Source: a virus. From it: a stretch of 64,000 nucleotides of DNA. Each line of letters begins with the position of its first letter. Position 1 is the first letter of the stretch. Location: the IMG/VR virus record IMGVR_UViG_3300032782_000007, positions 1 to 64,000 of that record. One strand, given 5' to 3'. Shown here one piece after another: positions 1-64,000 of the stretch. The translations under genes and the position numbers were made by a program. The notes under the pieces were generated by a model. The model had not been told where the DNA came from, ran no database searches, and saw nothing but the letters and a program-made list of their open reading frames with translations.

Positions 1-1
1 G

Positions 2-232
2 AAGAAGGCTTTGCGGTGCGTCTATGACCGTCTGAAGAAGTACAACGGGCGGGCGAAGATGATTCACATGGTTCATGACGAGATCATGCTAGAGACCGAC
101 AACGACCCGGAACTGGTCGCAGCCTCGAAGAAGGAGCTGCAGGAAGGGATGATCGAGGCGATCCAACCGTACCTGCCGGATGTACCGGTCGAGGCCGAAC
201 CGGCCGATGGCCCGTCGTGGGCCGAAAAGTAA
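2..232 (+). CDS. Family A DNA polymerase, C-terminal end (partial)
   Basis: Motif C (IHMVHDEIMLE) and a PolA-like terminus (VPVEAE..GPSWAE); frame open from the window edge. Confidence 0.85.
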   Translation, partial: KKALRCVYDRLKKYNGRAKMIHMVHDEIMLETDNDPELVAASKKELQEGMIEAIQPYLPDVPVEAEPADGPSWAEK

Positions 233-352
233 AACGCCGCTCCCCTCGAGAGAAGTGGCGTTACCCAGCCGTCCTAACGACGACCTCCGCGGTCAGACCG
301 ATCTCTACCCTAACGGAGCTGTAGCGGGATACTCAAGAACCGGTTACGATCC

Positions 353-377
353 GTGGAAAGAGCGGAAATCTTTCCAC
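353..377 (+). promoter_or_regulatory. 9-bp stem hairpin ending 1 nt before the ATG at 379
   Basis: GTGGAAAGA (353-361) pairs with TCTTTCCAC (369-377); -10-like TACGAT at 345-350. Confidence 0.5.
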
Positions 378-378
378 A

Positions 379-1134
379 ATGACAGCAAGACGCAAAATCG
401 CTCCGGTGAGTCGGCAGCAGGGCCAGACGCGAGTGCGAGGCCTCCGATGTTTTCAAGAGGTCGACCAGCGCATCAAAGAGGGCTGGCCGCTCAAAGACGT
501 CGCCAAGTTCATCCAAGAGGTGAAGGAGGAGATGAACGACATCACGCGCGCCTCCGTGGTTTCCCAGCTCCTCGACTATCGCGCCTCCATCCCCCCGGCG
601 GAACTAATGAAGCCACGGATCCCGCGCGCGCACGTAAAGGCCGCGGAAAAAGTCGAAGAAGGGCTCGACGAGCTGCACGAGCTGCAACGCCTCTACACGC
701 TCCAAATGGGCCGTATCGAGATCGATCTCAAAAACGAGAAGACCATCTCGAAGCTGCTTCCGACGACGGGTCAGGAAGTGAGGATCGCAAAAGAGATCTT
801 GGTCGCCTACAAGGACCTCAAGATGGATCTCGGTCTCTCCAAGCGGCACATTGGTCAGCTCGATGTGGACGCGCGACTGATGGCGGACGTCGCGGTTCGG
901 TACAACAACAAGCCTGAAGTGCAACAGGTGATGCACAACGCAGAGTCTCGGAAGAAGATCCTCAACCTGGTTGAACGTCTACTTTCGCGACCGGCGGCGC
1001 AGCTCACTGAGGGCGCGATTGACGTGCCGGGGGAGGTCGTGGAAGCGACTCCGGCCGCGAAAAGTCCGTACGGACCTTCCGAGGATCTCTTCCCTGAAGA
1101 AGCGATCGATGTGAGTGGTACGGAGATCGACTAG
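379..1134 (+). CDS. Probable terminase small subunit
   Basis: Helical 251 aa protein whose stop overlaps the TerL start; positional call only. Confidence 0.5.
   Translation: MTARRKIAPVSRQQGQTRVRGLRCFQEVDQRIKEGWPLKDVAKFIQEVKEEMNDITRASVVSQLLDYRASIPPAELMKPRIPRAHVKAAEKVEEGLDELHELQRLYTLQMGRIEIDLKNEKTISKLLPTTGQEVRIAKEILVAYKDLKMDLGLSKRHIGQLDVDARLMADVAVRYNNKPEVQQVMHNAESRKKILNLVERLLSRPAAQLTEGAIDVPGEVVEATPAAKSPYGPSEDLFPEEAIDVSGTEID
1064..1075. repeat. Palindrome GTCCGTACGGAC copy 1 (intragenic)
   Basis: cgaaaaGTCCGTACGGACcttcc. Confidence 0.95.
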
Positions 1135-4100
1135 TGGCGATCTCGATTATCAACGGAAGAGCCGTCACGCAGCGTCTACCTGAGGAGACAGAGATGCTCC
1201 TCAAGCAGGATCTCGCGCGTCTGAGCCCGGCCGAGCGCGAAGTCGTCGATCTGATTTTGAAGGAACTCGAAGAGCGCAATGATCCTTCCGCAGTCCCCTC
1301 TGAAGAGCCTTCTTTGATCGAATTGCTCGGTCAGGCCGAGTACAAGACACCACCGGTAGACATGGAGACCTTCGTGAAGGACCCATACTACCTCGGCGAG
1401 ACCTGTTCGAATATCTACCCAAAGCTGCTCGCAGACCTCAAGGAGATGTTCGAAGGTGGCTACTCTGAGGCCATACTTTGCTTGCACCCTGATACACCGA
1501 TCCCCCTGCTGGATGGAACAACTGCGACGATAGCGAAACTGGCGGAACGGTGGCAGTCCGACCCCGAACCGTTCTGGGTATACAGCTGTCGTCCTGACGG
1601 CAGTGTGCTGCCCGCACTCGCCGAACAGCCGCGCTGTACCGGCGAGGACGACTATTATCGCGTCAGGCTCGAGGATGGGTCCCATTTTGTCGGAAATGCG
1701 CGGCATCGCATGGTTCTGAGAGACGGAACCAAACGAACAATTGAAGAGCTAAAAGCGGGCGACAGCCTGATGCCGTTTCAAACAAGGCTCTCCAAACGAA
1801 GCCAGGGGCGGCGTATCGAGGGCTACGAACTGGTCCTCGACAACAAGATCGAGCGAGAGGTCTACACACATGTATGCGTGGAGTCATTAAATGGGCCTAT
1901 CGACTCCAAGATCGAGACGATCCACCACGTCAACTTCAGAAAAACGGACAATCGCCCTTCAAACCTAACGCGAATGCCGTGGAAAGATCACAGGTTGCTA
2001 CACGCTCGGGCTAAGCGCGCCTATTTCGCAGAAAATCCCGAAGTGCGGGCCAATCTGGTGTCGCGGCAACGCCAAGCCGCATCGGATCCGTCATCGCCGC
2101 TCCGTAAGGGACATCTGGAGTATATGCGATCTGAGAAGGGTCGGCGTCATGCGCGCGCCAGTCTTGAGAAGTGGAATATCACGCCCGAGGAGAAACGCGC
2201 GGTTCTTGCAGAACGCGCCAAAACGGGTAGGGAGAGGCGTTGGCAAGGAGAAGGAGCCGACGAGCAAAAAGCAGCGGCTGCGGAGCGCATGCGAGCGCGC
2301 AATCTCGCCGGCAACGCAAAGTTTGCCGGGCGTCGAACTTGGATCGCTCGCTCAGAGGAAGCCAAAAAGGCTCACACAGCTAGACTCGTGGCTAGAAACA
2401 AGGAAGGTCGAGTAAGACGACCTGACGTAACGCTGGAGAGTATTCTGAGCGCAAGAGCTGGCGGTGCGACGACAATCAAGGCGGTTTCAGTTGCGCTGGG
2501 GTGCTCGACAACTCGCGTTAGGAGCGTGCTGCGCGAGGCCGGTATTGAGAGGGGTACCCTGTTCAGAGCGAGGAATCACTGCGTGGTGTCCGTCGAACAT
2601 ATCGGGCGGGGCCCCGTGTACTGCATGACGGTTCCGCAGACCGAGAACTTCGCGATTTGCACCCTCAACGACGAGGGTGCCTATACACGCAACGGCGTGT
2701 ACTCCTCCAATACTGGTGGGATCGGTTCGGGGAAAACCTTTACAGCATCTATCGGAATTTGTAGGGTTTTGTACGAAATATCCTGCATGCGCGATCCGCA
2801 TGCCGGCTTCGGATTGGCTAAGGATACGAACATTTCGTTCCTCGCTCTATCGGTCAATGAGAGTCTCGCGCAAAAGGTCGTGTTTGAAAATCTAGTAGTC
2901 AAGCTAAAGGCCAGCGCTTATTTCAACGAACAGTTTCCGTTTGCCACATCGAAGACGGAGCTGAGATTTCCGCACAACGTATGGGTCGCTCCGAGAGCGA
3001 CAACGGCAACTTCCGCGTTGGGGCTGAACGTGATCGGAGCGCTGATCGACGAGGCGGCCTTCCTCGGCACGTCCAAGACCGCGGCAGGCGAGATAGACAA
3101 GGCGGACACGATCTACCACGCGATCCTCCGCCGTATGAAGTCGCGTTTCGAGCGTCAAGGGAAGCTACCGGGGATGCTGTTCCTGGTGTCCTCGAAGACC
3201 TCTGACGACGACTTTACGGCACGACGCATTCAACAGTCTCTAAATGACCCATCGGTGTACGTGACCGATTACACCGTCTGGCAAACAAAGCCCGACGCCT
3301 ACTACAACCAGAAACGATTCTGGGTCCTCTGTGGCAACAGCGAGCTAGGCTCGCGGATTCTCGAGGACAACGAAGACCCCGAGAAGCTTCGACCGACACT
3401 CCCAGAGGGAGTGGTTCTTTTGGACGTACCGATCGACTTTCGAAAAGACTTCGAACGGGACCTGGAAAGCGCGATTCGAGACATTGGCGGGATCAGCTCT
3501 TCCAGTCTTCGTCCGTACATTCAAAGGCGCGAGAAGATCAAAGAAGCTATCGACCCGGGATTGTCTCACCCGTTCTCCACTGCGGTTTACGACATGTCGA
3601 AGGGCGGCACCTTCATGTGGAGCCGCATGGTTGGCGAGCGCCGCGAGCGAATCATGGGCTACGGGGACCGACCGATTCTGCGCCCGCTCCTAAACCCTGC
3701 CGCTAACCGCCATATTCACGTCGACCTCGGCCTTAAGCATGACGCGGCCGCACTGTGTATGGCGCACGTGAGCGGCCATAAAGACGTCATTCGTCGAAGC
3801 GAGGATGGTCGCGAGTACGTTGAAAAAGCCCCTGTGTACACCGTCGACTGCATGTTGCGAATCGTACCGCCCACGGGGGGCGAGATCGTTTTCGGGGACA
3901 TTCGACACCTCATCTACGATCTCATCGCGCACGGCTACACTGTTACGTGCGTCTCCTATGACTCGTGGCAATCGACGGACGGTCTGCAAATTCTCGGACA
4001 ACGAGGGATCAACGCGGAGATGATCTCCGTCGACACGAGCCCCGAGCCGTATGACACGCTGAAGACCGCGCTCTACGAGAATCGTGTCAGGCTCTACCAC

Positions 4101-4421
4101 GACGAACACCTGTTCAAGGAGCTGGTAGCACTCGAGGAACACACAAAAGGTGTAAATCGCAAGATCGATCACCCGAAAAAAGGCTCGAAAGATCAATCAG
4201 ATAGCTTGGCTGGTGTTGTTTTCACCCTATCGCAGCAGCGGTTGGTGGCTCCGCTGCCGATCATGAAAGGGCTCATGCAGGACAACGACCCGTGGATGCA
4301 CGAACAGCAGCAGTCGTATTTGGCGGGAAATCGGGGGGCCAACGAGAATACGGGGCTGCTTCCGGCGTTTCTTACAGGCGATGGCGGGGATCCTGATTGG
4401 GGAGACGGCTGGAATTTCTGA
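1134..4421 (+). CDS. terL: Terminase large subunit containing an intein
   Basis: Walker A GGIGSGKT, Walker B ALIDEAAF, motif III LVSS, RNase H-like nuclease (HIHVDLG, SYDSWQS, KIDHP..GSKDQSDSLAG). Confidence 0.92.
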   Translation: MAISIINGRAVTQRLPEETEMLLKQDLARLSPAEREVVDLILKELEERNDPSAVPSEEPSLIELLGQAEYKTPPVDMETFVKDPYYLGETCSNIYPKLLADLKEMFEGGYSEAILCLHPDTPIPLLDGTTATIAKLAERWQSDPEPFWVYSCRPDGSVLPALAEQPRCTGEDDYYRVRLEDGSHFVGNARHRMVLRDGTKRTIEELKAGDSLMPFQTRLSKRSQGRRIEGYELVLDNKIEREVYTHVCVESLNGPIDSKIETIHHVNFRKTDNRPSNLTRMPWKDHRLLHARAKRAYFAENPEVRANLVSRQRQAASDPSSPLRKGHLEYMRSEKGRRHARASLEKWNITPEEKRAVLAERAKTGRERRWQGEGADEQKAAAAERMRARNLAGNAKFAGRRTWIARSEEAKKAHTARLVARNKEGRVRRPDVTLESILSARAGGATTIKAVSVALGCSTTRVRSVLREAGIERGTLFRARNHCVVSVEHIGRGPVYCMTVPQTENFAICTLNDEGAYTRNGVYSSNTGGIGSGKTFTASIGICRVLYEISCMRDPHAGFGLAKDTNISFLALSVNESLAQKVVFENLVVKLKASAYFNEQFPFATSKTELRFPHNVWVAPRATTATSALGLNVIGALIDEAAFLGTSKTAAGEIDKADTIYHAILRRMKSRFERQGKLPGMLFLVSSKTSDDDFTARRIQQSLNDPSVYVTDYTVWQTKPDAYYNQKRFWVLCGNSELGSRILEDNEDPEKLRPTLPEGVVLLDVPIDFRKDFERDLESAIRDIGGISSSSLRPYIQRREKIKEAIDPGLSHPFSTAVYDMSKGGTFMWSRMVGERRERIMGYGDRPILRPLLNPAANRHIHVDLGLKHDAAALCMAHVSGHKDVIRRSEDGREYVEKAPVYTVDCMLRIVPPTGGEIVFGDIRHLIYDLIAHGYTVTCVSYDSWQSTDGLQILGQRGINAEMISVDTSPEPYDTLKTALYENRVRLYHDEHLFKELVALEEHTKGVNRKIDHPKKGSKDQSDSLAGVVFTLSQQRLVAPLPIMKGLMQDNDPWMHEQQQSYLAGNRGANENTGLLPAFLTGDGGDPDWGDGWNF
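1479..2711 (+). mobile_element. Intein (411 aa) with HNH endonuclease in TerL
   Basis: Starts CLHPDT, has NARHR block B and HNH IHHVNFRKTDNRPSNL..H..LH, ends VYCMTV...GVYSSN/T just before Walker A. Confidence 0.88.
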
Positions 4422-4427
4422 CGAAAA

Positions 4428-4439
4428 GTCCGTACGGAC
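4428..4439. repeat. Palindrome copy 2 (intergenic, upstream of -10-like TAGGAT 4443-4448)
   Basis: cgaaaaGTCCGTACGGACcgat. Confidence 0.95.
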
Positions 4440-4454
4440 CGATAGGATAGGCTG

Positions 4455-4799
4455 ATGGCCAATCCGCTCGTAGAAGACCTCCAGGGCCTGCTTCGCTCGC
4501 AAGACGCCCCGGCAATGCCCGTCGTGACGATCGCGACCGATCCCAACTACGTTCATCTTCGCGCACTACTTGACGCGATCATGCACAGTCCGGCAATGGG
4601 GACGCTTACCGCCGATGAGCTACGCGCGCTGAATACGTTCATCATCACGGTCACGAGATGCGCGACGCAATCCCCACCGACGGCCCGAGGCGAGATCGGC
4701 GCGGTCTGGCGGTCCGCGGAGAGTGGAATCATCAAACTGCCGATCGGTTTGGACGTGCGAAGGACGATTCACTCGTTGATGCTTGGCTCGAACGCGTAG
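4455..4799 (+). CDS. Hypothetical head-module protein
   Basis: Lies between terL and portal; N-terminus LVEDLQGLL. Confidence 0.6.
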   Translation: MANPLVEDLQGLLRSQDAPAMPVVTIATDPNYVHLRALLDAIMHSPAMGTLTADELRALNTFIITVTRCATQSPPTARGEIGAVWRSAESGIIKLPIGLDVRRTIHSLMLGSNA

Positions 4800-4806
4800 G
4801 GGCACC

Positions 4807-5172
4807 GTGAGCGTTCTCGACGAAATTCGCGCGCTAATGGGGGAAACGCCTCTTCCGGCGACGGCCCCGGCTACTGTAGAGGCTTTCGGGGTCGATACGG
4901 GAAAGGTGCTCGTCATGCCTTCCGGGGTGACGCGCGATCTTGCCGCTCAAGCGATCGCCGACATAGACACTTCCCCGATTATGCGGGATATTGGCGTAAT
5001 CGTGGCGCGTCAGATTGCAACCGAGCTTCAGCAAATGGCACTTCGTCCCGCGGACTACGCGAGTCTGCCGGACCTGCCTCAAATGGTCGCAGCGCGACTC
5101 GGGGCCGAGCTTGCGACGGCGCCAGATGTGTTCGTAGCTTCACTGCTCGAACAGCTCCGGTTGAAAGGCTAA
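4807..5172 (+). CDS. Hypothetical head-module protein
   Basis: GTG start after AGGGG; fills the gap before the portal. Confidence 0.6.
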   Translation: MSVLDEIRALMGETPLPATAPATVEAFGVDTGKVLVMPSGVTRDLAAQAIADIDTSPIMRDIGVIVARQIATELQQMALRPADYASLPDLPQMVAARLGAELATAPDVFVASLLEQLRLKG

Positions 5173-5178
5173 GACGGC

Positions 5179-8100
5179 GTGGGATTCATCGGCGACGCGG
5201 TAAATAGGGTCCGAGGCTGGATCCGCCAAGACAAAGAGCACACGGCGTTCCAGTTCGCCAAAGGCACGACCGCATCCGGCTACCCCAGCAGCGGAAGCGA
5301 CCTACTTCAAGCGTATGGGTATGACGTTCTCAGCGACTACCTCAAGCTTGAACAGGACCTTCTCTCCAGGTTCGTCGACTACGAGGAGATGGCCGATCAC
5401 CCTTTGATTGCCACCGCCCTGGAAATCTACGCGGACGATGCGACCCAGCACGACTACCACGTAGGTCGCCCCCTGTGGCTGAGTAGCCCCGACAAGACCA
5501 TCGAGGAGATCGGCGAAGACCTCTTCCATCGAACCCTCCGAATCGAAGAAGAGATCTGGAGTATCGCGCGGACGCTAGCCCTATACGGGCAAAATTACGA
5601 AGAGCTGCTTGTTACCGATCAAGGAGTGCGTGGACTCAACTACCTCGCGCCGCCGACGGTTCGCCGAATCGAGGGTACTCGCGGCGAACTATATGGATTT
5701 GTTCAAGATTTCAAAGGTCGGTTTGGGCACTGTTTGGCCTCCGGCTCCCGTGTTTGGGGCGTAAGCGGTCTAACGGAAATTCAGCAGTTCGACGAAGGCA
5801 AAGTCCTCGGGTACAAACCGGTAAAGGGGGTGCGTCCTGCCCTCGAATCGCCAGTCCGATCTCCGACCGCGGTTCTAGGAGGGGCGATCAAGACGCTGCC
5901 AGTGGTACGAAGGCACAGTAACGGTACACAACGCGTACTTCGAATTCGGACTCGTCACCGGGAAATCGTGGTAACAGCCGATCACCCCTTATTGGCCGTG
6001 CAGCCTTCCGAGGCCGGTCGTACGGGTGAGCCTACCTGGGTAAAAGCAAAAGACCTGCGACTAGTAAGACAGTCTGGTGGTAAGAAGAACATCGACTACG
6101 CGAAGTCGGCGAAACTTGTCATCTGCACACGAATGCCGGCGGGCCGTGTGCCGGAATGGTCAGAGATTTGGTCTGAGGACCCTGACGACTACACGACCTC
6201 TTGGGGTAGCCAACCCAAGAAGCTCACACTACCGGATCGTCCTACCCCTGAATTCTGCCGGCTTTTCGGATTTCTCCTGGGAGACGGTTGGCTCGACGAA
6301 GGTAACGTTTGCTACGCCCGCGGCGAGTATCCGGAGCTGAATGACTACTATGACGGACTGTTGAACTCGTATGGGCTTACACCTAGAATCAAAAACGACG
6401 GCGAACAGACCTGCGCGGGCGGTGTCTACCTGGCAAGACTGTTGGTCTCGCTCGGTTGGATCCAGGGTTCCCACAATAAACGGGTTCCGAGGTGGGTCTA
6501 CGGCCTCCCCGAGGAACACCGAGAGGCCTTTCTCAGGGGGTTCATCGATGCCGACGGGTGGGATCTACGGAGCAAAGCCGGACTGGTCATGCATCAGTTT
6601 GAGCTGGCAAATTACGATCTTGTCCGAGATCTGAAAAATCTTATTGACGGACTCGGCTACCACTGCGGGAATATCGGAAAACAGGTCAATAAGGTAGGCG
6701 ACACAATTCACAACCGTCGAACAGGCAAAGACGTTGTGGTCCAGACACGCGCCGACTCTTTTACGTGCTGCTATAGTGAGCTAAAGTTCGAAGCGCCGCT
6801 TGTAGCGGAGAACGTGATAAGCATCGTCGATCACGGCGAAGCAGAGGTTTTCGATCTCGAGGTCGACGATGAGGCCCATAACTTCATCGCAGACGGCGTT
6901 GTTGTTCACAATTCTCCGGCGGAATTCCAGCAGATTCTGGCTATGCGATCGGCGATGCTCCAGGGGCGATCTAACGGTCAAGGGACGATCGCCGGCATGG
7001 AACGTCTATCTGCGTTCGAGGATTGGGAGGTCGTTCACTTCCGAATCCACACCAAACAACGACGTGCCATATACGGGAGTTGCCTTGTCGGCTCAAGCCG
7101 CGTTTGGACGCCGGACGGAGTTAAAGCGATCGCGGACATCCGATCTGGAGATCGTGTGTTTACGCGCAAAGCGGGTCGTCTGCAGACTACGAAAGTTCTG
7201 GATCAGGTCTGCAACGGAGTGAAGCCTGTTTTCCGGGTGAGGACCACGCACAGAGAGATCACGCTAACAGCGAATCACCCGCTTCTGGTCGATCTCGGCG
7301 GTCACGGAAAGAACCGCTGGCGCCCAGTCGAAGAACTTAGAATCGGCGACAAGCTTGTGTTTGCGGCACGAATGCCGGAGACTCGGCCGCCGCCTCCTCT
7401 CGGGCTCAGATTACTGCGCGTCGACGACGACACGGAAGTGCGTCTTACCGCGCGCGGGGCCGCAGCTCTTCGCCAACAAACGCGAGAGAGCCACTACTCG
7501 CCGAGAGATAGCGGACTGCGACCGTTAGCCGCAAAACTGGGAATCACGCGAGCAGTTTTGGAACTTCTCTTGGAAGGGGGGTCAGCTGTTCCGCTGAAGA
7601 CGCTTAGAGCCCTGTTCGACGAAGCGGGTCTGCCGCTATTTGAGGGGAGTTGGACAAAAAAGCTTCAGGACGAGCGACTCCGGCTACCAGATTTCGTAGA
7701 ACCTTGGTTTGCGCGCCTGTACGGATTTCTTCTCGGCGACGGCTGGCTGACGGACGGCCAGGTATTGTTCGCGCTCGGCGTGGACGAAGAACGCAACAAG
7801 TTCTATGAAGGTTTGCTGGAAAAGTGTGGACTGCCGACAGCCCGTAGCGGTCGATATGACGAGCCGGGCGTAGAAACGCAATCGTACGTTAGCAGTCAAG
7901 CACTAGTCGGCGTCCTTAGGGAACTTGGGTGGATCGATGGTGCGCACTTCAAGCGTGTTCCGGCATGGGTTTACACGCTTCCGTTTGAGCACCGCAAGGA
8001 ATTCCTAGAGGGATTCATTGACGCCGATGGTTGGGAAACATACGAAGGGAAGTACCTGCACACCGAACTCTGCAACGATCCCCTCGTGCGAGACATCAAA

Positions 8101-9609
8101 GCTCTGATCGACGGCCTAGGGTGGACGAGCGGTAATGTGCGGACTCGCGGCCCTCGTACAGGCGTGATAAAGCGTTCTAACGGCAAAGAAAAACTGATTG
8201 TAGGTACCGGCGGCGCCTTGGTGACCTACCACGAGACAGTCCTCGAATCGCAGGAGTTCGGCAGCGAGGAGATCATCTCGATCGACCCGGCGGGCGAAGA
8301 GGCGGTCTACGATATTGAGGTCGCAAACAACGAGCACAACTTCATTGCCGACGGGCTTGTAGTCCACAATTCGATCCTAGACAGCGCCCGCTGGATCTTC
8401 AAACGGCTTGTGTTGCTTGAAGACACGGCGATGATTTACCGCCTTACCAGGGGCGCAGAGAGGTTCGCCTATTACGTAGACACAGGCAACCTTCCTCCGG
8501 CGGAAGCGCTCGCCTACTTGAATCGCGTACGACAGCAGAACAAGAAGAAGAAGTACGTCAACAACCTCACGGGAAAGATGGATCTCAAGCACTCCATCTT
8601 GAACCAACAGGACGATGTTTTCGTGCCGACCCGGCAAGGAGTAGATGGGACTCGAATTGAAGTCCTAGGTGCGCCTAGCTGGCAAAGCATGGAAGATATT
8701 CAGTATTTTTTGGATCAGCTGTTTGCAGCAATCAAGGTTCCGAAGAGTTACTTGGCACAGGATCAGTCGGACACTCACAGCTCGCTCAGCTCGCGTGACG
8801 TACGGTTCGCGCGGACGATTCTCAGGGTGCAGCGTGAGCTTCGAAATGGGTTTGCCAAGATCATGCGGGTCCATTTGGCGGCGCTTGGGATCGATCCAAA
8901 CCGCGTCGACTACTCGATGCACATGACGGTTCCAAGTGCGATCTTCGAGTTGGCGCAGATGGAAGTCTTGAATGCGCGCGCGGACCTTTGCGGGCGTCTC
9001 CGTGAGATGGTTTCCCTGCACTACCTGCTCTCGACGGTCCTCAAACTGAGTGACGAGGAGATCGCGCTCGTGATGCGTCAGCGCGAGGAAGAAGCCGACG
9101 AAGAGGCGACGATTCAGGCGCGCACGCAGAGCATGATCCAGAAAGCGGTGGCTGCGGCGGGAATGGAAGGCCAAGCGCAGGGTCAGATCGACACGACGCA
9201 GGCGATGAACGCGGCTGGAATGCAGACCCCGCAGCAGCAACAGCAGCAGGCGCAGGCTGCCCAGATGGCGCAACAGCAACAGGCTCAGGCGCAGCAAGCT
9301 CAGGCGGCGCAACAGGCCGCGCGAAAAGAGAGTCGAATTGGGGGCCCGCTGATCCGGATCCGGGACGGCGTTCGACCGGTGGAGTATTACGGGCTCGAGC
9401 GGAGACTGTTTGAGGGGGAAGCAAAGTCTCGTGCGGACCGATCGCGGCTCGAGTCGAAGCTGGATAGGCTTGGATTTACGAGTCAGCAGATGCAGGAGAA
9501 ACTACGCGCGCGGTCCCATGAGGATCGAATGATCCACTCGCGGCTGCGGGAGCTGGGGGGACTGGTGCGGGATCTCAACATCGAGGTTCGAGGTCTCCGC
9601 CGCTACTAA
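5179..9609 (+). CDS. T4 gp20-like portal protein with two inteins
   Basis: Motifs LLEDTAMIYRLTR, YYVDTGNLPP, GTRIEVLG, EDIQYFLDQLFAAIKVP; about 652 aa after splicing; Gln-rich C-terminus. Confidence 0.92.
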   Translation: MGFIGDAVNRVRGWIRQDKEHTAFQFAKGTTASGYPSSGSDLLQAYGYDVLSDYLKLEQDLLSRFVDYEEMADHPLIATALEIYADDATQHDYHVGRPLWLSSPDKTIEEIGEDLFHRTLRIEEEIWSIARTLALYGQNYEELLVTDQGVRGLNYLAPPTVRRIEGTRGELYGFVQDFKGRFGHCLASGSRVWGVSGLTEIQQFDEGKVLGYKPVKGVRPALESPVRSPTAVLGGAIKTLPVVRRHSNGTQRVLRIRTRHREIVVTADHPLLAVQPSEAGRTGEPTWVKAKDLRLVRQSGGKKNIDYAKSAKLVICTRMPAGRVPEWSEIWSEDPDDYTTSWGSQPKKLTLPDRPTPEFCRLFGFLLGDGWLDEGNVCYARGEYPELNDYYDGLLNSYGLTPRIKNDGEQTCAGGVYLARLLVSLGWIQGSHNKRVPRWVYGLPEEHREAFLRGFIDADGWDLRSKAGLVMHQFELANYDLVRDLKNLIDGLGYHCGNIGKQVNKVGDTIHNRRTGKDVVVQTRADSFTCCYSELKFEAPLVAENVISIVDHGEAEVFDLEVDDEAHNFIADGVVVHNSPAEFQQILAMRSAMLQGRSNGQGTIAGMERLSAFEDWEVVHFRIHTKQRRAIYGSCLVGSSRVWTPDGVKAIADIRSGDRVFTRKAGRLQTTKVLDQVCNGVKPVFRVRTTHREITLTANHPLLVDLGGHGKNRWRPVEELRIGDKLVFAARMPETRPPPPLGLRLLRVDDDTEVRLTARGAAALRQQTRESHYSPRDSGLRPLAAKLGITRAVLELLLEGGSAVPLKTLRALFDEAGLPLFEGSWTKKLQDERLRLPDFVEPWFARLYGFLLGDGWLTDGQVLFALGVDEERNKFYEGLLEKCGLPTARSGRYDEPGVETQSYVSSQALVGVLRELGWIDGAHFKRVPAWVYTLPFEHRKEFLEGFIDADGWETYEGKYLHTELCNDPLVRDIKALIDGLGWTSGNVRTRGPRTGVIKRSNGKEKLIVGTGGALVTYHETVLESQEFGSEEIISIDPAGEEAVYDIEVANNEHNFIADGLVVHNSILDSARWIFKRLVLLEDTAMIYRLTRGAERFAYYVDTGNLPPAEALAYLNRVRQQNKKKKYVNNLTGKMDLKHSILNQQDDVFVPTRQGVDGTRIEVLGAPSWQSMEDIQYFLDQLFAAIKVPKSYLAQDQSDTHSSLSSRDVRFARTILRVQRELRNGFAKIMRVHLAALGIDPNRVDYSMHMTVPSAIFELAQMEVLNARADLCGRLREMVSLHYLLSTVLKLSDEEIALVMRQREEEADEEATIQARTQSMIQKAVAAAGMEGQAQGQIDTTQAMNAAGMQTPQQQQQQAQAAQMAQQQQAQAQQAQAAQQAARKESRIGGPLIRIRDGVRPVEYYGLERRLFEGEAKSRADRSRLESKLDRLGFTSQQMQEKLRARSHEDRMIHSRLRELGGLVRDLNIEVRGLRRY
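5731..6912 (+). mobile_element. Portal intein 1 (394 aa, LAGLIDADG)
   Basis: CLASGS...TADHP...GFLLGDGW...GFIDADGW...HNFIADGVVVHN/S. Confidence 0.93.
7081..8370 (+). mobile_element. Portal intein 2 (430 aa, LAGLIDADG)
   Basis: CLVGSS...TANHP...GFLLGDGW...GFIDADGW...HNFIADGLVVHN/S. Confidence 0.93.
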
Positions 9610-9627
9610 CGGCGGTGGGGAAAGAAT

Positions 9628-9672
9628 AGTCAACGAATATCGTTGACTGTTTCGGGAAACCACCTTTAGCGT
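9628..9672 (+). promoter_or_regulatory. Sigma70-like promoter with an inverted repeat over the -35
   Basis: AGTCAACGA-ata-TCGTTGACT; TTGACT 9643-9648, 18-nt spacer, TAGCGT 9667-9672, start codon 5 nt later. Confidence 0.55.
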
Positions 9673-9677
9673 CAAAT

Positions 9678-10907
9678 GTGATGACGCGGCCGTTTTTCGG
9701 TGAAGAGATTGAATCGATCCTAGAAGGCTCGTACGAGCGACTTCGCGGTCGGGTCGAGAAGGCAATTTCGGAATCGGCAGCGCGGCTCTTCGGGAAAGAC
9801 GTTTCGGTGACTGTCGAGGGAACGTTTAACGGCTACGCAGTGGTCGTAACGGCGAAGCCGCTCTCTGAGGGGATGTGGCAGAACTTCAAGGACAACGTCT
9901 CCGATACTGTTGACAACGCGAAGAAGCTTGCGACGGGTTTCGCGACGGGCGGCATGGCGGGGGTGGGCAAAGCGGCGTTGGATGCGAAGCCCGTAGGCAG
10001 CAAGATCGGCCCGCTGACGAATCCGTTTGGTCGTTCCGACGGCAAGACGCTTGGGCAGACTTTGGGCGGCGACAAGGAGGGCGACGATTCGGAGCCCCCG
10101 ATGAAGCCGAAAATGCCGAAAGTGCCGGCACTTCCTGCGGAGAGCGTCGAGTACAACGCGTGGCGCGTCAAATACGAGATCGCAGAGAACAAGGAAGTCA
10201 TGATCGTGGGCTGCGAGCCCATCATGGCGGCGGTGTTCAACGAGGCGCAATTCGCGGAGCAGTCGGCGAGAGCGTTCGTAGAGGCGTTCATGCGGGGAAC
10301 GGCGAGCCGCGCCGATCTCCATTTTGGGCACGTGGTCAAACACGCGCTCGAGGCTGCGCCTCCGGTGGAGCCGACGAAGCTCGTCGAGTCGTTTGAAACG
10401 CTCGTGAAGAGCGATCGTCCGTGGAAGAAGGTCTATCAGGAGCAGCGCGCGGCGATCCAGGGGGCGGTCCGTACGGACCTTCCAGCGCTAGAAGCGTCTC
10501 GTCTTCAGCCCAAGTTCCGCAAACTCTACGACGGAACTCTTATCGAGGGAGATCTCTCGGGCTACCAGAGCCTGGTTACGTCAGACCTGACGTATCTCGC
10601 CGAACGTGTTGCCGGCCTCTCGAATCGAGTTGAGGCTGCGCGCGAGAAGCTCAACGGAGTGGTCCCGGCGCTGAAAAAGCCGAGCGATCCGACCCTAAAA
10701 GGGTTTGAAGTGTTCGTCGAAGATCTTGCAGCGGATCTTCGTGGAATCAGAAATGCGCTCACTGAAGGCGCGAAACACACAATTAGTCTTGACGGCCAAG
10801 CCAAGCTCTACGACGCTTTAGTAGTCGAGCTACATCAGTACGATGTTGCTGGTTTGTTCGTGGAAGCAATGACAACTCGCCTTTCTGCAACAGCAGAGGA
10901 GAAGTAG
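9678..10907 (+). CDS. Probable prohead core/internal protein
   Basis: Between portal and protease; many L/I-x-E sites resembling T4 gp21 cleavage sites. Confidence 0.6.
   Translation: MMTRPFFGEEIESILEGSYERLRGRVEKAISESAARLFGKDVSVTVEGTFNGYAVVVTAKPLSEGMWQNFKDNVSDTVDNAKKLATGFATGGMAGVGKAALDAKPVGSKIGPLTNPFGRSDGKTLGQTLGGDKEGDDSEPPMKPKMPKVPALPAESVEYNAWRVKYEIAENKEVMIVGCEPIMAAVFNEAQFAEQSARAFVEAFMRGTASRADLHFGHVVKHALEAAPPVEPTKLVESFETLVKSDRPWKKVYQEQRAAIQGAVRTDLPALEASRLQPKFRKLYDGTLIEGDLSGYQSLVTSDLTYLAERVAGLSNRVEAAREKLNGVVPALKKPSDPTLKGFEVFVEDLAADLRGIRNALTEGAKHTISLDGQAKLYDALVVELHQYDVAGLFVEAMTTRLSATAEEK
10467..10478. repeat. Palindrome copy 3 (intragenic)
   Basis: ggcgGTCCGTACGGACcttcc. Confidence 0.95.
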
Positions 10908-10912
10908 AAGAC

Positions 10913-11914
10913 ATGTTTGGTCGTCACGCCCCGCTCAGCCCACTCAACGAGGATCTCCGAAAGCTTGGGATCCTTCCCGAGGAGGGACCGGAGACTCCGG
11001 GTCCGTCCGGCGAACCCACCACGAGCGCAGCCGCGCCGGGTCGAAACGTGGGCGCGCTTACCGACAAGCCGAAGGAGAAGGGCGCAGATCCGACGGACGA
11101 AGTTCCGGGTCACGAAGGTGCGAAGCCGCCCGAGGCGAATCTGCCTGTAACGCCTGGCGCGCAGTCAGAGGCGATCAAGGGTGAGCCCGACAAGGTTCGC
11201 GCTGCGCAGCCTCCGGCGAGCGCGGTCGACGGAAAGGTCGCTGCCACCAAGGGTCCGAACGAGTCGCTTCCCGGCCCGCTGTCGGTGCGCGAGGCGGTCC
11301 AGAAGATCCGCACCTCGACGGGTGTTGTCGAGGGCTCGACCCCGCTCGATCGAATCGCGGATGTTCTGACGGACGTCTCGGCGATTATCGAGAACGTCGA
11401 TGCCAAGCATCGCACGGAGACGGTGAAGGCTTTCGCGAACAGCGCGATCATCGCCGAGATGCTCGGTCGCGGTTACGCCGGGTACGCGTACAAGCACCAG
11501 GACGGCGATCTTGCCGAGGCGGCAGAGACGCTTGCGACGATGGCAGGGGAGGCGCGTGACATCGCGCTTGCGCTGGAGTCGGGCGAGGAGCTGGACGCGG
11601 AGGGGGTTGCTGCGGAGTTCCGTCAGCAGATGGACGCTCTCGTCACGGCGATGGATCTCTACGCCGACATCGTCGAGGCAGACGATGATGAAGAGGATGA
11701 TGAGGATCCTGAGGACAAGAAGGGCGACAAGCCGGGCGGCGACAGGGACCCCGCGGAAAAGGACGAAGGGGTCCGTTTCGCGACTCCTCTGATCAAGAAC
11801 AAGGGCCAGGGAGCGACGCCGCGTCCGACTACGGGTGCGGGGGCCGCGCTGAGCCGCCTCAACATGAGTCGAACCGAGGGTACGGGTTTTTTTCCGAAGA
11901 GGGTGACGCGCTAG
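10913..11914 (+). CDS. Probable prohead core protein (acidic, low complexity)
   Basis: GGAG RBS, head-module position, L/I/V-x-E sites; slippery sequence near the 3' end. Confidence 0.65.
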   Translation: MFGRHAPLSPLNEDLRKLGILPEEGPETPGPSGEPTTSAAAPGRNVGALTDKPKEKGADPTDEVPGHEGAKPPEANLPVTPGAQSEAIKGEPDKVRAAQPPASAVDGKVAATKGPNESLPGPLSVREAVQKIRTSTGVVEGSTPLDRIADVLTDVSAIIENVDAKHRTETVKAFANSAIIAEMLGRGYAGYAYKHQDGDLAEAAETLATMAGEARDIALALESGEELDAEGVAAEFRQQMDALVTAMDLYADIVEADDDEEDDEDPEDKKGDKPGGDRDPAEKDEGVRFATPLIKNKGQGATPRPTTGAGAALSRLNMSRTEGTGFFPKRVTR

Positions 11915-12093
11915 GTTGGGAAGATCTCGACGAGTGGCAGCGAAAGAGGCGAACAGCCTACTCGAGCGGTCGACGCGAGATCATCGGGGCCCCTAAAAGC
12001 CCCTTTCGACTGAAACGACGCACTACCAATCCAGGCAACTCACAGATACAGCGAACGAAATTCCGAAGCAACTTCCGTTGGCGCATTCACTGA
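11884..12093 (+). other. Putative -1 frameshift site and 66-codon C-terminal extension
   Basis: G GGT TTT TTT at 11884-11893; the -1 frame is open to TGA 12091-12093, just before the ATG at 12095. Confidence 0.65.
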
Positions 12094-12094
12094 C

Positions 12095-13696
12095 ATGACC
12101 ACCACTGAAACGACCGTAAAGACCGCGAAAGCCCCGAAGCAGCCCAAACAGCTGCTGGTGGACTCATGCTGGGTCCAGCTCCAGTTGGTGGAGGGGCAGC
12201 ACGAGGGGAAGACCATCGTGCGCGGCGAGTTCGCCAAGTGCGGGATTGCAACGGAGAACAAGCGCGTTTATCCGGGGAAGCTCTGGGAGCGGGAGTTCAA
12301 TCGTCTGCGAAAGACGATGAGCGCGGGCTCCTTGTTTGGAGAGAGCGATCACCCGAGCGATGGTCGGACGCAGCTTTCGCGTGTCTCGCACAAGATCACC
12401 AATCTTGAAATCAAAGATGGCGTGGTTGTCGGCGAGGCCGAGATCATGGATACCGCACGCGGTCGAGATCTCAAAGCGATTTTGGCGAGTGGGGGGAAAA
12501 TCGGAATCAGCTCTCGCGGTCTTGGTTCGGTTCGTACGAACGAGCGCGGCGAGGACATCGTTCAGGACGACTACCGGCTTGTGACGTTCGACTTCGTTGC
12601 AGATCCGGCCGACCAGGACGCGTTTCCGGGAGTTTTCTACGAGCATCGAGAGGAACGGATGGAGCAGGACCAAGAGGCGAAGCAGGCGCAGGAATTCGCG
12701 GCGGCCGTTGAGCAGGCCAGGAAAGAGAGCCGCGAGGGAGCCGAGGCGGCGCTTCGTGAGGAGTTCGCCAAAGAGATGGTCACGCGCCTCTCGGCGTTTC
12801 GAGCGGAGATCGCGGAACAGATCCGGGGCGAGCTGCTTTCGGATCCCTCGGTAGCGGGGGCGAAGGTCGCCCTCGAGCGAGTCAAGGACGCTCTTCGACC
12901 GTTCGTGCTTCCTGAGGACGCGAAAATCGTTGGCGAGCAGAAGGACAGCGAGATCGGTCAGCTGAAGAAGATGCTCGCGGAGCAGTCGCTGAGGCTGAAG
13001 ACACTCGAGGAGGAGAAGTCCAACCTCGAGAAGGTGGCCAAAGAGGCCGGCTACAAGTTCTACCTCGAGCGCCAAATCGGTTCGGATCCGGATGCGGAGC
13101 TTATCCGCAAGCTCCTCGGTGACGTAACGGTTTTCAAGACTGGCGCGGAGCTGCAGGAGAAGATCGAAGCGGTCCGTACGGACCTGCAAACCAAGCGGGC
13201 AGAGGCGGCGAAGCTGACCGAGGAGATCGAGGCGGAGAAGCGTGCCGAGCGGGATCGCAAGGAGAAGGAGCGTGTCCGCGCGCTCAAGCACGAGGAGTCA
13301 CTCCGCGAGGAAGTGGCCCAGCTCCGCGAGGCTCTTGCGAAGTCGTACCGCGTGAACCAGGAGTTCGAAGTTCTCTACTACGCGGAAGAGCGTCTTCGCA
13401 ATCATCCGCGTGCCGCCGAGATCCGGCCGCTCGTGGAGAACTCGACTCTCGAGTCGAAAGAGCAGATCGACAAGATTCTGGACGGATTCCGTGCAGCACC
13501 GCTGCAGTCGGAGGAAGTCGCGAATGTCAGGGCGCGCGTGCGCCAGCTTACCCAGGGGGGTCATGGACCGGACGCAATCGAGGAGGCAAAGCCTGCTCGG
13601 CCGCGGTCGGAAAATGGAGGATTTTTCGAGCGTTTGGGAACAACCAGGGAAGAGCAGCGCGGCCTGATGGGCTTCGCTCCCACCCGAACGAAGTGA
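12095..13696 (+). CDS. Prohead protease (T4 gp21-like) fused to a coiled-coil scaffold
   Basis: NKRVYP, GESDHP, GISSRGLGS, DFVADPA, then a long E/K/R coiled coil. Confidence 0.9.
   Translation: MTTTETTVKTAKAPKQPKQLLVDSCWVQLQLVEGQHEGKTIVRGEFAKCGIATENKRVYPGKLWEREFNRLRKTMSAGSLFGESDHPSDGRTQLSRVSHKITNLEIKDGVVVGEAEIMDTARGRDLKAILASGGKIGISSRGLGSVRTNERGEDIVQDDYRLVTFDFVADPADQDAFPGVFYEHREERMEQDQEAKQAQEFAAAVEQARKESREGAEAALREEFAKEMVTRLSAFRAEIAEQIRGELLSDPSVAGAKVALERVKDALRPFVLPEDAKIVGEQKDSEIGQLKKMLAEQSLRLKTLEEEKSNLEKVAKEAGYKFYLERQIGSDPDAELIRKLLGDVTVFKTGAELQEKIEAVRTDLQTKRAEAAKLTEEIEAEKRAERDRKEKERVRALKHEESLREEVAQLREALAKSYRVNQEFEVLYYAEERLRNHPRAAEIRPLVENSTLESKEQIDKILDGFRAAPLQSEEVANVRARVRQLTQGGHGPDAIEEAKPARPRSENGGFFERLGTTREEQRGLMGFAPTRTK
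13172..13183. repeat. Palindrome copy 4 (intragenic)
   Basis: aagcgGTCCGTACGGACctgc. Confidence 0.95.
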
Positions 13697-13738
13697 CGAA
13701 CGAGTCCCGCATAGCGGGAACCATTTGAGGCAAACAAG

Positions 13739-15247
13739 ATGTCTACAGAAGCACGTGAAATATTGGCAGAGCAGCAGGCGCGGACGATCGCCGACAAGAG
13801 CTACGTCCGAAGCCTTGTTCAGAAGTGGGGCGAGTTTCTCGAGGGGATTCCGGACAAGACGGAACAGCAGCGCTACACGCTCGGCGTGGCGGCGATCCTC
13901 ATGGAGAACCAGTGCCAGCACCTCTTGACGATGAACGAGGACACGCGAACGGCCAACGTTGGTTCGTTCACGAAGTTCATCTTCCCGATCCTGCGCCGGG
14001 TCTTCCCGAACCTGATCGCGAACGAGATCGTCTCGGTACAGCCGATGACGGCTCCGACGGCGGCGGTCTTCTACCTCGACTACGTCTACGGCACGACCAA
14101 GGGCCAGACGCAGGCGGGAAACGTCTTCCCGCGTGACTTCGACCGCAACTACTCCTCGGAGTACGTGCAGGGCGAAATCCTTTGGACGGGTGACGGTACC
14201 CACGGTGGTGGTGCGGGCACGGCGATCTCGCTGAGCCTCGCGTTCAACCCAGTTCGTCCGCTCAACACGACGCTCGGCTTCTCCTGCGTGGTTCAGGAAG
14301 AGGACTCGACGGGCACGGCGGTCCAGGTGGCGACCGACAACGGAACGGGTGGATTCACCTTCGTTCCGGCTGGCGGATCCACCGCGGGCACGATCAACTA
14401 CTCGAACGGCGCGATCTCTGGATTCAAGTTCCAGAACGCTCCGGCGAGCGGAAACAAGGTCCGAGCCTACTACTACTACGACGGGGAGCTGAACCAGAAG
14501 GTTCCGCAGATCAACCTCGACGTCAAGCAGGCGCCGGTTCAGGCCCAGCCGCGTCGACTGAAGGCGCTCTGGTCGGCAGAGGCCGCTGAGGACCTCCGCG
14601 CGTTCCACGGGATCGACGCTGAGACCGAAATGGTTTCGGCTGTCGCCCAGGACATCGCGCTCGAGATCGACCGTGAGATCGTCAACGATCTCTTCGCGGC
14701 CTCGACGGGAACGACCGCGTCGTTCGACCGTGTACCCCCGGCGGGTATCGCGGAGATCGACCACCTCCGCGCGATGATCACGCAGATCTCGACGGTGTCG
14801 AACCTCATCCACAAGAAAACGCTGCGTGCGCCCGCGAACTTCATCGTCACGTCCCCGGACGTGTCGGCGCTGATCGCGCAGCTCACCACGCACGGTGACT
14901 ACCGTCCGCTCTGGGTCAGCGGCGGCGAATCCCCGTACGGCCCGGCAGACATGCCGCGTCCGCTCACCCAGCACGGGCAGTTCGGTATCTACAAGACCGG
15001 AACGCTCATGAACAAGTGGATGGTCTACGAAGACCCGTTCTTCACGCGCGATCAGATGCTGATCGGGCTCAAGGGCGGAAGCTTCCTCGACGCCGGATAC
15101 GTCTGGGCGCCGTACATCCCGCTTCAGGTGACTCCGACCTTCCTCGATCCGGCAGACTTTTCCTTCAGGAAGGGCCTCCGCACGCGTTACGCTAAGAAGT
15201 TGCTTCGAAGCGAATTCTACGGCCAAATGCGAATTCTTAATCTTTGA
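13739..15247 (+). CDS. Major capsid protein, T4 gp23-like
   Basis: RRVFPNLIANEIVSVQPM, RRLKALWSAEAAEDLRAFHGIDAETE, ALEIDREI, DAGYVWAPYIPL, GLRTRYA. Confidence 0.95.
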   Translation: MSTEAREILAEQQARTIADKSYVRSLVQKWGEFLEGIPDKTEQQRYTLGVAAILMENQCQHLLTMNEDTRTANVGSFTKFIFPILRRVFPNLIANEIVSVQPMTAPTAAVFYLDYVYGTTKGQTQAGNVFPRDFDRNYSSEYVQGEILWTGDGTHGGGAGTAISLSLAFNPVRPLNTTLGFSCVVQEEDSTGTAVQVATDNGTGGFTFVPAGGSTAGTINYSNGAISGFKFQNAPASGNKVRAYYYYDGELNQKVPQINLDVKQAPVQAQPRRLKALWSAEAAEDLRAFHGIDAETEMVSAVAQDIALEIDREIVNDLFAASTGTTASFDRVPPAGIAEIDHLRAMITQISTVSNLIHKKTLRAPANFIVTSPDVSALIAQLTTHGDYRPLWVSGGESPYGPADMPRPLTQHGQFGIYKTGTLMNKWMVYEDPFFTRDQMLIGLKGGSFLDAGYVWAPYIPLQVTPTFLDPADFSFRKGLRTRYAKKLLRSEFYGQMRILNL

Positions 15248-15269
15248 TCCAGTAACACTGGAATTTCCT

Positions 15270-15306
15270 CCGGAAACCTCGGCGAAAGCCGGGGTTTCCG
15301 GCATTT
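15270..15306 (+). terminator. Intrinsic terminator after the MCP gene
   Basis: CCGGAAACCTCGGC-GAAA-GCCGGGGTTTCCGG followed by CATTT. Confidence 0.8.
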
Positions 15307-15364
15307 AAGGGTCCACACAAAATTTGTGTTGAACGTGCACGCCTCGGAGCGTATAACTCTCGGC

Positions 15365-16465
15365 ATGGGTCGAGTCGCAGGGAAGAAGCACGAGAAGCCG
15401 CGGGTATACTTGGCGCCCGAGCAGAAAACAGCATTGGTCCGTCGATACAACGAGGCGTTAGCCTCGAACGAGTTCCTCACGCAGGCCCAGCTGGGGGCGG
15501 AGTTCGGAATCACGCAGGTAGCGGCAAGCAAGATTCTCCGTGCGGCGGGGGTGAGGACGCGTTCCCGTGAGGAGGCGTGCCCGACGCGGATAGATCCTCA
15601 GGAGGCAGCTAGGATCTACCTGGAGAACCCTCGAATGACGATCGAAGAGGTCGGCGAGCTGTACGACGTCGGTTACACGGCGACTCGAGACCAGCTGCTC
15701 AAAGCGGGAGTACCGTTGAGGACGTCAACGGACTACGCGCGATACGCGTGCAACAGGAATTTCTTTGCTGAGGTGAACCCTACGACCGCGTACTTTGCGG
15801 GGTTCATCGCCGCTGACGGATACATCACCAAATCGGGTTTGTCCGTGAATTTCGGGCTCCATCCGAAAGACGCGGTGATTCTGACGAATCTCAAGGCAGC
15901 CTGTGGATCGGAGCATCCAATAGTGGTCAGGCCTAACAACACAGGGAGGTTATACAGCTGGCTCTCGGTGTGCAGCATCGACTGGGTGCGGGACCTCGAG
16001 CGTCACTACAATATCGTCAACGCGAAGTCGTTGATCCTTAGGCCTCCGAATCTGACCGATGAGGGCCTGATCTGGCACTTCATCCGCGGCTACTTCGACG
16101 GCGATGGACATGCAAGTCTTGCCGGTCTGGTACATATCATCACAGGTTCCCAGGCGTTTATGGGCTGGCTGAAAGAGATTCTAGGAGAGCCCGGGCACAT
16201 CCAGGAACACGAGTGGCTCAACGAGGACAAGGAGACCTACATTTGCGGCTACGGCGCCTGGTGGTCTAAACTTGCGGACGCTAAACGGATTGCGCTGAAA
16301 ATGTACGCCGACTCCACGCCCGCCATCCGGCTGGAGCGTAAATTTCTGCGTTTGCAACGGCATTTCGGGCCTGGGCCTCAGACGGCGCCCGAAGAGTTCG
16401 AGGACGTTCTCGAGCTAGACGACGCGGACGACGCCCCCGAGTTGGAACGGATTAAAGGCGCTTGA
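15365..16465 (+). CDS. Free-standing LAGLIDADG homing endonuclease with N-terminal HTH repeats
   Basis: AYFAGFIAADGYI and HFIRGYFDGDGH; TTGAAC-17-TATAAC lies 7 nt before ATG 15365. Confidence 0.9.
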   Translation: MGRVAGKKHEKPRVYLAPEQKTALVRRYNEALASNEFLTQAQLGAEFGITQVAASKILRAAGVRTRSREEACPTRIDPQEAARIYLENPRMTIEEVGELYDVGYTATRDQLLKAGVPLRTSTDYARYACNRNFFAEVNPTTAYFAGFIAADGYITKSGLSVNFGLHPKDAVILTNLKAACGSEHPIVVRPNNTGRLYSWLSVCSIDWVRDLERHYNIVNAKSLILRPPNLTDEGLIWHFIRGYFDGDGHASLAGLVHIITGSQAFMGWLKEILGEPGHIQEHEWLNEDKETYICGYGAWWSKLADAKRIALKMYADSTPAIRLERKFLRLQRHFGPGPQTAPEEFEDVLELDDADDAPELERIKGA

Positions 16466-16884
16466 AATCCGTGTCGGAATTGTGTCTCCACAGCTCCAAA
16501 GGGATCCTTCGGTACGAGATCGTCCCGGGGTACGGGTACCGAGCGGTCGTGGAGATCGACGAGGAGATCTCCAATTTCGCGCGCGCCCTGATCCCCAAAT
16601 CGATTCGTTGGAACCGACCCCTGTACGCGCCGCACATCTCCGTGATTCGCAAGGAGACTCCAAGGAACTTGTACGTCTGGGGGGCCTACCAGGGGGAGGA
16701 GATCCCCTTCGAGTATGACTCGACGCTCTTTAACGATGCCACCTACTGGTGGCTGAGGTGCTGGAGTCGGCGCCTAGAGACGATCAGAGAGGAACTGGGA
16801 CTCCCCACGCACACCTCGTACACGAGGGCCCCTGACGGCGCACAGTGCTTTCACACGACGGTGGCGAATACCAAGGGAATGTAG
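16462..16884 (+). CDS. 2H phosphoesterase (Acb1-like fold)
   Basis: Two HxS/T motifs, APHISV and FHTTV, in 140 aa. Confidence 0.75.
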   Translation: MKSVSELCLHSSKGILRYEIVPGYGYRAVVEIDEEISNFARALIPKSIRWNRPLYAPHISVIRKETPRNLYVWGAYQGEEIPFEYDSTLFNDATYWWLRCWSRRLETIREELGLPTHTSYTRAPDGAQCFHTTVANTKGM

Positions 16885-16936
16885 TGGACATACGACGCGC
16901 GTGACAATCGTCTCAGTCCGTGGTAGCTTCTCGCGT

Positions 16937-17230
16937 ATGAAGAACGAGACGATTGAGACGACGGGGATGAAGATCGCGCAACTCATGTGGCCGCACGCGA
17001 TTCTCGTGGGGGCCCTTGTGGGTCGTTCCACGGGGTCGAAGGCTGGCGACAAGCACTCCGCGATGTTGTACGGAAGCCTCGACGGGAGCAACTGCTCCTT
17101 CGAGGTCATGGACGAGGGCGCGACGAAGCTCGAGGCGTTCCGCAAGGTGGTCCGAAAGTGCCTCCGGACGACAACTGGGGCTGCGCGCGCGGAGATCGAG
17201 CAGCTCGCTGCGGCAGCCGAACGCGAGTAG
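16937..17230 (+). CDS. Hypothetical protein (leaderless)
   Basis: GTGACA-17-TAGCTT (16901-16929) lies 7 nt before the ATG. Confidence 0.55.
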   Translation: MKNETIETTGMKIAQLMWPHAILVGALVGRSTGSKAGDKHSAMLYGSLDGSNCSFEVMDEGATKLEAFRKVVRKCLRTTTGAARAEIEQLAAAAERE

Positions 17231-17264
17231 TCGTGCGCGCCTTTTGGCGGGTGTTGAGGGTGAA

Positions 17265-17792
17265 ATGCTAATTCTCGATATCGGCGCGCGTCCAATCCGC
17301 GTCACTTACACCTACGAAGTAGCCACCGAATACCCGCCGCAGCGCGGCGACTCCTACCAGGACCGTTCCACGCACGCGGAGTGGGTGGTAGCGGAGGTCG
17401 TTACGGCTCCGCCGGCGATTCGTAATCCGCCCGCGACGAAGCCCCTGTACGAGGTGACACTGCGATCTCCCTGGGGAGCGCCTGCTGTGCCGATGCGTTT
17501 GATCGCGATGTACGAGCAGGCGCTCGGCGGGTACCTCCAGAGAACCCCTACCGGCTCCGTTCTCGGGCTCGGAGAGCTTCCAGGGCTAGCCCACTCGTGG
17601 ATGTTCAGGGAGAACATCAACGCCAACGGGGAGCGCGAGTTCGCTCTGTTTGTGGGACCGCGTGTGGGATCTTTCGTCGAGTTCTGTGGCAGCCTCATCG
17701 AGTACAAAACGCCGTGGGAGGATCGGGACTCGCTTCCGTGGTGGTTCGTCGAGCAATCGCAGTCGCAGTTTCGTAAGGACTTCCATGAATAA
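17265..17792 (+). CDS. Hypothetical protein
   Basis: GAGG RBS; tiles with neighbouring genes. Confidence 0.55.
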   Translation: MLILDIGARPIRVTYTYEVATEYPPQRGDSYQDRSTHAEWVVAEVVTAPPAIRNPPATKPLYEVTLRSPWGAPAVPMRLIAMYEQALGGYLQRTPTGSVLGLGELPGLAHSWMFRENINANGEREFALFVGPRVGSFVEFCGSLIEYKTPWEDRDSLPWWFVEQSQSQFRKDFHE

Positions 17793-18144
17793 CGGTTATC
17801 CAGGCGTGGGCCAAACACCGCTGTTTGCTCCGCGACTGCGTGTAGAGCTGGAACACGTCAAGCACGGTATCCAGACGATGCTCACGGCGCATACGGAAGA
17901 ACTTCAGCAGATGGCGGAGGAAGCGCTCGCGGAGCTTCTCGTTCCAGAGAAGATCGCCGAGCGAGTACGTCAGGAGGTTGAGGCCCAGCTTCGGCGGGTC
18001 CTGGACGAGACGATTGTCACTGCGATTCGATCGTCCGTCGGCGATGTCGTATTCGAACGAGTTCGAGAGGCTACGTTGTTGGCGGCGAAAACGGAGGTAG
18101 AACGCCTCTCGAAGCGCGCCAAGCGCGGCCGCCAGCGACGTTGA
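17785..18144 (+). CDS. Hypothetical helical protein
   Basis: AAGGA RBS; overlaps the upstream stop. Confidence 0.6.
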   Translation: MNNGYPGVGQTPLFAPRLRVELEHVKHGIQTMLTAHTEELQQMAEEALAELLVPEKIAERVRQEVEAQLRRVLDETIVTAIRSSVGDVVFERVREATLLAAKTEVERLSKRAKRGRQRR

Positions 18145-18169
18145 CAATCCCTTCCATCTCGCGTAGTGT
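18141..18169 (+). promoter_or_regulatory. Sigma70 promoter giving a leaderless transcript
   Basis: TTGACA-17-TAGTGT, 6 nt before ATG 18176. Confidence 0.75.
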
Positions 18170-18175
18170 CGCTGT

Positions 18176-18904
18176 ATGAACCGACGAGATCTGCTCAAGC
18201 TAGTTGGGGCGCTTCCTGTGCTCGGAATGTCGCGGACCGCTGAAGGGGCGCCGGAGGCAGCGAAGGTCCGTACGGACCTCTCGAAAGATACGTTCGTCTT
18301 AGCAGACAACGTCGAGCCGATCGCCGCAGATCCGGCGAGGGCGGCGGACCGCCTGAATGCGAACTTTGACAGGCTCGCAGCTTCGCACCCAGCCTGGTGG
18401 TCCCCTGCGGAGGAGGATCTGCAGCTGCAACGACGGATCTGCAATCGTCTGTGCAGATTGCTGATCGATCTGCGGTGTCAGTTCCTGGACGGGCACGAGG
18501 GGGAAGATCCCGCGGCGCCTTTCTACCCTCACCAGAGCCCCACATTGATTCGCGATCACGTGGTGTTCGCAACAACGGATAGTCCCTTTGCGGTCCTCAA
18601 CGGCCAGGCCAAGCCTGCGTACGCGCGACGTTTGCGCGTGGCGTCGATCCCGCAGTTCCGAGGCATGCTCGACGACGTACGGGCGTACCACGGAATCGAC
18701 GTGGACTATGAAATCGTCAGCGGTGTGGCCTCGCAGACTGCGCTTGAGGTGTGCGCAGAGATTCGCAAAGACTGGGAGCGCGGTGTGAAGACGCGAGTCT
18801 ACGCTCTCTACATGGGTCCGTTCGTTCAAGGAGTGGACCCGGAGGTTGCAAAAGAGTTCTCCGTAGAGCGCCGATCGATGATCCGGTACGCGAAGTTCAC
18901 ATGA
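18176..18904 (+). CDS. Truncated major-capsid paralog with a Tat-like signal peptide
   Basis: N-terminus MNRRDLLKLVGALPVLGMSRTAEGA; 18/33 identity to the MCP block DLRAFHGID...EIVND; C-terminal FS-x7-RYAK as in the MCP. Confidence 0.8.
   Translation: MNRRDLLKLVGALPVLGMSRTAEGAPEAAKVRTDLSKDTFVLADNVEPIAADPARAADRLNANFDRLAASHPAWWSPAEEDLQLQRRICNRLCRLLIDLRCQFLDGHEGEDPAAPFYPHQSPTLIRDHVVFATTDSPFAVLNGQAKPAYARRLRVASIPQFRGMLDDVRAYHGIDVDYEIVSGVASQTALEVCAEIRKDWERGVKTRVYALYMGPFVQGVDPEVAKEFSVERRSMIRYAKFT
18266..18277. repeat. Palindrome copy 5 (intragenic; 16-bp perfect palindrome 18264-18279)
   Basis: gaagGTCCGTACGGACctct. Confidence 0.95.
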
Positions 18905-19287
18905 AGAACAAGCTGACCGGAGAGCTACAGAAGATGCGCGAGATGACCGATCTCATCGAGGAGGCACGCAAGCGTGGCCCGATGAGCGACGCAGAGCGCC
19001 GTGAGCAAGCGGCATCGTTCGCGTTCGGAAATCTCGCGCTCACCTCCCAGTGGAGGGACGCAACGCACGAGGAGTTGAAAGTACTTCGTGAGCGCTGCCG
19101 TCGGGCCGCGGGGTGCGAAGGAACCGCCTGTAAGCTGCCTCCTGCGGGTTGGCGGTGTTCGCGCGAGCCAGGCCACGAGGGTCCGTGTGCGGCCCGTCCT
19201 GGTTCTGCGTCCGAACCAAGCAGCGCGCCCACGCACCCGCCGTCGGACGGTCCGAACGGGTTTCGTGGTTGTCAGCGCTGCGAATGA
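18901..19287 (+). CDS. Hypothetical protein with a Cys/His motif
   Basis: CKLPPAGWRCSREPGHEGPCAA; ATGA overlap with the upstream gene. Confidence 0.6.
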   Translation: MKNKLTGELQKMREMTDLIEEARKRGPMSDAERREQAASFAFGNLALTSQWRDATHEELKVLRERCRRAAGCEGTACKLPPAGWRCSREPGHEGPCAARPGSASEPSSAPTHPPSDGPNGFRGCQRCE

Positions 19288-19873
19288 GGGGATCCATGAC
19301 TACGCGTTGTGTCCGTAAAGGCGAAGAAGCCGCGAATATGGAGCGGGCCGCGACAGAGGCGCGCAAAGAAGAGCGACGGATGGTGGTGAACTTCCTCTAT
19401 TCGTTCAATGCGCCTGAACTGGCCGAACGGATTGCGGCGGGCGAGCATACGGACGAACTAGACCCGAGGTAGATCATGTGGAATCCATTTCGAGTCAACG
19501 CGCCTCCTCCGCCCGAGCCGTCTGAGCCGGCGCCCCCGCCTCCTCCTCCGCCTCCTCCGTTCAATGCAAAGAGCAAGTGTCCGAAGTGCGGTAGCGGAAG
19601 CGGTTACACACGCTTCGTTGAAAGCAAAAACTTGATGAACAGGGTGTGCATGGATTGCACCGCCCACTGGTGGGAAACGCCGCTCGATCGCGCCACCTAG
19701 GAAGAACGCACATGGACGCAAAAACCGGACAAATCTATCTCAACGTAAGCAAAGAAGAGGCCAAGAAGAGAGGCCTGGTCCCGATTCCCGCCGATCAAGC
19801 GGAGAAGGTGATCAACATGAATCGGCGCGAGCGTCGAGCGTGGGCGGCGCAGCAGCGTCGGGCGAAGAAGTAG
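19284..19873 (+). other. Three small hypothetical ORFs (19284-19472, 19476-19700 Pro-rich Zn ribbon, 19712-19873 basic)
   Basis: Tightly tiled ORFs; CPKC...CMDC in the second. Confidence 0.55.
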
Positions 19874-19879
19874 GCTCCG

Positions 19880-20164
19880 ATGGGTGCAAGTTTCTTCTCC
19901 GAAAGAGGACTGGGCAAGACGGCTGAGATCGCGTTCGAGCAGCTTGTTGAAGAGGCTCGGTTCGATTTCGGACACGCAGGGTATACAGGCACGATCGCGG
20001 AGAAAACCGAGTTCAAGATGATCGAGTGCCCCAAAGGGTGGGACCCCGAGGACTGGATCGAGGAGGACGAGGCACTGGCGCAGGTCGAGGACAAGTGGGG
20101 CCCTGCCGGTTGTATCGATCTCGGCGGCGGGGAATGGCTTTTCTTTGGGTTCGCGTCCTCGTAA
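19880..20164 (+). CDS. Acidic hypothetical phage protein
   Basis: GHAGYTGTIAEK...DKWGPAGCI...WLFFGFASS. Confidence 0.7.
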   Translation: MGASFFSERGLGKTAEIAFEQLVEEARFDFGHAGYTGTIAEKTEFKMIECPKGWDPEDWIEEDEALAQVEDKWGPAGCIDLGGGEWLFFGFASS

Positions 20165-20177
20165 GCTTAGAAGCAGA

Positions 20178-22620
20178 ATGAATGAGGATTGCAAACACGC
20201 ACGCGTAGCGCCAGAAGTGTGCGATCAGACTCTCGGCGTGTACTGCCTGGACTGCAACGAGGGGCTTGTCGTGTGCTGGATGAAAGAGCATATTCCCGAG
20301 TCGCTGTGGAATCGTGCGTGTACGAACGACGTAGACGCGGTTCCGTGCGAGCGTGACCGGGACAATTACTGCGCTATCTGCGGGGAAGAGTTCTCCTTAT
20401 GAGCAGGAAACCCGATCCCCAAAAGGCCCCTGCGTTCGTCTCATGCTCCTGTTACGAGGAACGAGGAGAGCGCGTTGAGTGCCAGTCCTGCTACGAGGAG
20501 CGGCAGCTCGAGGCAGAGTCATACACAGAGGAGCTGGACGAAGACCAGCGCACCCCGGAGGTTCGCATAGAGAAGGTGCTCGCCTGGGCAGGCTTTCGCA
20601 GCACCGAAACGAACCACGAAGCGATACAGAAGGTGGCGCGGGCGATCCATGACGACGCCTACCGGGCGGGCCAGCACTCGCGCCGGCGCCGAGCGACGAA
20701 CCGAAGCTCTCCGTACCAACCGAAAAAGCTGCCACGGATCTAAAGGTCCGGAGAACCCGCCGCGCGATGCATCCCTATCGAGAGCTTCCGCCGACCCACC
20801 TCTACCTGGTGAGTTACAAACGAAGTCTTTCGTTTGCAGCTCCGTACAACGTGATGCGATGCGAGAGACTTGTCTGGGCTCGAGACGACCCTGATGCTCT
20901 AACGCAAGTCATCGCAGATGGCGCGGAAGACGTCAGCTGCGTGACTGTCAGGAAAATGCGATGAAGTATGACGTACCGCGAGACAAAAATGGGGTCAAGC
21001 TTGAGGTGGGGGATCGCGTTGAGGACGTGAACGACGCGTGGCCGCACCGGACCAGATACGGAACGATCCTTCTCGTCTACGAGGACTGCGCCGGAGTAAT
21101 CGACTGTCGGGTTCTTTGGGACGAGGCCGCTGAGTACACGCCGATTCACGGAAGTGCTGTTAGGAGACTGCCTCCGCCAAATCGCTTGATTCGGACGCTC
21201 GCGCGGATCGGACTTGTGACGGTCCGGAGTAACCGGACGGTACGTTGGCCCTTTTACGTAGCCCCGCGCTGGATGTGGGGTCCTTTGTGGCGTCTAGAAC
21301 CGGTGTTCGGACTCTTCCGTAACAGGCCGGACGTCATGAAATGGATTCCTGGGCGTCTTCTCCCGCTCCGATGGGGATTCCGGTGCTGGATCTTCGAGGT
21401 GGGGGATCGAGGGTCGGCTCAGTGGTCGCGTCGGGATCAACGGCTCGTGATCTGATAAAATGTTACCGATGAACGACGACTACGAGGATCCACAGGCCTG
21501 TAGTGATCCCTCGATGATCCTGACGCCCGAAGAGTGTCTGGCACTAATCGAGTCGCGCCCAGCAGCATCGCGCGCTCTAGGCCGTTACGAGGGGTTCGCG
21601 ATGGCCTCGGGGCTTATAGGGATGGCTCTGGCGATCCGGGAGCTGTACACGTGGGCCGACGATCCGAGCGCGGACGCCCCGTGTCCGGACTGTCACGCGC
21701 CCGAGGGTAAGGCCTGTCGCAATTGGTGTACGTTCACAGGGTGACCCATGCAGGTAGAGATGTCGCTGGCAGAGCTACTGATGAACGCCATTGGTGCGGG
21801 CCACGTACACGGCGTGCAGTTCAAGCGCGGGGCCAGCGACGACAGGAAGACCTTCGAGGACCTGCAGCGGGTGATCAGCAAACGTCTCGACGGGGCACGA
21901 ACGGTCGCAGTCGAGGAGGCGCTTCGCGAGCTACACGAGAAGCATCCCCCGTTTCGACTGCTCGCGGAGGTTCGCCGCCTACGTAAGGCGCTTCTCCAAA
22001 TCCCGACAGGCCTAGCGTGCCGGCTTTGCGGAAGGATGCCTACTCATGCAGTCACGCTCTGCGAGAGCCGCATGCTCTGCGAGAGCTGCATCGACGATTT
22101 GACTGAGATCGGAAGTGGCGGCAAGTGACAATCGGCCGCCAACTGTGGTAACGAAAGAAGGATGTTCGATCCGACAATCGAGGCCGCGCTGCATAAGCTC
22201 TACGAGAAGGTTGTTCTCACGGACGAAGACTGGGAACGGCTTGGAGTGGAGATGCGTACTGAGGGCGCAGGCGCAGTATCCGCGCGCATTGACCGACTTG
22301 TGACGGCGTTCACGGCTGTCAATGCGCCTCCGATTCCGGGCCTAAAGCCCTCTTTAGCCGCGGTTATCGAGTATGACCGCGTGACTCGGCTGGAAGCCCA
22401 AACGGCTGTCTATAAGAGCGAGAAACAAGCGTTCGAAGACTGGTCGAACACATTCCAGAATGAGAACGTAATCGACGCTCCCTGGGAAGCCAACCGGATG
22501 GGATTGTTGATTGCGTGGCAGCTTTCGCGTCTCAACAAGAACCTCGAAGATCTCAAGAACATACTCGATCTCCGCTGGGAAGCTAACCGGATGCTCGAGA
22601 TCATGCGAGAGCCGAAATGA
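20178..22620 (+). other. Run of small hypothetical ORFs (20178-20402, 20399-20743, 20767-20964, 20961-21455, 21460-21744, 21748-22128, 22162-22620)
   Basis: Tiled or overlapping ORFs, several with CxxC pairs; no function recognised. Confidence 0.55.
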
Positions 22621-22985
22621 GCGCCGGACGGCCTTCTATGGGCGAGCGCGCCTTTCGCGCAACTATCGTGGTTCCAGTACGATACGAACAGCGCGAACGA
22701 GCGATGGCTTTGGCGGCCACTCACGGGCTCTCTGTGGCGCAGGTAATGCGAATTGCCCTTGAGACACTGACCGAGCAGAAATTGGAACAAGCGCTGAAGA
22801 CTTTCTCCGCGGCGGAGAAACTTAGGCGATCCGATGAGCGATCGAAAACTGTATCTGTTCGAGAGCGGGAATCCCGACTGGGTCGTCGCGTACGACGTCG
22901 AAGACGCTCGCAACCTCTACTGCGCGCACCTCGGCGAGGACGTCGACGACTACGACGTTCACGAGTGGAAGCAGCTCGCGGATGA
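22617..22985 (+). CDS. Probable ribbon-helix-helix (CopG-like) regulator
   Basis: GRP...TIVVPVRYEQRERAMALAATHGLSVAQVMRIAL; 3' tail overlaps the next gene. Confidence 0.6.
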   Translation: MSAGRPSMGERAFRATIVVPVRYEQRERAMALAATHGLSVAQVMRIALETLTEQKLEQALKTFSAAEKLRRSDERSKTVSVRERESRLGRRVRRRRRSQPLLRAPRRGRRRLRRSRVEAARG

Positions 22986-23121
22986 TAAGGCCGCCCTGTA
23001 CTGGTTGGATCCGGAGACGGGAACGCTTACCGACGAGTATGACGGGGTCCTCACCACGTTGACCGCGCGCGAGGTGGTTGAACGATTCGGGCGCGGCTTC
23101 GTGGCGTCGGTAGACTTCTAA
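22834..23121 (+). CDS. Small acidic hypothetical protein
   Basis: 95 aa, rich in D/E and aromatic residues. Confidence 0.7.
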   Translation: MSDRKLYLFESGNPDWVVAYDVEDARNLYCAHLGEDVDDYDVHEWKQLADDKAALYWLDPETGTLTDEYDGVLTTLTAREVVERFGRGFVASVDF

Positions 23122-23124
23122 GAG

Positions 23125-23153
23125 TTGACACTCCGTGCGGGCGCTGGTAGAAC
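23125..23153 (+). promoter_or_regulatory. Sigma70 promoter
   Basis: TTGACA-17-TAGAAC with an extended TG. Confidence 0.7.
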
Positions 23154-23159
23154 CGATTA

Positions 23160-23325
23160 TGGGATTCTTGGGTCCCTGAGAGGGTTTGGGCGCGCCATCA
23201 CCGCGTCTGAGACGCCTTCCGAAGCGGGTTGATGCTCGTGCCGGGACCAAGAAGGACCTGTTTCTTTTGGTGGCGCTGCCAGGATCGGGTGATGGCCGAG
23301 CTGGTGGTGCCCGAAAGAAGCACGA
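23160..23325 (+). ncRNA. Candidate structured 5' leader RNA
   Basis: Stems 23165-76/23243-53, 23194-202/23288-96 (alternative 23192-200/23268-76), hairpins 23203-15 and 23307-23. Confidence 0.5.
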
Positions 23326-24003
23326 ATGGTCAACAAGAAGAAAAAGAAGGCCCGCGATCTGTCTAAAAAGTCCGGGATGTCCTACCAGGCGGCGGTGAAT
23401 GCCTTGGACGCGAAGTCCCCGGCAAGGGAACCGAACCCTCCGATCTCGGCGGCCATACCCATTTTGTGGGGGCCTCCGCTTCCACACGAAGAACTGGAGA
23501 GACGAGCGCTCGATCTTCGAACGTTAGATGAGGTCTTGGCTGACGAAGATAATATCATCGAACAGCGCCGTCCAGGCGCTAGAGCCGACGTCGAGGGGGG
23601 TGCGCTGCGGTTGGCCTCAGATATTGGAAAAGCATGGGATGAGCGGCACGTCCGGAAGCTTCGCGCAGAAGTGCTCCAAGGGGAAAAGGCACTAGAGTTG
23701 GTATGCCACGGTCGGCCCACCAGCACGCTAGTCGCGACCTTTTTCCGAGGCTCGGCTCGCGATCCTCTTCTTCTCCAGGACGAAAAGCGAACCTACGTCG
23801 CCCTGGAAGTCCTTCCAGAAATGCTGAGGCGCGCTGTAGAGAGCGAGATCGGTTCGCAGAGACGTAGCCGCGAAGATCGAACACTTCAGTGGGTGGAGAA
23901 AGAACTACTAGGGCGCCAGCTCATACTTCCAGAGGTGGAAGTAGGAAATCTCGAGAAGGCCGTACCGACGTACCTTTCGGCCTGGGCGAAAGACCCGGAG
24001 TAG
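23326..24003 (+). CDS. Hypothetical protein with a basic N-terminal helical domain
   Basis: MVNKKKKKARDLSKKSGMSYQAAVNAL. Confidence 0.7.
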   Translation: MVNKKKKKARDLSKKSGMSYQAAVNALDAKSPAREPNPPISAAIPILWGPPLPHEELERRALDLRTLDEVLADEDNIIEQRRPGARADVEGGALRLASDIGKAWDERHVRKLRAEVLQGEKALELVCHGRPTSTLVATFFRGSARDPLLLQDEKRTYVALEVLPEMLRRAVESEIGSQRRSREDRTLQWVEKELLGRQLILPEVEVGNLEKAVPTYLSAWAKDPE

Positions 24004-24050
24004 GCGGCCTTGCGTTGCAAAGCCAGTTTCATGCGTGATACACTCGACGC

Positions 24051-24437
24051 ATGTCTCGAGAAATCCGTTTGGAACTGGTTTTGCGCGCTCGAACCGAGGA
24101 GGGCAAGCCTCTAACGGTTGCTGAGGCCGCGCTCCCTCTGACCCTGCGCGCGCCACAAGCAGGCCCTGCGCAGACGAAGGGCGACGGTGAAGCGGATTTG
24201 GCCGGCGCGATCGAGGCTGCGCTCGCAGAGGTTTCTGCGGCGGCTCTTGCGGGACCGTTGATTCGCAGTCTCCGTGTGAATGGGGGCGCGAGCGAGATCA
24301 CGCGTAGTGGGCGAACGGTTTTCTACGTCGACGTGGGAGACATGGAGCCTGGCGAGGCGTCCCGTTACGTCGAGAGTGTCAGGGACGCGCTTGTTCTGCG
24401 CGACGGTGAGGTCATTCAAGCAACGAGGTCCAAGTGA
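24051..24437 (+). CDS. Small protein carrying a portal-like motif
   Basis: RTVFYVDVGDMEPGEASRYVESVRD is 11/25 identical to portal RFAYYVDTGNLPPAEALAYLNRVRQ; TTGCAA-18-TACACT lies 6 nt upstream. Confidence 0.7.
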   Translation: MSREIRLELVLRARTEEGKPLTVAEAALPLTLRAPQAGPAQTKGDGEADLAGAIEAALAEVSAAALAGPLIRSLRVNGGASEITRSGRTVFYVDVGDMEPGEASRYVESVRDALVLRDGEVIQATRSK

Positions 24438-24784
24438 GCAAGATTATCCGTACGTATCGTCTTCCGCTCCCCGTGTTCAAGCAGGGCGACGATCTTGCGT
24501 ACAAGATCAAGGTCAACAATGGCAACCTGGCAGAAGCCTTTCGAGATCAGGCGGACGCTTACCAGGACGCCTCGGAGATCTGTCGTAAGCTCGCAGGGGT
24601 GTGCGCGGAGACACCGGGCATGGATGTGATCGCGGACTGCCACATGGTTCAGATCGACGGGCCTCCGGAGACGCTGGCGGTGCTCGCAAAAGACGGCTTC
24701 GTTGAGATTGAGGAGTTCGACGATGACTGGGACGAGGATTCTGAGGACGGTCTGGATCCTGATGACGACGGGCTCGACGTCTGA
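24434..24784 (+). CDS. Hypothetical protein with a highly acidic tail
   Basis: Ends EEFDDDWDEDSEDGLDPDDDGLDV. Confidence 0.7.
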   Translation: MSKIIRTYRLPLPVFKQGDDLAYKIKVNNGNLAEAFRDQADAYQDASEICRKLAGVCAETPGMDVIADCHMVQIDGPPETLAVLAKDGFVEIEEFDDDWDEDSEDGLDPDDDGLDV

Positions 24785-25029
24785 TGAAGCAGTGCGAGTG
24801 GTTTACTAGTCCCACGGATCGCTGCCCGAATCCCGCAGTAGAACGCTGGTCGCGGAAGGGCGATCTGGACTCGGTGGTGGCCGCGGAGAAGCACTGGTGC
24901 GGCGATCACAGTCTGGACTCGAAAGCTCGTGCGGAGTGGTGGGAGCGCGTGAGTACGCTTGCGATCGGACATCTTGCGAATCGGTCGCAGGTGCTGACGA
25001 ACTTCGATGTTCAGGCCATCGACGAGTAA
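24784..25029 (+). CDS. Small Cys/His hypothetical protein
   Basis: C..C...WCGDH; TGATG overlap. Confidence 0.55.
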   Translation: MKQCEWFTSPTDRCPNPAVERWSRKGDLDSVVAAEKHWCGDHSLDSKARAEWWERVSTLAIGHLANRSQVLTNFDVQAIDE

Positions 25030-25055
25030 GCGGTTATCTGGTAGGTTAGGCGTGA

Positions 25056-25832
25056 ATGTCTGAGGGAATTCTCGATGTTTTGCAGGAGCTGAAACAGCTC
25101 GGGGCGATTGGCCCTGCGCCCGCGCCCTCGCCTGCGCCGATCCCGCCTTCGCCGCCTTCGCCGCCAGAGCCGCCGAAAGAAGATACACGCGGTCCGCACA
25201 TGATCGAGCTGTGCGAACGGGCGATGGCGACCCTTCAGAAAATGGGGCGCGCGCAGGAAGAGGGTCAACGAGATCTCTTTGCGGTATTCGAGGAGATGCG
25301 CGATCTCTGGGCGGACATCGCAACGGCCGCGCCGACTGAAACGGTTACCGTGGACGTCGAGGAGTCGAAGGCGAAAGGTCCGCACGGACTTTCACCGCCA
25401 GTTGAAACCTCGGCGACGGAGATCGCGATCCCGGTTGTAGAGGGACCGATCGAGGTTCCCCAGCAAATCGAGCAGGTCATGCGCGGGCTCGCGCCCGAGG
25501 TGTCTGCGATCGACGAGCTTCTGGTGAAGATGCAGCAAGAGGGGCACAAGTTCCCTCGTTTGGAGACAATCGAAGATGACGAAGAGCTTTATCCGGAACC
25601 CGGCAGTGTCGGAGGTGGTACTCCCTGGCGTGGGGAAAGTCCGCAACCAGGTCCTAACGGGCCAGCAGTACGAGAAGTACGTGCCGAAGTTCCTCATCGA
25701 GGTCCCGGAGTCTCAGGCGACTCCGTTGGAGCAGACAGCGCCCTCGCACGCGCCGCAGCCGCTCACCGAGCCCGCACCGATGCCCCAGCCGCTCCCGGAG
25801 GAGCAGCGGAAGAAACCGGAACCGCTCACTGA
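25056..25832 (+). CDS. Pro-rich acidic hypothetical protein
   Basis: -10-like TAGGTT 8 nt upstream; the 3' part overlaps the next ORF. Confidence 0.55.
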   Translation: MSEGILDVLQELKQLGAIGPAPAPSPAPIPPSPPSPPEPPKEDTRGPHMIELCERAMATLQKMGRAQEEGQRDLFAVFEEMRDLWADIATAAPTETVTVDVEESKAKGPHGLSPPVETSATEIAIPVVEGPIEVPQQIEQVMRGLAPEVSAIDELLVKMQQEGHKFPRLETIEDDEELYPEPGSVGGGTPWRGESPQPGPNGPAVREVRAEVPHRGPGVSGDSVGADSALARAAAAHRARTDAPAAPGGAAEETGTAH

Positions 25833-26013
25833 GGTGATGCCGCTAGGCGACCCGCCCGGGCCAGAACCGCTCGTCGAAGGGTGGACCGATCGCGGATTCG
25901 GCGCGCTTCCCCCGGAGGCAGCGCCAGACGCTGTCAGCTTGGAAAGCAAAGCGGTATCCGAGTCGAAGGGTGCCGACAAGGCGAAGTCCAAGTCAAAGGG
26001 CAAAGGGGCCTGA
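25576..26013 (+). CDS. Hypothetical protein (small N-domain plus low-complexity tail)
   Basis: GGAG RBS; repeated PLTE/PLVE/PLEQ. Confidence 0.6.
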   Translation: MTKSFIRNPAVSEVVLPGVGKVRNQVLTGQQYEKYVPKFLIEVPESQATPLEQTAPSHAPQPLTEPAPMPQPLPEEQRKKPEPLTEVMPLGDPPGPEPLVEGWTDRGFGALPPEAAPDAVSLESKAVSESKGADKAKSKSKGKGA

Positions 26014-26191
26014 TGTTTCGACGCGAAGACGATTTCATCTGCGGGAAGTTTACACCGGAGACTGCGGACACTCCGGACTTGGCGTTGCGGCTTGTACGGC
26101 CGATCGCGTACTTTACCGCTCTAGGCTTGACGGGGACGAGGGTGTTCGGGCTCGAGTCCATGTCTGCCGAACCTACTGACGTTGCGGAGTA

Positions 26192-26515
26192 ATGAGCCGT
26201 CCCAAAAATGGCATGTCCCCTATCCACCCAGGGGAACTGCTTCGAGAGGACTTCCTCGTCCCCCTCAACCTGAGCGCGAGGAGACTCGCGCTCGCGCTCG
26301 GGGTCCCACCGAACCGCGTCACCTCGATTCTAAACGAGGAGCGCGACATTACGGCCGACACGGCCCTCCGCCTCGCTCGCGTCCTCGGCACCTCGGCTGA
26401 ATTCTGGATGAACCTACAGAAGACGTTCGAGCTTCGCACCGCGGAGCGTGTCCTCGCAAGGAAGTTGACGAAACTCAAGCCATTAAGTTTGCTGTCCATG
26501 CATTCAAAGGGATAG
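26192..26515 (+). CDS. higA: HigA-family antitoxin (orphan)
   Basis: PIHPGELLREDFL...ITADTALRLARVLGTSAEFWMNLQ. Confidence 0.92.
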   Translation: MSRPKNGMSPIHPGELLREDFLVPLNLSARRLALALGVPPNRVTSILNEERDITADTALRLARVLGTSAEFWMNLQKTFELRTAERVLARKLTKLKPLSLLSMHSKG

Positions 26516-26519
26516 AACG

Positions 26520-26855
26520 ATGCCGCACTACGCAGATGGAACTCCCGCCAAGGTTGGCGATCAGGTTTTCGGACAGTTCTTCAACACGCCTGGTGTTCGA
26601 GCGGGGACGATTATCTCGATCACGCCTGGACACGAGCAGTGCAACGCGATGATTCAGTTCACCGAAGCTGTGATGTGCCCTGAGGGCGGCAGCATCGACC
26701 ACACGATGTTTCCACGAATGGCGATTCGTGACGATCTTGGAGTGCCTCTCCAACGAGTGGTGCGAGGAGAGGCGCACGGAGCTTCAGGGCCGACGTACGC
26801 TCTATTTGCCTGCGCCGACTACTGCGACACGAACAAGCTGACTCGACTCGCCTAA
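26520..26855 (+). CDS. Hypothetical protein
   Basis: MPHYADGTPAKVGD; tiled with neighbours. Confidence 0.65.
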   Translation: MPHYADGTPAKVGDQVFGQFFNTPGVRAGTIISITPGHEQCNAMIQFTEAVMCPEGGSIDHTMFPRMAIRDDLGVPLQRVVRGEAHGASGPTYALFACADYCDTNKLTRLA

Positions 26856-27040
26856 TGTGCGAGGAGGTCGGATGCGCACTTGAGGCGTATCGCACGCTGC
26901 GAACACAACTCCGGGAGTTGCTTGCGGATGGCGGAGCAGATTCCGAGGCCGAAGAAGATCTGTTGAATCAGCTGGATATCGCCTGGTGGGCGATGACTAT
27001 CCAGAACCGAGAACTGCTAGAAAAAGAGGCCCCGGTCTAA
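26855..27040 (+). CDS. Small hypothetical protein
   Basis: TAATG overlap. Confidence 0.5.
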   Translation: MCEEVGCALEAYRTLRTQLRELLADGGADSEAEEDLLNQLDIAWWAMTIQNRELLEKEAPV

Positions 27041-27093
27041 ACAGATCGGCCGAGGTTGGGGCGTATTTCGCGGTACCCTAAAGGGAGCCGAAT

Positions 27094-27828
27094 ATGCCCA
27101 CCTCGCAAAACAGTTTGATGACGGCGGAGCAGATCCAGCAGTGGGTGCTTCGACGCCTCGGCGGCTCGTTTCTCAAGGTAGAACTATCCCAGGACGAGCT
27201 GGACGACGCCATTGAAGGCGCCCGTAGATGGTTCAGCGCGCGAAAAGGCGTGAAGAGGCAGGCGTACGTGCCGTTTTACTCCGGCCAGACCACGTACACT
27301 CTCGACCCTCAAATAGACGTAGTGCTCGACGTGAGCTTCCCGGTTCCGTCGATGGACATCTCGCTCATCTTCTCTCCGTACATCCTGCAGGACGAGAAGA
27401 TCCCGTACGACGTCTTCGCGGCGCCGTCCTCGATGGGTCTCTACTCGACGTACACGCAGACCATGCAGTACATCGACGAGGCCAAGCGGATCCTCAACGC
27501 AGAGCCTGATTGGCGGCAGGAGGATCGCACTCTGTACATTTTCCCGATCCCCAAGACGAACGGGAACATGCTTCTCGACTACAAGAGCTTCGATTTCACG
27601 ATCGAGCAGCTAAGCGAACGCGATCACGACCTTGTAAAGCGCTACGCGCTAGCATGGGCCAAACGGGACGTGGGTCGTATCCGCAGCAGGTACGCGAGTT
27701 ATCCCGGCGCACAGGGCCAGACCGAATTGGACGGGGATAAGCTCCTCGAAGAGGCAAAAGAGGAGATGGAGCTGCTCGACAAGGAGATCGCGTGGAGCGC
27801 GATGCCGAGCGGGTTCCTCACGGGCTAA
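27094..27828 (+). CDS. Neck protein, T4 gp13-like
   Basis: RLGGSFLKVELSQDELDDAI; YALAWAKRDVGRIRSRY..PG...LDGDKLLEEA. Confidence 0.85.
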   Translation: MPTSQNSLMTAEQIQQWVLRRLGGSFLKVELSQDELDDAIEGARRWFSARKGVKRQAYVPFYSGQTTYTLDPQIDVVLDVSFPVPSMDISLIFSPYILQDEKIPYDVFAAPSSMGLYSTYTQTMQYIDEAKRILNAEPDWRQEDRTLYIFPIPKTNGNMLLDYKSFDFTIEQLSERDHDLVKRYALAWAKRDVGRIRSRYASYPGAQGQTELDGDKLLEEAKEEMELLDKEIAWSAMPSGFLTG

Positions 27829-28427
27829 TGCCGCGCAAGATCACCCCCATCAAGCCGCCTAGGATCCCACAACCGTCGGATCCCACGGACGGCAAACCTC
27901 TTTTCCGGCTGGATGCGTCGGAGGCCTTCATGTTCGACCTCTACGCGCAGGAGCCGATTCAGATCGCAGGAACGGATTGCACGCTGTTTCAGCGAAGCCG
28001 GACAAAGTCGACTATCGACCCCTACTACCGTGAGCCAGTCTCGCTGGTATTCGACGGGCCCTTTGCACTCCGCGCGCATGTCGAGTGGCCCGAAGAGAAT
28101 CCAGAGGCGTCCGAGGAAGGCCTTAGGCACGTCTGGCCGAGCGCGATCTGGGTACCTAGGAAGACAATCGAAGACGTCCGGGCCAACCAGCCCACCGAGG
28201 GGGACATTGTTCACTTCTGGCGGCTCCCCTTTTTCGACAAGAACGCGGTTCAGCAGCTCCAGACGAAAACCGGCGGGTTCTTCTTCGACGTGATCAAAGT
28301 CAACGATGACGGTCACATCCATGATACTGCTCACTTTGTCGGGTTTCGGTGCAGCCTGAAGCGTCGTTCGAACGCTCCGCCCGAGTTGAACTTCAACATC
28401 CCAAAGCCGGAAGACGATGCCTGCTGA
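27828..28427 (+). CDS. Head-tail connector, T4 gp14-like
   Basis: DPYYREP, PTEGDIV; follows the gp13-like gene. Confidence 0.65.
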   Translation: MPRKITPIKPPRIPQPSDPTDGKPLFRLDASEAFMFDLYAQEPIQIAGTDCTLFQRSRTKSTIDPYYREPVSLVFDGPFALRAHVEWPEENPEASEEGLRHVWPSAIWVPRKTIEDVRANQPTEGDIVHFWRLPFFDKNAVQQLQTKTGGFFFDVIKVNDDGHIHDTAHFVGFRCSLKRRSNAPPELNFNIPKPEDDAC

Positions 28428-28878
28428 GATCGACATTCGCGTCGCCATGGGGACCGGGGTCAGTGCGGTATGCGCCACGTGCAAACGGTTTTGGGAGGGA
28501 CGCGCCCAAGGTCTTGAGACGTGCACGGCGGGCGAAGACTGTGGTTCGCCGATTGTGGGCGACACGTTTCATCTCTACGAGGGCCCCATTACGGACTTCC
28601 TTCGGTTCTGCTTCGTATGCGGCGGTAAGCCGAAGAAGGCGATTCGAGTCCACGGACACGCGCGCCTCATTGGAGCCTGCGAGGAGCACGCGGGGTGGAC
28701 GGCGCAGCTCGCGCCGCGACGGAATCCGCGTCTACCGCTCGCACCCCGAACGGTTACGGACGGGCGAACGGAAGAGGACGTTTCGACGCTGATCCCGAAG
28801 CCAAAAAAGACTCTAGGGGCGGCAATGGCCCAGATGGAGGCAGGGACCTTCGTTCCCGACGAGGTCAAGTCGAAATGA
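28417..28878 (+). CDS. Cys-rich hypothetical protein
   Basis: CATC, CFVC, CEEH. Confidence 0.65.
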   Translation: MPAEIDIRVAMGTGVSAVCATCKRFWEGRAQGLETCTAGEDCGSPIVGDTFHLYEGPITDFLRFCFVCGGKPKKAIRVHGHARLIGACEEHAGWTAQLAPRRNPRLPLAPRTVTDGRTEEDVSTLIPKPKKTLGAAMAQMEAGTFVPDEVKSK

Positions 28879-29705
28879 AGGTGCAAGTAAAGCAGCTGAG
28901 CGGTTCCAGGGAGGGACTGAAGCTTATTCGACAGTGGCCGCAGCGTCTTGAGAAGATGCAGGCGCAGTACGCGTACTTGGGTGCCAAGTACATGCACGAT
29001 CAGGTCACCCAACGAATTCCCAAAGGGACGGCCTATCGCGGGTATCGCCAAGGGCTAGAGGTGGTAAAGGTCAAGGGGACCTCGAAGGGCGAGTACTCGT
29101 ACGCGGTTCAAATCGACAAGACGAACAGACATGTCAAAGAGATGTCGCCTCACAGGCAGCTGATCTGGGTAAAGCAGGGATCTCGCATGGGGCGGCGCGC
29201 GGATGCGATCGAGCTGCTGGTGAAGGGCAGCCCGTGGACGTTCGAGTCGCTGCCTTTCAAGCCCAAAAGGAGCGAGGCTCGGCTTGTCACGCACAAGGCG
29301 ACCGCGGAAGAGGTTATGCGGGTGACTCGGAAGAAACAGCGCGAGCGGCAGCGATACGCTCCCAAGTTGGCGCATCATGGTGTTCGCGTGCCGGGGCGCG
29401 CAAATTCGTTCCGAGTGCCTAACAAGATGGCGAAGCTTCCCGACGCGGCGCTAGACGCACTCAAGCTGGAATTCGGTTTGGGCGGGGTCCAGGCGAATCC
29501 GGCCTGGCGGGTGGGATTTCGCGGTCTAAAGAAGAAGGGGTTCAGTGGGTTCCTCAAGGACAAGCGTTTCTTTGGCAATCCATTGACAAAATCGTCATAC
29601 AATCAGTGGAAGAAGTGGCCGCCGCCGACCAAACACAAGATTTCGGTCGGCCAAGCCAAGGCCTTTAAGGGCTTCCAGGACAAAGTCGCCCTACGCGGCG
29701 GGTAA
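28875..29705 (+). CDS. Very basic neck-region protein
   Basis: K/R-rich; GAGG RBS; ATGA overlap. Confidence 0.6.
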   Translation: MKVQVKQLSGSREGLKLIRQWPQRLEKMQAQYAYLGAKYMHDQVTQRIPKGTAYRGYRQGLEVVKVKGTSKGEYSYAVQIDKTNRHVKEMSPHRQLIWVKQGSRMGRRADAIELLVKGSPWTFESLPFKPKRSEARLVTHKATAEEVMRVTRKKQRERQRYAPKLAHHGVRVPGRANSFRVPNKMAKLPDAALDALKLEFGLGGVQANPAWRVGFRGLKKKGFSGFLKDKRFFGNPLTKSSYNQWKKWPPPTKHKISVGQAKAFKGFQDKVALRGG

Positions 29706-29717
29706 TTCGAGGCACGC

Positions 29718-30362
29718 ATGGATCCCAAAACCAACGCACTACTTGTCGATCTTCAAGCCCATCTTCTCTCAGAGAGCATCGGCTCAGGGTTTACTGGCGG
29801 CGTAGTCTCTCCGGGTCTGGCCGAAGACATCGACGCGGTCGACGAGTATCTCGCGGAGACCGTCCGGGTGCTCATGCAGGTACTCGAATTGGACGAAGAG
29901 ACCGCGTCGGACTACGTGCTCTGGGCGGCCCAATCGGGCGAGCTGATCGCCGAGGCCCCGACCCTGCCGGAGATGACTGCGACGGTGGAGGAGATCGAGG
30001 CGTGGCTGAAGGCGGTCGAAACTGCCGGCTTTGCGGAGCGAGTCTGTGAGAGCGCCGCGCTTGAACTCGAACAAGCTGTGATTGAGGGCGCAGACGACTA
30101 CAAGACCGCGGCAGCTCACGCTGCGGATGCCACAAAAGCGGCCGTCGATGCAAGCAGGCACGATCACACAAAAGCAAAGAACGCGCAGATGGCGCGCAAC
30201 GTGGTTTGGGACAAATACGCCAAACACACGATTGCACGTGATGCGCATGCCGCGGCAGCCGGAAAGGCGCCTAGCATTGCTGATCAGCAGGCGCATCAGC
30301 AGGCGCATCTCGGGCATCACAATGACGCTCAGGCCTACCACCAGATCCTCCAAAAAATGTAA
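29718..30362 (+). CDS. Probable internal head protein with a His/Ala-rich C-terminus
   Basis: LSE/IEG sites; HAAAA/HQQAH tail. Confidence 0.55.
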   Translation: MDPKTNALLVDLQAHLLSESIGSGFTGGVVSPGLAEDIDAVDEYLAETVRVLMQVLELDEETASDYVLWAAQSGELIAEAPTLPEMTATVEEIEAWLKAVETAGFAERVCESAALELEQAVIEGADDYKTAAAHAADATKAAVDASRHDHTKAKNAQMARNVVWDKYAKHTIARDAHAAAAGKAPSIADQQAHQQAHLGHHNDAQAYHQILQKM

Positions 30363-30371
30363 GCGGCCAGA

Positions 30372-31106
30372 GTGGGGGACGACGCTTTCGACGCCAGGGT
30401 TGCAGGACTAGCTCGAACAGGGACGGTAGAGATCCGCGATTTTGATATCGGGATCATGACAACCCTCGGAGGGGTCGCAAACGCAGATCCACTAAAAGGG
30501 CCGATCGGGGTGTTCATTCCGCAGGTGCCCGGAGTGTGCCCGCCTGACGGCTACCAGGGAGTTCCGGTGGTGTTTGCGAACTCCGAAGACGTCAACACCG
30601 ACTTCAAGCTTCCCTACATTCTTGTGAAACGCGACGACTGGTCGCCGGCCAACGAGCGTTGGATGCCCGGGGCGGTTCAGTACCGGGCTCCTGCGGACGG
30701 TGCGCGACTGCTCCGTGCGACGGGTCCGCAAGGCCAGGTCAAAACCGGTTGGGATCGCATGGAGCAGTTGGCCCAGGCGATCCCCTACGACATCACGTAC
30801 ACAATCTCGGTTTCGGGCCGCTTTCGAGGGGCGGGCCAGCGTAACAATGCGAACGCCCTGTTCAAGCACGTTTTGAGGACTTTCCCGCCCTACGGGTGGA
30901 TGTGGCTCACCGATAGCATCGGCGACATGCGGTCGTACGAGGCCTTTAATGAGGGCATTTCCGATCTCGACAACATCGTTGATGTACAGGATCGAACACT
31001 GGGCCAGGCAATTACGCTGCGTGTAGAGGGCGAATTGGATCTTAAGGACCCTGTTTCAGTCCAAACAGTGAGAACGCCGTTGACGCGTAGAATAATGCCC
31101 CGTTAG
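30372..31106 (+). CDS. Tail terminator/completion protein, T4 gp15-like
   Basis: VPVVFANSE, KLPYILV, IPYDITYTI; upstream of the sheath. Confidence 0.7.
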   Translation: MGDDAFDARVAGLARTGTVEIRDFDIGIMTTLGGVANADPLKGPIGVFIPQVPGVCPPDGYQGVPVVFANSEDVNTDFKLPYILVKRDDWSPANERWMPGAVQYRAPADGARLLRATGPQGQVKTGWDRMEQLAQAIPYDITYTISVSGRFRGAGQRNNANALFKHVLRTFPPYGWMWLTDSIGDMRSYEAFNEGISDLDNIVDVQDRTLGQAITLRVEGELDLKDPVSVQTVRTPLTRRIMPR

Positions 31107-31118
31107 GCTGATCACTGA

Positions 31119-31439
31119 ATGGCCCGCTACTACAACCGAGAAAACGGTTCTTTGTCGCTGACTTTGCGCGGTGGCAAGTCTGTCACGATCGTCGGCAAGC
31201 AGTGGGTGGAAATCCCTACGGAAAACGAGGGATCCGAGGACCTCGTAACTGCCCTTAGAAAGGGACATCTCTATCGGTTTGCGGAGCCGGTAGAGACGCC
31301 GAAGACCGCGGCTGTCAAGGCCGAGAAGAGCGCCCCGGTAGTTGCCGAGCCGGAAGCGGCAGTTGAGTCGGCGGTCAAAGAAGATCTTCCAGCGGCCGAA
31401 ATCGAGAAACCTTTCGAGCCGCGTCGGAAGAGGGCGTGA
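31119..31439 (+). CDS. Small pre-sheath protein
   Basis: Position; low-complexity tail. Confidence 0.65.
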   Translation: MARYYNRENGSLSLTLRGGKSVTIVGKQWVEIPTENEGSEDLVTALRKGHLYRFAEPVETPKTAAVKAEKSAPVVAEPEAAVESAVKEDLPAAEIEKPFEPRRKRA

Positions 31440-31473
31440 GAGAATGAATAGCCTACGAGGGGGAATTTAGGTC

Positions 31474-34023
31474 ATGCCCGAACTGCAGTCCGCTGGAGTC
31501 TTCATCGAGGAGACTGCGAGCACCACGCAAGTGGTCGGTCCGGTTTCGACGTCGACGATGGGAACGGTCTTCTGGACCCCCCAAGGTCCGAGCAACGTTG
31601 CGACGCTGGTTACGAGTTTCAACCAGTTCGTGCAGACTTTCGGGACGTTCGATCGTCGCAGCTTCGGCGCCTACTCGATGGCCGCGTTTTTCGCGAACGG
31701 TGGAAACCGTGCGTACGTCGTTAGGGTGACTCCGTCGGACGCTACCAAGGCCGGCGCGCAAGTTCGCAGCCTGACCACGGACCAGCAGATCGAGGTTGGC
31801 GACGGCGCCACGACCGCCTTCACGAAGACCGCTTCGACATCGGTGCTCAAGGACAACAGCGGAGCGTCGCCGCTGGTTGCCGGCTCGTTCACGATGCGGT
31901 GGCGAGGAAAGGCGGCCGTTCAGACGGGCGTCGCGACGAAGAAACGCGACGGATCGACCACCCTGAACACCTCGACAGGCGTCCTCAAATACGAGGGTGT
32001 CCTCACGCTCGGTCTGCCAGCGGTGGATCCGCACTTGTTCGCGGTGGTTCCTGATGGGACCGCAGTCATCGGCTGGACTTCCAGCTCGGCAAGCAAGACG
32101 ATCACGATCGCGGCTCCGGTTTCCGGAACTGTCGGTGTGGGTACGAACGGCGCAGGTTCAGCGGCCACGTTGGACTACCGTACGGGTCGTTTCTCGCTGC
32201 TCATCGCGGTGAGCGAGACTCCGGATAACGCGGTCGGAGTGACGGGTACGTACTACCCGGCTACGGCAACGTACTCGGTGACGGACGACGGGGCAGGAAA
32301 TCTCCCGGCCGGATCGGTCCTCTCGGGTGCCGGCACCATCAGCTACACGACGGGCGCGTACAGCTTTACGACGCTCTCGACCACGCATATCCCGCACATT
32401 CACGGTCCGATCTTGGCGGTCTATCAGATCGAGGACTGGATCGTATCCCCGATCTCAGCTGGTGTTTGGGGCAACGCCCTCAAGCTGCAGATCACGGGCA
32501 GCCAGAACTACTACACGGCGGCGACGCAGTCGTACTCTCGCTACAACGTCTCGGTCCTTCAAACGGATTCGAACGGCGTCGATCAGACGATGGAGACGTA
32601 CGAAGATCTCGTCTTCGACGATCCAACGGATGCAGCGTCGGCGGCAGAGACGATCAACGAGTTCTCGAGTCTCGTGTCGATCGCTACACCGAACGGTGAC
32701 GAGGCGGTAGGCCAGCTCAACGGCATTCCGTTCACGCTGGTCCTCTGCGGGGGAGACGACTCGGATACCGGACGCCTCATTCAGCAAACGCTTCCGACGG
32801 CCGGACTACCGGTGGGCAAACGCTCGGTCGTCATCACGTATACCGACTCAGCCTCGGTTGCGCGAACGATCAAGGACGACGGGAAGGGAAACCTTACCGG
32901 GGACATCGACACCTCGTACACCGGCGGCACGGCAAATACGGTCAACTACACGACCGGTGCGCTCGACTTCAAGACAATCGCAGTAGCGGGTCCGGCAGGC
33001 ATCAAGGCGGACACGCTGGTGTCGGTCAGCTGGTACAGCGCCCCCGCGGAGACCACGCACACTGAGGACTTCGCGGATACCACGAAGAGCTACGCAGTCG
33101 GCTCGGACGGAACGTTCGACACCAACCATTTCAGCAGCCTGCAGTTCACGGATATCTCGTTGGCCCCGGACTACCAGGGTCTGTACGCACTCGATCGCAT
33201 CGACGAGCTGATGCAGGTAACGGTTCCGGACTTTGCCGGGGACGTGACCGTGACGGGCGAGCTGCTCGATTACGCAGCAACGCACGCGTCCTCTTCGTCG
33301 GGCGGCGATCGCTTCATCATCCTTTCGGTTCCGAAGGGTTCTTCGGCGACAGACGCCGTGGACTGGTTCCGCAACAAGCTGCTCCGATTCTCGGACTACG
33401 CGGCCCTTTACTGGCCGTGGGTCAACGTGGCGGACCCGCTCGCAAATGGGCGCAAGCTCACGATGCCGGTCGTTGGTCACGTCGCGGGAATCTACGCACG
33501 CACTGACAATCGTCGCAACGTAGGCAAGTCGCCTGGCGGTACGGTCGACGGCGCGCTGAACTTCATTCAGTCGCTGGAGATTGTTCCGACGAAGGGCGAG
33601 CGCGACACGGTTTACCCGAACCGAATCAACCCGCTCATCAGCTCGGCCCAAACGGGTTTGGCGGTCTGGGGAGTTCGAACGATCTCGCAGACTTCGACGT
33701 GGAAGTACATCAACGCGCGTCGACTCTTCATGTTCCTCGAGAAGTCCATCTACAACAGCACGTTCTGGGTGGTGTTCGAGAACAACGGGCCGGCGCTCTG
33801 GTCGCGAATCAAGGGGCAGCTCGACGGATTCCTCCTCGGGTTGTTCAACGACGGCTACTTTGCCGGAGCGACGCCAAATCAGGCGTTTTTCACGATCTGC
33901 GACAACACCAACAACACGCCTTCTTCGATCAATCAGGGTGTTGTGAACACGACTGTCGGCGCCGCGCCGAACGTTCCGGCGGAATTCGCAGTCTTCGGAT
34001 TCCAGCAGGTCACCAATAGCTAG
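31474..34023 (+). CDS. Tail sheath protein
   Basis: GVFIEE, AFFANGGNRAYVVRV, YAALYWPWV, GHVAGIYARTD, VWGVRT, YINARRL, VFENN. Confidence 0.95.
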   Translation: MPELQSAGVFIEETASTTQVVGPVSTSTMGTVFWTPQGPSNVATLVTSFNQFVQTFGTFDRRSFGAYSMAAFFANGGNRAYVVRVTPSDATKAGAQVRSLTTDQQIEVGDGATTAFTKTASTSVLKDNSGASPLVAGSFTMRWRGKAAVQTGVATKKRDGSTTLNTSTGVLKYEGVLTLGLPAVDPHLFAVVPDGTAVIGWTSSSASKTITIAAPVSGTVGVGTNGAGSAATLDYRTGRFSLLIAVSETPDNAVGVTGTYYPATATYSVTDDGAGNLPAGSVLSGAGTISYTTGAYSFTTLSTTHIPHIHGPILAVYQIEDWIVSPISAGVWGNALKLQITGSQNYYTAATQSYSRYNVSVLQTDSNGVDQTMETYEDLVFDDPTDAASAAETINEFSSLVSIATPNGDEAVGQLNGIPFTLVLCGGDDSDTGRLIQQTLPTAGLPVGKRSVVITYTDSASVARTIKDDGKGNLTGDIDTSYTGGTANTVNYTTGALDFKTIAVAGPAGIKADTLVSVSWYSAPAETTHTEDFADTTKSYAVGSDGTFDTNHFSSLQFTDISLAPDYQGLYALDRIDELMQVTVPDFAGDVTVTGELLDYAATHASSSSGGDRFIILSVPKGSSATDAVDWFRNKLLRFSDYAALYWPWVNVADPLANGRKLTMPVVGHVAGIYARTDNRRNVGKSPGGTVDGALNFIQSLEIVPTKGERDTVYPNRINPLISSAQTGLAVWGVRTISQTSTWKYINARRLFMFLEKSIYNSTFWVVFENNGPALWSRIKGQLDGFLLGLFNDGYFAGATPNQAFFTICDNTNNTPSSINQGVVNTTVGAAPNVPAEFAVFGFQQVTNS

Positions 34024-34086
34024 GCAATTTCACGGTTGATTTTGGTCTACTCGGTTACAGTAGAAGAAAGACTTTAGGAGCGGATA

Positions 34087-34689
34087 ATGGCGACGATCGT
34101 AGTGACAAACCTTAGCTCGACGGCGAGCGTTTACTGCTCGGACCTGTACACGTTGATCGCGCCGAGCGCGTCCGTAACGACGACGCGCGCGGTTTCCGAT
34201 CTCTCGCGTATGGCGTCCCTCCAGGCGCTTGTCGCGGCGGGGAGTGTTGGCGTAGCCATTACGTACTCCGCGGCGGAGCAAGCATCCGGCCTTGTCAACG
34301 AGGGCGAGACAGCTACTTCGCAGGGCAGCAAGTTCCAGTCGGTGCAGACGCTGCGATTTGCGTTTGCCGCCGGAGCGGGCGGATCGGCGGACGACGTCAC
34401 GATCTACGCGTTGGGCACGCTCCCCTACGCGAAGATGCGTGTCCTCAAGATGGAGTCGCTGGTCGCGACCGCAGTTGGCGCGTCGACCCTGCAGCTCCGT
34501 ACGGTGAGCGGCGGCGCAGGCACGCTTCTCGCGGCCACAGCGGGAACGCCGACTGGCTACGTCGGTCCCAACACCTCTGTCACCGCGACCTCGCAGGTTG
34601 TGAGCAGCTCGTCTGTGGGGCTCTTCCTCCGTCGCAGCGACAGCGGCATTGCCGGTGAAGTTCTCATCACCTTCGAGTGGGAGAACTAA
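34087..34689 (+). CDS. Probable virion structural protein
   Basis: AGGAG RBS; A/S/T/G-rich; between sheath and tube. Confidence 0.6.
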   Translation: MATIVVTNLSSTASVYCSDLYTLIAPSASVTTTRAVSDLSRMASLQALVAAGSVGVAITYSAAEQASGLVNEGETATSQGSKFQSVQTLRFAFAAGAGGSADDVTIYALGTLPYAKMRVLKMESLVATAVGASTLQLRTVSGGAGTLLAATAGTPTGYVGPNTSVTATSQVVSSSSVGLFLRRSDSGIAGEVLITFEWEN

Positions 34690-34739
34690 TCGTTCGGCAA
34701 AGCGAAGAGTTCGAACTTTAGGCGTAAGGGGAAACAAAA

Positions 34740-35297
34740 GTGGCTCGTTCACAGCTCGCCGACTTCATCCACAGCATGCGGTTCCACGTGGTCGCGGGAC
34801 AGCTCGCGGACGGGTCGAACGCGCCTATTCAGGCGATCAATCCCGATGCGGGTTTCTCGGCGTGCACGACGCCGGAAGCAACTGTAGAGGTTGTCGAGTA
34901 CAAGGAAGGTCAGTTCCTGTACACGCGCAAGTACCCCGGGCACGTCACTTATAACGATGTGACGATGTCGCGGGGTGTGGCTCGAACGGACAGCTCTTTC
35001 TGGGAGTGGATCCGAATCGTCATCGAGGGTAACGGCGAGTACCGATCGGATGTGCAGATCAAGCACTTTCACCGCTCGGACGTTCTTCCTGGCGCGCTCT
35101 ATACGGGCGCTCAAACGGTTCCCACGCTGCCTCCGGCGGAGAATCTCAACCTGACCGCGCCCGCGAAGATCTACACGCTCTACCAGGCTCTCCCGGTTCG
35201 GCACAAGTTCGCAGGCGATCTCGATGCTACGGATTCCGCTATCAGCATAATGGAGCTTGACGTGAGTTACGAACATTGTTTAATGGTCGAGCCCTAA
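34740..35297 (+). CDS. Tail tube protein, T4 gp19-like
   Basis: GFSAC, VEYKEG, KYPGHVTYNDVTMSRG, LDAT..ISIMEL. Confidence 0.9.
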   Translation: MARSQLADFIHSMRFHVVAGQLADGSNAPIQAINPDAGFSACTTPEATVEVVEYKEGQFLYTRKYPGHVTYNDVTMSRGVARTDSSFWEWIRIVIEGNGEYRSDVQIKHFHRSDVLPGALYTGAQTVPTLPPAENLNLTAPAKIYTLYQALPVRHKFAGDLDATDSAISIMELDVSYEHCLMVEP

Positions 35298-35317
35298 GTA
35301 GCTGAAATTACTAAAGG

Positions 35318-35345
35318 AAAAAGACGCCGTTTTGGCGTCTTTTTT
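35318..35345. terminator. Bidirectional intrinsic terminator
   Basis: AAAAAGACGCC-gtttt-GGCGTCTTTTTT. Confidence 0.88.
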
Positions 35346-35535
35346 CGTTTAAGCTGGCCTAGAGTCTCTCAAAGTAGCATGATATTATATGCAAGAAAGG
35401 CTCCTAGACTATAACTGGATCGTATCCCTCGGACGGATCGCGAACGACGCCAAGAGGGCTATGCTCAAGCTGGGGATGATCCCGTTCTGACGTGGCAAAG
35501 CTCAAGAGCGGGCGACGTGTTACAGCGTGGAACCC

Positions 35536-35563
35536 TTGACAAAACGTCGAAAAACGTCATTCT
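35536..35563 (+). promoter_or_regulatory. Promoter of the vapD operon
   Basis: TTGACA-16-CATTCT with direct repeat AAAACGTC x2. Confidence 0.6.
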
Positions 35564-35578
35564 AAGCCGAGGACGGCC

Positions 35579-35776
35579 ATGGCGAACCTTACCCCCGCTC
35601 AAGAAGCACAGCTCGTCGGCACCTTTCGCCGCTTTGGCGAGTACGGCCCCGTCTACGAGATCCTTGCCGTCAAGGCCGAGGGGCCGAACAAGGTGGTTGA
35701 GGTCGAGGTGCCGGAGACGGGCGAGAAGACCGTCGTAGCGCTCGACGACGTGCTCGCTGATCCGCAGGCCAAGTAG
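35579..35776 (+). CDS. Small VapD-associated protein, probable antitoxin (DUF5397-like)
   Basis: VGTFRRFGEYGPVYEI...VPETGE...VLADP; translationally coupled to vapD. Confidence 0.7.
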   Translation: MANLTPAQEAQLVGTFRRFGEYGPVYEILAVKAEGPNKVVEVEVPETGEKTVVALDDVLADPQAK

Positions 35777-36114
35777 TGTACGCGCTCGCGTTCGATCTCG
35801 ACATGGCGCAGCTTGCCGCCAATCGGCCCGGCCACGCCTCGGGTGCGTACGCCGAGATCCGCACGGTGCTCGTGAACGGTCATGGTTTTCGATGGACGCA
35901 GGGAAGCCTCTATATCCTCGATGGCGAGGACATGAGCGTGCTCTTCCGCGCGATCCAAGCTCTGATCGCCCTTCCGTGGTTTCCGGCGAGCGTGCGCGAC
36001 ATTCGAGCGTTCCGTGTCGAGCAGTGGTCTGACTTCACCGCGACGGTCCAAGCCGGGAGGGGCGGTGGAGCCGGAGCGGGTGGTGGTGCTGGGGGTGGCG
36101 GAGTCGTACGCTGA
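35776..36114 (+). CDS. vapD: VapD (Cas2-like) endoribonuclease
   Basis: MYALAFDLD, GFRWTQGSLY, WFPASVRDIRAFRVEQWSDFT. Confidence 0.92.
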   Translation: MYALAFDLDMAQLAANRPGHASGAYAEIRTVLVNGHGFRWTQGSLYILDGEDMSVLFRAIQALIALPWFPASVRDIRAFRVEQWSDFTATVQAGRGGGAGAGGGAGGGGVVR

Positions 36115-36229
36115 CCGACGCCAAGCCTGCTAAGTCGCCGCGTCAAAGTCACTTACGGTGGACGGGATCGAGCACCACCACAAGTCACGCTAAAGCGTCA
36201 CTTCGGGTGCAGAGCCGCGGCTTATTGCG

Positions 36230-36388
36230 ATGTACAGAGACGGCGCAACGGCCGCAGAAGCCGGTCGAGCAGTAGGCATCGGTACCAGAGCGGCCTCGAC
36301 AATCATCAAACGAGCAGGCGCAACGAGGACGCAGCTCGATGCTCAGCGACTACGCCGCGCCAAAGAAGCGCGCGATCTACGTGTTTAG
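36230..36388 (+). pseudogene. HTH remnant resembling a homing-endonuclease N-terminus
   Basis: MYRDGATAAEAGRAVGIGTRAASTIIKRAGATRT resembles LGAEFGITQVAASKILRAAGVRTR of the 15365 gene. Confidence 0.5.
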
Positions 36389-36970
36389 CCGCAGCGACTG
36401 CAAGTACTTGCGATCTTTCGCGTGCGCGATCTTTTGACGACGCTCTGCGGGAGCAGAGGCTTTGGCGATCTCACGGAGTGCCGTGATGAGACCGGAGCGG
36501 TGACTAGGGTAGAGGAAGAAGCAGATCGGTTGTTCTCCCGTACATTGTGGGATGTAGCAGACGGTGGTCCCCATGTAACGGTCGCGTTTCCGATGCTCGA
36601 TCAGGACCAACTGGCTGCTCGCGTGGAATGCGTCATCGCACGAGATGATCCGAACGTCTTTGGGGTATTTGGCTGCCCATTTGACGACCTTGCGGCTCAG
36701 CTCGTGGCCGGACCATTTGAAGGCGAGACCTCCAGGATCTGGAAGCATGAACCGTTTCGCGAACTCCCACCAGATCGTGTGTATATGCCGAACACCCTTT
36801 TTCGGGAAGATGTTCAAATCTGGCTTGAGCACCTTCTTCTCGGCAGCCGTCGTGGGCCGCTCACGCTGTTCGGGACACCGGGTCCGGCAGTCTCGGCCCC
36901 CTACAACACACTGAAAGGTGAGCGTGGTGCTGGAGAGGCTGCTCAGGCGGAAGCGGTGTTTGTGGGGCAT
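36377..36970 (-). CDS. Hypothetical protein (leaderless)
   Basis: Minus-strand TTGACA-16-TACTTT lies 7 nt before ATG 36970. Confidence 0.6.
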   Translation of the reverse strand: MPHKHRFRLSSLSSTTLTFQCVVGGRDCRTRCPEQRERPTTAAEKKVLKPDLNIFPKKGVRHIHTIWWEFAKRFMLPDPGGLAFKWSGHELSRKVVKWAAKYPKDVRIISCDDAFHASSQLVLIEHRKRDRYMGTTVCYIPQCTGEQPICFFLYPSHRSGLITALREIAKASAPAERRQKIAHAKDRKYLQSLRLNT

Positions 36971-37021
36971 CGAGCTTAAAGTAACCCCCAACCGCCCCCT
37001 GTCAACGGTTACCCTGATGGG

Positions 37022-37726
37022 ATGGCGCGTTCGACGATTACGGATCTTCTTCAAAATCACGCGTTTTTCCTGACAGAAGTCGCGCCTATTGACCCCTTGG
37101 CGCTTCCGATGTTGACACCCCTTTTCGGGTTCTCGGCGATCACTGCACCGGAGATCACCGCGCAGACCCAGGACATCACCGAGGGCAACTGGTTCTTCAA
37201 GCGGAAGGTGATTCGCGGGGGCGACGCCTCGAACATCACCCTTCAAAGGGGCATTGCGTTCTACGACAGTGACTTTTGGCGGTGGATGATGGCGTCGCTC
37301 AGCGGAAACCTCTCGAACTTTGGGTTTCCCCTCCCAGGGGGCCTAAACGTCTCCGTAGGAGGCATTACCCCAAGGAGGACTCTGATGCTAGTCCATTTCC
37401 TTCCGAGGCTTCCTGGGGCGCTTCCGGCGGGCTCAGACATCGTCATCCAGGCTGGTCTCGAGGCGGCGGGTACTGCGCTTGCGGGGGGCTCGGCATTGGA
37501 CGCGGCGGTCGGCGGGGTACGTACGGCGGCATTCGCCACGCTGGGGCATTTCGCGGGTCCGTTCGAGTTCGCGATCCGTTTGCCGGCCAAGGCGTGGCTC
37601 CTCAAGGGGTGCATTCCTGTCAGGTACAAGGCGGCCTCGGACTTTAGCGGGTCAGATCACGCGATCTCGCTCCAAGAATTGGAGCTTGCGATCGAGTCGA
37701 TCGACGAGGTCGCACTTGCAGGATAG
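37022..37726 (+). CDS. Second gp19-like tube protein (possibly baseplate-proximal)
   Basis: GFSAITAPE, ITEGN, NITLQRG, WLLKGCIPVRYK, ISLQELEL. Confidence 0.85.
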   Translation: MARSTITDLLQNHAFFLTEVAPIDPLALPMLTPLFGFSAITAPEITAQTQDITEGNWFFKRKVIRGGDASNITLQRGIAFYDSDFWRWMMASLSGNLSNFGFPLPGGLNVSVGGITPRRTLMLVHFLPRLPGALPAGSDIVIQAGLEAAGTALAGGSALDAAVGGVRTAAFATLGHFAGPFEFAIRLPAKAWLLKGCIPVRYKAASDFSGSDHAISLQELELAIESIDEVALAG

Positions 37727-37749
37727 AGAAGAATAGGCGAAGATAAGGG

Positions 37750-38577
37750 ATGTCGGCTGCGGACTATTGGAAGAGCAAAACACATTGTCCTTACGGACAC
37801 CCCTACGACACTGCGAATACTTACTACACGGCTCGCGGCTCGCGCATCTGTCGCGCCTGTGGCCGAGAGCGCAAGCGCCAAGAAAGCGAAGCGCAAACAG
37901 GGAGACCCGTTGTGCCTCGCGGTCAGAAAACGCACTGCGCACAGGGGCATTTGTACGACGAAGCGAATACGCGTCGAACAGCGAACGGCCGAGCGTGTCG
38001 AGCTTGTGGGAGGGAGCATGCGCGGAAGAAGGCCCAAGCCGCGGGCCGGCCAGGCGTGTACATCGAAAAAACACACTGTCCTCAAGGACATCCCTACGAC
38101 GAGGTAAACACCCGCTTCAACAAGATAGGCCGAGCATGTCGGGCGTGTGATCTGGCACGGCAAACTGCACGCAACGACGCGAATCCCCAACAAATGTTAT
38201 GGGCGAACGCGAAAAAACGTGCGCGCAGATACGGAGTCCCGTTCACGATAACGCCCGAAGATATTGTCATCCCCGAGGTCTGCCCTGTATTCGGCACACC
38301 TTTAGCGCGCAAACGGAGAGGAGGGCCAGGTCCCGATTCACCTACAGTCGATCGGGTAGTTCCCGCTCTAGGTTATATCCCGAGCAACATTGCAGTCATT
38401 TCCTGTAAGGCAAATGCGCTGAAGAACAGAGGCACTCTAGAGTGGTTCGAGCGATCCTTAAAGGAAGGCCTCGGGAGCCGAAGACGCATCACTGAGGAGG
38501 AGCTGCGTCTTTTGGTCGAATGGCTAAGGCTCCGAACAGGAAGCACGGGCAAGAAACGCCGAAGCAGTGCTCGGTGA
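37750..38577 (+). CDS. HNH-type endonuclease with three Zn-binding repeats
   Basis: 3x THCxxGHxYDxxNT...CRAC; CPVFG, SPTVDRVVP..GY...NIAVISCKANALKN. Confidence 0.8.
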   Translation: MSAADYWKSKTHCPYGHPYDTANTYYTARGSRICRACGRERKRQESEAQTGRPVVPRGQKTHCAQGHLYDEANTRRTANGRACRACGREHARKKAQAAGRPGVYIEKTHCPQGHPYDEVNTRFNKIGRACRACDLARQTARNDANPQQMLWANAKKRARRYGVPFTITPEDIVIPEVCPVFGTPLARKRRGGPGPDSPTVDRVVPALGYIPSNIAVISCKANALKNRGTLEWFERSLKEGLGSRRRITEEELRLLVEWLRLRTGSTGKKRRSSAR

Positions 38578-38617
38578 TTCATCTTTCAAGTCTGGCAAGA
38601 AGCGCTAGACTTGTTAC

Positions 38618-38884
38618 ATGAGCGACTCCCTCTACGGGTACGGCGGTTTCGAATTTCTGGATTTCGAAGAGCTTATGGCGGCGCGCGACGCGGCGCGGGA
38701 GTCTCAGTGGGAGGCGATGTCGGGTGTGACGATGGCAGCCAATGCCGGCCCCTACACGGCACCGCTTGGTCCGGTCCTGACGAGGGAGATCCCCGTGGGG
38801 GAGCCGGAAGCGGTCTCGAAGTGTCAGGGGGCCCACGAGTGCCCTGTCCACCACTCGTCGTGGGAAGCGCTATTCGGTCGGTGA
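38618..38884 (+). CDS. Small hypothetical protein (leaderless)
   Basis: TAGACT 6 nt before the ATG. Confidence 0.55.
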   Translation: MSDSLYGYGGFEFLDFEELMAARDAARESQWEAMSGVTMAANAGPYTAPLGPVLTREIPVGEPEAVSKCQGAHECPVHHSSWEALFGR

Positions 38885-39142
38885 CCACGCCAGGTCTGGT
38901 GTGTCCTCGGCGATGTGGAGGGACTCAAAGTCGCCGCTCCACGCGCATGTGAACTCGCACGTTGGCGCCGGGCAGGCGAAGCATTTCCAGTCGGTACTCG
39001 ATTGCCCGTAGATCGACTTGTTATCCCGATAGGGAGGCATGAGTCGTTTCGGGACCCTCCAGAGAGCGGTCCCGCAATCCGGACAAATCATTTTACGCGC
39101 CAAGGCCGCGCGTCGTCCGTGGCTGTCTTCCGTCTTAGGCAT
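38870..39142 (-). CDS. Zn-ribbon hypothetical protein
   Basis: CPDC...CPAPTC. Confidence 0.5.
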   Translation of the reverse strand: MPKTEDSHGRRAALARKMICPDCGTALWRVPKRLMPPYRDNKSIYGQSSTDWKCFACPAPTCEFTCAWSGDFESLHIAEDTPDLAWSPTE

Positions 39143-39480
39143 CAGGATCCTCCGCGTAATCCCACGCGTCTAGTGTGCCAATCGGTTCGTGTTCGAGAAA
39201 GCCGGGGTGGAGTCCGTCGTGGACTTCTCTGTGGCAATTCGCACAGAGCAGGATGGTGCGGTCGATCTCGTTCTTGATAGCGTCCCAAGAGGTGAGGCGA
39301 CTCGAGATCGAAAATTCCTTGAGCCAGCCAGACTTGCGGATGGCGCATGTCGAACGCCGCCGCACAGCGGTTGTAGCCACAGATCGTGCACTTGCCGCCG
39401 AGGTAGTCGATGGCCCGCTGACGAAGTTCTTTTCGTCGCTGCGCGCGGACTCGACGCTGTTCAGGCTTTTCGGCCACCAT
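39135..39480 (-). pseudogene. Frameshifted HNH endonuclease
   Basis: GGKCTICGYNRC in one frame and KEFSIS...LLCANCHREVH in another; shift near 39330-39350. Confidence 0.75.
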
Positions 39481-39519
39481 TTAAGTTTACGTCGAGTTTG
39501 ACGTACGCGTACTTCGATT

Positions 39520-40131
39520 GTGCTGTACTCTCGAAAAGTGACGGCCGATTTGGAAACGCGGTTGGGGCCCGAGAGTTCTCTCGAAACCGAGAGAAAGGCC
39601 TGGGTCAAAGCGGTAACGCAGAACTATCGCGAACGTTGCGGGAATTGCGGCGGCGCGGAGAATTTGCGTGCGCGTCTGATCGTGCCTGAAGAGAATGGTG
39701 GTCGACTGGTGGAGGCCAACGGAGTTCTGCTTTGTCGGGCGTGCGATATTGCGTCGGAGCCCAGGGCAAAGAAGAGCGGCGATCAGCGACTGGTCAACTT
39801 CTGGGTGAGTCGAAAGCTCTTCGACAGCATCAAGCTAAGCGTCGACGGGAATCCGCTGTTCGCGTCGATGGGCGCGCTAGTTCGTTGCCTGATGAGCCGA
39901 TACACCGAGGATCCTTCGCGCTACGAAGATCTCGAGCTGTTTCAAGACGACGATCTCAGTATGGATCCAAAGACCAAAATCAACGTCTGGGTGGATCGTG
40001 GGGAGTATGCGGCCTTCAAAGAGGCGCTTGATACACGAGGGATGACAGTTACGGACGCGCTCAAATCGTTGATCGTGGCCTACCAGATGGAAGTTGAGCC
40101 GATGATTGCTCAGGAGAGAAGCGATGTCTGA
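39520..40131 (+). CDS. Inactive HNH domain fused to two RHH-like domains
   Basis: CGNCG..NLRARLIVP..GG...N..LLCRACD lacks the catalytic His; RLVNFWVS..SMGALVR and KINVWVD..GMTVTDALK. Confidence 0.7.
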   Translation: MLYSRKVTADLETRLGPESSLETERKAWVKAVTQNYRERCGNCGGAENLRARLIVPEENGGRLVEANGVLLCRACDIASEPRAKKSGDQRLVNFWVSRKLFDSIKLSVDGNPLFASMGALVRCLMSRYTEDPSRYEDLELFQDDDLSMDPKTKINVWVDRGEYAAFKEALDTRGMTVTDALKSLIVAYQMEVEPMIAQERSDV

Positions 40132-40918
40132 CGAGAAGCAGCGAGTGACCGAGCAGGCCATGTTTCAGGAGCACCAGGTACAGGATCCGCACGCACCTCT
40201 CGGGGTGTTCGATCTGCCGTGCGGGTACTTGGCCCCCAATGGCGAGCTGATCAAAGAGGTGAGGGTGAGGGAGATCACCGGCGCCGAAGAGGACATGCTT
40301 GCGGTGCGGACGATGAACGGCGGCAAGAAGATGACGCAGCTCATCGGAAACTGCCTTGAGCAGCTAGGACCTGTCGTCGATCGACCGCTTCTCCTAAAGC
40401 TGGCTCGAGACCTCACGATCGGCGATCGCGTGTTCCTTCTGTTTGCGATTCGGAGGGTCACTCTCGGGGACGTGTTCCCGGTCGAAGAGAAGTGCCCGGA
40501 ATGCCAGAAGAAGAGCAACTTCTACATCGACGTCTCGAAGCTCACCATTAAGGCAATGCCAACCCCGAGCAAACGCGTGTACGCGTACACGTCGACAAGC
40601 GGGAAGACGACCGCGCAGTGGCACGTCATGACTGGAAAGGATGAGGAGGCGCTCTCTGCGCTCGCGTCGAGCGATGCCCTCTCGGGGGCACTCCTGGCGC
40701 GGCTGGACGTGCTCAACGGAGGCCCACCGACCCTTGATACGGTCAAAAAGCTTTCGCTGCCAGAGCGAACCGCGCTGCGCGAGGAGTTCGATCGACACGA
40801 AGGTGGCGTGGACACTGAGGCGGCTGTGGAATGTGGTCACTGCGGTCACGAGTTCAAAGTCGAACTCAATCCGGGCGCGACAGGTTTTTTCTTCCCTTCT
40901 CGGGTACGGAAGGCCTAG
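40124..40918 (+). CDS. Tail assembly chaperone / T4 gp26-like hub assembly protein
   Basis: ITGAEEDML, LTIGDRVFLLFAIRRVTLG, CPEC, CGHC, GFFFP; upstream of the tape measure. Confidence 0.8.
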   Translation: MSDEKQRVTEQAMFQEHQVQDPHAPLGVFDLPCGYLAPNGELIKEVRVREITGAEEDMLAVRTMNGGKKMTQLIGNCLEQLGPVVDRPLLLKLARDLTIGDRVFLLFAIRRVTLGDVFPVEEKCPECQKKSNFYIDVSKLTIKAMPTPSKRVYAYTSTSGKTTAQWHVMTGKDEEALSALASSDALSGALLARLDVLNGGPPTLDTVKKLSLPERTALREEFDRHEGGVDTEAAVECGHCGHEFKVELNPGATGFFFPSRVRKA

Positions 40919-41058
40919 AGACCGAATACCTATTCTTCCTGGAGAGTTGGCAGACGTCGTATGCAGACTTTCTAAGCATCCCGACCACACGACGAAGACG
41001 AATCATCGACATGAAGATCAAGCTCGAGGAGCGCAGAAAACGAGATCTGAAGCGGTAG
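40885..41058 (+). other. Programmed -1 frameshift and extension of the tail chaperone
   Basis: T TTT TTC at 40885-40891; -1 frame reads EYLFFLESWQTSYADFLSIPTTRRRRII to 41058. Confidence 0.75.
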
Positions 41059-41085
41059 GGCCGTTAGACTAGCAAGGGGGAGAAG

Positions 41086-41097
41086 GTCCGTACGGAC
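41086..41097. repeat. Palindrome copy 6 (intergenic, 19 nt before the tape measure ATG)
   Basis: gaagGTCCGTACGGACtttc. Confidence 0.95.
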
Positions 41098-41116
41098 TTT
41101 CATGTTTAGCTGAAAG

Positions 41117-44026
41117 ATGAGTCTCAACTTCTCAGGCATAGGCGCATCGGTGTCGGTGAAAGACGATGGCGCAACTGACTTCACGAAGCACTTCTCTGAT
41201 GGGCTAGACAAGGCCGCGTCGAAGATGGACGCGCTTGGTGATCGAGGACGCGCCTCGAAAATTGAGGCCTCTCAAGAAGGCATCACCCACGGATTTACGA
41301 GCATGCTCGGATCGGTGCTCGCACTTGCTACGGGCGTTCCGGTGATCGGGAAGCTCCTCGATGCGATGGGCGCAGGCAAGATCGCAGGAGCCGTCATGCA
41401 GATCGGGCATCTCGCCAACGCTGGTCAGCAGCTGACGACGGACTTCGAGGCGACATCCCAGGCGATCTCCGCATCCACACGAAAAGTACTGGGCCAGGCA
41501 GGCCTGATGGGGAAAGAGCTAGATAAGGCGAACGGCCAAGCCGCGGGCATGGCGATGGGCATGAAGATCTCCGAAAAGACCGCCGGTGATGCTGTGGCTT
41601 CGATGGCCCAGTTCGGAGCGGAATTGAAGGCCTTCGGCATCAACTCGGCGGTGACAGGCGCAAAGCTAGAAGACGGATTGAATATCCCGATTCGCGACCT
41701 CGCCATGAATGCCAGACGCATGAAGACCGAGTTCGGCGCGAATGACAAGCAGCTGAGTGAGGTCGCGAAAACCCTTACAGGGGTGGGCGAGATCGTTCAC
41801 GACATGAAAGGCCCGTTCGAGGCGCTCCCGCAGATGATGGAACTGGCCTCGAAACGCGCAAATCTCGTTGCTCGAGGGCTCTCGGACATCGGTGGCACCG
41901 AATCGATCAAGGCGGTCTCGCGCGCTCAGGCAGCGCTCTATCAGCTCGGCTTGGATTCAAAGACCGCGCAGATGGGCGCGATCTCTCTCGAGTCGAAGAT
42001 GACCGAAGCGATGGAGGGCTTCGGCAACATGTTCGCAGGGACAGAGGCGGATCTTCATCCCTTGCTGTCTTCGTATGCGATCATCTCCGGCGATGTCGAG
42101 CAAGCGTTCAAGAACGCGAAAAAAGGGCCCGATGTGATGATCAAGTCCCTCGCCGCGGCGGTCCAGAAGCTCAAAGCGGAGCACGGGGATGTCGGTAGCT
42201 TCCTCAACATGCTTCAGGGTCAGCTCGGCAAAGTTGACGCGAACATGGCCTCGGCGCTCGTAGGGGCACTCAAAAACGTCACCAAAGAGAAGCTCGAGAC
42301 GATCAACACCACGAAGGTAGTGGGTAAGGACCTGACCAAGGTAGCCAACGACGTTTGGCGATCGACGTTGACGCTGGACGAGTCGTTCAAGATGGCAATG
42401 GGCGCGGGAATGGCGACCTTCCGCAATCTCGGCCGGAGTGCTGCGGTGGACTTTGTTCACAAGTCCGTCACCGCCTTTGGCGAGTTCAACAAGTGGGCGG
42501 CCGACACCGTAAAGACCGGCGGTCCTCTCGGGGCCGTCGTCCAGAAGATGTCCGAGATGTCTTCTCTCGGCGTGAAGGCGCTCCTGCCGAAGACATGGCA
42601 GCCTGCGGTGGCGGTGTTCGGACAGCTCTACGACAGCCTCGGACCCTCGTTGGACGCGATGGGTAAGATGCAGCAGGCGGTTTCTGGGCTGCTCAATCCG
42701 TGGACGCTTCTATCGGCGGCGGTCGGCGGGTTCATCGCCCTAATCTACTCGAACAAGGCGCCCGGAAATACATGGGCGGATGCGTTCAACGCCTCTCTCG
42801 ACACGGTCAAGAAGTACGCGACAGAGTGGACGCAGAAGATCCTGAACTGGGCAGACACATTTCCGTGGGAAACGGTATTCAAAACACTGGCGGACGGCCT
42901 CAAAGGCGCGATTCAGGGGCTGACCAGCGTGCTCAACGGGATCGGAACCGATCTCGATCTTCCTAAAGCGGTCGGCGAGGGTGTAACGGGCCAAAATGGC
43001 GAGGCGAACAAGACCTTCGCCGAAGTGGGCGCGCACATCTCCAAGGCATTTCACGATGCCTTTGACAGCATCGATTGGGGCGCCCTTCTGAACGGACTTT
43101 GGGAGGCCCTTAAGGGAGCCTACGAGCGAGAGAAGCCGAAGGTGATGGCGTTCTTCCACAACATCTTCGGGGAAGGCTCGCTCTGGGACGAAGTCACCAA
43201 GGAAGTCTCGGACAAAGCAGAGCAGATGCTCGGAGCGGTGCTCGACCGAATTGCGAAGTCCGTATCGATCGCGGACAAGTTCGGCGGCGTCATTACCTCC
43301 CTTATCGGAACCGGCTTCGCAACGGCGGTCGGAGGGGCTGCAAATCTCTTTGGAGGCAAGGACAAGGCTCCTAGCGCGCTACTCGGAATCGACATGGCTG
43401 CGACGGAGAAGGTCATCGGAGCCGCCATCGAGAACGTCAAGAGCATGCTCAAGAAGAACCTGATCGACTCGGTTACCGAGGGCGTTACGAAAGCGTTCAC
43501 GGACGCCTTCAAGACCATCATGGATAAGACAACAGTCTTCCTAGATGATCAGACGAAGGGCTTCAAGATGCTCACCGACAACATCTACAAGGCCTTCCAG
43601 AGCATGTGGGTAGCGATTCTCGAGGACATCGACGAGGCGACCAAGGCGACCAAGACGACCATCAAAGGCGCGCTCGGAGATCTGCAACAGCTGAAGATCG
43701 CGCTCGAAGAGGTGCGTTCGGCAAAGCAGGCGGTGAACAACTCAGGCCAGGATGTCAAAACAGCGGCTGAGTTCAAGCCCACGGGGGATCTCACGGAGGT
43801 CATTGCCAAGCAGTCGGCGTGGCCTGATTGGTACACAGACGCCTCCGGAGGCTTCTCCACCCAGTTCCAGCGAGGCGTCGCCGACATCGTCGCGGCCGTT
43901 GCGGCGAACAAAGTCCAGGTTGTCGCGGGTAACACGGCCGGCGCTCGAGACGACATTCGAGGGAGACTCGCTCCCTCTCTTCGCGATTCGACCGGGCCTA
44001 ACACCAACGCGCCTCCGCAGCGATGA
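41117..44026 (+). CDS. Tape measure protein
   Basis: 969 aa helical A/G/K/M-rich protein with hydrophobic stretches; follows the chaperone. Confidence 0.85.
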   Translation: MSLNFSGIGASVSVKDDGATDFTKHFSDGLDKAASKMDALGDRGRASKIEASQEGITHGFTSMLGSVLALATGVPVIGKLLDAMGAGKIAGAVMQIGHLANAGQQLTTDFEATSQAISASTRKVLGQAGLMGKELDKANGQAAGMAMGMKISEKTAGDAVASMAQFGAELKAFGINSAVTGAKLEDGLNIPIRDLAMNARRMKTEFGANDKQLSEVAKTLTGVGEIVHDMKGPFEALPQMMELASKRANLVARGLSDIGGTESIKAVSRAQAALYQLGLDSKTAQMGAISLESKMTEAMEGFGNMFAGTEADLHPLLSSYAIISGDVEQAFKNAKKGPDVMIKSLAAAVQKLKAEHGDVGSFLNMLQGQLGKVDANMASALVGALKNVTKEKLETINTTKVVGKDLTKVANDVWRSTLTLDESFKMAMGAGMATFRNLGRSAAVDFVHKSVTAFGEFNKWAADTVKTGGPLGAVVQKMSEMSSLGVKALLPKTWQPAVAVFGQLYDSLGPSLDAMGKMQQAVSGLLNPWTLLSAAVGGFIALIYSNKAPGNTWADAFNASLDTVKKYATEWTQKILNWADTFPWETVFKTLADGLKGAIQGLTSVLNGIGTDLDLPKAVGEGVTGQNGEANKTFAEVGAHISKAFHDAFDSIDWGALLNGLWEALKGAYEREKPKVMAFFHNIFGEGSLWDEVTKEVSDKAEQMLGAVLDRIAKSVSIADKFGGVITSLIGTGFATAVGGAANLFGGKDKAPSALLGIDMAATEKVIGAAIENVKSMLKKNLIDSVTEGVTKAFTDAFKTIMDKTTVFLDDQTKGFKMLTDNIYKAFQSMWVAILEDIDEATKATKTTIKGALGDLQQLKIALEEVRSAKQAVNNSGQDVKTAAEFKPTGDLTEVIAKQSAWPDWYTDASGGFSTQFQRGVADIVAAVAANKVQVVAGNTAGARDDIRGRLAPSLRDSTGPNTNAPPQR

Positions 44027-44337
44027 CGATCAGCGTTCGCACCCGTAGTAGACTCCGATTCGGGTCAGTCCAACTGATCGACGGCGTGGAGTTCTGGGAT
44101 CTTCTGCAGCTCCCAGATATTCCGATCCAGCAGGATGACATTCTCTATCCCGTCCAAGGGGCAGACCGGATCGACAGCATTGCCAACGCGTTCTACGGAG
44201 ATCCGATCTTGTGGTGGGTGATCGCGCTCGCCAACGACATGGACCTTCTTCCGCCCGATCTCCAGGTCGGCTCGACCATCCGAATCCCCGCACCTCGTTA
44301 CGTGCTCCAGGTGCTCTTTACGAACACGAGTAAGTGA
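44023..44337 (+). CDS. LysM-like baseplate protein (gp53/gpX-like)
   Basis: DRIDSIANAFYGDPILWWVIALAN..G..IRIP. Confidence 0.88.
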   Translation: MTISVRTRSRLRFGSVQLIDGVEFWDLLQLPDIPIQQDDILYPVQGADRIDSIANAFYGDPILWWVIALANDMDLLPPDLQVGSTIRIPAPRYVLQVLFTNTSK

Positions 44338-45779
44338 TGGCCGACGTAACCTCGATTGCCGAAGAGTACAACTTCTTCAATCCGTTCATGTCGGCGCGGA
44401 TCATCACGCAGACAGATAGCTTTCCGTTGTGGACGTCCGGCGCAACCAGCTCGTCCTTCCAAAATAGCGCGAAGGCCCTAAACGGCTTGAACGCTCTGGC
44501 GTTCGTCCGAGAAATTACGGTAGAGAATCAACTGGGCGACATTCCGATCATCTCGGTCACCCTCACGCCCCCCTACGAGGATGGGATCAAGTTCATCGAC
44601 AGCGAGCTTATCGAATTCGGCCAGAAGTCGACGAACATGCGTCTGCAGGTTCAAATCGGTTATGCCAATACCGGCGGGAAAACGGCCATTCTTTCGGACA
44701 TTTTTGAAGGCGCATTGCTGAAACCGCCGGAGGTGCGTTTTGGCGCCGACATGTCCATCACCCTTCACGCGCAGGGTATTGGGGGAAGTACCGCGGCGGG
44801 CCAGGTTGCGTCAGCGCGAACGTTCAAGGGCGTCACTCTAGGCGAGGCCGTGACCCAGCTGTGTCAGGCCATCGGATGGGGAATCGATCTCTCCTTGGCG
44901 AACAAGTACGACCGCTCGCAGAAAGCGTTCGCCCAAACGATCAACGAGTGTCAGGGCTGGAATACCGACTTGTTCTTCCTGCGGCAGCTCCTGCGTAAGG
45001 CTGGCTGTTCGATGTACATGACGCAGGATTCCCAGACGGGCAAAGGGGTTTGTCAGGTTCTGCCTCATCAAGCGCTGTATTCGGACGCGCAGCCCACGCA
45101 CATCCTCTCGTTGTACGGAACGCCAGGGACGCTCGGCGGGGTTGTCTATCCAATCCTCACAGCGCAGTCCTCTTTCAGTGCGATGTGGCTGACCGGGATT
45201 CGCAAACTGATCATGAGGGATATCGATAACGAGACGAAGCAGCTCACGAAGAAGACGTTTGACGACTCGACAGAAAAAGCGCCCGTTACGTGGGGAGGCT
45301 CGGCGGATCCCGTAGGCTCGCCGGAAACGGTGCCGAAGCCGAGCGATGACGGCACTGAGAACTACATTCACGCCCCAGGAGATCCTAAAGATCAGGAGGC
45401 AATTCTAGCCACGTCGAGCGCTTACTCACAGTATCGGTTGGCATTCGCGATCGATCTCGATCTCGAGACCATAGGAGTACCCACCCTCACGCCTCGCCAG
45501 GTGGTCGCGGTCTCGGGCCTGGGAATGCGCCTGGACACTCGAGGTCCGCACGGACCGAAATACGCAGTTCAGAAGGTAGTCCATCGAATCGGGGCGGGCG
45601 GATACACCACGAGCATTCACGCGATCGCAAACACGGCCGGAGAATTGGTCGCGCAAGACGCGGCATGGGCGCCCGCTTCGGGTCCGGTCAACCAAAACGA
45701 CGTCCCCAAAGACGACAACTCCAACACCGTCGCGATGAGCAGCGACAGTAATGACACCGGGGTTCCCCCGCTTCCTTAG
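44337..45779 (+). CDS. Baseplate hub (gp27/gpD-like)
   Basis: LQVQIGY, TDLFFLRQL, TIGVPTL...Y.VQKVVH..GGYTT. Confidence 0.8.
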   Translation: MADVTSIAEEYNFFNPFMSARIITQTDSFPLWTSGATSSSFQNSAKALNGLNALAFVREITVENQLGDIPIISVTLTPPYEDGIKFIDSELIEFGQKSTNMRLQVQIGYANTGGKTAILSDIFEGALLKPPEVRFGADMSITLHAQGIGGSTAAGQVASARTFKGVTLGEAVTQLCQAIGWGIDLSLANKYDRSQKAFAQTINECQGWNTDLFFLRQLLRKAGCSMYMTQDSQTGKGVCQVLPHQALYSDAQPTHILSLYGTPGTLGGVVYPILTAQSSFSAMWLTGIRKLIMRDIDNETKQLTKKTFDDSTEKAPVTWGGSADPVGSPETVPKPSDDGTENYIHAPGDPKDQEAILATSSAYSQYRLAFAIDLDLETIGVPTLTPRQVVAVSGLGMRLDTRGPHGPKYAVQKVVHRIGAGGYTTSIHAIANTAGELVAQDAAWAPASGPVNQNDVPKDDNSNTVAMSSDSNDTGVPPLP

Positions 45780-45788
45780 GACTTTCAG

Positions 45789-46748
45789 ATGGACTTCGAA
45801 AACTGGCTCTATAACCTCAAAGACAAGGGCCTCGGGTTTGCCACCCAGCGTTACTACGGGATCTATCGAGGCGTGGTCACATCAAACCAAGATCCGGACA
45901 AGCGCGGACGGATTCAGGTGCATTGCCCGCAGGTAGGTCAGGCGAGCGCGCCAGACAAATGGATCATGCCCGCCTTTGCCGGCAGTGGAAATCGACGCGG
46001 GATGTTCTTCGCCCCCGAGGTCGATGACACGGTTTGGGTCTCTTTCTACGAGGGCGATCCGGCGAAGCCCGAGGTGTACTGGGGAGGGTGGTTTGGAGTG
46101 CCCACTCCAGGAACCACCGACGTCCCTGACGCGCTGGCGCAGAAAACGGATTTCCCAGAGAAGAAAGGTTTTGTGACACGAGCCGGTCACATGCTCGTGT
46201 TCAACGACGAGGCTGGAAACGAATCGGTCACGATCATGTGGAACAAGCCCGCCGATGGAGATCCTGCCGTAACGGATCGAAAGCAGACGGCGAAGCAGAA
46301 TCCCAAGAAGTGTTCGGTCTTCGCGTTCGACAAGAACGGCTCGATGCTCCTGAAAACGCCGAGTTCGTACATGTTCCAAATCGATGATGACAAAAAGACC
46401 GTCACGCTCACAACGCCGAACGGCTCGCTGCTCTCGTTCGATCCGGACGATGTCGTCAGTCTCATGCACAAAAGCGGAGCCTACATGTCAATGGGCGACA
46501 ATTCGATCGACATCACGGCGAATACATCCAAAGCGCAGAATGTGAACGTCTCCGCTCAGAACGTGAACCTCAATGCGGGCGGTGTGAACATCGGGGGCAA
46601 GGCCATCGATTTCGCGGTGCTCGGAACGAAGCTGATTCTCTGGTTGGCCACCCACATCCACTCGACCGCCTTGGGGCCTAGCACGCCGCCTATCGTCCCT
46701 CCGACCCCTGCGGACTTTTTGTCCAAGACGGTAAAGGTACAGCCCTAA
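45789..46748 (+). CDS. Baseplate spike (gp5/gpV OB-fold)
   Basis: YYGIYRGVV..NQDP..RGRIQV, GMFFAPEVDDTVWVSFYEGD..P; HIH tip. Confidence 0.9.
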   Translation: MDFENWLYNLKDKGLGFATQRYYGIYRGVVTSNQDPDKRGRIQVHCPQVGQASAPDKWIMPAFAGSGNRRGMFFAPEVDDTVWVSFYEGDPAKPEVYWGGWFGVPTPGTTDVPDALAQKTDFPEKKGFVTRAGHMLVFNDEAGNESVTIMWNKPADGDPAVTDRKQTAKQNPKKCSVFAFDKNGSMLLKTPSSYMFQIDDDKKTVTLTTPNGSLLSFDPDDVVSLMHKSGAYMSMGDNSIDITANTSKAQNVNVSAQNVNLNAGGVNIGGKAIDFAVLGTKLILWLATHIHSTALGPSTPPIVPPTPADFLSKTVKVQP

Positions 46749-47233
46749 TGCCTCTTATTCCGATGACACTCCAGGGTCCGCTCACGCAGTTGTTCACACA
46801 GACAGCTCCGACTCCCGAACAGTCCGCGGAGACAATGGCAAATGCGTACGCGCAGTACGCGTCTACCGCGCTTTTTGGTGCAGGGGTTCCGATCTTTACG
46901 GGCCTAGAGAAGGCCACGATGAAGGCGACCCTCCTAGCGGTGTTGAACCCGGCAATTCCGAATCCTGCGGGATTTGCAGGGGCGTGGTCCTCGGGGATCT
47001 CCGCATTCTGGCTGAGCCCGCCGATCATGGTTGGAGGCGCCCTAGCCGGCCCCGTAACATCCGTTCCCGGAGCCGCCTCGATTGTCGCAGCGATGCTCCC
47101 GCTGTTGATAATCCCCTCGAAGCCGGCGGCTCTAGCTGCAGCGGGACTGACAGCGGCGATCCACGCAGCGACGCTTACGACGATTGCGACGCTCCAGCCG
47201 CCGCCCGGTGGGGCTCCGGTCCCGATCTCTTAA
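46748..47233 (+). CDS. Hydrophobic Ala/Pro-rich baseplate-region protein
   Basis: Coupled to the spike gene. Confidence 0.6.
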   Translation: MPLIPMTLQGPLTQLFTQTAPTPEQSAETMANAYAQYASTALFGAGVPIFTGLEKATMKATLLAVLNPAIPNPAGFAGAWSSGISAFWLSPPIMVGGALAGPVTSVPGAASIVAAMLPLLIIPSKPAALAAAGLTAAIHAATLTTIATLQPPPGGAPVPIS

Positions 47234-47239
47234 GGGATC

Positions 47240-47629
47240 ATGGCTGATCCGTGCGGCTTTTCGATCAAGCTTCCGTCGCTGAGTCTTCCGATTCCAGCGT
47301 TCGCACTGCCATCGCTGCCCGTTCTAAAATTACCGCAACTGCCGTCGATCTCGCTGCCCGATCTGGGGATAGACCTAGGGATCACGATCAAGCTCCCGTC
47401 GCTGAGTCTCCCGCTTCCAGCGTTCGCGCTTCCGTCACTGCCGACAATTAAGCTTCCACAACTACCGTCGATCTCTCTTCCCGACTTGGGTATCGATCTT
47501 GGGATCACGATCAAGCTTCCCTCGTTGAGTCTGCCTATCCCTGCGTTCGCGTTGCCAAGTCTTCCGACGATCAAACTGCCACAGCTTCCGTCACTCCCTG
47601 ACTGTCCGCTGGCGGCGCTATTTGGGTAA
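47240..47629 (+). CDS. Leu/Pro-rich protein with 41-aa tandem repeats
   Basis: 123-nt units start at 47264, 47387 and 47510. Confidence 0.7.
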   Translation: MADPCGFSIKLPSLSLPIPAFALPSLPVLKLPQLPSISLPDLGIDLGITIKLPSLSLPLPAFALPSLPTIKLPQLPSISLPDLGIDLGITIKLPSLSLPIPAFALPSLPTIKLPQLPSLPDCPLAALFG

Positions 47630-47673
47630 CGATTTGGACGCGGAACTCCAGCGAATCGGGTACTTTAATAGTG

Positions 47674-48081
47674 ATGGCTACGTCTTCGCCACAGTTCATC
47701 GGCTTCTCCTTCCCGTTCAGGAGTGATCCGGTCTCTGGATTTCCCGCGGCGGCGACCGATGCAGACCTGATCAAGCAGTCGCTTCTTCAGCTGGTGTTGA
47801 CGGGCTCGGGAGAACGAGTGATGCGGCCTGCCGTCGGTAGCGGCGTCTATTCGTACCTCTTCGAAGACAATAACGCGCTCCTCCAAGAACGAATTTCACT
47901 CGATCTCAGTAGCCTGATTGGTCGGTTTGAGCCGCGAGTGGCGCTGACCGGTATCACGGTCACTCCGGGCGATCCGAGCGTTGGCGGCGATCCGGCGCGC
48001 GTTGATGTAGTCATCTCGTACGTCATCTTGGCGACCGGGCAATCGGCACAAGCGACGCTTACCTTCACGAAGGCGCAGTAA
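47674..48081 (+). CDS. Baseplate wedge gp25/gpW-like
   Basis: GFSFPF, IKQSLLQLVLT..GERVMRP, FEPRV. Confidence 0.92.
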   Translation: MATSSPQFIGFSFPFRSDPVSGFPAAATDADLIKQSLLQLVLTGSGERVMRPAVGSGVYSYLFEDNNALLQERISLDLSSLIGRFEPRVALTGITVTPGDPSVGGDPARVDVVISYVILATGQSAQATLTFTKAQ

Positions 48082-50331
48082 ATGCCCGGAATATCGACCC
48101 TAAACCGAGTGCGCTACGCGGGTCTCGACTTTGACACGACGCAGGACGAGATCCGCGCGCAGCTGCAAATTGCCTTCGCCTCTGAATTCAACGACCTTTC
48201 GGTAAGCTCGCTGGGGATTGTCCTCCTCGACATGATCGCGTTCGGGCTAGACACGCTGATGTTCTATCTCGACCGTCGAGCGACCGACATGTACTTGTCG
48301 ACCGCGCGGACGCGGACCTCGGTAGCGCTTCTTACGCGGCAACTCGGCTACAAGATGGCCGGCGCGGTGGCATCGTCGGTCGATCTCTCGGTGGCGCCGA
48401 CAAAAAGCTACGCCTTCGCGATTCCGATTCCGAAAGGCTTCCAATTTCAGGGCGCGGGGGGAGCGATTTATGAAACCGCCCAGACAGTTACGTTTTCCGT
48501 CGGCAGTACGGACCCTCTCTCGATCCCCTGTTACCAAGGACAGACCCTGAGCGAGTCGTTCGTATCCGACGGCACGCCTGAACAATCGTTTCAACTGGCG
48601 CGTGTGCCAACAGGGGCCGCGATCGTTCAGGGAACGGTGCAGGTAATCGTCAACGCCGCGCAGTTCTTCGAGAGCGAGTTCCTCACCTTCGACGCCACAA
48701 ACCAGTTTGAGATCGGCTACAACGATGATCCGCCGACGCTCCGATTTGGGGACGGCACCGCAGGCAATATCCCGGTGAAGAACGGGGCAGTCAATGTCTC
48801 CTACGTCGCCACGCTGGGAACCGCAGGAGGTGCCATTTCCGGTACGATCACGAAACCCGTTGCGCCACTGTCGGTGATGGGGCAGACGATCCAACTGTCG
48901 GCGACAAACCCCCTTGCGACCGAGGGTGGAAGCGATCTCGAAGATCTCACGCACGCTCAAATTTACGCGCCGCGAGTGTTCAAGTCGCGAGGTGTCGCAG
49001 TCACGCAAGGGGACTATGAGGCGCTAGCCGGATCGTACGTGGACCCGCTCTTCGGTCGCGTTGCCGTAGCCCAGGCGATCTCCGCACGTTCTGCTGATCA
49101 GGATCTCGAGCTTACGGGGTTGCTCGACACCATCACGAACAGCCTGGCATCGACCACGGCGACCATTACAACGGCACTTAACGACCCGTCTACCGGCGCG
49201 TATGCTCTCGCAGGCCTCATAAGCGCGGCCGTCACGCAAGCGCAGATCGATCTGAGTTCGATCGTGGTCGATTTGGTGACAATCGACACGAACCTTACGT
49301 CCTCGCTCGCGAGTGCACGGTCGATTAAATCGAACACCAGTGAGATCCAAGCCGACTACGGTGACGCGCACTCTGAGGACTCCGTTGCGAAGTCGAACTT
49401 GTCTGCGTTTCGATCGCTCATCGCAGGGCTCCCAGTCGCCTCGCCCTCTCAGCTGACGTCCGGTGATCAGACCTCCTATTTGGCGACGCTGGACGGACTT
49501 GCGGCCAGCCTGAGTAAAATCGATGGTTTGCTCACGCTCATCAACGGTTTGGCGGCAAGCGCTGGGGCCAGCGCAGACTCGCTCGCAACCGTTTTGAGCG
49601 CGACAAGGGATCTTCTCGAGAACACTGTAGGTACTGACGTGACCGCGGTTGGAACCCTGGTCAAGGATCTGAGCGATCAGCTGAGCGCGATCATCTCAAA
49701 CCTCGGCTCTGCGACTGTGCCGTACACGGGAGTCTACGCAGACCTCCATACGATCGACGACAGCAAGGCGCTGAACGCGACAACGATTGGAGCGGCGACG
49801 GGCGACATTTTCGACCACGTCGATACCATTTTGGCCGCGGACTGCGAAGCCAACCTCGTGGTGGTTCCGATCCTTGCGCGCGACGCCTCGGGTTTTTACG
49901 CAGGGCCGTCGAACGGTTTGATGCGATCCCTGCAGGCGTACCTGACCGGAATCAAAGAGGTTACCCAGACAGTACGAGTGGTCTCTGGAGCTGGCTTCCT
50001 GGTTCCGGCGGCGATTACAGTGCGGATCGGGATTACGGCGGGCACTTCGGACGCGATCACGCAGGCATCGGCGACCACGATCGTCGACGGTGTGTTGCGG
50101 GATCGAGCTTTCGGCGAATCTCTCTACCTGTCCGATCTCATCACACCACTTCAAACCCTGACGGGACTGGTTTTCGTGAACGTCACCATCAACGGATACC
50201 GGCCGGTGGGCGGCCCGACAATCCTCACAGACGGCATCGATGCCACGGGGAACTTGATCATCGACGACAGTCACGTAATCACGCTCTCCCAGAGCGACTT
50301 TGTCGTCACTACCGAGGTAGCAGGATCCTAA
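48082..50331 (+). CDS. Baseplate wedge gp6/gpJ-like with a helical insertion
   Basis: LDFD, LSTARTR..LGYK, FGDG..GNIP, AVTQGDYE. Confidence 0.9.
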   Translation: MPGISTLNRVRYAGLDFDTTQDEIRAQLQIAFASEFNDLSVSSLGIVLLDMIAFGLDTLMFYLDRRATDMYLSTARTRTSVALLTRQLGYKMAGAVASSVDLSVAPTKSYAFAIPIPKGFQFQGAGGAIYETAQTVTFSVGSTDPLSIPCYQGQTLSESFVSDGTPEQSFQLARVPTGAAIVQGTVQVIVNAAQFFESEFLTFDATNQFEIGYNDDPPTLRFGDGTAGNIPVKNGAVNVSYVATLGTAGGAISGTITKPVAPLSVMGQTIQLSATNPLATEGGSDLEDLTHAQIYAPRVFKSRGVAVTQGDYEALAGSYVDPLFGRVAVAQAISARSADQDLELTGLLDTITNSLASTTATITTALNDPSTGAYALAGLISAAVTQAQIDLSSIVVDLVTIDTNLTSSLASARSIKSNTSEIQADYGDAHSEDSVAKSNLSAFRSLIAGLPVASPSQLTSGDQTSYLATLDGLAASLSKIDGLLTLINGLAASAGASADSLATVLSATRDLLENTVGTDVTAVGTLVKDLSDQLSAIISNLGSATVPYTGVYADLHTIDDSKALNATTIGAATGDIFDHVDTILAADCEANLVVVPILARDASGFYAGPSNGLMRSLQAYLTGIKEVTQTVRVVSGAGFLVPAAITVRIGITAGTSDAITQASATTIVDGVLRDRAFGESLYLSDLITPLQTLTGLVFVNVTINGYRPVGGPTILTDGIDATGNLIIDDSHVITLSQSDFVVTTEVAGS

Positions 50332-50340
50332 GGAGAAGCC

Positions 50341-50781
50341 GTGACCCTTTTCGATACCCAGCACATCCAGGCGACGATGGTCGAACAGGGATTCGACGGA
50401 ACTGCCAGTCTGGGGAACTTACTGGCCCCGGAGAATACACTCATCTTCTATCGAAACACCACGAAGGTCTATACGATCGCGGTCACCTACGACACAGGGA
50501 AACCCGTAGATCTGACAGGCGGTTCTCTTGTATTCTCGGTCAAATCCGAAATGTCCGACGAGCGCCCGGTCCTCTACAAGAACTCTGCGAGCAGCGCCGA
50601 TCTTGTGATTGCGGCGGGTCGCGGAGGGCTTGGCACCCTTTTGATTCGGCCGAACGACACCAAGAGACTTCCTATCAAGGAGTACTGGTACGATCTTTGG
50701 GTAACGCTCGCCAGCGGGGCGCAGACACCGGTCATCGGTCCCTCGGTGTTGGATCTTCGTGGGGCGATTGGGAGTATCTAA
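50341..50781 (+). CDS. BppU-like baseplate protein
   Basis: PVDLTG..FSVK...DT..L...YWYD. Confidence 0.6.
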   Translation: MTLFDTQHIQATMVEQGFDGTASLGNLLAPENTLIFYRNTTKVYTIAVTYDTGKPVDLTGGSLVFSVKSEMSDERPVLYKNSASSADLVIAAGRGGLGTLLIRPNDTKRLPIKEYWYDLWVTLASGAQTPVIGPSVLDLRGAIGSI

Positions 50782-51986
50782 TGGCGACGACGTCACGACT
50801 TGGAATCACTTACCCGGACGAGAAGTCGCGCTCGTGGTTCGACAGCTTCACCGCGATGATGGGGCAGATCGACGAGGCGCTCTACGCGGGCCGAGAAGAT
50901 CGCAATATCGTACTGAGCGGAGGAGGGACGTTTACGTTCTCCGCCTCAACGGGCGTTTTGGCGTGGACGTCCGCAATCGCGGTGCTGGCGCCGATTACCG
51001 GTTACCAGTGGCAGATCGCTGCGGGCAACGTGACTCTCGCCGACGGTCAACTCTTCTACATCACAGTCGCACGCGGTCCTCAATCCACCTCGAGCTACTC
51101 GACTGTTGTCGGGGCAACAGTTCCGAACGAGCCTTTCGGGGATTCCCAGCTCCTCATCGGGTGGCGCTCAGGCTCGCGCGTTTATTTCCGGAACGGGCTT
51201 TCCATCTACAGCGGTGAAACGAAGAGTCTGCTCGGTCCGTCCCCCCAGGGGTGGGTTACGGTGATGGACCTCGACCTCACAACTAGCGGCACGCAGTCAA
51301 TCAACGCGGACGGCAACTACACGATCGGTGGATTTTCCTTCAAGAAGGAGAACTCCGCGCAGGATCGGATCGCCATGGCACTTACGGCGAGCACAGGCCT
51401 TGTGATTCAGCCAACGACGTCCGCGTACACAAACGCTTCGCGAACAGCGCCGCTTCTTTGGGTGGCCCTCTCCCAGTTCGGAATCGTCGATCTTGACGTG
51501 ACCACGAAATTTAGGGTCTACGTATCCGTTTCAGCCACGTCGGGAGATGGAACGTCAGGCGACTTCACTTTTGCGGGACTCGATAGCGACTCGACCGCGA
51601 TGGCCTGGTGGTTCCAAAGAGGCAACAACGGCTCGTCAGGCCAGTTGAAAGTGGGCGTACGCAACTCGGGTGGCGACACGGGGACCAACTCGACGCTTTC
51701 TGGCGGATACGGAGCGAGCAACGTGACTACGCGGCTCGATATTCCTCAACTGAACGGCGCAGTCCAGCAAGCGGCCGCATACATCGGCGTTGCGCCCTCG
51801 GGCTCGGGCTTCCCGACGACCGTTCAGGGGCAGTCGTCTCAGCAGGTGGCCCTGGGCGCGAGCACGAACATGGGATTCTCCAACCTGAGTACAGGGCTCG
51901 GGTTCGTCATCGGCGCGGCGGCTGCGAACGGCACCGATCACTACTCGACAACGATTACGCGAATTCGGCTCGATTATAGGAACTAG
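50781..51986 (+). CDS. Tail fibre/virion structural protein
   Basis: T..LGITYP N-terminus; beta-rich S/T/G composition. Confidence 0.65.
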   Translation: MATTSRLGITYPDEKSRSWFDSFTAMMGQIDEALYAGREDRNIVLSGGGTFTFSASTGVLAWTSAIAVLAPITGYQWQIAAGNVTLADGQLFYITVARGPQSTSSYSTVVGATVPNEPFGDSQLLIGWRSGSRVYFRNGLSIYSGETKSLLGPSPQGWVTVMDLDLTTSGTQSINADGNYTIGGFSFKKENSAQDRIAMALTASTGLVIQPTTSAYTNASRTAPLLWVALSQFGIVDLDVTTKFRVYVSVSATSGDGTSGDFTFAGLDSDSTAMAWWFQRGNNGSSGQLKVGVRNSGGDTGTNSTLSGGYGASNVTTRLDIPQLNGAVQQAAAYIGVAPSGSGFPTTVQGQSSQQVALGASTNMGFSNLSTGLGFVIGAAAANGTDHYSTTITRIRLDYRN

Positions 51987-51988
51987 GT

Positions 51989-54871
51989 ATGGCAGGGTTC
52001 GGGGATGATCCGTTTGGAGATGGACCGTTCGGCGAGGCCGAGTGGTCGGAGGTCGTCCTCTACAAACAGCTCCCTGGGATCTACCAAGATCAAGACGAGG
52101 CGCAAGGCTACCCACTTCAAACGTGGATGAACGCAATCGTTCCGCTGTTCGATCGCGGACTAGAAAAGGCGGAGACGTGGCGAGACCTTCGCGATCCTCT
52201 GCGTGTGACGACGCGTTACGACCAGGTCGTCACAATCACTTTGGGGCGGATCAAAGATCCTGACGCCCCAATCGAACAGCGAGGGGCGGACGGTACGATC
52301 ACCTCCGATCGGAGCTTCTCGTCGCCTACAGCTAGATTCGACTCTACCGACCTCGGCAAGACGCTGACGGTGCTTACGTCGGGGCTTCCGTCGAACAACC
52401 GCACGGTTGTGATCAGCGCCGTTACGAACACTACGACGGTGCGAACGAACCCGCCGCTCCTTACGGACCCGATCCCGTTCAAATGGTTCGTGAAGGGATT
52501 CCCTCTGATACCGCCCGGAGAGATGGCGTTCGAGGTCGTAAGCGGCGACGTCGGCGCAATCGGACCCGCCTGGATCCTCAACGACGGTGCTAGCGACTTC
52601 ACCGTACTCAGTCGCTCCAGATTTTTCCCATTTGGCTCGGAAACCAGGCTTCTCACGGAACGCGAGGGCTCTCAGGGAACGGCCTTGAGTGACGGCCGCT
52701 TTCAAGCGGAGGTGGAATTCGCCCAGACGGACGTAGGCAAACCGTTTACGGTGTCAGGGTCTTCGCTCCCAGCGAACAACGTCAAGAGTCAGATCTACGC
52801 GGTAGACGTTGCCGATCCCACGAAGATTTCTCTGACAGAGTCGATCACGCTAGGGACGGGGTTGAACCGCGGCGTCATCTATGCCCTGCAGCCCGGAGTG
52901 GCAGGTGTCAGTGTAGAGCACGTCGTGGACGGCGCGTCGCAACCGCTCTCGGTGCGCGTCAGAGAATCGAGAATCACGGTGGCCTTGGCCACGGATGGTT
53001 CGAGCCACCCAACGAGCACTGCAGGTGCGGTAGCCGCCGCCGTTACGGCCAGCCCGGAGGCGTCTCCTCTCGTAACGGCCGTCGCGGCGGGAACGGGTCT
53101 GGGAGTGGCAGAGGTCGCAGTACTCACGGAGATCCCAGGCGCAGCCCTTCTGTTGGACGGAGGCCCGCTGACCTGGGCGCTTCTACCGTACCCCGAACTC
53201 CTGTTAGCGACGGCCTCACCCCCTGCGGGCATTATCGAGCAGAGTGGGACCGATCTCGTGCTCTCCGGAGGAAGTGCGTTCTCCGCCGCGAGCGCAACGT
53301 TGATTGCGACCGACGTCGGGAATCAGCTGGTGATTCGCGGCTCGGCTCTCGGCAACGACGGCGTGTACCCGATTGCGACGGTTACTGGGCCTACTTCCGG
53401 CACTGTAACCGTCATCTCGCCGCTTAGCGCGGAATCGGGCCTCACATGGGAGATCCGGACACCGTCGCGTCAGGCAGACGCAACAACAGTGACGGTCCGG
53501 GCACCATCGCAGATCGAACTGCTCGGCGCGGACTTTGACCTAGACATCGACACCACTCAAAGCGAGGCGAGGCAGCGTAGCTGGGTCGAAAGCTCGATTC
53601 AGTGGATGGAGGTGAAAGGGGTCGCAAATAGCTACCGAATCATCGGCCTTCTCTCAGGTTACGACGTCGAAACTACGGCGCTCTATCGAGTGTCACGAGC
53701 CGTATACAGCGCGATCCCGTCGATGAACCGCGTACTGGACGCCGAAACTGGCGCGGGACGCGCAGGAACTGACGGTCAGCTCACGCAAGTCGGCTCAGAT
53801 GTGCATTTCGTATCGGCGACGGCCGCTCTCCGTGCCTCGGACATCGGCCGCGTGCTGGATCTCAGCAACTGCTCGACCGGCGGAAACGACGATCTGTTCA
53901 CGATCACGGCGTGGGTGAGCCCGACGGAGGTCGTTCTGGGATCGCCACCAACGGCTACCGCGCCGGACAACGGCACCGGAGGTACATTGACGAGCCCCAC
54001 CATCGTGTGGGCCGTCGCAAGGCTCTATACGGATCTTCCGCCAACGAGGCCCCTCTACGACGACGTAAACGTGGAGTTGATGCAGCAGATTGTAGGTCCC
54101 ACGCACTTCCTGATGGACACCTACTGCTGGGACAGCTCGCAAACCGATCAGTTTACGATCGACATCACCAACGTCACCCCCTCGACAACATTTGGAATCC
54201 CCTCGTACATCACGGTAGAGGTCACAGGGATCCTTCAGGGAACAGGGAACTACTCGACCGCCCGGGTGATGGGCGTTGCGTCGGCATGGCAGATCACCGA
54301 CTCCAACGGTACGCTCTACTACACAGAGAGCCTGCCCACGCTCACGGCGGCGGGGCCTCCTGAAGTTTGTACGTTCCTCGTATATGGGGCGAACGTGCCG
54401 GCGCTGGGAACAGCGACGATGAAGTACATCTGCGACGAGACGACGTCGTGCGACTACTGCAAAGCTGCCGCGATCAAGGTCGCCATCACGCCTACAACGA
54501 TTTTGAACGATCTGAATGTCGACCTTGATCGCGCACTTACCATGCTGGAAGCGCGGCTCGAGTCGGAGCCCAGGCCGGCACATGTCCGCCTCATCATCAG
54601 CGCCCTGAGTCCGCCGCCGATTTTCCGATCCATGTCGCCGGTGTTCGGAGTGACGGGAGGAGGAACGGCGTTCGAGATTATCGGCGAGGGCTTTGTCGAT
54701 GGAGCGACAGTAACGTTTGGAGGTACACCGGCCACTGGAATTGTCGTTGTGGACTCCGAGCACATCACCGGTCTGAGCCCGGCGGGGACAGGGCTCGTCG
54801 ACGTCGTGGTTACGAACCCCGATACTCAGACCACCGGATCTGAAGGTCATGACGCCTACCAGTACCTCTGA
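51989..54871 (+). CDS. Baseplate wedge gp7/P2 gpI-like protein with inserted repeats and a C-terminal IPT/TIG domain
   Basis: LYKQLPGIY..D; LLG.DF...RQR..W..KG; SP..G...GGT..I.GEGFVDGATVTFGG. Confidence 0.7.
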   Translation: MAGFGDDPFGDGPFGEAEWSEVVLYKQLPGIYQDQDEAQGYPLQTWMNAIVPLFDRGLEKAETWRDLRDPLRVTTRYDQVVTITLGRIKDPDAPIEQRGADGTITSDRSFSSPTARFDSTDLGKTLTVLTSGLPSNNRTVVISAVTNTTTVRTNPPLLTDPIPFKWFVKGFPLIPPGEMAFEVVSGDVGAIGPAWILNDGASDFTVLSRSRFFPFGSETRLLTEREGSQGTALSDGRFQAEVEFAQTDVGKPFTVSGSSLPANNVKSQIYAVDVADPTKISLTESITLGTGLNRGVIYALQPGVAGVSVEHVVDGASQPLSVRVRESRITVALATDGSSHPTSTAGAVAAAVTASPEASPLVTAVAAGTGLGVAEVAVLTEIPGAALLLDGGPLTWALLPYPELLLATASPPAGIIEQSGTDLVLSGGSAFSAASATLIATDVGNQLVIRGSALGNDGVYPIATVTGPTSGTVTVISPLSAESGLTWEIRTPSRQADATTVTVRAPSQIELLGADFDLDIDTTQSEARQRSWVESSIQWMEVKGVANSYRIIGLLSGYDVETTALYRVSRAVYSAIPSMNRVLDAETGAGRAGTDGQLTQVGSDVHFVSATAALRASDIGRVLDLSNCSTGGNDDLFTITAWVSPTEVVLGSPPTATAPDNGTGGTLTSPTIVWAVARLYTDLPPTRPLYDDVNVELMQQIVGPTHFLMDTYCWDSSQTDQFTIDITNVTPSTTFGIPSYITVEVTGILQGTGNYSTARVMGVASAWQITDSNGTLYYTESLPTLTAAGPPEVCTFLVYGANVPALGTATMKYICDETTSCDYCKAAAIKVAITPTTILNDLNVDLDRALTMLEARLESEPRPAHVRLIISALSPPPIFRSMSPVFGVTGGGTAFEIIGEGFVDGATVTFGGTPATGIVVVDSEHITGLSPAGTGLVDVVVTNPDTQTTGSEGHDAYQYL

Positions 54872-54895
54872 AGGTCATGACGCCTACCAGTACCT
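54840..54895 (+). repeat. Perfect 28-bp tandem duplication
   Basis: CTGAAGGTCATGACGCCTACCAGTACCT x2. Confidence 0.95.
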
Positions 54896-54896
54896 C

Positions 54897-55103
54897 ACGG
54901 CGGCACCGACTTTTATCTCGATTACGCCCGACACGGGCACGGTTGGCGGTTGGCGGTGGCACCCCATTCACTATTTCGGGTACGAACTTCGTAAGTGGCG
55001 CAACAACCCGATGTACCTGATCGCCGACGGATCTGGAACCAACCAGATGCCTATCTGGTTCGCGCGAATAACCGCCCTTTCGGCAGTTGGGGTCATTCCG
55101 TGA
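54897..55103 (+). pseudogene. Disrupted second IPT/TIG domain
   Basis: TAAPTFISITPDTGTVG then GTPFTISGTNFVSGAT, split by a 7-bp duplication (54940-54953). Confidence 0.7.
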
Positions 55104-55129
55104 TTGCGGACTCTGCTAGGATTTAGGAC

Positions 55130-57070
55130 ATGCCGACCACGGTTAGCACATTTTCCTCGAGCGAGATCGCCCTCAACTGGGAGGAGTTGTACGTCTCTGA
55201 GGGCATCAACCGCGACGTCGCGTCGTTTGTCGGTCCTGGCATTCAACGGGGATTCCGTCTCGGGACGAGCGGCACCAACCTCAACGTAGCGGTCACCGCT
55301 GACAGCCTCACTACGGACCACGCAGCGGCAATCCGTGTGGCAGACGGACACGTCCTCGGGATCAAACGTACCGGGGGAACGTTCAACCTCGACCTCACCG
55401 CGTACACAAACAAAACGGTCGTCGTCGCTATTTATGCGACGTACGCCACGTCTGCGACTACGACCGGTGTAATTCGCGCCTATCAGCTCTCACCCTCGGA
55501 CGAGTTCACGGGCGCCGCTGAACGCGCCATTCTCGTTGTTCTTGGAACCGTGGTTGTTCCGGGCTCTGGAACGATTCCCGCGGCAAACATCTCGTACGGC
55601 TATCGAAACGAGGCTTGGGACGGTCGAAACGAGCAGCAGGTCGAGCCTGCTCAGCTGATTCAAAACGGAAGCTTCGAGTACAGCACGGCGCCTGGAACGG
55701 GCGTACATTCGGCGTGGTTTTGGGAACTTGTCGCAGGAGCTGGCGGGTCTGCCTCGAACTGGCAGACAGAGAACGCAGACCCGGCAATTTCAGGTGAATC
55801 CCGGGACCTGATCCTGAAGTACGACTCGGGTGTCGGAGCCGTGGTCTCCACGTACAAACAGTACTTGGACGCGCGCGTTTCTGCGGGAAACATCCTTCGG
55901 TTGAAGCTGAAGGTGAAGGTTCTGCACGTAACGACCGGTGGATCGTTTCAAGTGGTTCTGCACTACTTGGACGCCACGCACTCGGAGACGATCTCGCCGA
56001 CAACGACTACGATCACGACGAGTAGCACGGACGCCTCCTACCGGCAGATCGACGTGCTCATAACGGTTCCGGCCTCCTCGGCCTTCCTCTACTACATCGA
56101 GCTAAAGGGTAACAACATCACCCTTGCGTCGACGAACAGCGTTCTACGCGTGGACGATGTGCAGCTCTGGGTGGACACGCGTTCGGCATCGACTCCTCGA
56201 CCGCCGCAGAATGAGCGTGCGCGGCTGCTATTGGCGGAGCTTTTCACGCTGGTGGCAAAGGACGGACTGTTCGGAGCACCCGCGGGGCAGCTCACGCTGG
56301 ATAACACGGTCAGCAGCGAACCGGCGATCATCGTCGATCGTCAGGATCAAACGGTTAACGACGACTCCAATCGGCCGCCCCTGATGAAGGTACTCGGCCG
56401 GATCGAGGCCGGCAGAGGCATCCACGGAGGCAACCGCAACGTCGAGGCGATGGCCACGCCGTGGAAGCTGTCGGCGGGCGGAAAGGTTCCGTACACGCTT
56501 TGCTGGACAAGCGCGCCCGAGTCGGGTTCTCACGTGGTGGCGCGGCTTTTCGTGGGAACCGATGGAAGTGTGATGTTCACCTCGAACGCCGGGCTGGCGA
56601 GCGATTCGACGCCGACAACCTGGAATCGCGATGTGAGCGCGGACTCCTACCGTCTGTTTGCGACGACAAGCTCTGCCACTCTCGGCGCGCATCCACGGCT
56701 CGAGTTTCGAAGCTCCGGAGCCTCGAACGGATGGCTCGAGACGGATTGGACGATCATTTGGGATCCCTACGCGGATGTTCTCCAGACGGAAGCGTTCACG
56801 ACAACAGGATCTTGCGGCGACAACGTACGACTTTTCACAGTCGACTCCACAGGCGGAGCATTCGCCCTGACGCTCCCAGATCCTAGTGCGAACGCACTAA
56901 AGGCGTTCGTGTTCAAGGACATCGGGTTCATGTGCGCGACCAACAACGTCGCGCTTACACCGTTCGGAGGAGAACGGATTGAAGGGCTTGCGACCGCGTA
57001 CTCCATGGACGCGGACGGTCTGAACCTAACACTCTGGTCGGACGGTACCGACTGGTGGATCATCGGGTGA
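55130..57070 (+). CDS. Tail fibre protein with a carbohydrate-binding-like domain
   Basis: LIQNGSFE...RVDDVQL; C-terminal DSTGGAFALTLP...SDGTDWWI. Confidence 0.7.
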   Translation: MPTTVSTFSSSEIALNWEELYVSEGINRDVASFVGPGIQRGFRLGTSGTNLNVAVTADSLTTDHAAAIRVADGHVLGIKRTGGTFNLDLTAYTNKTVVVAIYATYATSATTTGVIRAYQLSPSDEFTGAAERAILVVLGTVVVPGSGTIPAANISYGYRNEAWDGRNEQQVEPAQLIQNGSFEYSTAPGTGVHSAWFWELVAGAGGSASNWQTENADPAISGESRDLILKYDSGVGAVVSTYKQYLDARVSAGNILRLKLKVKVLHVTTGGSFQVVLHYLDATHSETISPTTTTITTSSTDASYRQIDVLITVPASSAFLYYIELKGNNITLASTNSVLRVDDVQLWVDTRSASTPRPPQNERARLLLAELFTLVAKDGLFGAPAGQLTLDNTVSSEPAIIVDRQDQTVNDDSNRPPLMKVLGRIEAGRGIHGGNRNVEAMATPWKLSAGGKVPYTLCWTSAPESGSHVVARLFVGTDGSVMFTSNAGLASDSTPTTWNRDVSADSYRLFATTSSATLGAHPRLEFRSSGASNGWLETDWTIIWDPYADVLQTEAFTTTGSCGDNVRLFTVDSTGGAFALTLPDPSANALKAFVFKDIGFMCATNNVALTPFGGERIEGLATAYSMDADGLNLTLWSDGTDWWIIG

Positions 57071-57074
57071 TCTT

Positions 57075-57896
57075 ATGCAGCTCCATCGAGTTTTATTCGA
57101 TGTGGCGGGAAGCTACACCTTCGACGTCCCCGGCGGAATCACCCTAATCAGGGTTCGGGGATGCGGCGGAGGCGGTGGTGGCGGTGCCGCAGGATCTTTG
57201 TCCGATACGGACGGTTCAGGGCGGGGCGCCGGAGGCGGAGGCGCCTGTATGGGCGATGTGTTTCTCACCGTTTCTCCCGGGCCGTTGGCAGTGGTTGTCG
57301 GTTCGGGGGGCGCTGGGGGCGTGGTCGGCGTGGGGCCGGTGCCGGGCGGCGATGGCGGAGATAGCTCTGTAGGGGGTATCACGTTTTTCGGTGCGATGGG
57401 AGGAGGTTCCGGGGATATCGGGTACATCCCTGGGGGTCTTCCTGTACGACAAGGAACTCCTGCGACAACTGTTAGTGGCGCCGCAATCGCCGTTGTTTTT
57501 CCGATGATGAGTTATCCCATCGCCGGTCAAGGCGGAATGGCAGGAACCACGGCGATTGACGAGGCATTCGTTTCCGCAGGCGTTTACATGGATGGTGGAA
57601 GTACGAGCGCTAGTCCAGGCGGACCTAGAGGGCACAGTGATCCTACCGCAAGTACGTATCTCGACACGGGTGGGGGTGGAGGCGGTGCGAGTGAGTGGCC
57701 GGGAAATGTCCCGGGTGGCGGAGCGGATGCATTTTTGGCTACAGACCCGTTAGGTCAGAATGGCGCATCTGGCGGAGCGGGAACCCTTGGGGCGGGCGGC
57801 GGCGGGGGTGCCGGGGGTAGTGGTGGAGGTTCCGGTCAAGGGGGCAACGGTGGTAACGGCGGCGACGGCGTTATCGAGATCACGTGGTGGACCTAA
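57075..57896 (+). CDS. Glycine-rich fibre-tip protein 1
   Basis: GGGGASEWPGNV, GTLGAGGGGG, ends ITWWT. Confidence 0.75.
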   Translation: MQLHRVLFDVAGSYTFDVPGGITLIRVRGCGGGGGGGAAGSLSDTDGSGRGAGGGGACMGDVFLTVSPGPLAVVVGSGGAGGVVGVGPVPGGDGGDSSVGGITFFGAMGGGSGDIGYIPGGLPVRQGTPATTVSGAAIAVVFPMMSYPIAGQGGMAGTTAIDEAFVSAGVYMDGGSTSASPGGPRGHSDPTASTYLDTGGGGGGASEWPGNVPGGGADAFLATDPLGQNGASGGAGTLGAGGGGGAGGSGGGSGQGGNGGNGGDGVIEITWWT

Positions 57897-58748
57897 ATGG
57901 GGCGCGCGCATAGACAGACATTTACCTCGCCCGGAGGGGGCACTTTTACGGTCCCTGCAGGGGTGTTTTGGTTGCTTGTTCGGGGGATCGGCGCAGGTGG
58001 TGGAGGCGGCGGTGCGGGCGGTCCAATCGTAGCCTCCACGCCAGGATCTGGCGGAGGCGGAGGAGGTGGGGCCAAGCTAGGTCAATTTGTGGTAGCAGTT
58101 GTTCCCGGGACCACCTACACCTACACGGTGGCCGCGGGAGGCGCCGGCGGTGCCGGAGGCGCTACTGGCGTTCACGACGGAAACCCAGGATCAGACGGCG
58201 GGGATTCCGATTTCAACGGCACGCTGTTCTTCTTTGGCGCAATGGGCGGCGCGGCCGGTGTCTACTCGGCAGGGACGACAGCAGCTGTTTACCCGATCAC
58301 GGTTGGGGGCTTCTCTGGGCGGACCGGGGTGGCTCCGAAGGTGATCAAACAGACGATCGCTGGAGCAGGCTTCTCTATCTTCTCCGCACTTCCAGCGCCC
58401 GGGCAGGGAGGACTAGCCTCCTTGACTGCGCCGTCGACGGTCATTCAAGCGTTCTACAACACATTACGTGGTGGGGGGACGGCAGTCGCGTTGGGAGGTC
58501 TTGGTGGGGCGCTTACAAATGGTACCAACGCAGGCGGTGGCGGCGGCGCATCAGAATGGCCCGGGAACGTTCCAGGAGTCGGAGGGGACGCTCAGAGCAC
58601 GCTGGGATCGGGCCATCCGGGGCTAGCGGGTGGAAACGGAACACTGGGCGCAGGCGGCGGCGGAGGCGGAGGCGGAGGCACCGGGGGCGTGGGCGGTACG
58701 GGCGGGAACGGCGGCGATGGTGCGATCGAATTGATTTGGTGGACCTAA
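57897..58748 (+). CDS. Glycine-rich fibre-tip protein 2
   Basis: Paralog of the 57075 gene. Confidence 0.75.
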   Translation: MGRAHRQTFTSPGGGTFTVPAGVFWLLVRGIGAGGGGGGAGGPIVASTPGSGGGGGGGAKLGQFVVAVVPGTTYTYTVAAGGAGGAGGATGVHDGNPGSDGGDSDFNGTLFFFGAMGGAAGVYSAGTTAAVYPITVGGFSGRTGVAPKVIKQTIAGAGFSIFSALPAPGQGGLASLTAPSTVIQAFYNTLRGGGTAVALGGLGGALTNGTNAGGGGGASEWPGNVPGVGGDAQSTLGSGHPGLAGGNGTLGAGGGGGGGGGTGGVGGTGGNGGDGAIELIWWT

Positions 58749-58749
58749 C

Positions 58750-59655
58750 ATGTCTCGTCCAGTCATAGCTTCCTACCTTGCGGCCGGAACGTACACTTTT
58801 ACGCCACCTGCCGGTGTGTTCCTGGTCCTCGTACAAGGAATGGGGGCTGGCGGCGGCGGCGGCGGCGCGAGCGGTTCTTACGACACGGCCTCGCAGGGCG
58901 CCAATGGAGGCGCCGGAGGTGGTGGAGCGCGCGTTAGCTGGCAGTGGGTGCCGGTTGTTCCGGGAACGCCTATCACGATCGTTGTCGGAGCGGGCGGAGC
59001 CGGAGGGGGCGGAGGTGCAGTGGGTGTTAGCGGCGCGAATGGAACCGACGGAGCAGATACCACATTCGGCTCGCACACCTTTTACGGAGCCCAAGGTGGA
59101 ACCGGCGGGGACTTCGACGGTCAGGACGAGAAGTACAGCGTTGGCGGGATGCCCTCCCGGCTGAGTGGAAACCTTGCCCTTACGTCCATCGACATCAACC
59201 TCGCAAACCCTCAGCGGGTAGATGTTTCATCACCGGTCCCTGGTCAGGGAGGGATGGCGGTTATTACGTGCATCCCCGCGACCTCGAATAACGGGCACAT
59301 CGCCCTATCGAGGATGCTCCAACCGTTTGTGTTCATGGCAGGAGGCGCAACCGGTGCGGCCCAAGGAGGCGCGCAGGGACACGACTACGGGGGCGGTGGA
59401 GGCGCGGCTCCGCTACTTGTCGGCGACTTCTCTCCTGGCGGCGGAGGGGGCGCGTCGGAGTGGCCCGGTAACGTCGCAGGAACGGGTGGAGACGGTCCCT
59501 CATCGCGGTCAAGCCTTCAAGTGGGTACTGCGGGAACCGCGGGAACACTCGGGGCGGGCGGTGGCGGCGGCGGGGCTGGCACCCAGAATACGGCGGGACA
59601 GAATGGTGGCGCCGGCGGCGATGGGGCCCTCCAGCTCTTTTACTGGATCCCTTGA
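58750..59655 (+). CDS. Glycine-rich fibre-tip protein 3
   Basis: Paralog of the 57075 gene. Confidence 0.75.
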   Translation: MSRPVIASYLAAGTYTFTPPAGVFLVLVQGMGAGGGGGGASGSYDTASQGANGGAGGGGARVSWQWVPVVPGTPITIVVGAGGAGGGGGAVGVSGANGTDGADTTFGSHTFYGAQGGTGGDFDGQDEKYSVGGMPSRLSGNLALTSIDINLANPQRVDVSSPVPGQGGMAVITCIPATSNNGHIALSRMLQPFVFMAGGATGAAQGGAQGHDYGGGGGAAPLLVGDFSPGGGGGASEWPGNVAGTGGDGPSSRSSLQVGTAGTAGTLGAGGGGGGAGTQNTAGQNGGAGGDGALQLFYWIP

Positions 59656-59701
59656 GGCGTGAAAACCCCCGCATCGACTCAAGCCGCGATACTCTAAAGG
59701 C

Positions 59702-60118
59702 ATGACGGTTCGGCTTCGATACACAATTCAGGTGGGCGTTTCTTCGACAACGGCCGAGGAAAACGACCTTGGTAACCCAAAGTACGAAGTCGTGACCGAC
59801 ATCGAAGGCAAGGGTGGGACCTGGAAGACGACCGTTCCTACGATGACCACGGACGTGCTCCTCGCGATGGGAAACATCACGACAGCCCAGTTCGTGGTGA
59901 TTCGGACTTCTCCGAACGATCCAAACGATCCCGCCATCACCGTCTCGATCAAGAAGAACTCGACAGGCGGCGAGGCAACGCCCATCGTGCCCGTTGGAGA
60001 CTCCGTCGAAGGGATCTACGTGATCAGCACCGACTCGCTCACCGCGCTCTACGCGACCAACGCGTCCGCGTACGACGTCGATTTGACGGTCACCGTTGTT
60101 GGCGATTCGACGGCCTAA
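59702..60118 (+). CDS. Probable virion structural protein
   Basis: Thr/Val-rich beta protein; TACTCT 6 nt before the ATG. Confidence 0.6.
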   Translation: MTVRLRYTIQVGVSSTTAEENDLGNPKYEVVTDIEGKGGTWKTTVPTMTTDVLLAMGNITTAQFVVIRTSPNDPNDPAITVSIKKNSTGGEATPIVPVGDSVEGIYVISTDSLTALYATNASAYDVDLTVTVVGDSTA

Positions 60119-60146
60119 GGGGCCGGCCTAAGGGGCCGGGCGAAAA

Positions 60147-60158
60147 GTCCGTACGGAC
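60147..60158. repeat. Palindrome copy 7 (intergenic, after a 13-bp tandem duplication at 60111-60136)
   Basis: cgaaaaGTCCGTACGGACcttt. Confidence 0.95.
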
Positions 60159-60222
60159 CTTTCTGCGTCCAGGAAATCATGTCGTCCATTACTAATGGAC
60201 ACCCAGGAAAACGAGACAGCGT

Positions 60223-60543
60223 TCAGACCACGCCGTCGCGATGAAGGCAGTAGCCCAGCTTGAACACCGAATGGGCGCAACTCCTGCAGTAGACGAGATA
60301 ACCAGGTGGATATCCGAGCCGCTTCACCCAGACGCCGATAGTTGTGTTGGGAGCAGGTTTTTCGGTACCCGGCCCCTGGAGGACCGTCAGAAGCTCGATG
60401 AGCCTCTCGCCGCAGCAAACACATCGACCCCCGTAACGGTTGACGGCCTCTTCTCGTAGTCGTCGCTGATAGGCGCGCGAGTACCCTCGCTGGCGCTCTC
60501 GACGCTTTTCTAGCGTAATTGCAGATGTTCGCGAAGATCTCAC
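60223..60543 (-). CDS. Degenerate HNH-like Zn protein
   Basis: YGGRCVCCGE..ELLTVLQ (no DH)...YPPGY..YCRSCA...GYCLH; start codon uncertain. Confidence 0.55.
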   Translation of the reverse strand: MRSSRTSAITLEKRRERQRGYSRAYQRRLREEAVNRYGGRCVCCGERLIELLTVLQGPGTEKPAPNTTIGVWVKRLGYPPGYLVYCRSCAHSVFKLGYCLHRDGVV

Positions 60544-60667
60544 AATCCCACTTTAGCTGCAAACGGTCTATTTGGGCCCCGAATGAAGACTGACTCGCGT
60601 AGTGTTAGATGAATCGAACGCGCCCAAATCGGCGGCGGACAGAAATCATCAGCAACATCGAGGACCT

Positions 60668-61006
60668 ATGATCGTAACGCTCACAAACATCTCTGGAGTA
60701 ACCCTCAACGATCTCGACATCGTCGGACCGTCGCCGCTCGTGACGGCCAAGGGTGGACAGCGGAAGTACCCGCTTCCGTACCCGTTCGGTCACATCGGCG
60801 CGCTCGCCAACAGTGCCACCTCGGTTCTGCCGGTGAAGCTCCGCGATCTCCGCAAGGGCGGACCGGTCTCGTACGCGGCCACGCTCTCGCCGGACGAGGA
60901 ATGGAACCAGATGATCCAGGCCGGCCAGGTCACCTGGGGCATCGCCACCGAGACGACCGTCTCCGGCGTCAACGACACTGAGGAGATCTTCGTTCACGAC
61001 ATCTAG
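60668..61006 (+). CDS. Probable decoration/structural protein
   Basis: GAGGA RBS, strongly GC3-biased codons, followed by a terminator. Confidence 0.65.
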   Translation: MIVTLTNISGVTLNDLDIVGPSPLVTAKGGQRKYPLPYPFGHIGALANSATSVLPVKLRDLRKGGPVSYAATLSPDEEWNQMIQAGQVTWGIATETTVSGVNDTEEIFVHDI

Positions 61007-61059
61007 TCGTACACTCTCCTACATCTACTACTCGGTCGAAAGGCTCGGAGTGGGGGGAC

Positions 61060-61090
61060 CGAAAAGCGCTGCGAGGCGCTTTTCGTGTTT
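61060..61090 (+). terminator. Intrinsic terminator
   Basis: CGAAAAGCGC-tgcgag-GCGCTTTTCG followed by TGTTT. Confidence 0.75.
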
Positions 61091-61141
61091 AAGCGCCAAA
61101 CATTGTGCGGCGTCCATCAAAGTTGAAGTAGACTCTTCCGA

Positions 61142-61525
61142 ATGGGTACATTCACGCTTCAACCGGCCAAACTGTTTCAGACGCGGCTCATAGTGGACAA
61201 GTCCAAACCGATTGAGACGTACACGTTTCGTGAATTGGTCGCGCTCCTAGCGCCGCAGAACGAGCCGACGCAGCGCGCGCGTCTCGGATCGCTCAAGCCG
61301 GGCTACTTCGTAGGGACCTCTCACAGCGCGCGCAACCCGAAAAAGATCAACACGTTCTTTTTGGCGACATTCGGTCCGGGCGATCTCGCGCACGCGCTTC
61401 AAAAGGACCCCTCGTTCGTTGATCGCATGATCTCCGTGTACCGAGTGGAGACGACGGGCTACGACGCGAAGGTCGACGAACCCAAGAAGCTCCCGCGTGA
61501 TCCCGAAATCCCGCCAGAACCCTAA
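61142..61525 (+). CDS. Hypothetical protein (leaderless)
   Basis: TAGACT 7 nt before the ATG. Confidence 0.6.
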   Translation: MGTFTLQPAKLFQTRLIVDKSKPIETYTFRELVALLAPQNEPTQRARLGSLKPGYFVGTSHSARNPKKINTFFLATFGPGDLAHALQKDPSFVDRMISVYRVETTGYDAKVDEPKKLPRDPEIPPEP

Positions 61526-61549
61526 CAAACGCGATACCCTAAAAAGACG

Positions 61550-62074
61550 ATGGATCCGAAAAGCCTCCTCGAAGACCTTCAGGGCCTTCTCTCTGCATCG
61601 ACCGCTGCCCCCGCTACGCCCCATCAGTCGCCGCCTGAAGCGGTTTCGACCGCGGCCCGCCTCTCTGGCCTGCTCGAGGCGAAAAAGAGCGCTGGAGGCA
61701 TCCTGAGCAAGCACATGACGGGTAAACCGCCCAAGACTGCCGGCGACACTCTCAGCGGAGGGATGAAAGGCAAAGCCCCCACCCCTCACGAGGCGGGCAA
61801 AGCCAAGTCGGGTAAAGATCTCGAGCGAAAGATCCGCGCAAAACGAAAGTCCAAAGAAGGCGGCGGTCACAACCCGTTTAAAACCAAGACTAAGCTCGGA
61901 CCGGGCCCAAGAAAGGGGCGCAATTCGCAGACCTCGAAGTGGCACTGCAAGTGTTCCAACTACAAGTGCTCCTGTGTGGCGGGTAAACGACATAAGACCA
62001 TAAAAATCCAGCGTGCCTGGAAAAAAAATTACAATGCCGAATTCAAGGCATGGCGAAAACATCAACGATCCTAA
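61550..62074 (+). CDS. Very basic probable internal head protein
   Basis: N-terminus LLEDLQGLL; LLEA site; K/R-rich with WHCKCSNYKCSC. Confidence 0.65.
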   Translation: MDPKSLLEDLQGLLSASTAAPATPHQSPPEAVSTAARLSGLLEAKKSAGGILSKHMTGKPPKTAGDTLSGGMKGKAPTPHEAGKAKSGKDLERKIRAKRKSKEGGGHNPFKTKTKLGPGPRKGRNSQTSKWHCKCSNYKCSCVAGKRHKTIKIQRAWKKNYNAEFKAWRKHQRS

Positions 62075-62939
62075 GCAGTTAGGCGTAGTCTTGGACCTCA
62101 GAGGGCAATTCCCGGTTTCCTCCTCGAACGCTTTCCTCGTGTACGGGCTTCTGGATCCGTGGACAGGGGAGTTGCGGTACATCGGGCAAACGACGATGGG
62201 GATGAAACGTCCGCATCAGCACGCCACCCCCTACTACTTGCGTATCGAGGGAAATTCGTGGAAAGCGAATTGGATTCGGAAATTACTCCGCGACGGAGAG
62301 AAACCAATAGTCGTCATTCTGGACGAATCTTGCACGTCTGCAGAGATGGTTGCAGCCAGAGAGGTCGCGTTGATCGCGGAGTACCGCGCCAAGGGAGCGA
62401 GGCTTACCAACCAGAGCGAAGGCGGAATCGGGCCTGTAGGACTCAAGCGATCACGAGAGAGCGTTGAGCGAGGTGCTGCGAAACGGCGAGGGGCAAAGCG
62501 TACGCTGGAACAGCGTTTGCGCATGATGGAAGGTCAGGCCGCTAGAGGGAAGACAGCGGCGGATATCGAGCACGCCCGCGCAATGGGTTCCGCCTGGAAA
62601 GGCAAAAAACGCGATCCTGAAAGTGTTGCGAGGAGCGCGGCGGCACGCCGCGGTGTTAAGCGCACACCTGAGCAAATCGCGCGAATAAAGGCAGGGGCGG
62701 CGGCAGGACGAGCCGCGGCCGGACCGACCTCGGAGGAGACGCGCGCCAAAATGAGCGCCGCGCACGTGGGTAAGCCGAAGCCGGCCGGCTTTGCAGAGCT
62801 ACAGTCGCAGCTCCGCAAGGGGGAATGGGCCAAGCGAACACCCGAGGAGCGCCAGGCCATCGCTGCCAAAGCACAAGAGACGAGACGACGCAACAAAGCC
62901 GAGGCCGCAAGCGGGCCTGACAACCCGAAAGAAGGCTAA
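62034..62939 (+). CDS. GIY-YIG homing endonuclease with NUMOD3-like repeats
   Basis: VYGLLDP...RYIGQT, RE..LI...LTN..EGG, SEETRAKMSAAH; start uncertain. Confidence 0.85.
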   Translation: MPNSRHGENINDPKQLGVVLDLRGQFPVSSSNAFLVYGLLDPWTGELRYIGQTTMGMKRPHQHATPYYLRIEGNSWKANWIRKLLRDGEKPIVVILDESCTSAEMVAAREVALIAEYRAKGARLTNQSEGGIGPVGLKRSRESVERGAAKRRGAKRTLEQRLRMMEGQAARGKTAADIEHARAMGSAWKGKKRDPESVARSAAARRGVKRTPEQIARIKAGAAAGRAAAGPTSEETRAKMSAAHVGKPKPAGFAELQSQLRKGEWAKRTPEERQAIAAKAQETRRRNKAEAASGPDNPKEG

Positions 62940-62941
62940 TC

Positions 62942-63736
62942 GTGACCGGTCTTTTGTCGTTGTCCAAGGCGCTCACGTCGGGCATAGGGGAGCGCAAGGC
63001 GGAGTGTGCGATCCTCGAGTTGGACGATCAGGACAAGCCGACAGGGAACGACTACCTCGCCTTTCAGTACTTTCCTGAGACGATCCAGGATACGAAGGCG
63101 GTCAACTACGCGCACAAGGAGATCCCCGGAGGGTCGCTGCCGCTCTACCAGTGGGTGAGTGGAGGGGAGCGCGTCATTTCCTTTCAGGCGGTGTTCTCGG
63201 CAGACGTTGATATCCTTTCCGACCCCAAAGCGTTTCAGACGCTAGTGACCAAGGGGTACGTGAGACGGAACGTCGACATCCGCACCGCGCTCCTTTGGTT
63301 GAGGCGGTTTCAGATGCCTCGGTACGGTACGGTCCAGCAGTTGGGGGTACCGCTCACGCAGGCCCCGCGCAAACTAGTTCTGAGGATCCAGAACTCGGGC
63401 ATTGGTTTGACTGGCGGCGAGGTAAGTACGGCGGTTACGTCGAACAGCGCGCAAGCCGTCATATCAAAAGCAGGCGATTCCGGCAGCGAACTAGGTCTTC
63501 TCACCGACAGCCTCATAGCGATCATGATGCAGTGTCAGGTGCAGTACGAGTCGTTCTTCCCCAGCGGACTGCCGAGGCTTGCGGTGGTCCAGCTTTCGTT
63601 CGCGCAAACCGCACAAGTTGCAGGCGCGGTCTCTTTTCCCGCAGCTACAGAGAACCTCGACTTCATCGTTAACAATGGCCGAGGCTCGCCCAACGGAGAT
63701 TACGCGCCCTACCCGATCAAGGTACACTTCGAGTAG
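62942..63736 (+). CDS. CIS-tube/tube-initiator-like protein
   Basis: FQYFPETI...NY...IPG..LPLYQWVSGGER.ISF; FFPSGLPRLA. Confidence 0.7.
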   Translation: MTGLLSLSKALTSGIGERKAECAILELDDQDKPTGNDYLAFQYFPETIQDTKAVNYAHKEIPGGSLPLYQWVSGGERVISFQAVFSADVDILSDPKAFQTLVTKGYVRRNVDIRTALLWLRRFQMPRYGTVQQLGVPLTQAPRKLVLRIQNSGIGLTGGEVSTAVTSNSAQAVISKAGDSGSELGLLTDSLIAIMMQCQVQYESFFPSGLPRLAVVQLSFAQTAQVAGAVSFPAATENLDFIVNNGRGSPNGDYAPYPIKVHFE

Positions 63737-63739
63737 CCG

Positions 63740-64000
63740 ATGCCGCTTCGTAAGGGGAAATCGCGAGCCGCGTTCTCATACAACGTGGGGGAGCTTATTC
63801 GGGCCGGCCATCCAAAGGCCCAAGCGCTCGCGATCGCCTACAAGACAGCCGATGAGGGGATGGCGTCCTATCCATTTCCTGGTGGACCCGCACAAGGCTC
63901 CCTCAGTACGGGACTCCCTGCGAAGCCTGATGCGAACAAGATCTTCGATACGTGGCTTGCCAATCTGGGCCGCGCCCCAACTGCGAAAGATCGTGAGGCA
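63740..64000 (+). CDS. Phage protein, partial
   Basis: [34 protein letters not shown], a common small phage-protein motif; open to the window end. Confidence 0.65.

Follow-up and report, generated by a model that had tools for sequence, protein, structure and literature searches.

Why would a phage carry, between its major capsid protein (MCP) and neck genes, a shortened copy of its own capsid protein and a small protein with a piece of its portal? The question arises from a 64,000-nucleotide stretch of DNA (the window, meaning the whole stretch that was analysed), part of a 73,239-bp IMG/VR viral contig that is estimated to be 43% complete and whose source is an uncultured, distant T4-like phage. 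A first-pass annotation had described a single island at 16462..27040, holding an MCP-derived protein and a portal-motif protein with promoters of their own, a 2H phosphoesterase, an orphan HigA antitoxin and small acidic proteins. It was read as an anti-defence island, with the truncated self-mimics acting as immune decoys or as dominant-negative inhibitors of competing phages, a proposal that decay of the mimics, or their being ordinary virion genes, would contradict. Our best explanation, to which we give a probability of about 40% as a whole, is that this strain acquired the island as accessory DNA at a point in the head module where recombination is frequent, and that, as the most likely mechanism, its mimics bind competitively at assembly or packaging interfaces.

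Extent and composition of the island

We compared the locus with 15 relatives whose MCPs are 68-84% identical, and measured the MCP-to-neck gap in the 13 where both genes are present at the locus. In the window this gap is 11,846 bp, against 678-1767 bp in the relatives, which confirms the presence of an extra gene island. It is not the single block originally drawn: two insertions, at about 15.25-25.05 kb and 26.0-27.09 kb, lie around one conserved gene (25576-26013, Table 1), which in 12 of the 13 relatives groups by single linkage with genes lying immediately 5' of the neck gene (seven direct BLASTP matches). Counterparts in the relatives' loci were found for this gene and for ORF 25056-25832, and for no other island ORF. 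The start at 16462 also leaves out the first insertion gene, a homing endonuclease (Pfam LAGLIDADG_3, 27.7 bits against a cut-off of 22.5, and Sigma70_r4; phrog_4645 endonuclease, 2.9e-32) that has no tblastn match in the 15 relatives. Homing elements are abundant on the contig, with two inteins in the portal gene and one in ORF 1134-4421 in addition to this free-standing enzyme at the island edge.

The rest of the described gene content holds. The 2H phosphoesterase is identified by its fold (AF2 pLDDT 94.7; the best 21 VIA-align rows are all of the 2H superfamily, and phage Acb1, 7t27, is among the matches at Z 5.5) and by H58 and H131, which are invariant across 28 homologues. The HigA protein scores 107.7 bits against a TIGR02607 cut-off of 47.7, and its status as an orphan agrees with a search of the contig at E<=1, in which no HigB family was matched. 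Five ORFs with pI 4.1-4.2 represent the small acidic proteins. Promoters were claimed for both mimics, and sites resembling promoters, read from the sequence and by pattern scans, do stand at both ATGs, but a stricter sigma-70 scan found no promoter on the + strand.

Table 1. Features of the head-gene region and its island (window coordinates).
Feature	Position	Strand	Characteristics
Portal gene (1476 aa, with inteins)	5179..9609	+	Pfam Portal_T4 4.8e-59, Intein_splicing, LAGLIDADG
Major capsid protein (gp23 type, 502 aa)	13739..15247	+	Pfam Gp23 1.7e-70; left island boundary; parent of MCP-derived protein
Free-standing LAGLIDADG homing endonuclease	15326..16465	+	N-terminal HTH; first insertion gene
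2H phosphoesterase (140 aa)	16462..16884	+	Two His-x-Ser/Thr motifs, H58 and H131
Promoter-like site TTGACA-N17-TAGTGT	18141..18169	+	6 nt before ATG of 18176; leaderless geometry
MCP-derived protein (242 aa)	18176..18904	+	Twin-arginine N-terminus; truncated HK97 fold without axial domain
Small acidic protein (94 aa, pI 4.2)	19880..20164	+	Codon usage best in this frame
Small acidic protein (94 aa, pI 4.2)	21460..21744	+	Weak zinc-finger match
Small acidic protein (95 aa, pI 4.1)	22834..23121	+	
Promoter-like site TTGCAA-N18-TACACT	24015..24044	+	6 nt before ATG of 24051; leaderless geometry
Portal-clip-motif protein (128 aa)	24051..24437	+	Motif residues 87-112, nt about 24309-24386
Small acidic protein (116 aa, pI 4.1, net charge -19)	24434..24784	+	Start overlaps clip-motif stop, 4 nt
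Conserved lineage gene	25576..26013	+	Outside insertions; splits island in two
Orphan HigA-family antitoxin (HTH, 107 aa)	26192..26515	+	TIGR02607 1.9e-31, phrog_1381 9e-25
Small acidic protein (61 aa, pI 4.1)	26855..27040	+	
Neck/head-tail adaptor	27094..27828	+	phrog_211 2.5e-15; homologues in 13 relatives; right island boundary

The MCP-derived protein and its family

ORF 18176-18904 is truly MCP-derived, as first annotated. Its strongest MCP-like segment (nt 18671-18772, residues 166-199) is 53% identical to residues 284-317 of the phage's own MCP (E 4e-8), and in an all-against-all control this pair was the sole strong match between the island and the rest (E 2e-6). When the family profile was compared with an MCP alignment by hhalign, the probability was 98.2% (E 4e-14). 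In the MCPs of five relatives, as in that of the contig itself, the profile (A2) matches two colinear stretches (profile positions 129-194 and 204-235), which in the phage's own gene fall at nt 14501-14692 and 15107-15199; MCP residues about 319-456, some 139 residues from the middle of the protein, are replaced in the family by about 9 profile positions. Pfam Gp23 is matched by 12 of the 28 family members, and codon usage of the window copy scores best in its own frame. Among 48,161 chains the best fold match of the AF2 model (pLDDT 86.9) is T4 gp24 (1yue_A; rmsd 4.1, 127 residues aligned) at a VIA Z of 7.1. A Z of this size lies in the range that common arrangements can produce, and the fold assignment depends on its agreement with the sequence profile. 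Capsid or encapsulin titles occupy 47 of the best 50 rows listed. In T4 gp23 the family's conserved core falls at about residues 277-287, adjoining the acidic P-domain helix that bears A275, a helix reported in T4 to make inter-capsomer contacts and to be affected in head-length mutants (PMC9958956).

The MCP mimic is not a decaying fragment: it belongs to a conserved family of 28 representative clusters at E<=1e-3, 88-266 aa in length, which appears undescribed. Neither is it a core virion gene. Its distribution is patchy and accessory: a profile search did not find it in five large relatives with complete head modules, it is absent from the syntenic MCP-to-neck gap of the 13 relatives, and in another phage (locus L020) it lies inside a replication and nucleotide-metabolism module. 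These locations weigh against the view that the proteins are accessory prohead or virion components, the N-terminus being a capsid-targeting sequence cut by the prohead protease and the capsid-like domain letting the protein travel inside the head or on its surface, for injection or decoration. T4 internal proteins have such a capsid-targeting sequence, which the prohead protease removes. The gene does adjoin head genes in the window, the N-terminal 15 residues of the family, with a near-constant Leu-Pro, show much stronger conservation than an ordinary signal peptide would need, and the first 10 residues of the window copy have a mean AF2 pLDDT of 82. However, this N-terminus is found in no other window ORF, and its hydrophobic stretch and the Pfam TAT_signal matches in the family suit an export signal better; we regard a virion role as very unlikely.

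Export is the other role to which the N-terminus could point. With a functional Tat-type signal these would be envelope proteins whose capsid domain has found a new use in the periplasm or as a secreted module, for instance in superinfection exclusion or receptor masking, and the likeness to MCP and portal would be ancestry and not mimicry. A twin-arginine motif is present in 22 of the 28 members, with an uncharged stretch of at least 12 residues after it in 20, and six match Pfam TAT_signal; P0058, from another phage, carries a twin-arginine signal that ends in Ser-Lys-Ala. ESM Atlas feature neighbours of the family include Tat-signal clusters, at scores below 0.9 that make them leads only. 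Tandem, translationally coupled paralogues at a further locus (L023), together with the patchy distribution, are typical of cell-surface conflict genes. The Tat-type signal suggests that the MCP-derived protein may act at or beyond the cytoplasmic membrane. Nevertheless, the window copy has only 11 uncharged residues after its RR motif and no TAT_signal match, the window's portal-motif ORF has no signal peptide, the best-conserved parts of the family are exactly the MCP contact elements, and in the fusion described below a terminase-docking peptide sits behind a signal peptide without an obvious periplasmic partner. We consider it unlikely that these are exported envelope proteins.

The portal-clip-motif protein

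Residues 88-111 of the clip-motif protein are 46% identical to residues 1095-1118 of the phage's own portal (nt 8461-8532), the source of the copied motif. The portal aligns to T4 gp20 262-515 and the 26-residue motif to gp20 281-306, and the motif coincides precisely with the tip of the clip domain, where the terminase docks. In T4, gp20 residues N291, M292, R295 and K296 at the clip tip are reported to face gp17, and a gp20 peptide, 288-311, which the motif overlaps, to bind gp17 and inhibit packaging (PMC4493910). At these tip positions the clip-motif protein has D97, M98, G101 and E102, where its own portal has N, L, A and E. A terminase was not found on the contig.

Might the portal-motif ORF be a functionless leftover of recombination or of homing-endonuclease traffic, or no more than a chance match? 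The likeness is short and near chance in within-window BLAST (E 0.005, beside three chance matches at 0.003-0.006), no homologue of the ORF was found among 5.8 billion clusters, and the contig is rich in homing elements. In a search of 7,287 six-frame ORFs with a lineage clip-domain profile, however, the ORF scores E 8.9e-5, while the best match that is not a portal reaches 0.99 and falls 13 bits short of it. This bears out the annotation of a portal motif. Pfam Portal_T4 matches the ORF at E 1.3e-4 for its own contig and gave no stray matches at E<=0.1 in five relatives (461 kb in total). Codon usage scores best in the ORF's own frame, its ATG has a promoter-like site, and the gene that follows is coupled to it. 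Moreover, the piece recurs in another phage: in P0009 and P0058 a Tat-type signal is followed by the clip piece (profile 28-53, E 3e-10; gp20 284-309) and then by the MCP-derived domain, an arrangement that would link the two mimic genes functionally. A relic is highly improbable for the portal-motif ORF and is inapplicable to the MCP-derived gene, a member of a conserved family.

How the mimics may act

Two island genes, each behind a host-type promoter-like site, encode proteins built from the phage's own virion assembly interfaces. The capsid copy is an MCP stripped to its periphery, with the short acidic helix, spine helix and basic strands kept, elements that in T4 make capsomer-to-capsomer contacts, and with loss of the axial domain, which holds the capsomer together. 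The C-terminal third of the clip-motif protein copies the portal clip tip, the docking site of the large terminase. From these likenesses we infer binding, its targets and the direction of the conflict: the clip copy may occupy the docking surface of the terminase (or neck) and the capsid copy may cap or mis-template capsomers or their partners, and co-infecting relatives or satellites would then be hampered in assembling virions and packaging DNA. The phage's own packaging might also be timed by the mimics. The finding with the T4 peptide (PMC4493910) lends support to the dominant-negative option. Several observations count against competitive binding. Once exported, a protein would have no access to capsomers or terminase in the cytoplasm; binding to the phage's own partners would make a mimic harmful unless selective or timed; the clip match is of about 26 residues, without homologues of the ORF and near chance in BLAST; and its tip residues depart from those of the portal.

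The main reading of the first-pass annotation was that both mimics are immune decoys, which bind capsid- or portal-fold sensors and block or pre-empt their activation. The mimicry on which it was built stands, on firmer ground than that annotation could give it, and conserved core elements of MCP and portal are kept, while Avs sensors are reported to detect core folds that are conserved in MCP and other virion proteins (bioRxiv 10.64898/2026.01.04.697583). The island also has a 2H phosphoesterase with an Acb1-like fold and an orphan HigA, orphan antitoxins being described as counter-defence (PMC11825919), and host-type promoter-like sites at both genes would permit expression ahead of the late genes. 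However, the same promoter geometry precedes the head gene at 9678 and leaves early timing unproven, and a faithful mimic could equally trigger a sensor. We know of no sensor in this host, and known families of defence or anti-defence genes have no match in the island; the anti-defence part of the claim is not supported. The Tat-type signal on most family members would take the protein out of the cytoplasm, where sensors act, which argues against a simple cytoplasmic decoy for Avs, CapRel or Lit. We consider decoys doubtful. Competitive binding at virion interfaces is the mechanism that we prefer, and together the capsid and portal mimics suggest a so far undescribed phage interference with rivals or host sensors.

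Comparison with known systems

The island 2H phosphoesterase shares fold, size and two catalytic His motifs with Acb1 and other viral 2H phosphodiesterases, has no sequence-level match to any solved 2H enzyme, and has as its relatives 'hypothetical' proteins of jumbo phages. We know of no HigB-based defence for this host. The island HigA resembles the orphan antitoxins of counter-defence in being toxin-less in a phage accessory region, although that precedent, as described, concerns DarG-like enzymes and the island antitoxin is of the HigA family (PMC11825919).

The closest precedent for the clip motif is the T4 gp20 peptide, most of which, including the tip 291-296, is covered both by the window ORF and by P0009 and P0058. 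That peptide is an in vitro laboratory reagent, whereas here the motif is carried by a natural gene, within an unrelated 128-aa protein or a capsid-domain fusion, and the tip residues of the clip-motif protein differ from T4 as well as from its own portal.

Profile comparison and the best fold match show that the MCP-derived protein shares ancestry with T4 gp24 and gp23 (HK97 fold, Pfam Gp23). It keeps the acidic helix, spine helix, basic strands and C-terminal strand in the same order, but it is half the size, begins with a twin-arginine N-terminus and has lost both the axial domain (MCP residues about 319-456) and the insertion domain, and its gene is not part of the core. Ccm-type satellite capsid homologues, encoded outside the normal capsid gene, redirect capsid assembly of the helper phage. 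SaPIbov5 Ccm (7rwz) is among the fold matches of the MCP-derived protein (row 22, Z 4.2). Ccm has the whole HK97 fold, takes part in shell assembly and is borne by a satellite, whereas the MCP-derived protein has dispensed with the axial domain, carries a Tat-type signal and is borne by the phage itself.

Locus and gene content

The full contig is 73,239 bp long, with an estimated completeness of 43%, and the window is its first 64 kb; G+C content is about 60%, almost every gene lies on the + strand, and sheath, tube and baseplate genes are encoded as well as the head genes (see table). The closest capsid proteins (MCPs) of GenBank phages are just 26-37% identical to the window MCP, and no nucleotide match to the island was found among 50,697 phage records. 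The locus was compared with 15 IMG/VR relatives whose MCPs are 68-84% identical. The Terminase_6N and Terminase_6C profiles for the large terminase had no match on the contig. The portal gene is a single open frame in which two Intein_splicing stretches and a LAGLIDADG domain lie between profile positions ~114 and 159; portal frames in the relatives are 599-631 aa, and also 938 and 1039 aa, so the intein load varies across the lineage. An HNH-bearing intein also lies inside the 1095-aa ORF at the start of the window, for whose host protein neither Pfam nor PHROGs gave a family match.

The gap between the MCP and neck genes is 11,846 bp, compared with 678-1767 bp in the 13 relatives having both genes at the locus, which bears out the island described in the first-pass annotation. 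Only two island ORFs have a counterpart at the relatives' loci: ORF 25576-26013, which groups with the gene immediately preceding the neck gene in 12 of the 13 (seven by direct match), and ORF 25056-25832, with a single match, in contig L016. Because the conserved gene 25576-26013 splits it, the island is two insertions, at ~15.25-25.05 kb and 26.0-27.09 kb, either side of that gene; no flanking repeats marking them were found. The first insertion opens with a free-standing LAGLIDADG homing endonuclease gene, which the first-pass annotation had left outside the island. The short gaps of the relatives contain several differing sets of small ORFs, so that the MCP-neck interval varies within the lineage. 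As called, the acidic, proline-rich ORF 25056-25832 overlaps its conserved neighbor by 257 nt in a different frame, and the 74-aa ORF 19476-19700 has a run of ~20 prolines followed by a zinc-ribbon-like Cys-x2-Cys ... Cys-x2-Cys end (Pfam Zn_Ribbon_YjdM, weak, E 0.0049).

Features of the window in and around the MCP-to-neck island
Feature	Position	Strand	Length	Remark
ORF with HNH-bearing intein	1134-4421		1095 aa
Portal with inteins	5179-9609		1476 aa
Promoter-like site	9643-9678	+		TTGACT-N18-TAGCGT, ends 5 nt before GTG of head-module gene
Head-module gene	9678-10907
Prohead protease	12095-13696
MCP, gp23-type	13739-15247			Pfam Gp23 1.7e-70
LAGLIDADG homing endonuclease	15326-16465
2H phosphoesterase	16462-16884
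Promoter-like site	18141-18169	+		TTGACA-N17-TAGTGT, ends 6 nt before ATG of 18176
MCP-derived protein	18176-18904		242 aa
Proline-run ORF	19476-19700		74 aa
Promoter-like site	24015-24044	+		TTGCAA-N18-TACACT, ends 6 nt before ATG of 24051
Portal-motif ORF	24051-24437		128 aa
Acidic, proline-rich ORF	25056-25832
Conserved ORF	25576-26013
ORF upstream of HigA	25881-26192
HigA antitoxin	26192-26515
Neck adaptor	27094-27828

A capsid-derived family that lacks the axial domain

Residues 166-199 of the protein encoded at 18176-18904 are 53% identical to residues 284-317 of the window MCP (E 4e-8), and this pair gave the only strong match (E 2e-6) in a control comparing 84 island frames with 116 other window frames. 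The window protein alone has no Pfam match at E<=10. When 1.84 billion representatives were searched exhaustively, a family of 28 proteins of 88-266 aa emerged at E<=1e-3 (13 at E<=1e-10); 12 of them match Pfam Gp23 singly (best 1.5e-12), and comparison of the family profile with ten aligned MCPs gave a match probability of 98.2% (E 4e-14). When the AlphaFold (AF2) model (pLDDT 86.9, pTM 0.78) was compared with 48,161 chains by VIA-align, T4 gp24 came top (Z 7.1, rmsd 4.1, 127 residues aligned), and 47 of the best 50 rows are by title HK97-fold capsid proteins or encapsulins, the others being rows 39, 41 and 45; because Z scores in the range of 7.1 can occur by chance according to the tool's own note, the fold assignment depends on the concordant sequence evidence. 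Foldseek found no match to the model at E<=0.001 in PDB or BFVD. Its best BFVD rows, at E ~0.02, are two small uncharacterised phage proteins of 138 and 176 aa, one from the T4-like cyanophage S-CAM7, and both are leads to relatives that the truncated capsid fold may have in cultured phages. Taken with the pairwise match, the family profile upholds the first-pass reading of an MCP-derived gene, and the protein has Gp23 ancestry and a modeled HK97 fold.

What has been lost from the capsid protein? On the contig itself and in five large relatives, only the MCPs are matched by the family profile (A2), in two colinear pieces at profile positions ~129-194 (E 1e-15 to 5e-18) and 204-235 (E 3e-4 to 7e-3), with MCP residues ~319-456 (~139 aa) reduced to ~9 family positions (profile 194-204). 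A greedy profile alignment gives the identical gap and pairs the C-termini, and the model has ~40 residues after the spine helix. The part missing from the family is the axial (A) domain, which forms the center of the capsomer and is needed to form capsomers. The family retains the end of the acidic helix, the spine helix and two Arg/Lys-rich strands, and by alignment its best-conserved stretch corresponds to T4 gp23 ~277-287, immediately after the short acidic P-domain helix containing A275. In the relevant part of PMC9958956, this helix and the basic P-domain sheet of a neighboring subunit are described as joining capsomers near the quasi-threefold axes, and head-length mutations as concentrating in that region of gp23.

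Export-type N-terminus and distribution of the family

The N-terminus resembles a twin-arginine (Tat) signal: 22 of the 28 members start with Met-x-Arg-Arg and a hydrophobic stretch, 20 have at least 12 uncharged residues after the arginine pair, and six match Pfam TAT_signal (best E 0.0031). P0058, a family protein of another phage, has a full twin-arginine signal ending in Ser-Lys-Ala. The window copy is the weakest case, with its arginine pair at residues 3-4, only 11 uncharged residues and no TAT_signal match, and no other window ORF shares its N-terminus. Feature neighbors in the ESM Atlas include Tat-signal clusters, all of the matches of the MCP-derived protein scoring <0.9 and thus below the counting score. 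On the second N-terminal helix (window residues 89-93), ~18 of 27 full-length members carry a Cys-x3-Cys pair, which could be a metal site or a disulfide, fitting an exported or cofactor-binding protein. We consider it unlikely that the mimics are simply exported proteins with recycled folds, a reading that would take up the signal and has its poorest example in the window copy.

The family is sparsely distributed. Searches of five relatives with 42-69% completeness, of 50,697 GenBank phage records (tblastn) and, by pattern scan, of 185,579 prokaryote genomes returned no member, and P0009 (a cluster mate of P0058) and P0010, used as single queries, led to no further genomic context. Among viral contigs, L020 encodes a full-length relative, whereas L021 and L022 match weakly and in part (31% over residues 126-197); a metagenome scan supplied at least one 2.5-kb contig with the family. 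The L020 gene lies downstream of helicase, ribonucleotide reductase, thymidylate synthase, DHFR, kinase and exonuclease genes, and contig L023 (1655-2528) encodes two tandem paralogues with overlapping stop and start, both with a twin-arginine N-terminus, the second running off the contig. The only relatives with available DNA sequence are ~38-40% identical, a distance at which synonymous sites are saturated. This distribution fits an accessory, fast-moving gene, and neither the decaying fragment nor the ordinary virion part that the first-pass annotation had named as outcomes contrary to its proposal. A role as an accessory head component seems to us improbable beside this distribution.

A portal clip motif in a second gene

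The 128-aa portal-motif ORF resembles the portal over residues 88-111, which are 46% identical to residues 1095-1118 of its own portal and up to 62.5% identical to portals of the relatives. By within-window BLAST alone the match is near chance (E 0.005, alongside three chance matches at 0.003-0.006), and Pfam Portal_T4 gives E 1.3e-4 at contig scope over only 27 profile positions, with 17.8 bits against a cut-off of 22.9. At E<=0.1, however, Portal_T4 matches nothing outside the genuine portals in 461 kb from five relatives. When 7,287 six-frame ORFs (392 kb) were scored with an 81-column clip profile built from eight lineage portals, the ORF ranked right behind the portals (E 8.9e-5, 21.7 bits), the next non-portal being at 0.99 (8.7 bits). 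Codon usage is best in the ORF's own frame. Profile specificity, rank and codon usage together place the match above chance, in agreement with the motif recognized in the first pass, and the ORF carries the motif without being a portal. No homologues were found, and the ESM Atlas gave nothing usable. One could read such an orphan as a relic, an explanation applying to this ORF only, and with its codon usage intact we rate this as very unlikely. A candidate third mimic, ORF 20399-20743 against the neck gene, proved to be a 35-nt repeat without protein similarity and is attributed to chance, and no other island ORF resembled a window virion protein in the island-versus-rest control.

The copied segment comprises the strand, tip and helix alpha6 of the clip and corresponds to T4 gp20 281-306; the mapping recovers N291, M292, R295 and K296. 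According to PMC4493910, the packaging ATPase gp17, and afterwards the neck, attach to gp20 at its clip domain (279-358), these four tip residues point to gp17, and a 24-residue gp20 peptide, 288-311, binds gp17 and inhibits packaging. In P0009 and its longer cluster mate P0058, a textbook twin-arginine signal is followed directly by the same clip piece and then by the MCP-derived domain. The clip piece matches clip profile positions 28-53 (E 3e-10), and 15 of 35 residues are identical to the window portal (E 1e-7); none was found in the remaining 26 members of the family. That both modules form one protein in P0009 and P0058 argues that the two, separate genes in the window, would serve one purpose.

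Promoter-like sites and other cargo

In the window, the capsid and clip modules each stand behind their own host-type promoter-like site. The exact pattern was set after both sites had been seen, so its count (two on the + strand, these same two sites) has no value as a test. With a threshold relaxed to at least 8 of 12 matches, six + strand sites were obtained against 4.4 expected, three of which end 5-6 nt before the starts at 9678, 18176 and 24051. This spacing suggests that the sites may be real promoters with leaderless transcripts. Because 9678 starts a head-module gene, the sites do not prove early timing. A sigma-70 scan of 13-29 kb found no + strand site. The T4 late-promoter consensus gave one match, with one mismatch and on the minus strand, against 4.6 expected, and was set aside.

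The remaining cargo confirms the inventory of the first pass, which listed a 2H phosphoesterase, an orphan HigA and small acidic proteins. The first has H58-I-S and H131-T-T motifs, both histidines being invariant in 28 sequences, and an AF2 model (pLDDT 94.7) whose 21 best VIA-align rows, with Z from 6.2 down to 3.7, consist entirely of 2H enzymes, after which Z drops to 3.0; Pfam 2H-SAK matches at E 0.026, under its cut-off, and no PDB match was obtained by single sequence, profile or Foldseek at E<=0.001. We assign it, on motifs and modeled fold, to the 2H phosphoesterases. Its relatives are hypothetical proteins of jumbo phages. The 2H rows include viral 2',5'-PDEs and phage Acb1 (7t27_A, Z 5.5, equal to other 2H enzymes), an anti-CBASS nuclease to which no sequence match was obtained. 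HigA scores 107.7 bits with TIGR02607 (cut-off 47.7), the HigB profile PF05015 finds nothing at E<=1 anywhere on the 73-kb contig, and the ORF upstream of HigA matches no family in Pfam, PHROGs or NCBIfam. Five island ORFs of 61-116 aa have a pI of 4.1-4.2. Among 30 island ORFs compared with PADLOC, Pfam, PHROGs and NCBIfam, collections that contain few anti-defence families, no known defence or anti-defence family was found, the only matches being to HigA/HTH.

Discussion

What might explain the presence, in one island, of two genes derived from the phage's own head? The first-pass annotation proposed immune decoys or dominant-negative inhibitors of T4-like rivals. Each mimic would copy a surface at which a virion part contacts its partner, and because both genes copy such surfaces we favor, with a probability of about 0.4, competitive binding at assembly and packaging interfaces; the likeliest targets would be co-infecting relatives or satellites. 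The main feature that competitive binding leaves unexplained is the Tat-type signal. If it is functional, the capsid-derived protein would leave the cytoplasm, which weakens both simple interference and the decoy reading. Decoys for immunity that senses capsid, portal or terminase would employ the same copied surfaces, and the mimics are relevant to possible evasion of such systems, yet we doubt that this is their function. Both readings could be reconciled with the signal if the protein were tethered at the translocase or took a bound partner along in export, although this is speculation. A wider proposal, which we put forward as a long shot, is that large uncultured T4-like phages deploy dedicated self-interface mimics, axial-less, Tat-tagged capsid proteins in some cases joined to the portal's terminase-docking peptide, which would capture the capsomers or terminase of rivals or blind capsid- or portal-sensing immunity, the catch perhaps being tethered or exported by Tat hitch-hiking.

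Phage accessory islands and molecular mimicry are known already. Full-text literature searches (HK97 with twin-arginine; capsid paralogue or truncation, portal mimic) gave nothing relevant, and a conserved family that phages have made from their own capsid protein, and that lacks the capsomer-closing domain but bears an export-type signal, appears to be undescribed. The natural reuse of the very portal segment that, as a peptide in a T4 study in vitro, bound terminase and blocked packaging would offer a directly testable hypothesis of phage-against-phage interference, and its fusion to the capsid-derived domain in P0009 and P0058 strengthens the link to that hypothesis.

What the first reader, a model, noticed from the sequence alone, without database searches (positions are those of the whole stretch)
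18176..18904. Mini major-capsid paralog with a twin-arginine signal peptide
Seen: N-terminus NRRDLLK plus a hydrophobic stretch and AEGA. Block DVRAYHGIDVDYEIVSGVASQTALEVCAEIRKD (18674-18772) is 18/33 identical to MCP 14591-14689 and joins almost directly to FSVERRSMIRYAK (MCP FSFRKGLRTRYAK), so the intervening domain is deleted. The gene has its own consensus promoter and a palindrome copy. Inference: an HK97-fold P-domain core re-routed to the membrane or periplasm, possibly for exclusion, as a decoy or to anchor assembly. Caveat: export fits poorly with a cytoplasmic decoy role, and Tat-like N-termini occur on other phage proteins.
Basis: partly seen in the sequence, partly recalled or inferred. 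Interest (0 to 1): 0.85.

Follow-up and report, generated by a model that had tools for sequence, protein, structure and literature searches.

The report
Export-tagged miniature capsid protein copy
An uncultured T4-like phage carries an intact small gene that joins a bacterial twin-arginine (Tat) export-type leader to a shrunken copy of its own head-shell protein, a design that no paper I searched describes and whose job is untested.

Summary
ORF 18176-18904 (242 aa) is real, and its two blocks match the phage's own gp23-type capsid protein in the same order (E 1.4e-14 and 2.2e-6). Seven residues stand where the capsid protein has 136, its A-domain.

An AlphaFold model from 28 relatives (pLDDT 85.9) finds T4 gp24 first, then mostly HK97-fold shells. 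An exhaustive search gave 40 family representatives. 28 of them start with [N/D/T]-R-R-x-[L/V/F]-L-[K/Q] and a short hydrophobic stretch, and 23 of those 28 have an AxA cleavage site. The window's own copy has none.

Leader and body are both under purifying selection (dN/dS 0.23 and 0.26). In three relatives the gene sits between thymidylate kinase and a DNA methyltransferase, so not among head genes. Here a TTGACA-17-TAGTGT element ends 6 nt before the ATG.

Best reading: an early, non-virion capsid mimic sent to the host Tat machinery. Export and function are both untested. About ten representatives lack the leader, which fits poorly with a purely periplasmic role.

This scan has noted the same design on other DNA, in at least 19 genomes. 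Four literature searches found no description.

The parts
18141..18169 (+). Promoter-like element TTGACA-N17-TAGTGT. The -35 hexamer overlaps the stop codon of the upstream ORF. The -10 ends 6 nt before the ATG, so a leaderless transcript is inferred; there is no Shine-Dalgarno sequence.
   Evidence: Not called by the generic scan.
18176..18904 (+). Coding sequence of the 242-aa mini-capsid protein, stop codon included.
   Evidence: 40 family representatives. Five intact orthologs read as DNA.
18176..18250 (+). Tat-type leader, aa 1-25. It has RR at aa 3-4 (18182-18187), an 11-residue h-region LVGALPVLGMS (18200-18232), and a c-region with R20 but no canonical AxA site.
   Evidence: Low pLDDT for residues 17-34 in the model.
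18264..18279 (.). Perfect 16-bp palindrome AGGTCCGTACGGACCT. It is one copy of a motif scattered through the window.
18332..18469 (+). Two N-terminal helices of the mature part (aa 53-70 and 79-98), with family motifs LWxN and CxRFC. Their sequence shows no significant similarity to the MCP.
18563..18631 (+). Beta-hairpin region (aa 130-152), equivalent to the E-loop.
18608..18775 (+). Homology block 1 (aa 145-200): the E-loop return strand plus the spine helix, with the motif DVRAYHGIDVDYE. It matches MCP aa 266-318 (14534-14692) and T4 gp23 residues 255-316.
18776..18796 (+). Seven-residue junction (aa 201-207) that stands in place of MCP aa 319-454 (14693-15100), the A-domain region.
18797..18901 (+). 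Homology block 2 (aa 208-242): the C-terminal P-domain strands. It matches MCP aa 455-488 (15101-15202).
13739..15247 (+). The phage's gp23-type major capsid protein (502 aa), the full-length paralog.
18901..19287 (+). Downstream 128-aa ORF whose ATG overlaps the mini gene's stop (ATGA). This neighbour is not conserved in relatives.

Best explanation
The gene encodes an accessory, non-virion protein. It is an old paralog of the phage's gp23-type major capsid protein that has lost the A-domain and the N-terminal and insertion parts. What remains is the E-loop strand, the spine helix and the P-domain strands, fused to a twin-arginine (Tat) leader.

Proposed course:
1. Host RNA polymerase transcribes the gene early, from the TTGACA-17-TAGTGT element, as a leaderless mRNA (inferred).
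2. The protein folds in the cytoplasm into an HK97 core without the A-domain (fold shown by model and homology).
3. The RR leader takes it to the host Tat receptor. It is then carried across the membrane or held at it (inferred from sequence only).
4. In most relatives signal peptidase would cut the leader off. In this copy cleavage is doubtful.
5. The body acts as a mimic of unassembled capsid protein, placed outside the assembly pool. It presents the most conserved gp23 core motif to a partner that normally meets the capsid protein.

My favoured partner is a host factor such as a capsid-sensing immunity protein or a chaperone. The Tat leader would then hold or remove that complex. This last step is speculation.
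For: The gene is real and under selection:
- 40 family representatives, almost all 174-279 aa long.
- Five orthologs read as DNA have no stop codons.
- The one unsaturated pair, L004-L007, gives dN/dS 0.25 overall, 0.23 for the leader and 0.26 for the body.

It derives from the MCP:
- Two blocks in the same order: E 1.4e-14 and 2.2e-6, and 2.4e-18 and 4.5e-5.
- The family profile hits T4 gp23 chains at E about 2e-8.
- Pfam Gp23 matches 14 of 28 relatives.
- The AF2 model has pLDDT 85.9 and pTM 0.79.
- In the full PDB-representative search T4 gp24 (1yue_A) came first: Z 6.5, rmsd 4.4, 134 residues aligned. Most of the 50 rows shown are HK97-fold capsid or encapsulin chains.

The leader:
- 28 of 40 representatives have RR plus an h-region of 8-22 residues. 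Of those 28, 23 have a strict AxA site and 21 have K/R in the c-region.
- Consensus [N/D/T]RRx[L/V/F]L[K/Q].
- Pfam TAT_signal matches 6 of 28 and TIGR01409 matches 2 of 28.
- It is the only such N-terminus in the window.
- In L005 a second gene with the same leader follows in tandem.

Not a head gene:
- In L003, L004 and L007 it lies after thymidylate kinase or a polymerase exonuclease subunit and before a DNA methyltransferase, with overlapping stop and start codons.
- Here it has a host-type promoter-like element of its own.
Against: - Export is not shown.
- The window's own protein matches no TAT or Gp23 HMM at E <= 10.
- It has no canonical AxA site. Its AEGA is followed by Pro, which by the recalled signal-peptidase rule blocks cleavage.
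- 12 of 40 representatives failed the leader rule. Two are short fragments (87 and 88 aa) and one begins within the h-region. Nine begin with Met near the mature N-terminus without a leader.
- Three of those nine lie on contigs of 51, 125 and 155 kb, so contig ends are unlikely to have cut them. I could not read their DNA to check the starts.
- No known partner for a capsid P-domain exists outside the cytoplasm.
- A decoy carrying the same epitope could trigger a sensor rather than block it.
- The VIA Z-scores (6.5 and below) are middling by the tool's own note, and Foldseek found nothing at E <= 0.001.
- The -10 hexamer is weak.
- Promoter-like hits in the window (5 on the + strand) are no more than shuffles give (4.5 on average).
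Confidence: 0.4

Rival explanations
1. It is a true periplasmic (or secreted) effector. After Tat export the soluble capsid-like core acts on the cell envelope. One example would be superinfection exclusion against incoming related phages, in the manner of T4 Imm or Sp.
For: - The leader features and their selection.
- The early-gene neighbourhood in relatives.
- A tandem second leader gene in L005, which suggests diversification.
- Precedent that phage early proteins block genome entry at the envelope: T4 Imm binds the tape measure protein (abstract of bioRxiv 10.64898/2026.03.06.709160). Passages of PMC13128918 also describe T4 Sie systems.
Against: - Capsid shells do not enter the periplasm, so conservation of an internal capsid core motif has no obvious target there.
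- Leader-less family members exist.
- There is no similarity to any known exclusion or defence family. PADLOC and PHROGs gave 0 families.
Confidence: 0.22
2. It is a cytoplasmic capsid-assembly factor or minor head component. The RR leader would be a membrane or protein-binding handle rather than an export signal. The core would dock on capsid protein through the E-loop and P-domain contacts, for example to nucleate, cap or size heads. T4 gp24 and the satellite protein Ccm are capsid paralogs with comparable assembly roles.
For: - It keeps the parts of the HK97 fold that, from general knowledge of HK97 capsids (recalled), make contacts between capsomers.
- gp24 is the top structural match, and a Ccm-containing procapsid entry (7rwz_B) is also listed.
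- Leader-less members exist.
- In this window the gene lies 3 kb after the capsid gene.
Against: - In three relatives it sits among nucleotide-metabolism and DNA-modification genes, not head genes.
- The RRxxLK, short h-region and AxA pattern is specific to Tat leaders and is under selection.
- An h-region of 11-15 residues is too short to span a membrane (recalled rule).
- Without the A-domain it cannot close a capsomer centre (inference).
Confidence: 0.13
3. It is a decaying duplicate or a gene-calling artefact with no function.
For: The window protein itself matches no Pfam, PHROG or NCBIfam model. No cultured phage has it.
Against: - 40 representatives with conserved length and motifs.
- Intact frames and dN/dS 0.25.
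- A confident fold.
Confidence: 0.02

Closest known systems
T4 major capsid protein gp23 and vertex paralog gp24 (Pfam PF07068; PDB 6UZC, 5VF3, 8T9R, 1YUE)
   Same: The E-loop return strand, the spine helix with the DLRAxHGIDxExE motif, and the C-terminal P-domain strands are homologous and in the same order. gp24 is the best structural match.
   Different: - There is no A-domain: 7 residues stand in place of 136.
- There is no gp23 insertion domain and no N-terminal propeptide.
- It is less than half the length.
- It carries a Tat-type leader.
- It is not in a head-gene cluster in relatives.
- The window protein does not reach the Pfam model.
Bacterial twin-arginine signal peptides (Pfam PF10518, NCBIfam TIGR01409)
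   Same: RR followed by x-[L/V/F]-L-[K/Q], an h-region that is mostly 11-17 residues long with a proline, basic residues in the c-region, and AxA sites in 23 of 28 leader-bearing representatives. The HMMs match some relatives.
   Different: - The passenger is a virus shell protein core. It has no invariant cysteine, and I saw no cofactor-binding motif.
- The n-region is only two residues long.
- This copy lacks a clear cleavage site.
- Export is untested.
T4 superinfection exclusion proteins Imm and Sp
   Same: They are phage accessory proteins that act at the envelope. Imm binds the incoming tape measure protein (abstract).
   Different: There is no sequence or fold relation. Imm and Sp are small membrane proteins (recalled), not capsid derivatives.
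SaPIbov5 Ccm, a capsid-protein homolog that redirects capsid size (PDB 7RWZ)
   Same: It is a capsid paralog re-used for something other than being the main shell protein. The entry is listed among the structural matches.
   Different: Ccm is a whole HK97 fold made by a satellite. It works inside the assembling head and has no export leader (recalled).
Gol region of T4 gp23 in the Gol/Lit/EF-Tu exclusion system
   Same: A short conserved piece of gp23 alone is enough to engage a host factor (passages of PMC3014915). This shows that capsid fragments can be biologically active.
   Different: The Gol region lies in the first quarter of gp23. hhalign found no match of the mini family to that part of the MCP. 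I saw a resemblance by eye only.

Membership tests
Gp23-type major capsid protein (PF07068) | Reaches the Pfam model | tested here: not met
   The window protein gave 0 families at E <= 10. 14 of 28 relatives match, best E 1.5e-12.
Gp23-type major capsid protein (PF07068) | Homologous E-loop strand, spine helix and C-terminal P-domain strands | tested here: met
   hhalign E 1.4e-14 and 2.2e-6. T4 gp23 chains at E about 2e-8.
Gp23-type major capsid protein (PF07068) | Complete HK97 fold with an A-domain that closes the capsomer | tested here: not met
   Mini aa 201-207 replace MCP aa 319-454. The model has no domain there.
Gp23-type major capsid protein (PF07068) | Present in virions as a shell subunit | not testable with these tools
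   Needs virion mass spectrometry. The gene context in relatives argues against it.
Tat (twin-arginine) substrates | RR motif at the junction of n-region and h-region, with the x-hydrophobic-L-K pattern | tested here: met
   NRRDLLK in the window protein. RR is invariant in the 28 of 40 representatives that carry the leader.
Tat (twin-arginine) substrates | Short, moderately hydrophobic h-region | tested here: met
   11 residues with mean Kyte-Doolittle 1.85 in the window protein. 8-22 residues across the family.
Tat (twin-arginine) substrates | Signal peptidase site (AxA) after the h-region | tested here: inconclusive
   The window protein has no strict site. 23 of 28 leader-bearing relatives do.
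Tat (twin-arginine) substrates | Match to the curated leader HMMs (PF10518, TIGR01409) | tested here: not met
   The window protein has no hit at E <= 10. PF10518 matches 6 of 28 relatives (best E 0.0031) and TIGR01409 matches 2 of 28 (best E 0.016). These models are short and HMMER's filters drop weak hits.
Tat (twin-arginine) substrates | Export that depends on TatABC and on the RR pair | not testable with these tools
   The host is unknown. No TatA or TatC gene was found in the 73-kb record.
Superinfection exclusion proteins | Blocks entry of a second phage when expressed | not testable with these tools
   This is an uncultured phage from a metagenome. No similarity to PADLOC or PHROG families.

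The most novel reading that the evidence does not exclude
Many unrelated uncultured phages may use one shared trick: they graft a Tat leader onto copies of their own virion proteins. The copies would bind host proteins that recognise unassembled capsid, such as immune sensors. The Tat pathway, which can carry folded complexes, would then hold those host proteins at the membrane or export them by hitchhiking. That would disarm capsid-sensing immunity before the late genes switch on. This gene would be the most complete passenger of that kind, a whole P-domain core.
Probability: 0.15. Interest if true: 0.9.

Novelty: new variant of a known kind. Interest (0 to 1): 0.62.

Why it matters
Capsid proteins are thought of as working only in the cytoplasm and in the particle. 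A conserved and selected family that joins a capsid core to an export leader means phages use their shell protein fold for a second job outside head assembly.

Capsid proteins are among the known triggers of bacterial immunity. Lit responds to the Gol region of gp23 (passages of PMC3014915), and the titles listed include direct activation of an immune system by a capsid protein and a TIR system that senses capsids. The family is therefore a concrete candidate for a new counter-defence or exclusion principle.

It is also a natural example of a stable HK97 core without the A-domain. That bears on how the fold evolved and can be engineered.

The first tests are simple: fractionation, RR-to-KK mutants and pull-downs.

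Tried and rejected
Searches that gave little or nothing:
- AF2 with only two sequences gave pLDDT 40.7 and was discarded.
- Foldseek against the PDB gave nothing at E <= 0.001.
- Foldseek against BFVD gave only weak rows: a 138-aa unnamed protein at E 6.6e-3, a Synechococcus phage S-CAM7 protein at E 0.17 and an Escherichia phage nieznany protein at E 0.23. I did not follow these up.
- tblastn against 50,697 phage records found no match.
- The scan of species genomes found no relative.
- The closest MCP-bearing record, LR756511.1 (35% MCP identity), holds only its MCP and no mini gene.
- Loci for the leader-less members P0026 and P0019 were not found in viral contigs, so I could not check their start codons.
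- No RNA holder was listed for the stretch. One DNA run from a wetland metagenome, probably the source, holds it.

Other negative or unusable results:
- A homotrimer of residues 36-242 in complex prediction returned 'no answer' with score 0.00. This is neither for nor against oligomers.
- The ESM Atlas feature hits to TAT_signal, [Fe] hydrogenase small subunit and Rieske leader clusters scored 0.78-0.86. That is below the tool's 0.9 line, so they are leads only.
- The resemblance I saw by eye between mini aa 112-140 and the gp23 Gol/N-arm motif got no support from hhalign. I dropped it.
- No inverted repeat of 12 nt or more was found by the repeat tool in 17000-20500. The palindrome was found by my own script.
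- dN/dS for every pair except L004-L007 is saturated (dS above 1.4 or undefined) and was not used.

Literature: searches found no paper on a capsid paralog with a Tat leader. I saw only listings, except for the papers named in the report. Supplements were not consulted.

Full report
WHAT IS THERE

The window is the first 64 kb of a 73,239-base linear IMG/VR virus record that CheckV rates 43% complete. GC content is 59.5%. All long genes lie on the + strand. They include:
- a terminase and a 1476-aa portal, both with endonuclease-like inserts;
- a gp21-type prohead protease and a gp23-type major capsid protein at 13739-15247 (Pfam Gp23 E 1.7e-70, phrog_138);
- a LAGLIDADG endonuclease directly after the capsid gene;
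- further on, a sheath and baseplate genes.

The nearest MCP in 50,697 phage records is only 35% identical and belongs to an uncultured 595-kb phage. Cyanophage and enterobacterial T4-like MCPs are at 23-31%. This is a distant, uncultured T4-like phage. The only sequencing run that holds the stretch is a wetland metagenome, probably its source.

THE OBSERVATION

ORF 18176-18904 is open from the first possible start and encodes 242 aa. BLASTP against the MCP gives 18/34 identities, E 4e-8. At DNA level the block is diverged, so this is not a recent duplication.

With a profile of 28 relatives, two blocks match in the same order:
- mini 145-200 with MCP 266-318: E 1.4e-14, 3.6e-16, 2.4e-18;
- mini 208-242 with MCP 455-488: E 2.2e-6, probability 89, 4.5e-5.

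Seven residues of the mini protein stand where the MCP has 136. The same profile hits T4 gp23 chains at E about 2e-8, at gp23 residues 255-316.

The promoter-like element and the palindrome are present, with the qualifications given under the observation check.

A REAL FAMILY

The word-based search found one relative. The exhaustive HMMER search of 1.84 billion representatives found 42 proteins at E <= 0.001. Forty are 87-279 aa long and belong to the mini family. The other two, P0041 (325 aa) and P0042 (504 aa), read as MCP sequences. No fused or longer form turned up.

Alignment A2 (28 sequences) shows conserved motifs through the whole mature part. In particular it shows RKxR...DLxAxHGIDxExE...ALEV..EIR, then YAxYLPP...DFSxxR....RYAK. 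These are the two MCP blocks.

Pfam Gp23 matches 14 of the 28 and TAT_signal matches 6 of the 28. The window's own protein reaches neither model.

Five orthologs that I could read as DNA are intact. The one pair that is not saturated (L004-L007, 72% identical) gives dN/dS 0.25. The leader alone gives 0.23 over 25 codons and the body 0.26.

FOLD

With two sequences AlphaFold failed (pLDDT 40.7). With A2 it gave pLDDT 85.9 and pTM 0.79. The model has:
- a disordered stretch, with pLDDT below 50 at residues 17-21 and 24-34;
- two helices (53-70 and 79-98);
- a four-strand hairpin region (130-152);
- a long broken helix (158-172 and 176-201);
- two long strands (208-217 and 234-241).

Foldseek found nothing significant. 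The full alignment against 48,161 PDB representatives put T4 gp24 first (Z 6.5, rmsd 4.4, 134 residues, model 62-242). Encapsulins, HK97, lambda, phiKZ and many other capsid chains followed. The Z values are middling by the tool's own caution. What carries weight is the list, most of whose rows are HK97-fold shells, taken together with the sequence homology.

The protein is therefore an HK97 core (E-loop, spine helix, P-domain sheet) without the A-domain.

THE LEADER

Of the 40 representatives, 28 begin with RR followed by an uncharged stretch of 8-22 residues. P0007 counts among the 28 because P0044, a longer member of its cluster, shows the missing MLTRR. The consensus is [N/D/T]-R-R-x-[L/V/F]-L-[K/Q]. 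Of the 28, 23 have a strict [AVST]-x-A site not followed by Pro, and 21 have K/R in the c-region.

These are the recalled hallmarks of Tat leaders, including the basic 'Sec-avoidance' residue. The curated HMMs support this only weakly: TAT_signal in 6 of 28 and TIGR01409 in 2 of 28. A weak profile hit to the leader region of E. coli PaoA (E 1.8) and the language-model neighbours are leads only.

In the window no other candidate start on either strand passes my rule.

The window's own copy has R20 in the c-region but no canonical cleavage site. It may be cut elsewhere or stay anchored.

AGAINST A PURELY EXPORTED ROLE

Twelve of the 40 representatives failed the leader rule:
- two are short fragments of 87 and 88 aa;
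- P0038 begins within the h-region;
- nine begin with Met close to the mature N-terminus.

Three of the nine lie on contigs of 51, 125 and 155 kb. Miscalled starts therefore remain possible.

CONTEXT

In L003, L004 (the same contig as L006) and L007 the gene follows thymidylate kinase or a DNA polymerase exonuclease subunit. Further upstream in L003 and L004 are a replicative helicase, ribonucleotide reductase, thymidylate synthase and, in L003, DHFR. A DNA methyltransferase comes directly after (DPPW type in L003 and L004, DPPY type in L007). In L003 and L004 the ORF coordinates show the upstream stop overlapping the mini start; in L007 the 5'-open upstream frame ends a few bases after the start.

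In L005 a second gene with a homologous leader follows with an ATGA overlap (hhalign E 6.9e-10 over 30 residues). The contig ends before its body can be seen.

In this window the gene lies in a stretch of small genes between head and neck genes. It has its own promoter-like element placed for a leaderless mRNA; the spacing rule is recalled. Similar TTGAC-like/TAGnnT pairs end 5-9 nt before the starts of ORFs at 9678, about 16937 and 31119. The total count is no higher than shuffles give.

These contexts point to early or middle expression and away from a virion role. This is inference.

MECHANISM

Shown:
- The gene is intact and under selection.
- It derives from the MCP.
- It has lost the A-domain.
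- The leader pattern is conserved.

Inferred:
- Transcription is early.
- The protein folds in the cytoplasm.
- The Tat receptor recognises the leader, leading to export or docking at the membrane.

Speculative: what the passenger does. The part shared with the MCP is the most conserved core of gp23-type proteins, and phages keep it under selection next to an export leader. I therefore favour mimicry of unassembled capsid protein toward a host partner. The Tat leader would place or remove the complex.

The rivals, with my odds, are a periplasmic effector such as an exclusion protein (0.22), a cytoplasmic assembly factor (0.13) and junk (0.02).

KNOWN BIOLOGY USED

- A short piece of gp23, the Gol region, is enough to engage EF-Tu and Lit (passages of PMC3014915).
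- T4 Imm blocks entry by binding the tape measure protein (abstract).
- T4 Sie systems are described as narrow self-protection (passages of PMC13128918).
- The Tat consensus, hitchhiker export, the signal-peptidase -3/-1/+1 rules and the nature of Ccm are recalled, not taken from calls.

EARLIER NOTES OF THIS SCAN

The same design, a Tat-type leader on pieces or copies of a phage's own capsid protein, has been noted in at least 19 other genomes. These include another soil T4-like phage. One such report was later priced at 85/100 for the observation and 34/100 for 'Tat export of decoys'.

These are unchecked AI notes. I used them as leads and tested three here:
- No TatA or TatC gene is in this record.
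- The small ORF at 24051-24437 does share 11/24 residues with the portal, E 2e-4.
- The Gol-region resemblance is not supported for this family.

VERDICT

This is a new variant of a known kind: a capsid paralog with a new architecture and an unknown, probably non-structural role. Four literature searches found no description.

Noticed in passing
window 1063, 4427, 10466, 13171, 18265, 25377, 41085, 45543, 52456, 60146 (start positions): The 14-bp palindrome GGTCCGTACGGACC occurs 10 times at up to 2 mismatches, against 0.31 expected. By my comparison with the ORF list, copies lie both inside genes and between them. It could be a binding site for a phage regulator or a modification or nuclease target.
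   Followed up: partly
window 24051-24437: This 128-aa ORF shares 11/24 residues with portal residues 1095-1118 (E 2e-4 for the single comparison). It is a second small gene in the same island that copies a virion-protein motif. It did not pass my rule for a Tat-like leader.
   Followed up: partly
L005 2371-2526: A second gene starting MNRRMVLK follows the mini homolog directly with an ATGA overlap. Its first 30 residues match the family leader (hhalign E 6.9e-10). The contig ends before the body.
   Followed up: partly
L003 8734-10995; L004 9345-11070; L007 2-1817: In relatives the mini gene is wedged between thymidylate kinase (in L003 followed by a polymerase exonuclease subunit) and a DNA methyltransferase. 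The methyltransferase is DPPW type in L003 and L004 and DPPY type in L007.
   Followed up: yes
window 1134-4421 and 5179-9609: The terminase large subunit (1095 aa) and the portal (1476 aa) are far longer than usual. Both carry HNH or LAGLIDADG endonuclease-like stretches, so inteins or inserted homing endonucleases are likely.
   Followed up: no
window 15326-16465: A LAGLIDADG-type homing endonuclease with an HTH/sigma-70 region-4-like N-terminus lies directly after the capsid gene.
   Followed up: no
window 9643-9672, 16901-16929, 31080-31109: Three more TTGAC-like/TAGnnT pairs end 5-9 nt before start codons of ORFs, as at the mini gene. This suggests leaderless early promoters. The total count is not above shuffles.
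   Followed up: partly
window 16462-16884: This 140-aa ORF has a weak 2H phosphoesterase match (Pfam 2H-SAK, E 0.026, below the cut-off) and matches phrog_12204 at E 1.5e-14.
   Followed up: no

Follow-up and report, generated by a model that had tools for sequence, protein, structure and literature searches.

In bacteriophage T4, the clip of the portal protein gp20 comprises residues 279–358, and four residues at its tip (N291, M292, R295 and K296) contact gp17, according to the available text of Sun et al. (2015, PMC4493910). The same text reports that the gp20 substitution M292I blocks the start of packaging, and cites a synthetic gp20 peptide (residues 288–311) that bound gp17 and inhibited packaging. 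It also describes the T4 clip as a β-sheet to which one subunit contributes one strand and its neighbour two, and as the sole main-chain contact between subunits. Other proteins recognise the clip as well. For example, the available description of SpbK in Bacillus subtilis has this host immune sensor binding the clip helix of the SPβ portal YonE, with the dodecamer needed as a platform (PMC12847820), and Avs4 and Avs11 are described as sensing portals (PMC13581612, 10.1101/2025.11.14.688446), Avs4 recognising portal monomers. Among other small phage-related proteins, Gpi of the Vibrio satellite PLE binds the large terminase of ICP1 and blocks packaging (10.1101/2024.04.22.590561), and T4 gp40, a head vertex assembly chaperone, is a small accessory protein tied to portal assembly. 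In titles and abstracts, the scope of our literature phrase search, no portal mimic, decoy or clip-like phage protein was found.

The stretch of viral DNA analyzed here (64,000 nucleotides; hereafter, the window) encodes on its plus strand, at positions 24051–24437 including the stop codon, a protein of 128 amino acids with a pI of 5.1, as taken from the ORF list and its translation. We refer to this protein as P0003. Its N-terminal part (residues 1–81; 24051–24293, plus strand) was predicted by AF2 to contain a β-hairpin (residues 4–14 and 20–33) and two helices (46–59 and 64–75), and had no match in Pfam, PHROG or NCBIfam. The last ~45 residues (82–128; 24294–24434, plus strand), delimited by hhalign and hereafter called the mini-clip domain, were predicted by AF2 to form a strand (89–94), a tip (G96–P100), a helix (100–113) and a second strand (120–125). 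In the AF2 monomer, obtained from an 11-row alignment with a mean pLDDT of 79.7 and a pTM of 0.62, both clip strands and the N-terminal hairpin lie in one globular sheet, so that the protein appears as a single compact domain. No membrane segment and no basic tail are present in P0003. An N-terminal ELVLR motif and the start position are common to P0003 and two full-length relatives, P0007 (115 aa) and P0010 (121 aa), which indicates that the frame and start of P0003 are coding; identity to the full-length relatives is 36–38%, with the motif retained.

The claim that this gene has its own promoter was not supported by a sigma-70 scan, which returned no sites between positions 21500 and 27500. 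A sub-threshold promoter-like element, picked after the site had been seen, lies at 24015–24044 on the plus strand; it consists of TTGCAA (24015–24020), an 18-nt spacer ending in TGA, and TACACT (24039–24044), scores 8/12 by hand count, and its TGn-TACACT end lies 6 nt before the ATG. Such an element would set +1 at the A of the ATG, and the resulting mRNA would be leaderless. The 13-mer around its –10 was not recurrent (16 matches at up to three mismatches, compared with 19.7 expected), and no Shine-Dalgarno sequence is visible upstream of the ATG. A downstream ORF of 116 aa with an acidic C-terminal tail (24434–24784, plus strand) starts at a GTG that overlaps the P0003 stop (GTGA), and is therefore probably co-expressed with P0003. 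Searches of Pfam and PHROG assigned this ORF to no significant family.

We examined the resemblance between P0003 and the portal protein of the same phage. The earlier note had described a gap-free alignment of positions 24312–24386 (plus strand) with portal positions 8461–8535 at 11 of 25 identical residues. This alignment was reproduced, with P0003 residues 88–112 on portal residues 1095–1119; the shared letters it listed in the two 25-mers are all present, and the first R is an additional one. BLASTP of P0003 against the portal gave 11/24 identity with an E-value of 2e-4 for the single comparison. However, at least 11 of 25 identities somewhere on the portal were also reached by 5 of 300 shuffled P0003 sequences, and at least 11 identities by 6 of 362 ORFs that lie in the window outside the portal and measure 60 aa or more, namely P0003 and five others, one of the six having 13. 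The bare identity count is near chance, and it is the location of the match together with the profile evidence given below that, as far as sequence comparison goes, makes it real.

The sole Pfam match of P0003 was PF07230 (Portal_T4; E 0.0015; score 17.8 bits, cut-off 22.9), in which residues 85–111 fall on profile positions 202–229 of 433, and its sole PHROG match was phrog_213, 'portal protein' (E 0.0044). A tblastn search of 50,697 phage records matched 38, all weakly (E 0.6 or worse); among the best 20 rows, 17 fell on portal-annotated genes and the other 3 on genes annotated 'hypothetical protein' that occupy the corresponding place in sister phages. We then compared profiles by hhalign, using nine portal clip segments chosen by patterns outside the motif, which makes the test less biased. 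P0003 alone aligned to these segments with Prob 93.8 and E 1.7e-7, and four relatives found with HMMER, taken together, with Prob 96.8 and E 2.8e-10, compared with Prob 0.1–0.2 for reversed controls. For the whole mini-clip family the values against portal segments were Prob 98.7 and E 3.1e-16, with P0003 residues 82–128 on columns 36–102; in this alignment, 19 portal residues are skipped between the helix and the second strand. Conversely, the family profile (A3) recovered the portal clip at E 4.8e-10 when the record of the phage was searched in all six frames, and its sole match in the T4 genome was gp20. The profile match proposed earlier as a check is thus significant for the clip, both by hhalign and by the PF07230 scores of the relatives.

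Foldseek with the AF2 model gave no matches at E ≤0.001 in the PDB and none in BFVD, where the weak rows (E 0.1–0.4) include three portals and one uncharacterised phage protein of 114 aa. The ESM Atlas offered no usable feature match, its model of P0003 being poor (pLDDT 0.45) and all TM values <0.5, and phmmer of P0003 against PDB sequences gave a best E-value of only 0.42.

We also considered whether the resemblance is accidental, or whether P0003 is not a gene at all. The shuffled sequences and the five other window ORFs that reach the same identity count, the Pfam score of P0003 alone, which lies under the cut-off, and the missing Shine-Dalgarno sequence and scan-level promoter are in line with such a view. 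The controlled profile tests with their reversed counterparts favor homology, relatives exceed the Pfam cut-off, and full-length homologues exist; we regard this already disfavored explanation as very improbable. Profile comparison of sequences shows the C-terminal end of P0003 to be homologous to the outer half of the clip of T4-type portals, with first strand, exposed tip, helix α6 and second strand, here as a free-standing unit. The earlier description of a small protein with a copy of the portal clip motif therefore holds on profile evidence, and widens into a family.

The portal segment of the window and T4 gp20 residues 282–306 (6uzc numbering) gave a gap-free alignment, and the window portal as a whole was aligned to the gp20 structures 3ja7 and 6uzc with an E-value of 2e-23. 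Because gp20 282–306 lies inside the clip as delimited in the available text of PMC4493910 (279–358), the assignment of the motif to the terminase-docking part of gp20 is supported. The 25-residue stretch of P0003 (residues 88–112) is equivalent to gp20 282–306, with 9/25 identical residues by hand count, and by the same gap-free mapping through the window portal, P0003 residues 94–117 are the positional equivalent of the gp20 peptide 288–311, so that the stretch covered by this peptide is present. That peptide is, in the description available, the only experimental precedent for the stretch acting alone; P0003 differs from it in being natural, folded, gene-encoded and from another phage clade. 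At the contact positions, T4 N291 and M292 correspond to D97 and M98 of P0003, with M kept at the M292 position, whereas R295 and K296 are not conserved and correspond to G101 and E102; in the phage's own portal their counterparts are A and E. The contact chemistry of T4 is therefore not simply transferable to P0003.

Like the gp20 clip (PF07230; 3JA7, 6UZC), the mini-clip domain is predicted to have a strand, a tip, a helix and a second strand, and it keeps the tip residues G, M/L, P and A. In contrast to portals, which exceed 500 aa, P0003 has 128 aa, and its N-terminal 80 residues are unrelated to the portal. Measured against the portal proper of PF07230, it misses the family cut-off, with the clip segment present. 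The wing, stem and crown have no match in P0003, where the hhalign alignment covers residues 82–128 only, and the inner, DNA-facing clip loop (the R338/K342 region in T4) is missing from the alignment. Lacking these three domains as well as the loop, P0003 cannot form a channel.

The portal gene of the phage (5179–9609, plus strand; 1476 aa as encoded) matches PF07230 at E 4.8e-59, in addition to Intein_splicing and LAGLIDADG_3, and carries inteins at 5731–6912 and 7081–8370, leaving a spliced product of ~652 aa. Its own clip-tip motif (residues 1095–1119; 8461–8535, plus strand) was located by the alignment and by the A3 profile match. The large terminase, a candidate partner of P0003, is encoded at 1134–4421 on the plus strand (1095 aa as encoded; phrog_9, E 1.2e-4; HNH and Intein_splicing matches); its intein with the HNH match occupies residues 116–526, inside the P-loop, and it is 47–55% identical over ~530–595 residues to portal-adjacent ORFs in most of 26 matched related loci. 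A complex prediction for P0003 and the terminase C-extein (residues 527–1095, 14-row alignment), run without controls, gave no answer (score 0.01, mark 0.32) and is counted neither for nor against binding. A head-tail adaptor is encoded at 27094–27825.

The motif of P0003 is not closest to that of its own portal. Its identity to the own portal (11/24) ranks 25 among 28 distinct portal motifs, whereas portals of related phages reach up to 16/24. The string FYVDVGDLPP occurs in 12/21 portal relatives, which were picked by patterns outside the motif, whereas the window portal has YYVDTGNLPP. Only two records hold both a portal and a mini-clip for this comparison; in the other (G010), the own portal ranks 4 of 28 portal motifs for the first mini-clip. 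The copied clip motif stands, but the closer fit to other phages' portals argues against plain mimicry of the own portal. The proposal in the earlier note that such a mimic titrates terminase or a portal sensor is kept here as a hypothesis.

P0003 is a member of a rare family of small proteins of phages, the mini-clips, which apparently has not been described before; more than 20 such small ORFs were found in viral contigs, some of them tandem, membrane-anchored, basic-tailed or fused. As a family criterion we propose an ORF of 46–268 aa with only a partial PF07230 match at approximately profile positions 202–244, a description that includes P0003. All 11/11 members fit this description; PF07230 was matched by each of them at E ≤0.1 (best, 1.5e-11), two relatives with tandem motif copies lying above its cut-off (E 1.5e-11 and 2.3e-11), and it was the sole family of 8/10 further small ORFs. 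A phmmer search of 1.84 billion representatives, which uses neither a word index nor a motif pattern, found the relatives P0006, P0007 and P0009; two other matches, P0005 (globin repeats) and P0008 (a repeat adhesin of 5454 aa), were rejected after reading their sequences as chance matches inflated by repeats. In the G010 record, a diverged mini-clip without FYVDVG was recovered by profile. A first-pass word-indexed homologue search recovered only the query, and scans with the family alignment A4 yielded 408 pattern matches in metagenomes and 92 in genome contigs, with none confirmed in either. Among GenBank phages, a search with the relative P0013 found one uncultured record of 595 kb only. 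NCBIfam gave no consistent family for the mini-clips, and 0/11 members matched PADLOC, a library of defence rather than anti-defence proteins.

The members differ considerably in architecture. The domain occurs with N-terminal extensions of 60–170 aa, with a CxxC-type N-terminus, and with C-terminal second copies in proteins of 239–247 aa; two members (L013, L016) have a C-terminal hydrophobic stretch of membrane type, and others (L042/L043, L045 and P0013) have basic tails. A second-strand motif, hydrophobic-P-hydrophobic-R, is present in P0007, P0010, P0015, P0016 and the longer forms, and is aligned in P0003 as VIQATR, without the P. Besides the buried strand, the exposed tip, G-[DQSN]-[LM]-x-P-x-[EDK]-A, remains near the portal consensus even in distant members. 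Conserved synteny was seen only within two groups (L042/L044/L045 and L041/L046), neither of which has any in common with the window. Nine of ten related, incomplete phage records lack any small clip copy, and a gene of the P0003 type is therefore regarded as accessory. In one phage record of 436 kb, judged 85% complete, the small protein was the only PF07230 match and no full portal was seen.

As the best explanation, we tentatively propose, with somewhat less than even confidence, that P0003 is a soluble clip surrogate that occupies a clip-binding partner, the terminase being the first candidate. P0003 retains the part of the clip on which, in T4, first the terminase and later the neck is docked, and it would occupy whichever protein normally binds the portal clip, so that the start of DNA packaging would be delayed or blocked. 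P0003 could be directed at the motor of its own phage and serve as a brake on the timing of packaging; the motors of co-infecting relatives are the more likely target, because P0003 resembles the clade consensus clip more closely than it resembles the diverged clip of its own phage. Retention of the motif at the full-length identity given above and the tandem copies in some relatives point to selection. Gpi would be the closest parallel in effect, although it is satellite-encoded, the available text on it mentions no portal likeness, and the comparison with P0003 is one of descriptions. Against the surrogate stand the sporadic occurrence of the gene, the 436-kb record without a full portal, and the absence of a significant Foldseek match. 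Moreover, because the AF2 monomer packs the clip strands globularly, the tip is perhaps not presented as on a 12-fold ring, and a P0003 monomer may bind the pentameric motor only weakly. A broader version, which we consider rather unlikely as a whole, is that mini-clips form an undescribed class of phage-encoded mimics of the portal docking tip, spread through T4-type and huge phages, in which P0003 would jam the motors of rivals with a consensus clip, its own portal tip having drifted, or would blind immune sensors that read the clip (SpbK/Avs).

The portal itself may instead be the partner. Given the inter-subunit β-sheet described for T4 (PMC4493910), pairing between a free clip module and a portal subunit, assembled or not, is conceivable, and P0003 might then chaperone or nucleate assembly, or cap the clip and hold off the terminase or neck proteins until the proper moment, as a functional analogue of gp40. 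The membrane-type stretches and basic tails of some relatives fit a membrane-linked role in portal assembly at least as well as they fit a surrogate. The annotation of T4 gp40 is that of a membrane-associated protein, and its C-terminal tail is basic; furthermore, the L042 gene lies between a gp41-like helicase gene and SSB/UvsX-like genes, much as T4 gene 40 lies between uvsX and 41. However, this positional analogy concerns one locus, P0003 itself lacks both the tail and the membrane segment, and absence from nine of ten related partial records is odd for an assembly factor. Homology between mini-clips and gp40 was rejected (hhalign of A3 against gp40, Prob 0.2; gp20 as the only T4 match of the profile). 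We consider a portal-directed role unlikely. We assign a similarly low probability to the possibility that the clip module has taken on an unrelated function, for instance as a small oligomerisation or scaffold domain, or is a decaying relic of a partial portal duplication. The short strand-helix-strand unit does occur in many contexts, AF2 folds P0003 as one compact domain, and no neighborhood is conserved across the different subfamilies; but the near-consensus exposed tip of distant members speaks against this reading, as do tandem duplication and the identity among full-length relatives against a relic.

P0003 could also be an anti-defence decoy, in which a monomeric clip surface would occupy a putative host clip sensor without offering the 12-fold platform for clustering and firing. 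Clip-sensing defence exists in SpbK, and portal sensing in Avs4 and Avs11, as far as the cited descriptions go; P0003 is one of a cluster of small accessory ORFs, among them a HigA-like HTH gene, its occurrence among relatives is sporadic, and its consensus-like motif alongside a diverged own portal tip would fit an arms race. SpbK, however, is a host sensor of the real portal ring, and a phage-encoded clip decoy is not part of its available description, nor did the phrase search of the literature provide a precedent. A free clip could equally trigger a receptor such as Avs4, described as sensing monomers, and the PADLOC result, with the scope of its library as stated, adds nothing in favor. 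We judge a decoy of this kind to be quite improbable, and retain the soluble clip surrogate as the preferred account.

The packaging motor and the neck dock on the portal clip, as does at least one host immune sensor. No earlier case is known in which a phage has copied this hub as a separate protein, and a natural clip tip that stands by itself and has its own gene would be the first. The old in vitro result that a gp20 peptide blocks T4 packaging thereby becomes a directly testable biological question. If mini-clips are decoys, they would represent a new layer in phage–phage competition or in the evasion of structure-sensing immunity, and also a small natural scaffold for terminase inhibition; if they aid portal building, they would indicate a route of portal assembly without a gp40 homologue. 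In either case, mini-clips are at present unnamed or appear as partial 'portal' matches (PF07230, phrog_213), by which genome annotation can be misled.

P0003, a 128-residue acidic protein, is encoded by the ORF at positions 24051–24437 (+). As the earlier note described, this protein and the portal of the same phage share 11 residues over a gap-free stretch of 25 residues, and a BLASTP comparison of this single pair gave 11/24 identities (E 2e-4). Because at least 11/25 identities somewhere on the 1476-residue portal were also reached by 5 of 300 shuffled P0003 sequences, and at least 11 by 6 of 362 window ORFs (≥60 aa, all frames) outside the portal, P0003 among them, this level of identity alone is insufficient for a claim of homology. 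The highest count in this chance test, 13/25, came from the prohead protease ORF (12095–13696) and is probably attributable to a low-complexity region of the portal. A Q/A-rich run is located near the portal C-terminus (window ~9080–9200, portal residues ~1300–1345) and inflates chance identity counts against this protein.

We accordingly relied on profile comparisons. Portal_T4 was the sole Pfam family touched by P0003 (E 0.0015, profile positions 202–229), with a score of 17.8 bits that falls under the cut-off of 22.9 bits, and the portal family phrog_213 was its sole PHROG match (E 0.0044). When 50,697 phage genomes were searched in translation, P0003 gave 38 weak matches with identities of up to 14/25; among the 20 listed, 17 lay on portal-annotated genes and 3 at the same place on unnamed genes of sister phages. 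The profile evidence indicates that the match between P0003 and the portal is real. When an alignment of 11 small proteins was compared with 26 portal segments using hhalign, 47 columns were matched (Prob 98.7, E 3.1e-16). Both sets had been gathered via the motif and were thus biased, and the comparison was repeated with four proteins found by HMMER only and nine portal segments retrieved with patterns outside the motif; the match remained significant (Prob 96.8, E 2.8e-10; P0003 alone, Prob 93.8, E 1.7e-7). Reversed alignments gave Prob 0.1–0.2, and T4 gp40, the portal-assembly chaperone, showed no homology signal against the small-protein profile (Prob 0.2). In a six-frame search of its own record, the small-protein profile recovered the clip of the phage's own portal (E 4.8e-10). 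On the profile check suggested in the earlier note, these results uphold the clip identity, and homology of P0003 to the portal clip is highly probable.

Over this stretch the window portal could be aligned without gaps to T4 gp20 (3JA7/6UZC), which places the motif at gp20 residues 282–306, in the clip, as had been proposed. Residues 82–128 of P0003 align to the end of stem helix α5, the first strand, the tip, helix α6 and the second clip strand, with 19 portal residues skipped. The gp20 clip (residues 279–358) is described as the attachment site for the large terminase gp17 and later for the neck, with a three-stranded sheet formed between neighbouring subunits; the gp17 contacts proposed at its tip are N291, M292, R295 and K296, whose alanine mutants abolish packaging, M292I blocks packaging initiation, and a gp20 peptide comprising residues 288–311 binds gp17 and inhibits packaging (PMC4493910). 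The equivalent of this peptide is P0003 94–117, in which D97-M98 are located at N291-M292 and G101-E102 at R295-K296.

AlphaFold2 with an 11-row alignment predicted, fairly confidently, a single domain (mean pLDDT 79.7, pTM 0.62) composed of an N-terminal hairpin, two helices, a strand (89–94), a helix (100–113) and a strand (120–125). The predicted order of the C-terminal elements matches that of the clip. Fold searches with this model returned no significant match, portal or otherwise, which is unsurprising for a piece of ~45 residues that forms no independent domain in portals; as a result, the structural likeness stays a predicted one. P0003 was rejected as a portal proper, as its score lies under the cut-off of the family and only one of the four domains of a portal is represented. 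The alignments indicate that it is a homologue of one portal sub-domain in a new free-standing architecture: the strand-tip-helix-strand piece is that of T4-type portal clips, whereas P0003 stands alone and lacks the DNA-facing loop. No model in Pfam, NCBIfam, PHROG or PADLOC treats such proteins, which we call mini-clips, as a family of their own, and no description of stand-alone portal-clip proteins was found in the literature searched.

An exhaustive HMMER search of 1.84 billion representatives yielded six proteins at E ≤0.001, including the P0003 query; two of these, a protein of globin repeats and a repeat-rich adhesin of 5454 residues, were dropped as relatives, since repeats inflate their scores. 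One relative, P0007, is a full-length homologue of P0003 (36–38% identity) with the same N-terminal ELVLR motif, and two other small proteins carry the motif in two tandem copies and exceed the Portal_T4 cut-off (P0006, 43.5 bits, E 2.3e-11; P0009, 44.1 bits, E 1.5e-11). A profile search extended the set to 11 proteins, all of which (11/11) matched PF07230 at E ≤0.1; this was also the sole Pfam family in 8/10 further such small ORFs. As expected, portals predominated in three scans of viral contigs, accounting for 11/13 loci, 29/32 loci and 74 of the 80 loci kept. The small ORFs found by scanning included L003 (46 aa), L041 (76 aa), L044, L045 and L046, as well as L013 (2179–2424, 81 aa) and L016 (4221–4457, 78 aa), in which a long hydrophobic C-terminal stretch of ~25 residues resembles a membrane anchor; both lie in conserved synteny with a gene of phrog_11058, a group of unknown function. 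The protein encoded by L042/L043 (256 aa) is extended at length on its N-terminal side and has a basic tail. Its mini-clip is C-terminal in L043 (9506–10276), which belongs to a 436-kb huge-phage record (G013) in which no full PF07230 portal was detected; the gene is flanked there by gp41-like helicase and SSB/UvsX-like genes. On contigs related to G013, L044 (11165–11884) and L045 (11145–11888) hold a second protein of 239–247 aa with a clip-like C-terminus. That the word FYVDVG is nearly invariant in these alignments is due in part to retrieval by words and patterns.

Mini-clips were not found in the bacterial and archaeal genomes scanned; in the T4 genome the small-protein profile matched gp20 only, and GenBank phages gave one match only, in an uncultured 595-kb record. 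Small copies occurred in 1 of 10 related partial records, and the mini-clip gene is accessory. That record, G010 (175 kb), comes from a relative of the window's phage and holds two different mini-clip ORFs ~38 kb apart (L147, 4001–4198, –; L148, 3873–4166, +). One has a strand and helix only, followed by a basic tail; the other has all three strands but is diverged and lacks the word FYVDVG.

The source record (73,239 bases, judged linear, ~43% complete) is mostly covered by the window, nearly all genes of which lie on the + strand. The large terminase gene (1134–4421, +) contains an intein of 411 residues (1479–2711) that carries an HNH endonuclease and interrupts the Walker A P-loop immediately ahead of TGGIGSGKT; intein-free (672–711 aa) and intein-bearing (1049–1106 aa) terminases both occur in related phages. 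The T4-type portal gene (5179–9609, +; PF07230 E 4.8e-59) is interrupted by two inteins with LAGLIDADG homing-endonuclease domains (5731–6912 and 7081–8370; 394 and 430 residues), the second of which stops 34 residues ahead of the conserved Y-V-D core of the clip motif. Several related portals (L024–L030, 1375–1383 aa) also appear to bear inteins at the same site. The protease gene is followed by those for the major capsid protein (13739–15247), an endonuclease, ~10 kb of small ORFs without family, and the head-tail adaptor (27094–27828). P0003 is encoded in this small-ORF block, as is a HigA/XRE-type helix-turn-helix protein (26192–26515; PF01381 E 7.1e-10). The next ORF (24434–24784) starts with a GTG that overlaps the stop codon of P0003 (GTGA); the 116-aa product of this translationally coupled gene has a C-terminal tail that is very acidic, matched no family, and could be a P0003 partner or a DNA mimic.

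Whereas the clip-motif observation of the earlier note stands, its claim that P0003 has its own promoter is not supported by a scan of 21500–27500, which gave 0 sites. A weaker element, TTGCAA-18-TGnTACACT, ends six bases 5΄ of the ATG, and no ribosome-binding site is visible ahead of it. Together these features make a leaderless transcript possible but unproven.

P0003 retains the outward docking piece of the portal and has lost all the parts that a channel requires, the DNA-facing loop among them; most economically, it would bind a partner that normally binds the clip. Candidate partners are the terminase, a neck or adaptor protein, a host sensor and, via the inter-subunit sheet, the portal itself. 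We tentatively rank a terminase-directed surrogate first, by analogy with the T4 peptide experiment and with Gpi, a small satellite protein described as binding TerL and blocking packaging (10.1101/2024.04.22.590561). However, P0003 does not conserve the basic residues that make the T4 contact, G013 carries a mini-clip without a detectable PF07230 portal, and some relatives, being membrane-anchored or basic-tailed, resemble gp40. A factor directed at the portal is unlikely, as is some other use of the clip module, and chance resemblance, which the identity counts alone would allow, is very improbable given the profile matches. An immune decoy is quite unlikely but conceivable, because host defences that sense portals are known: SpbK is reported to read the clip helix of the assembled YonE portal (PMC12847820), and Avs4 and Avs11 to sense portals (PMC13581612; 10.1101/2025.11.14.688446). 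No example of a portal-clip decoy was found in the literature searched.

The P0003 motif matches portals of related phages at up to 16/24 identities and its own portal at 11/24, which ranks 25 of 28 distinct motifs. FYVDVGDLPP occurs in 12 of 21 portal relatives retrieved without the motif, and the window portal reads YYVDTGNLPP. These comparisons suggest that P0003 keeps the consensus tip of the clade and that the portal of its own phage has drifted. An aim at rival phages or a host sensor would thus fit better than a brake on the phage's own motor, although the T4 portal also carries the DTGN variant. In P0003 a known domain would take on a new, free-standing form, for which a function in mimicry is plausible.
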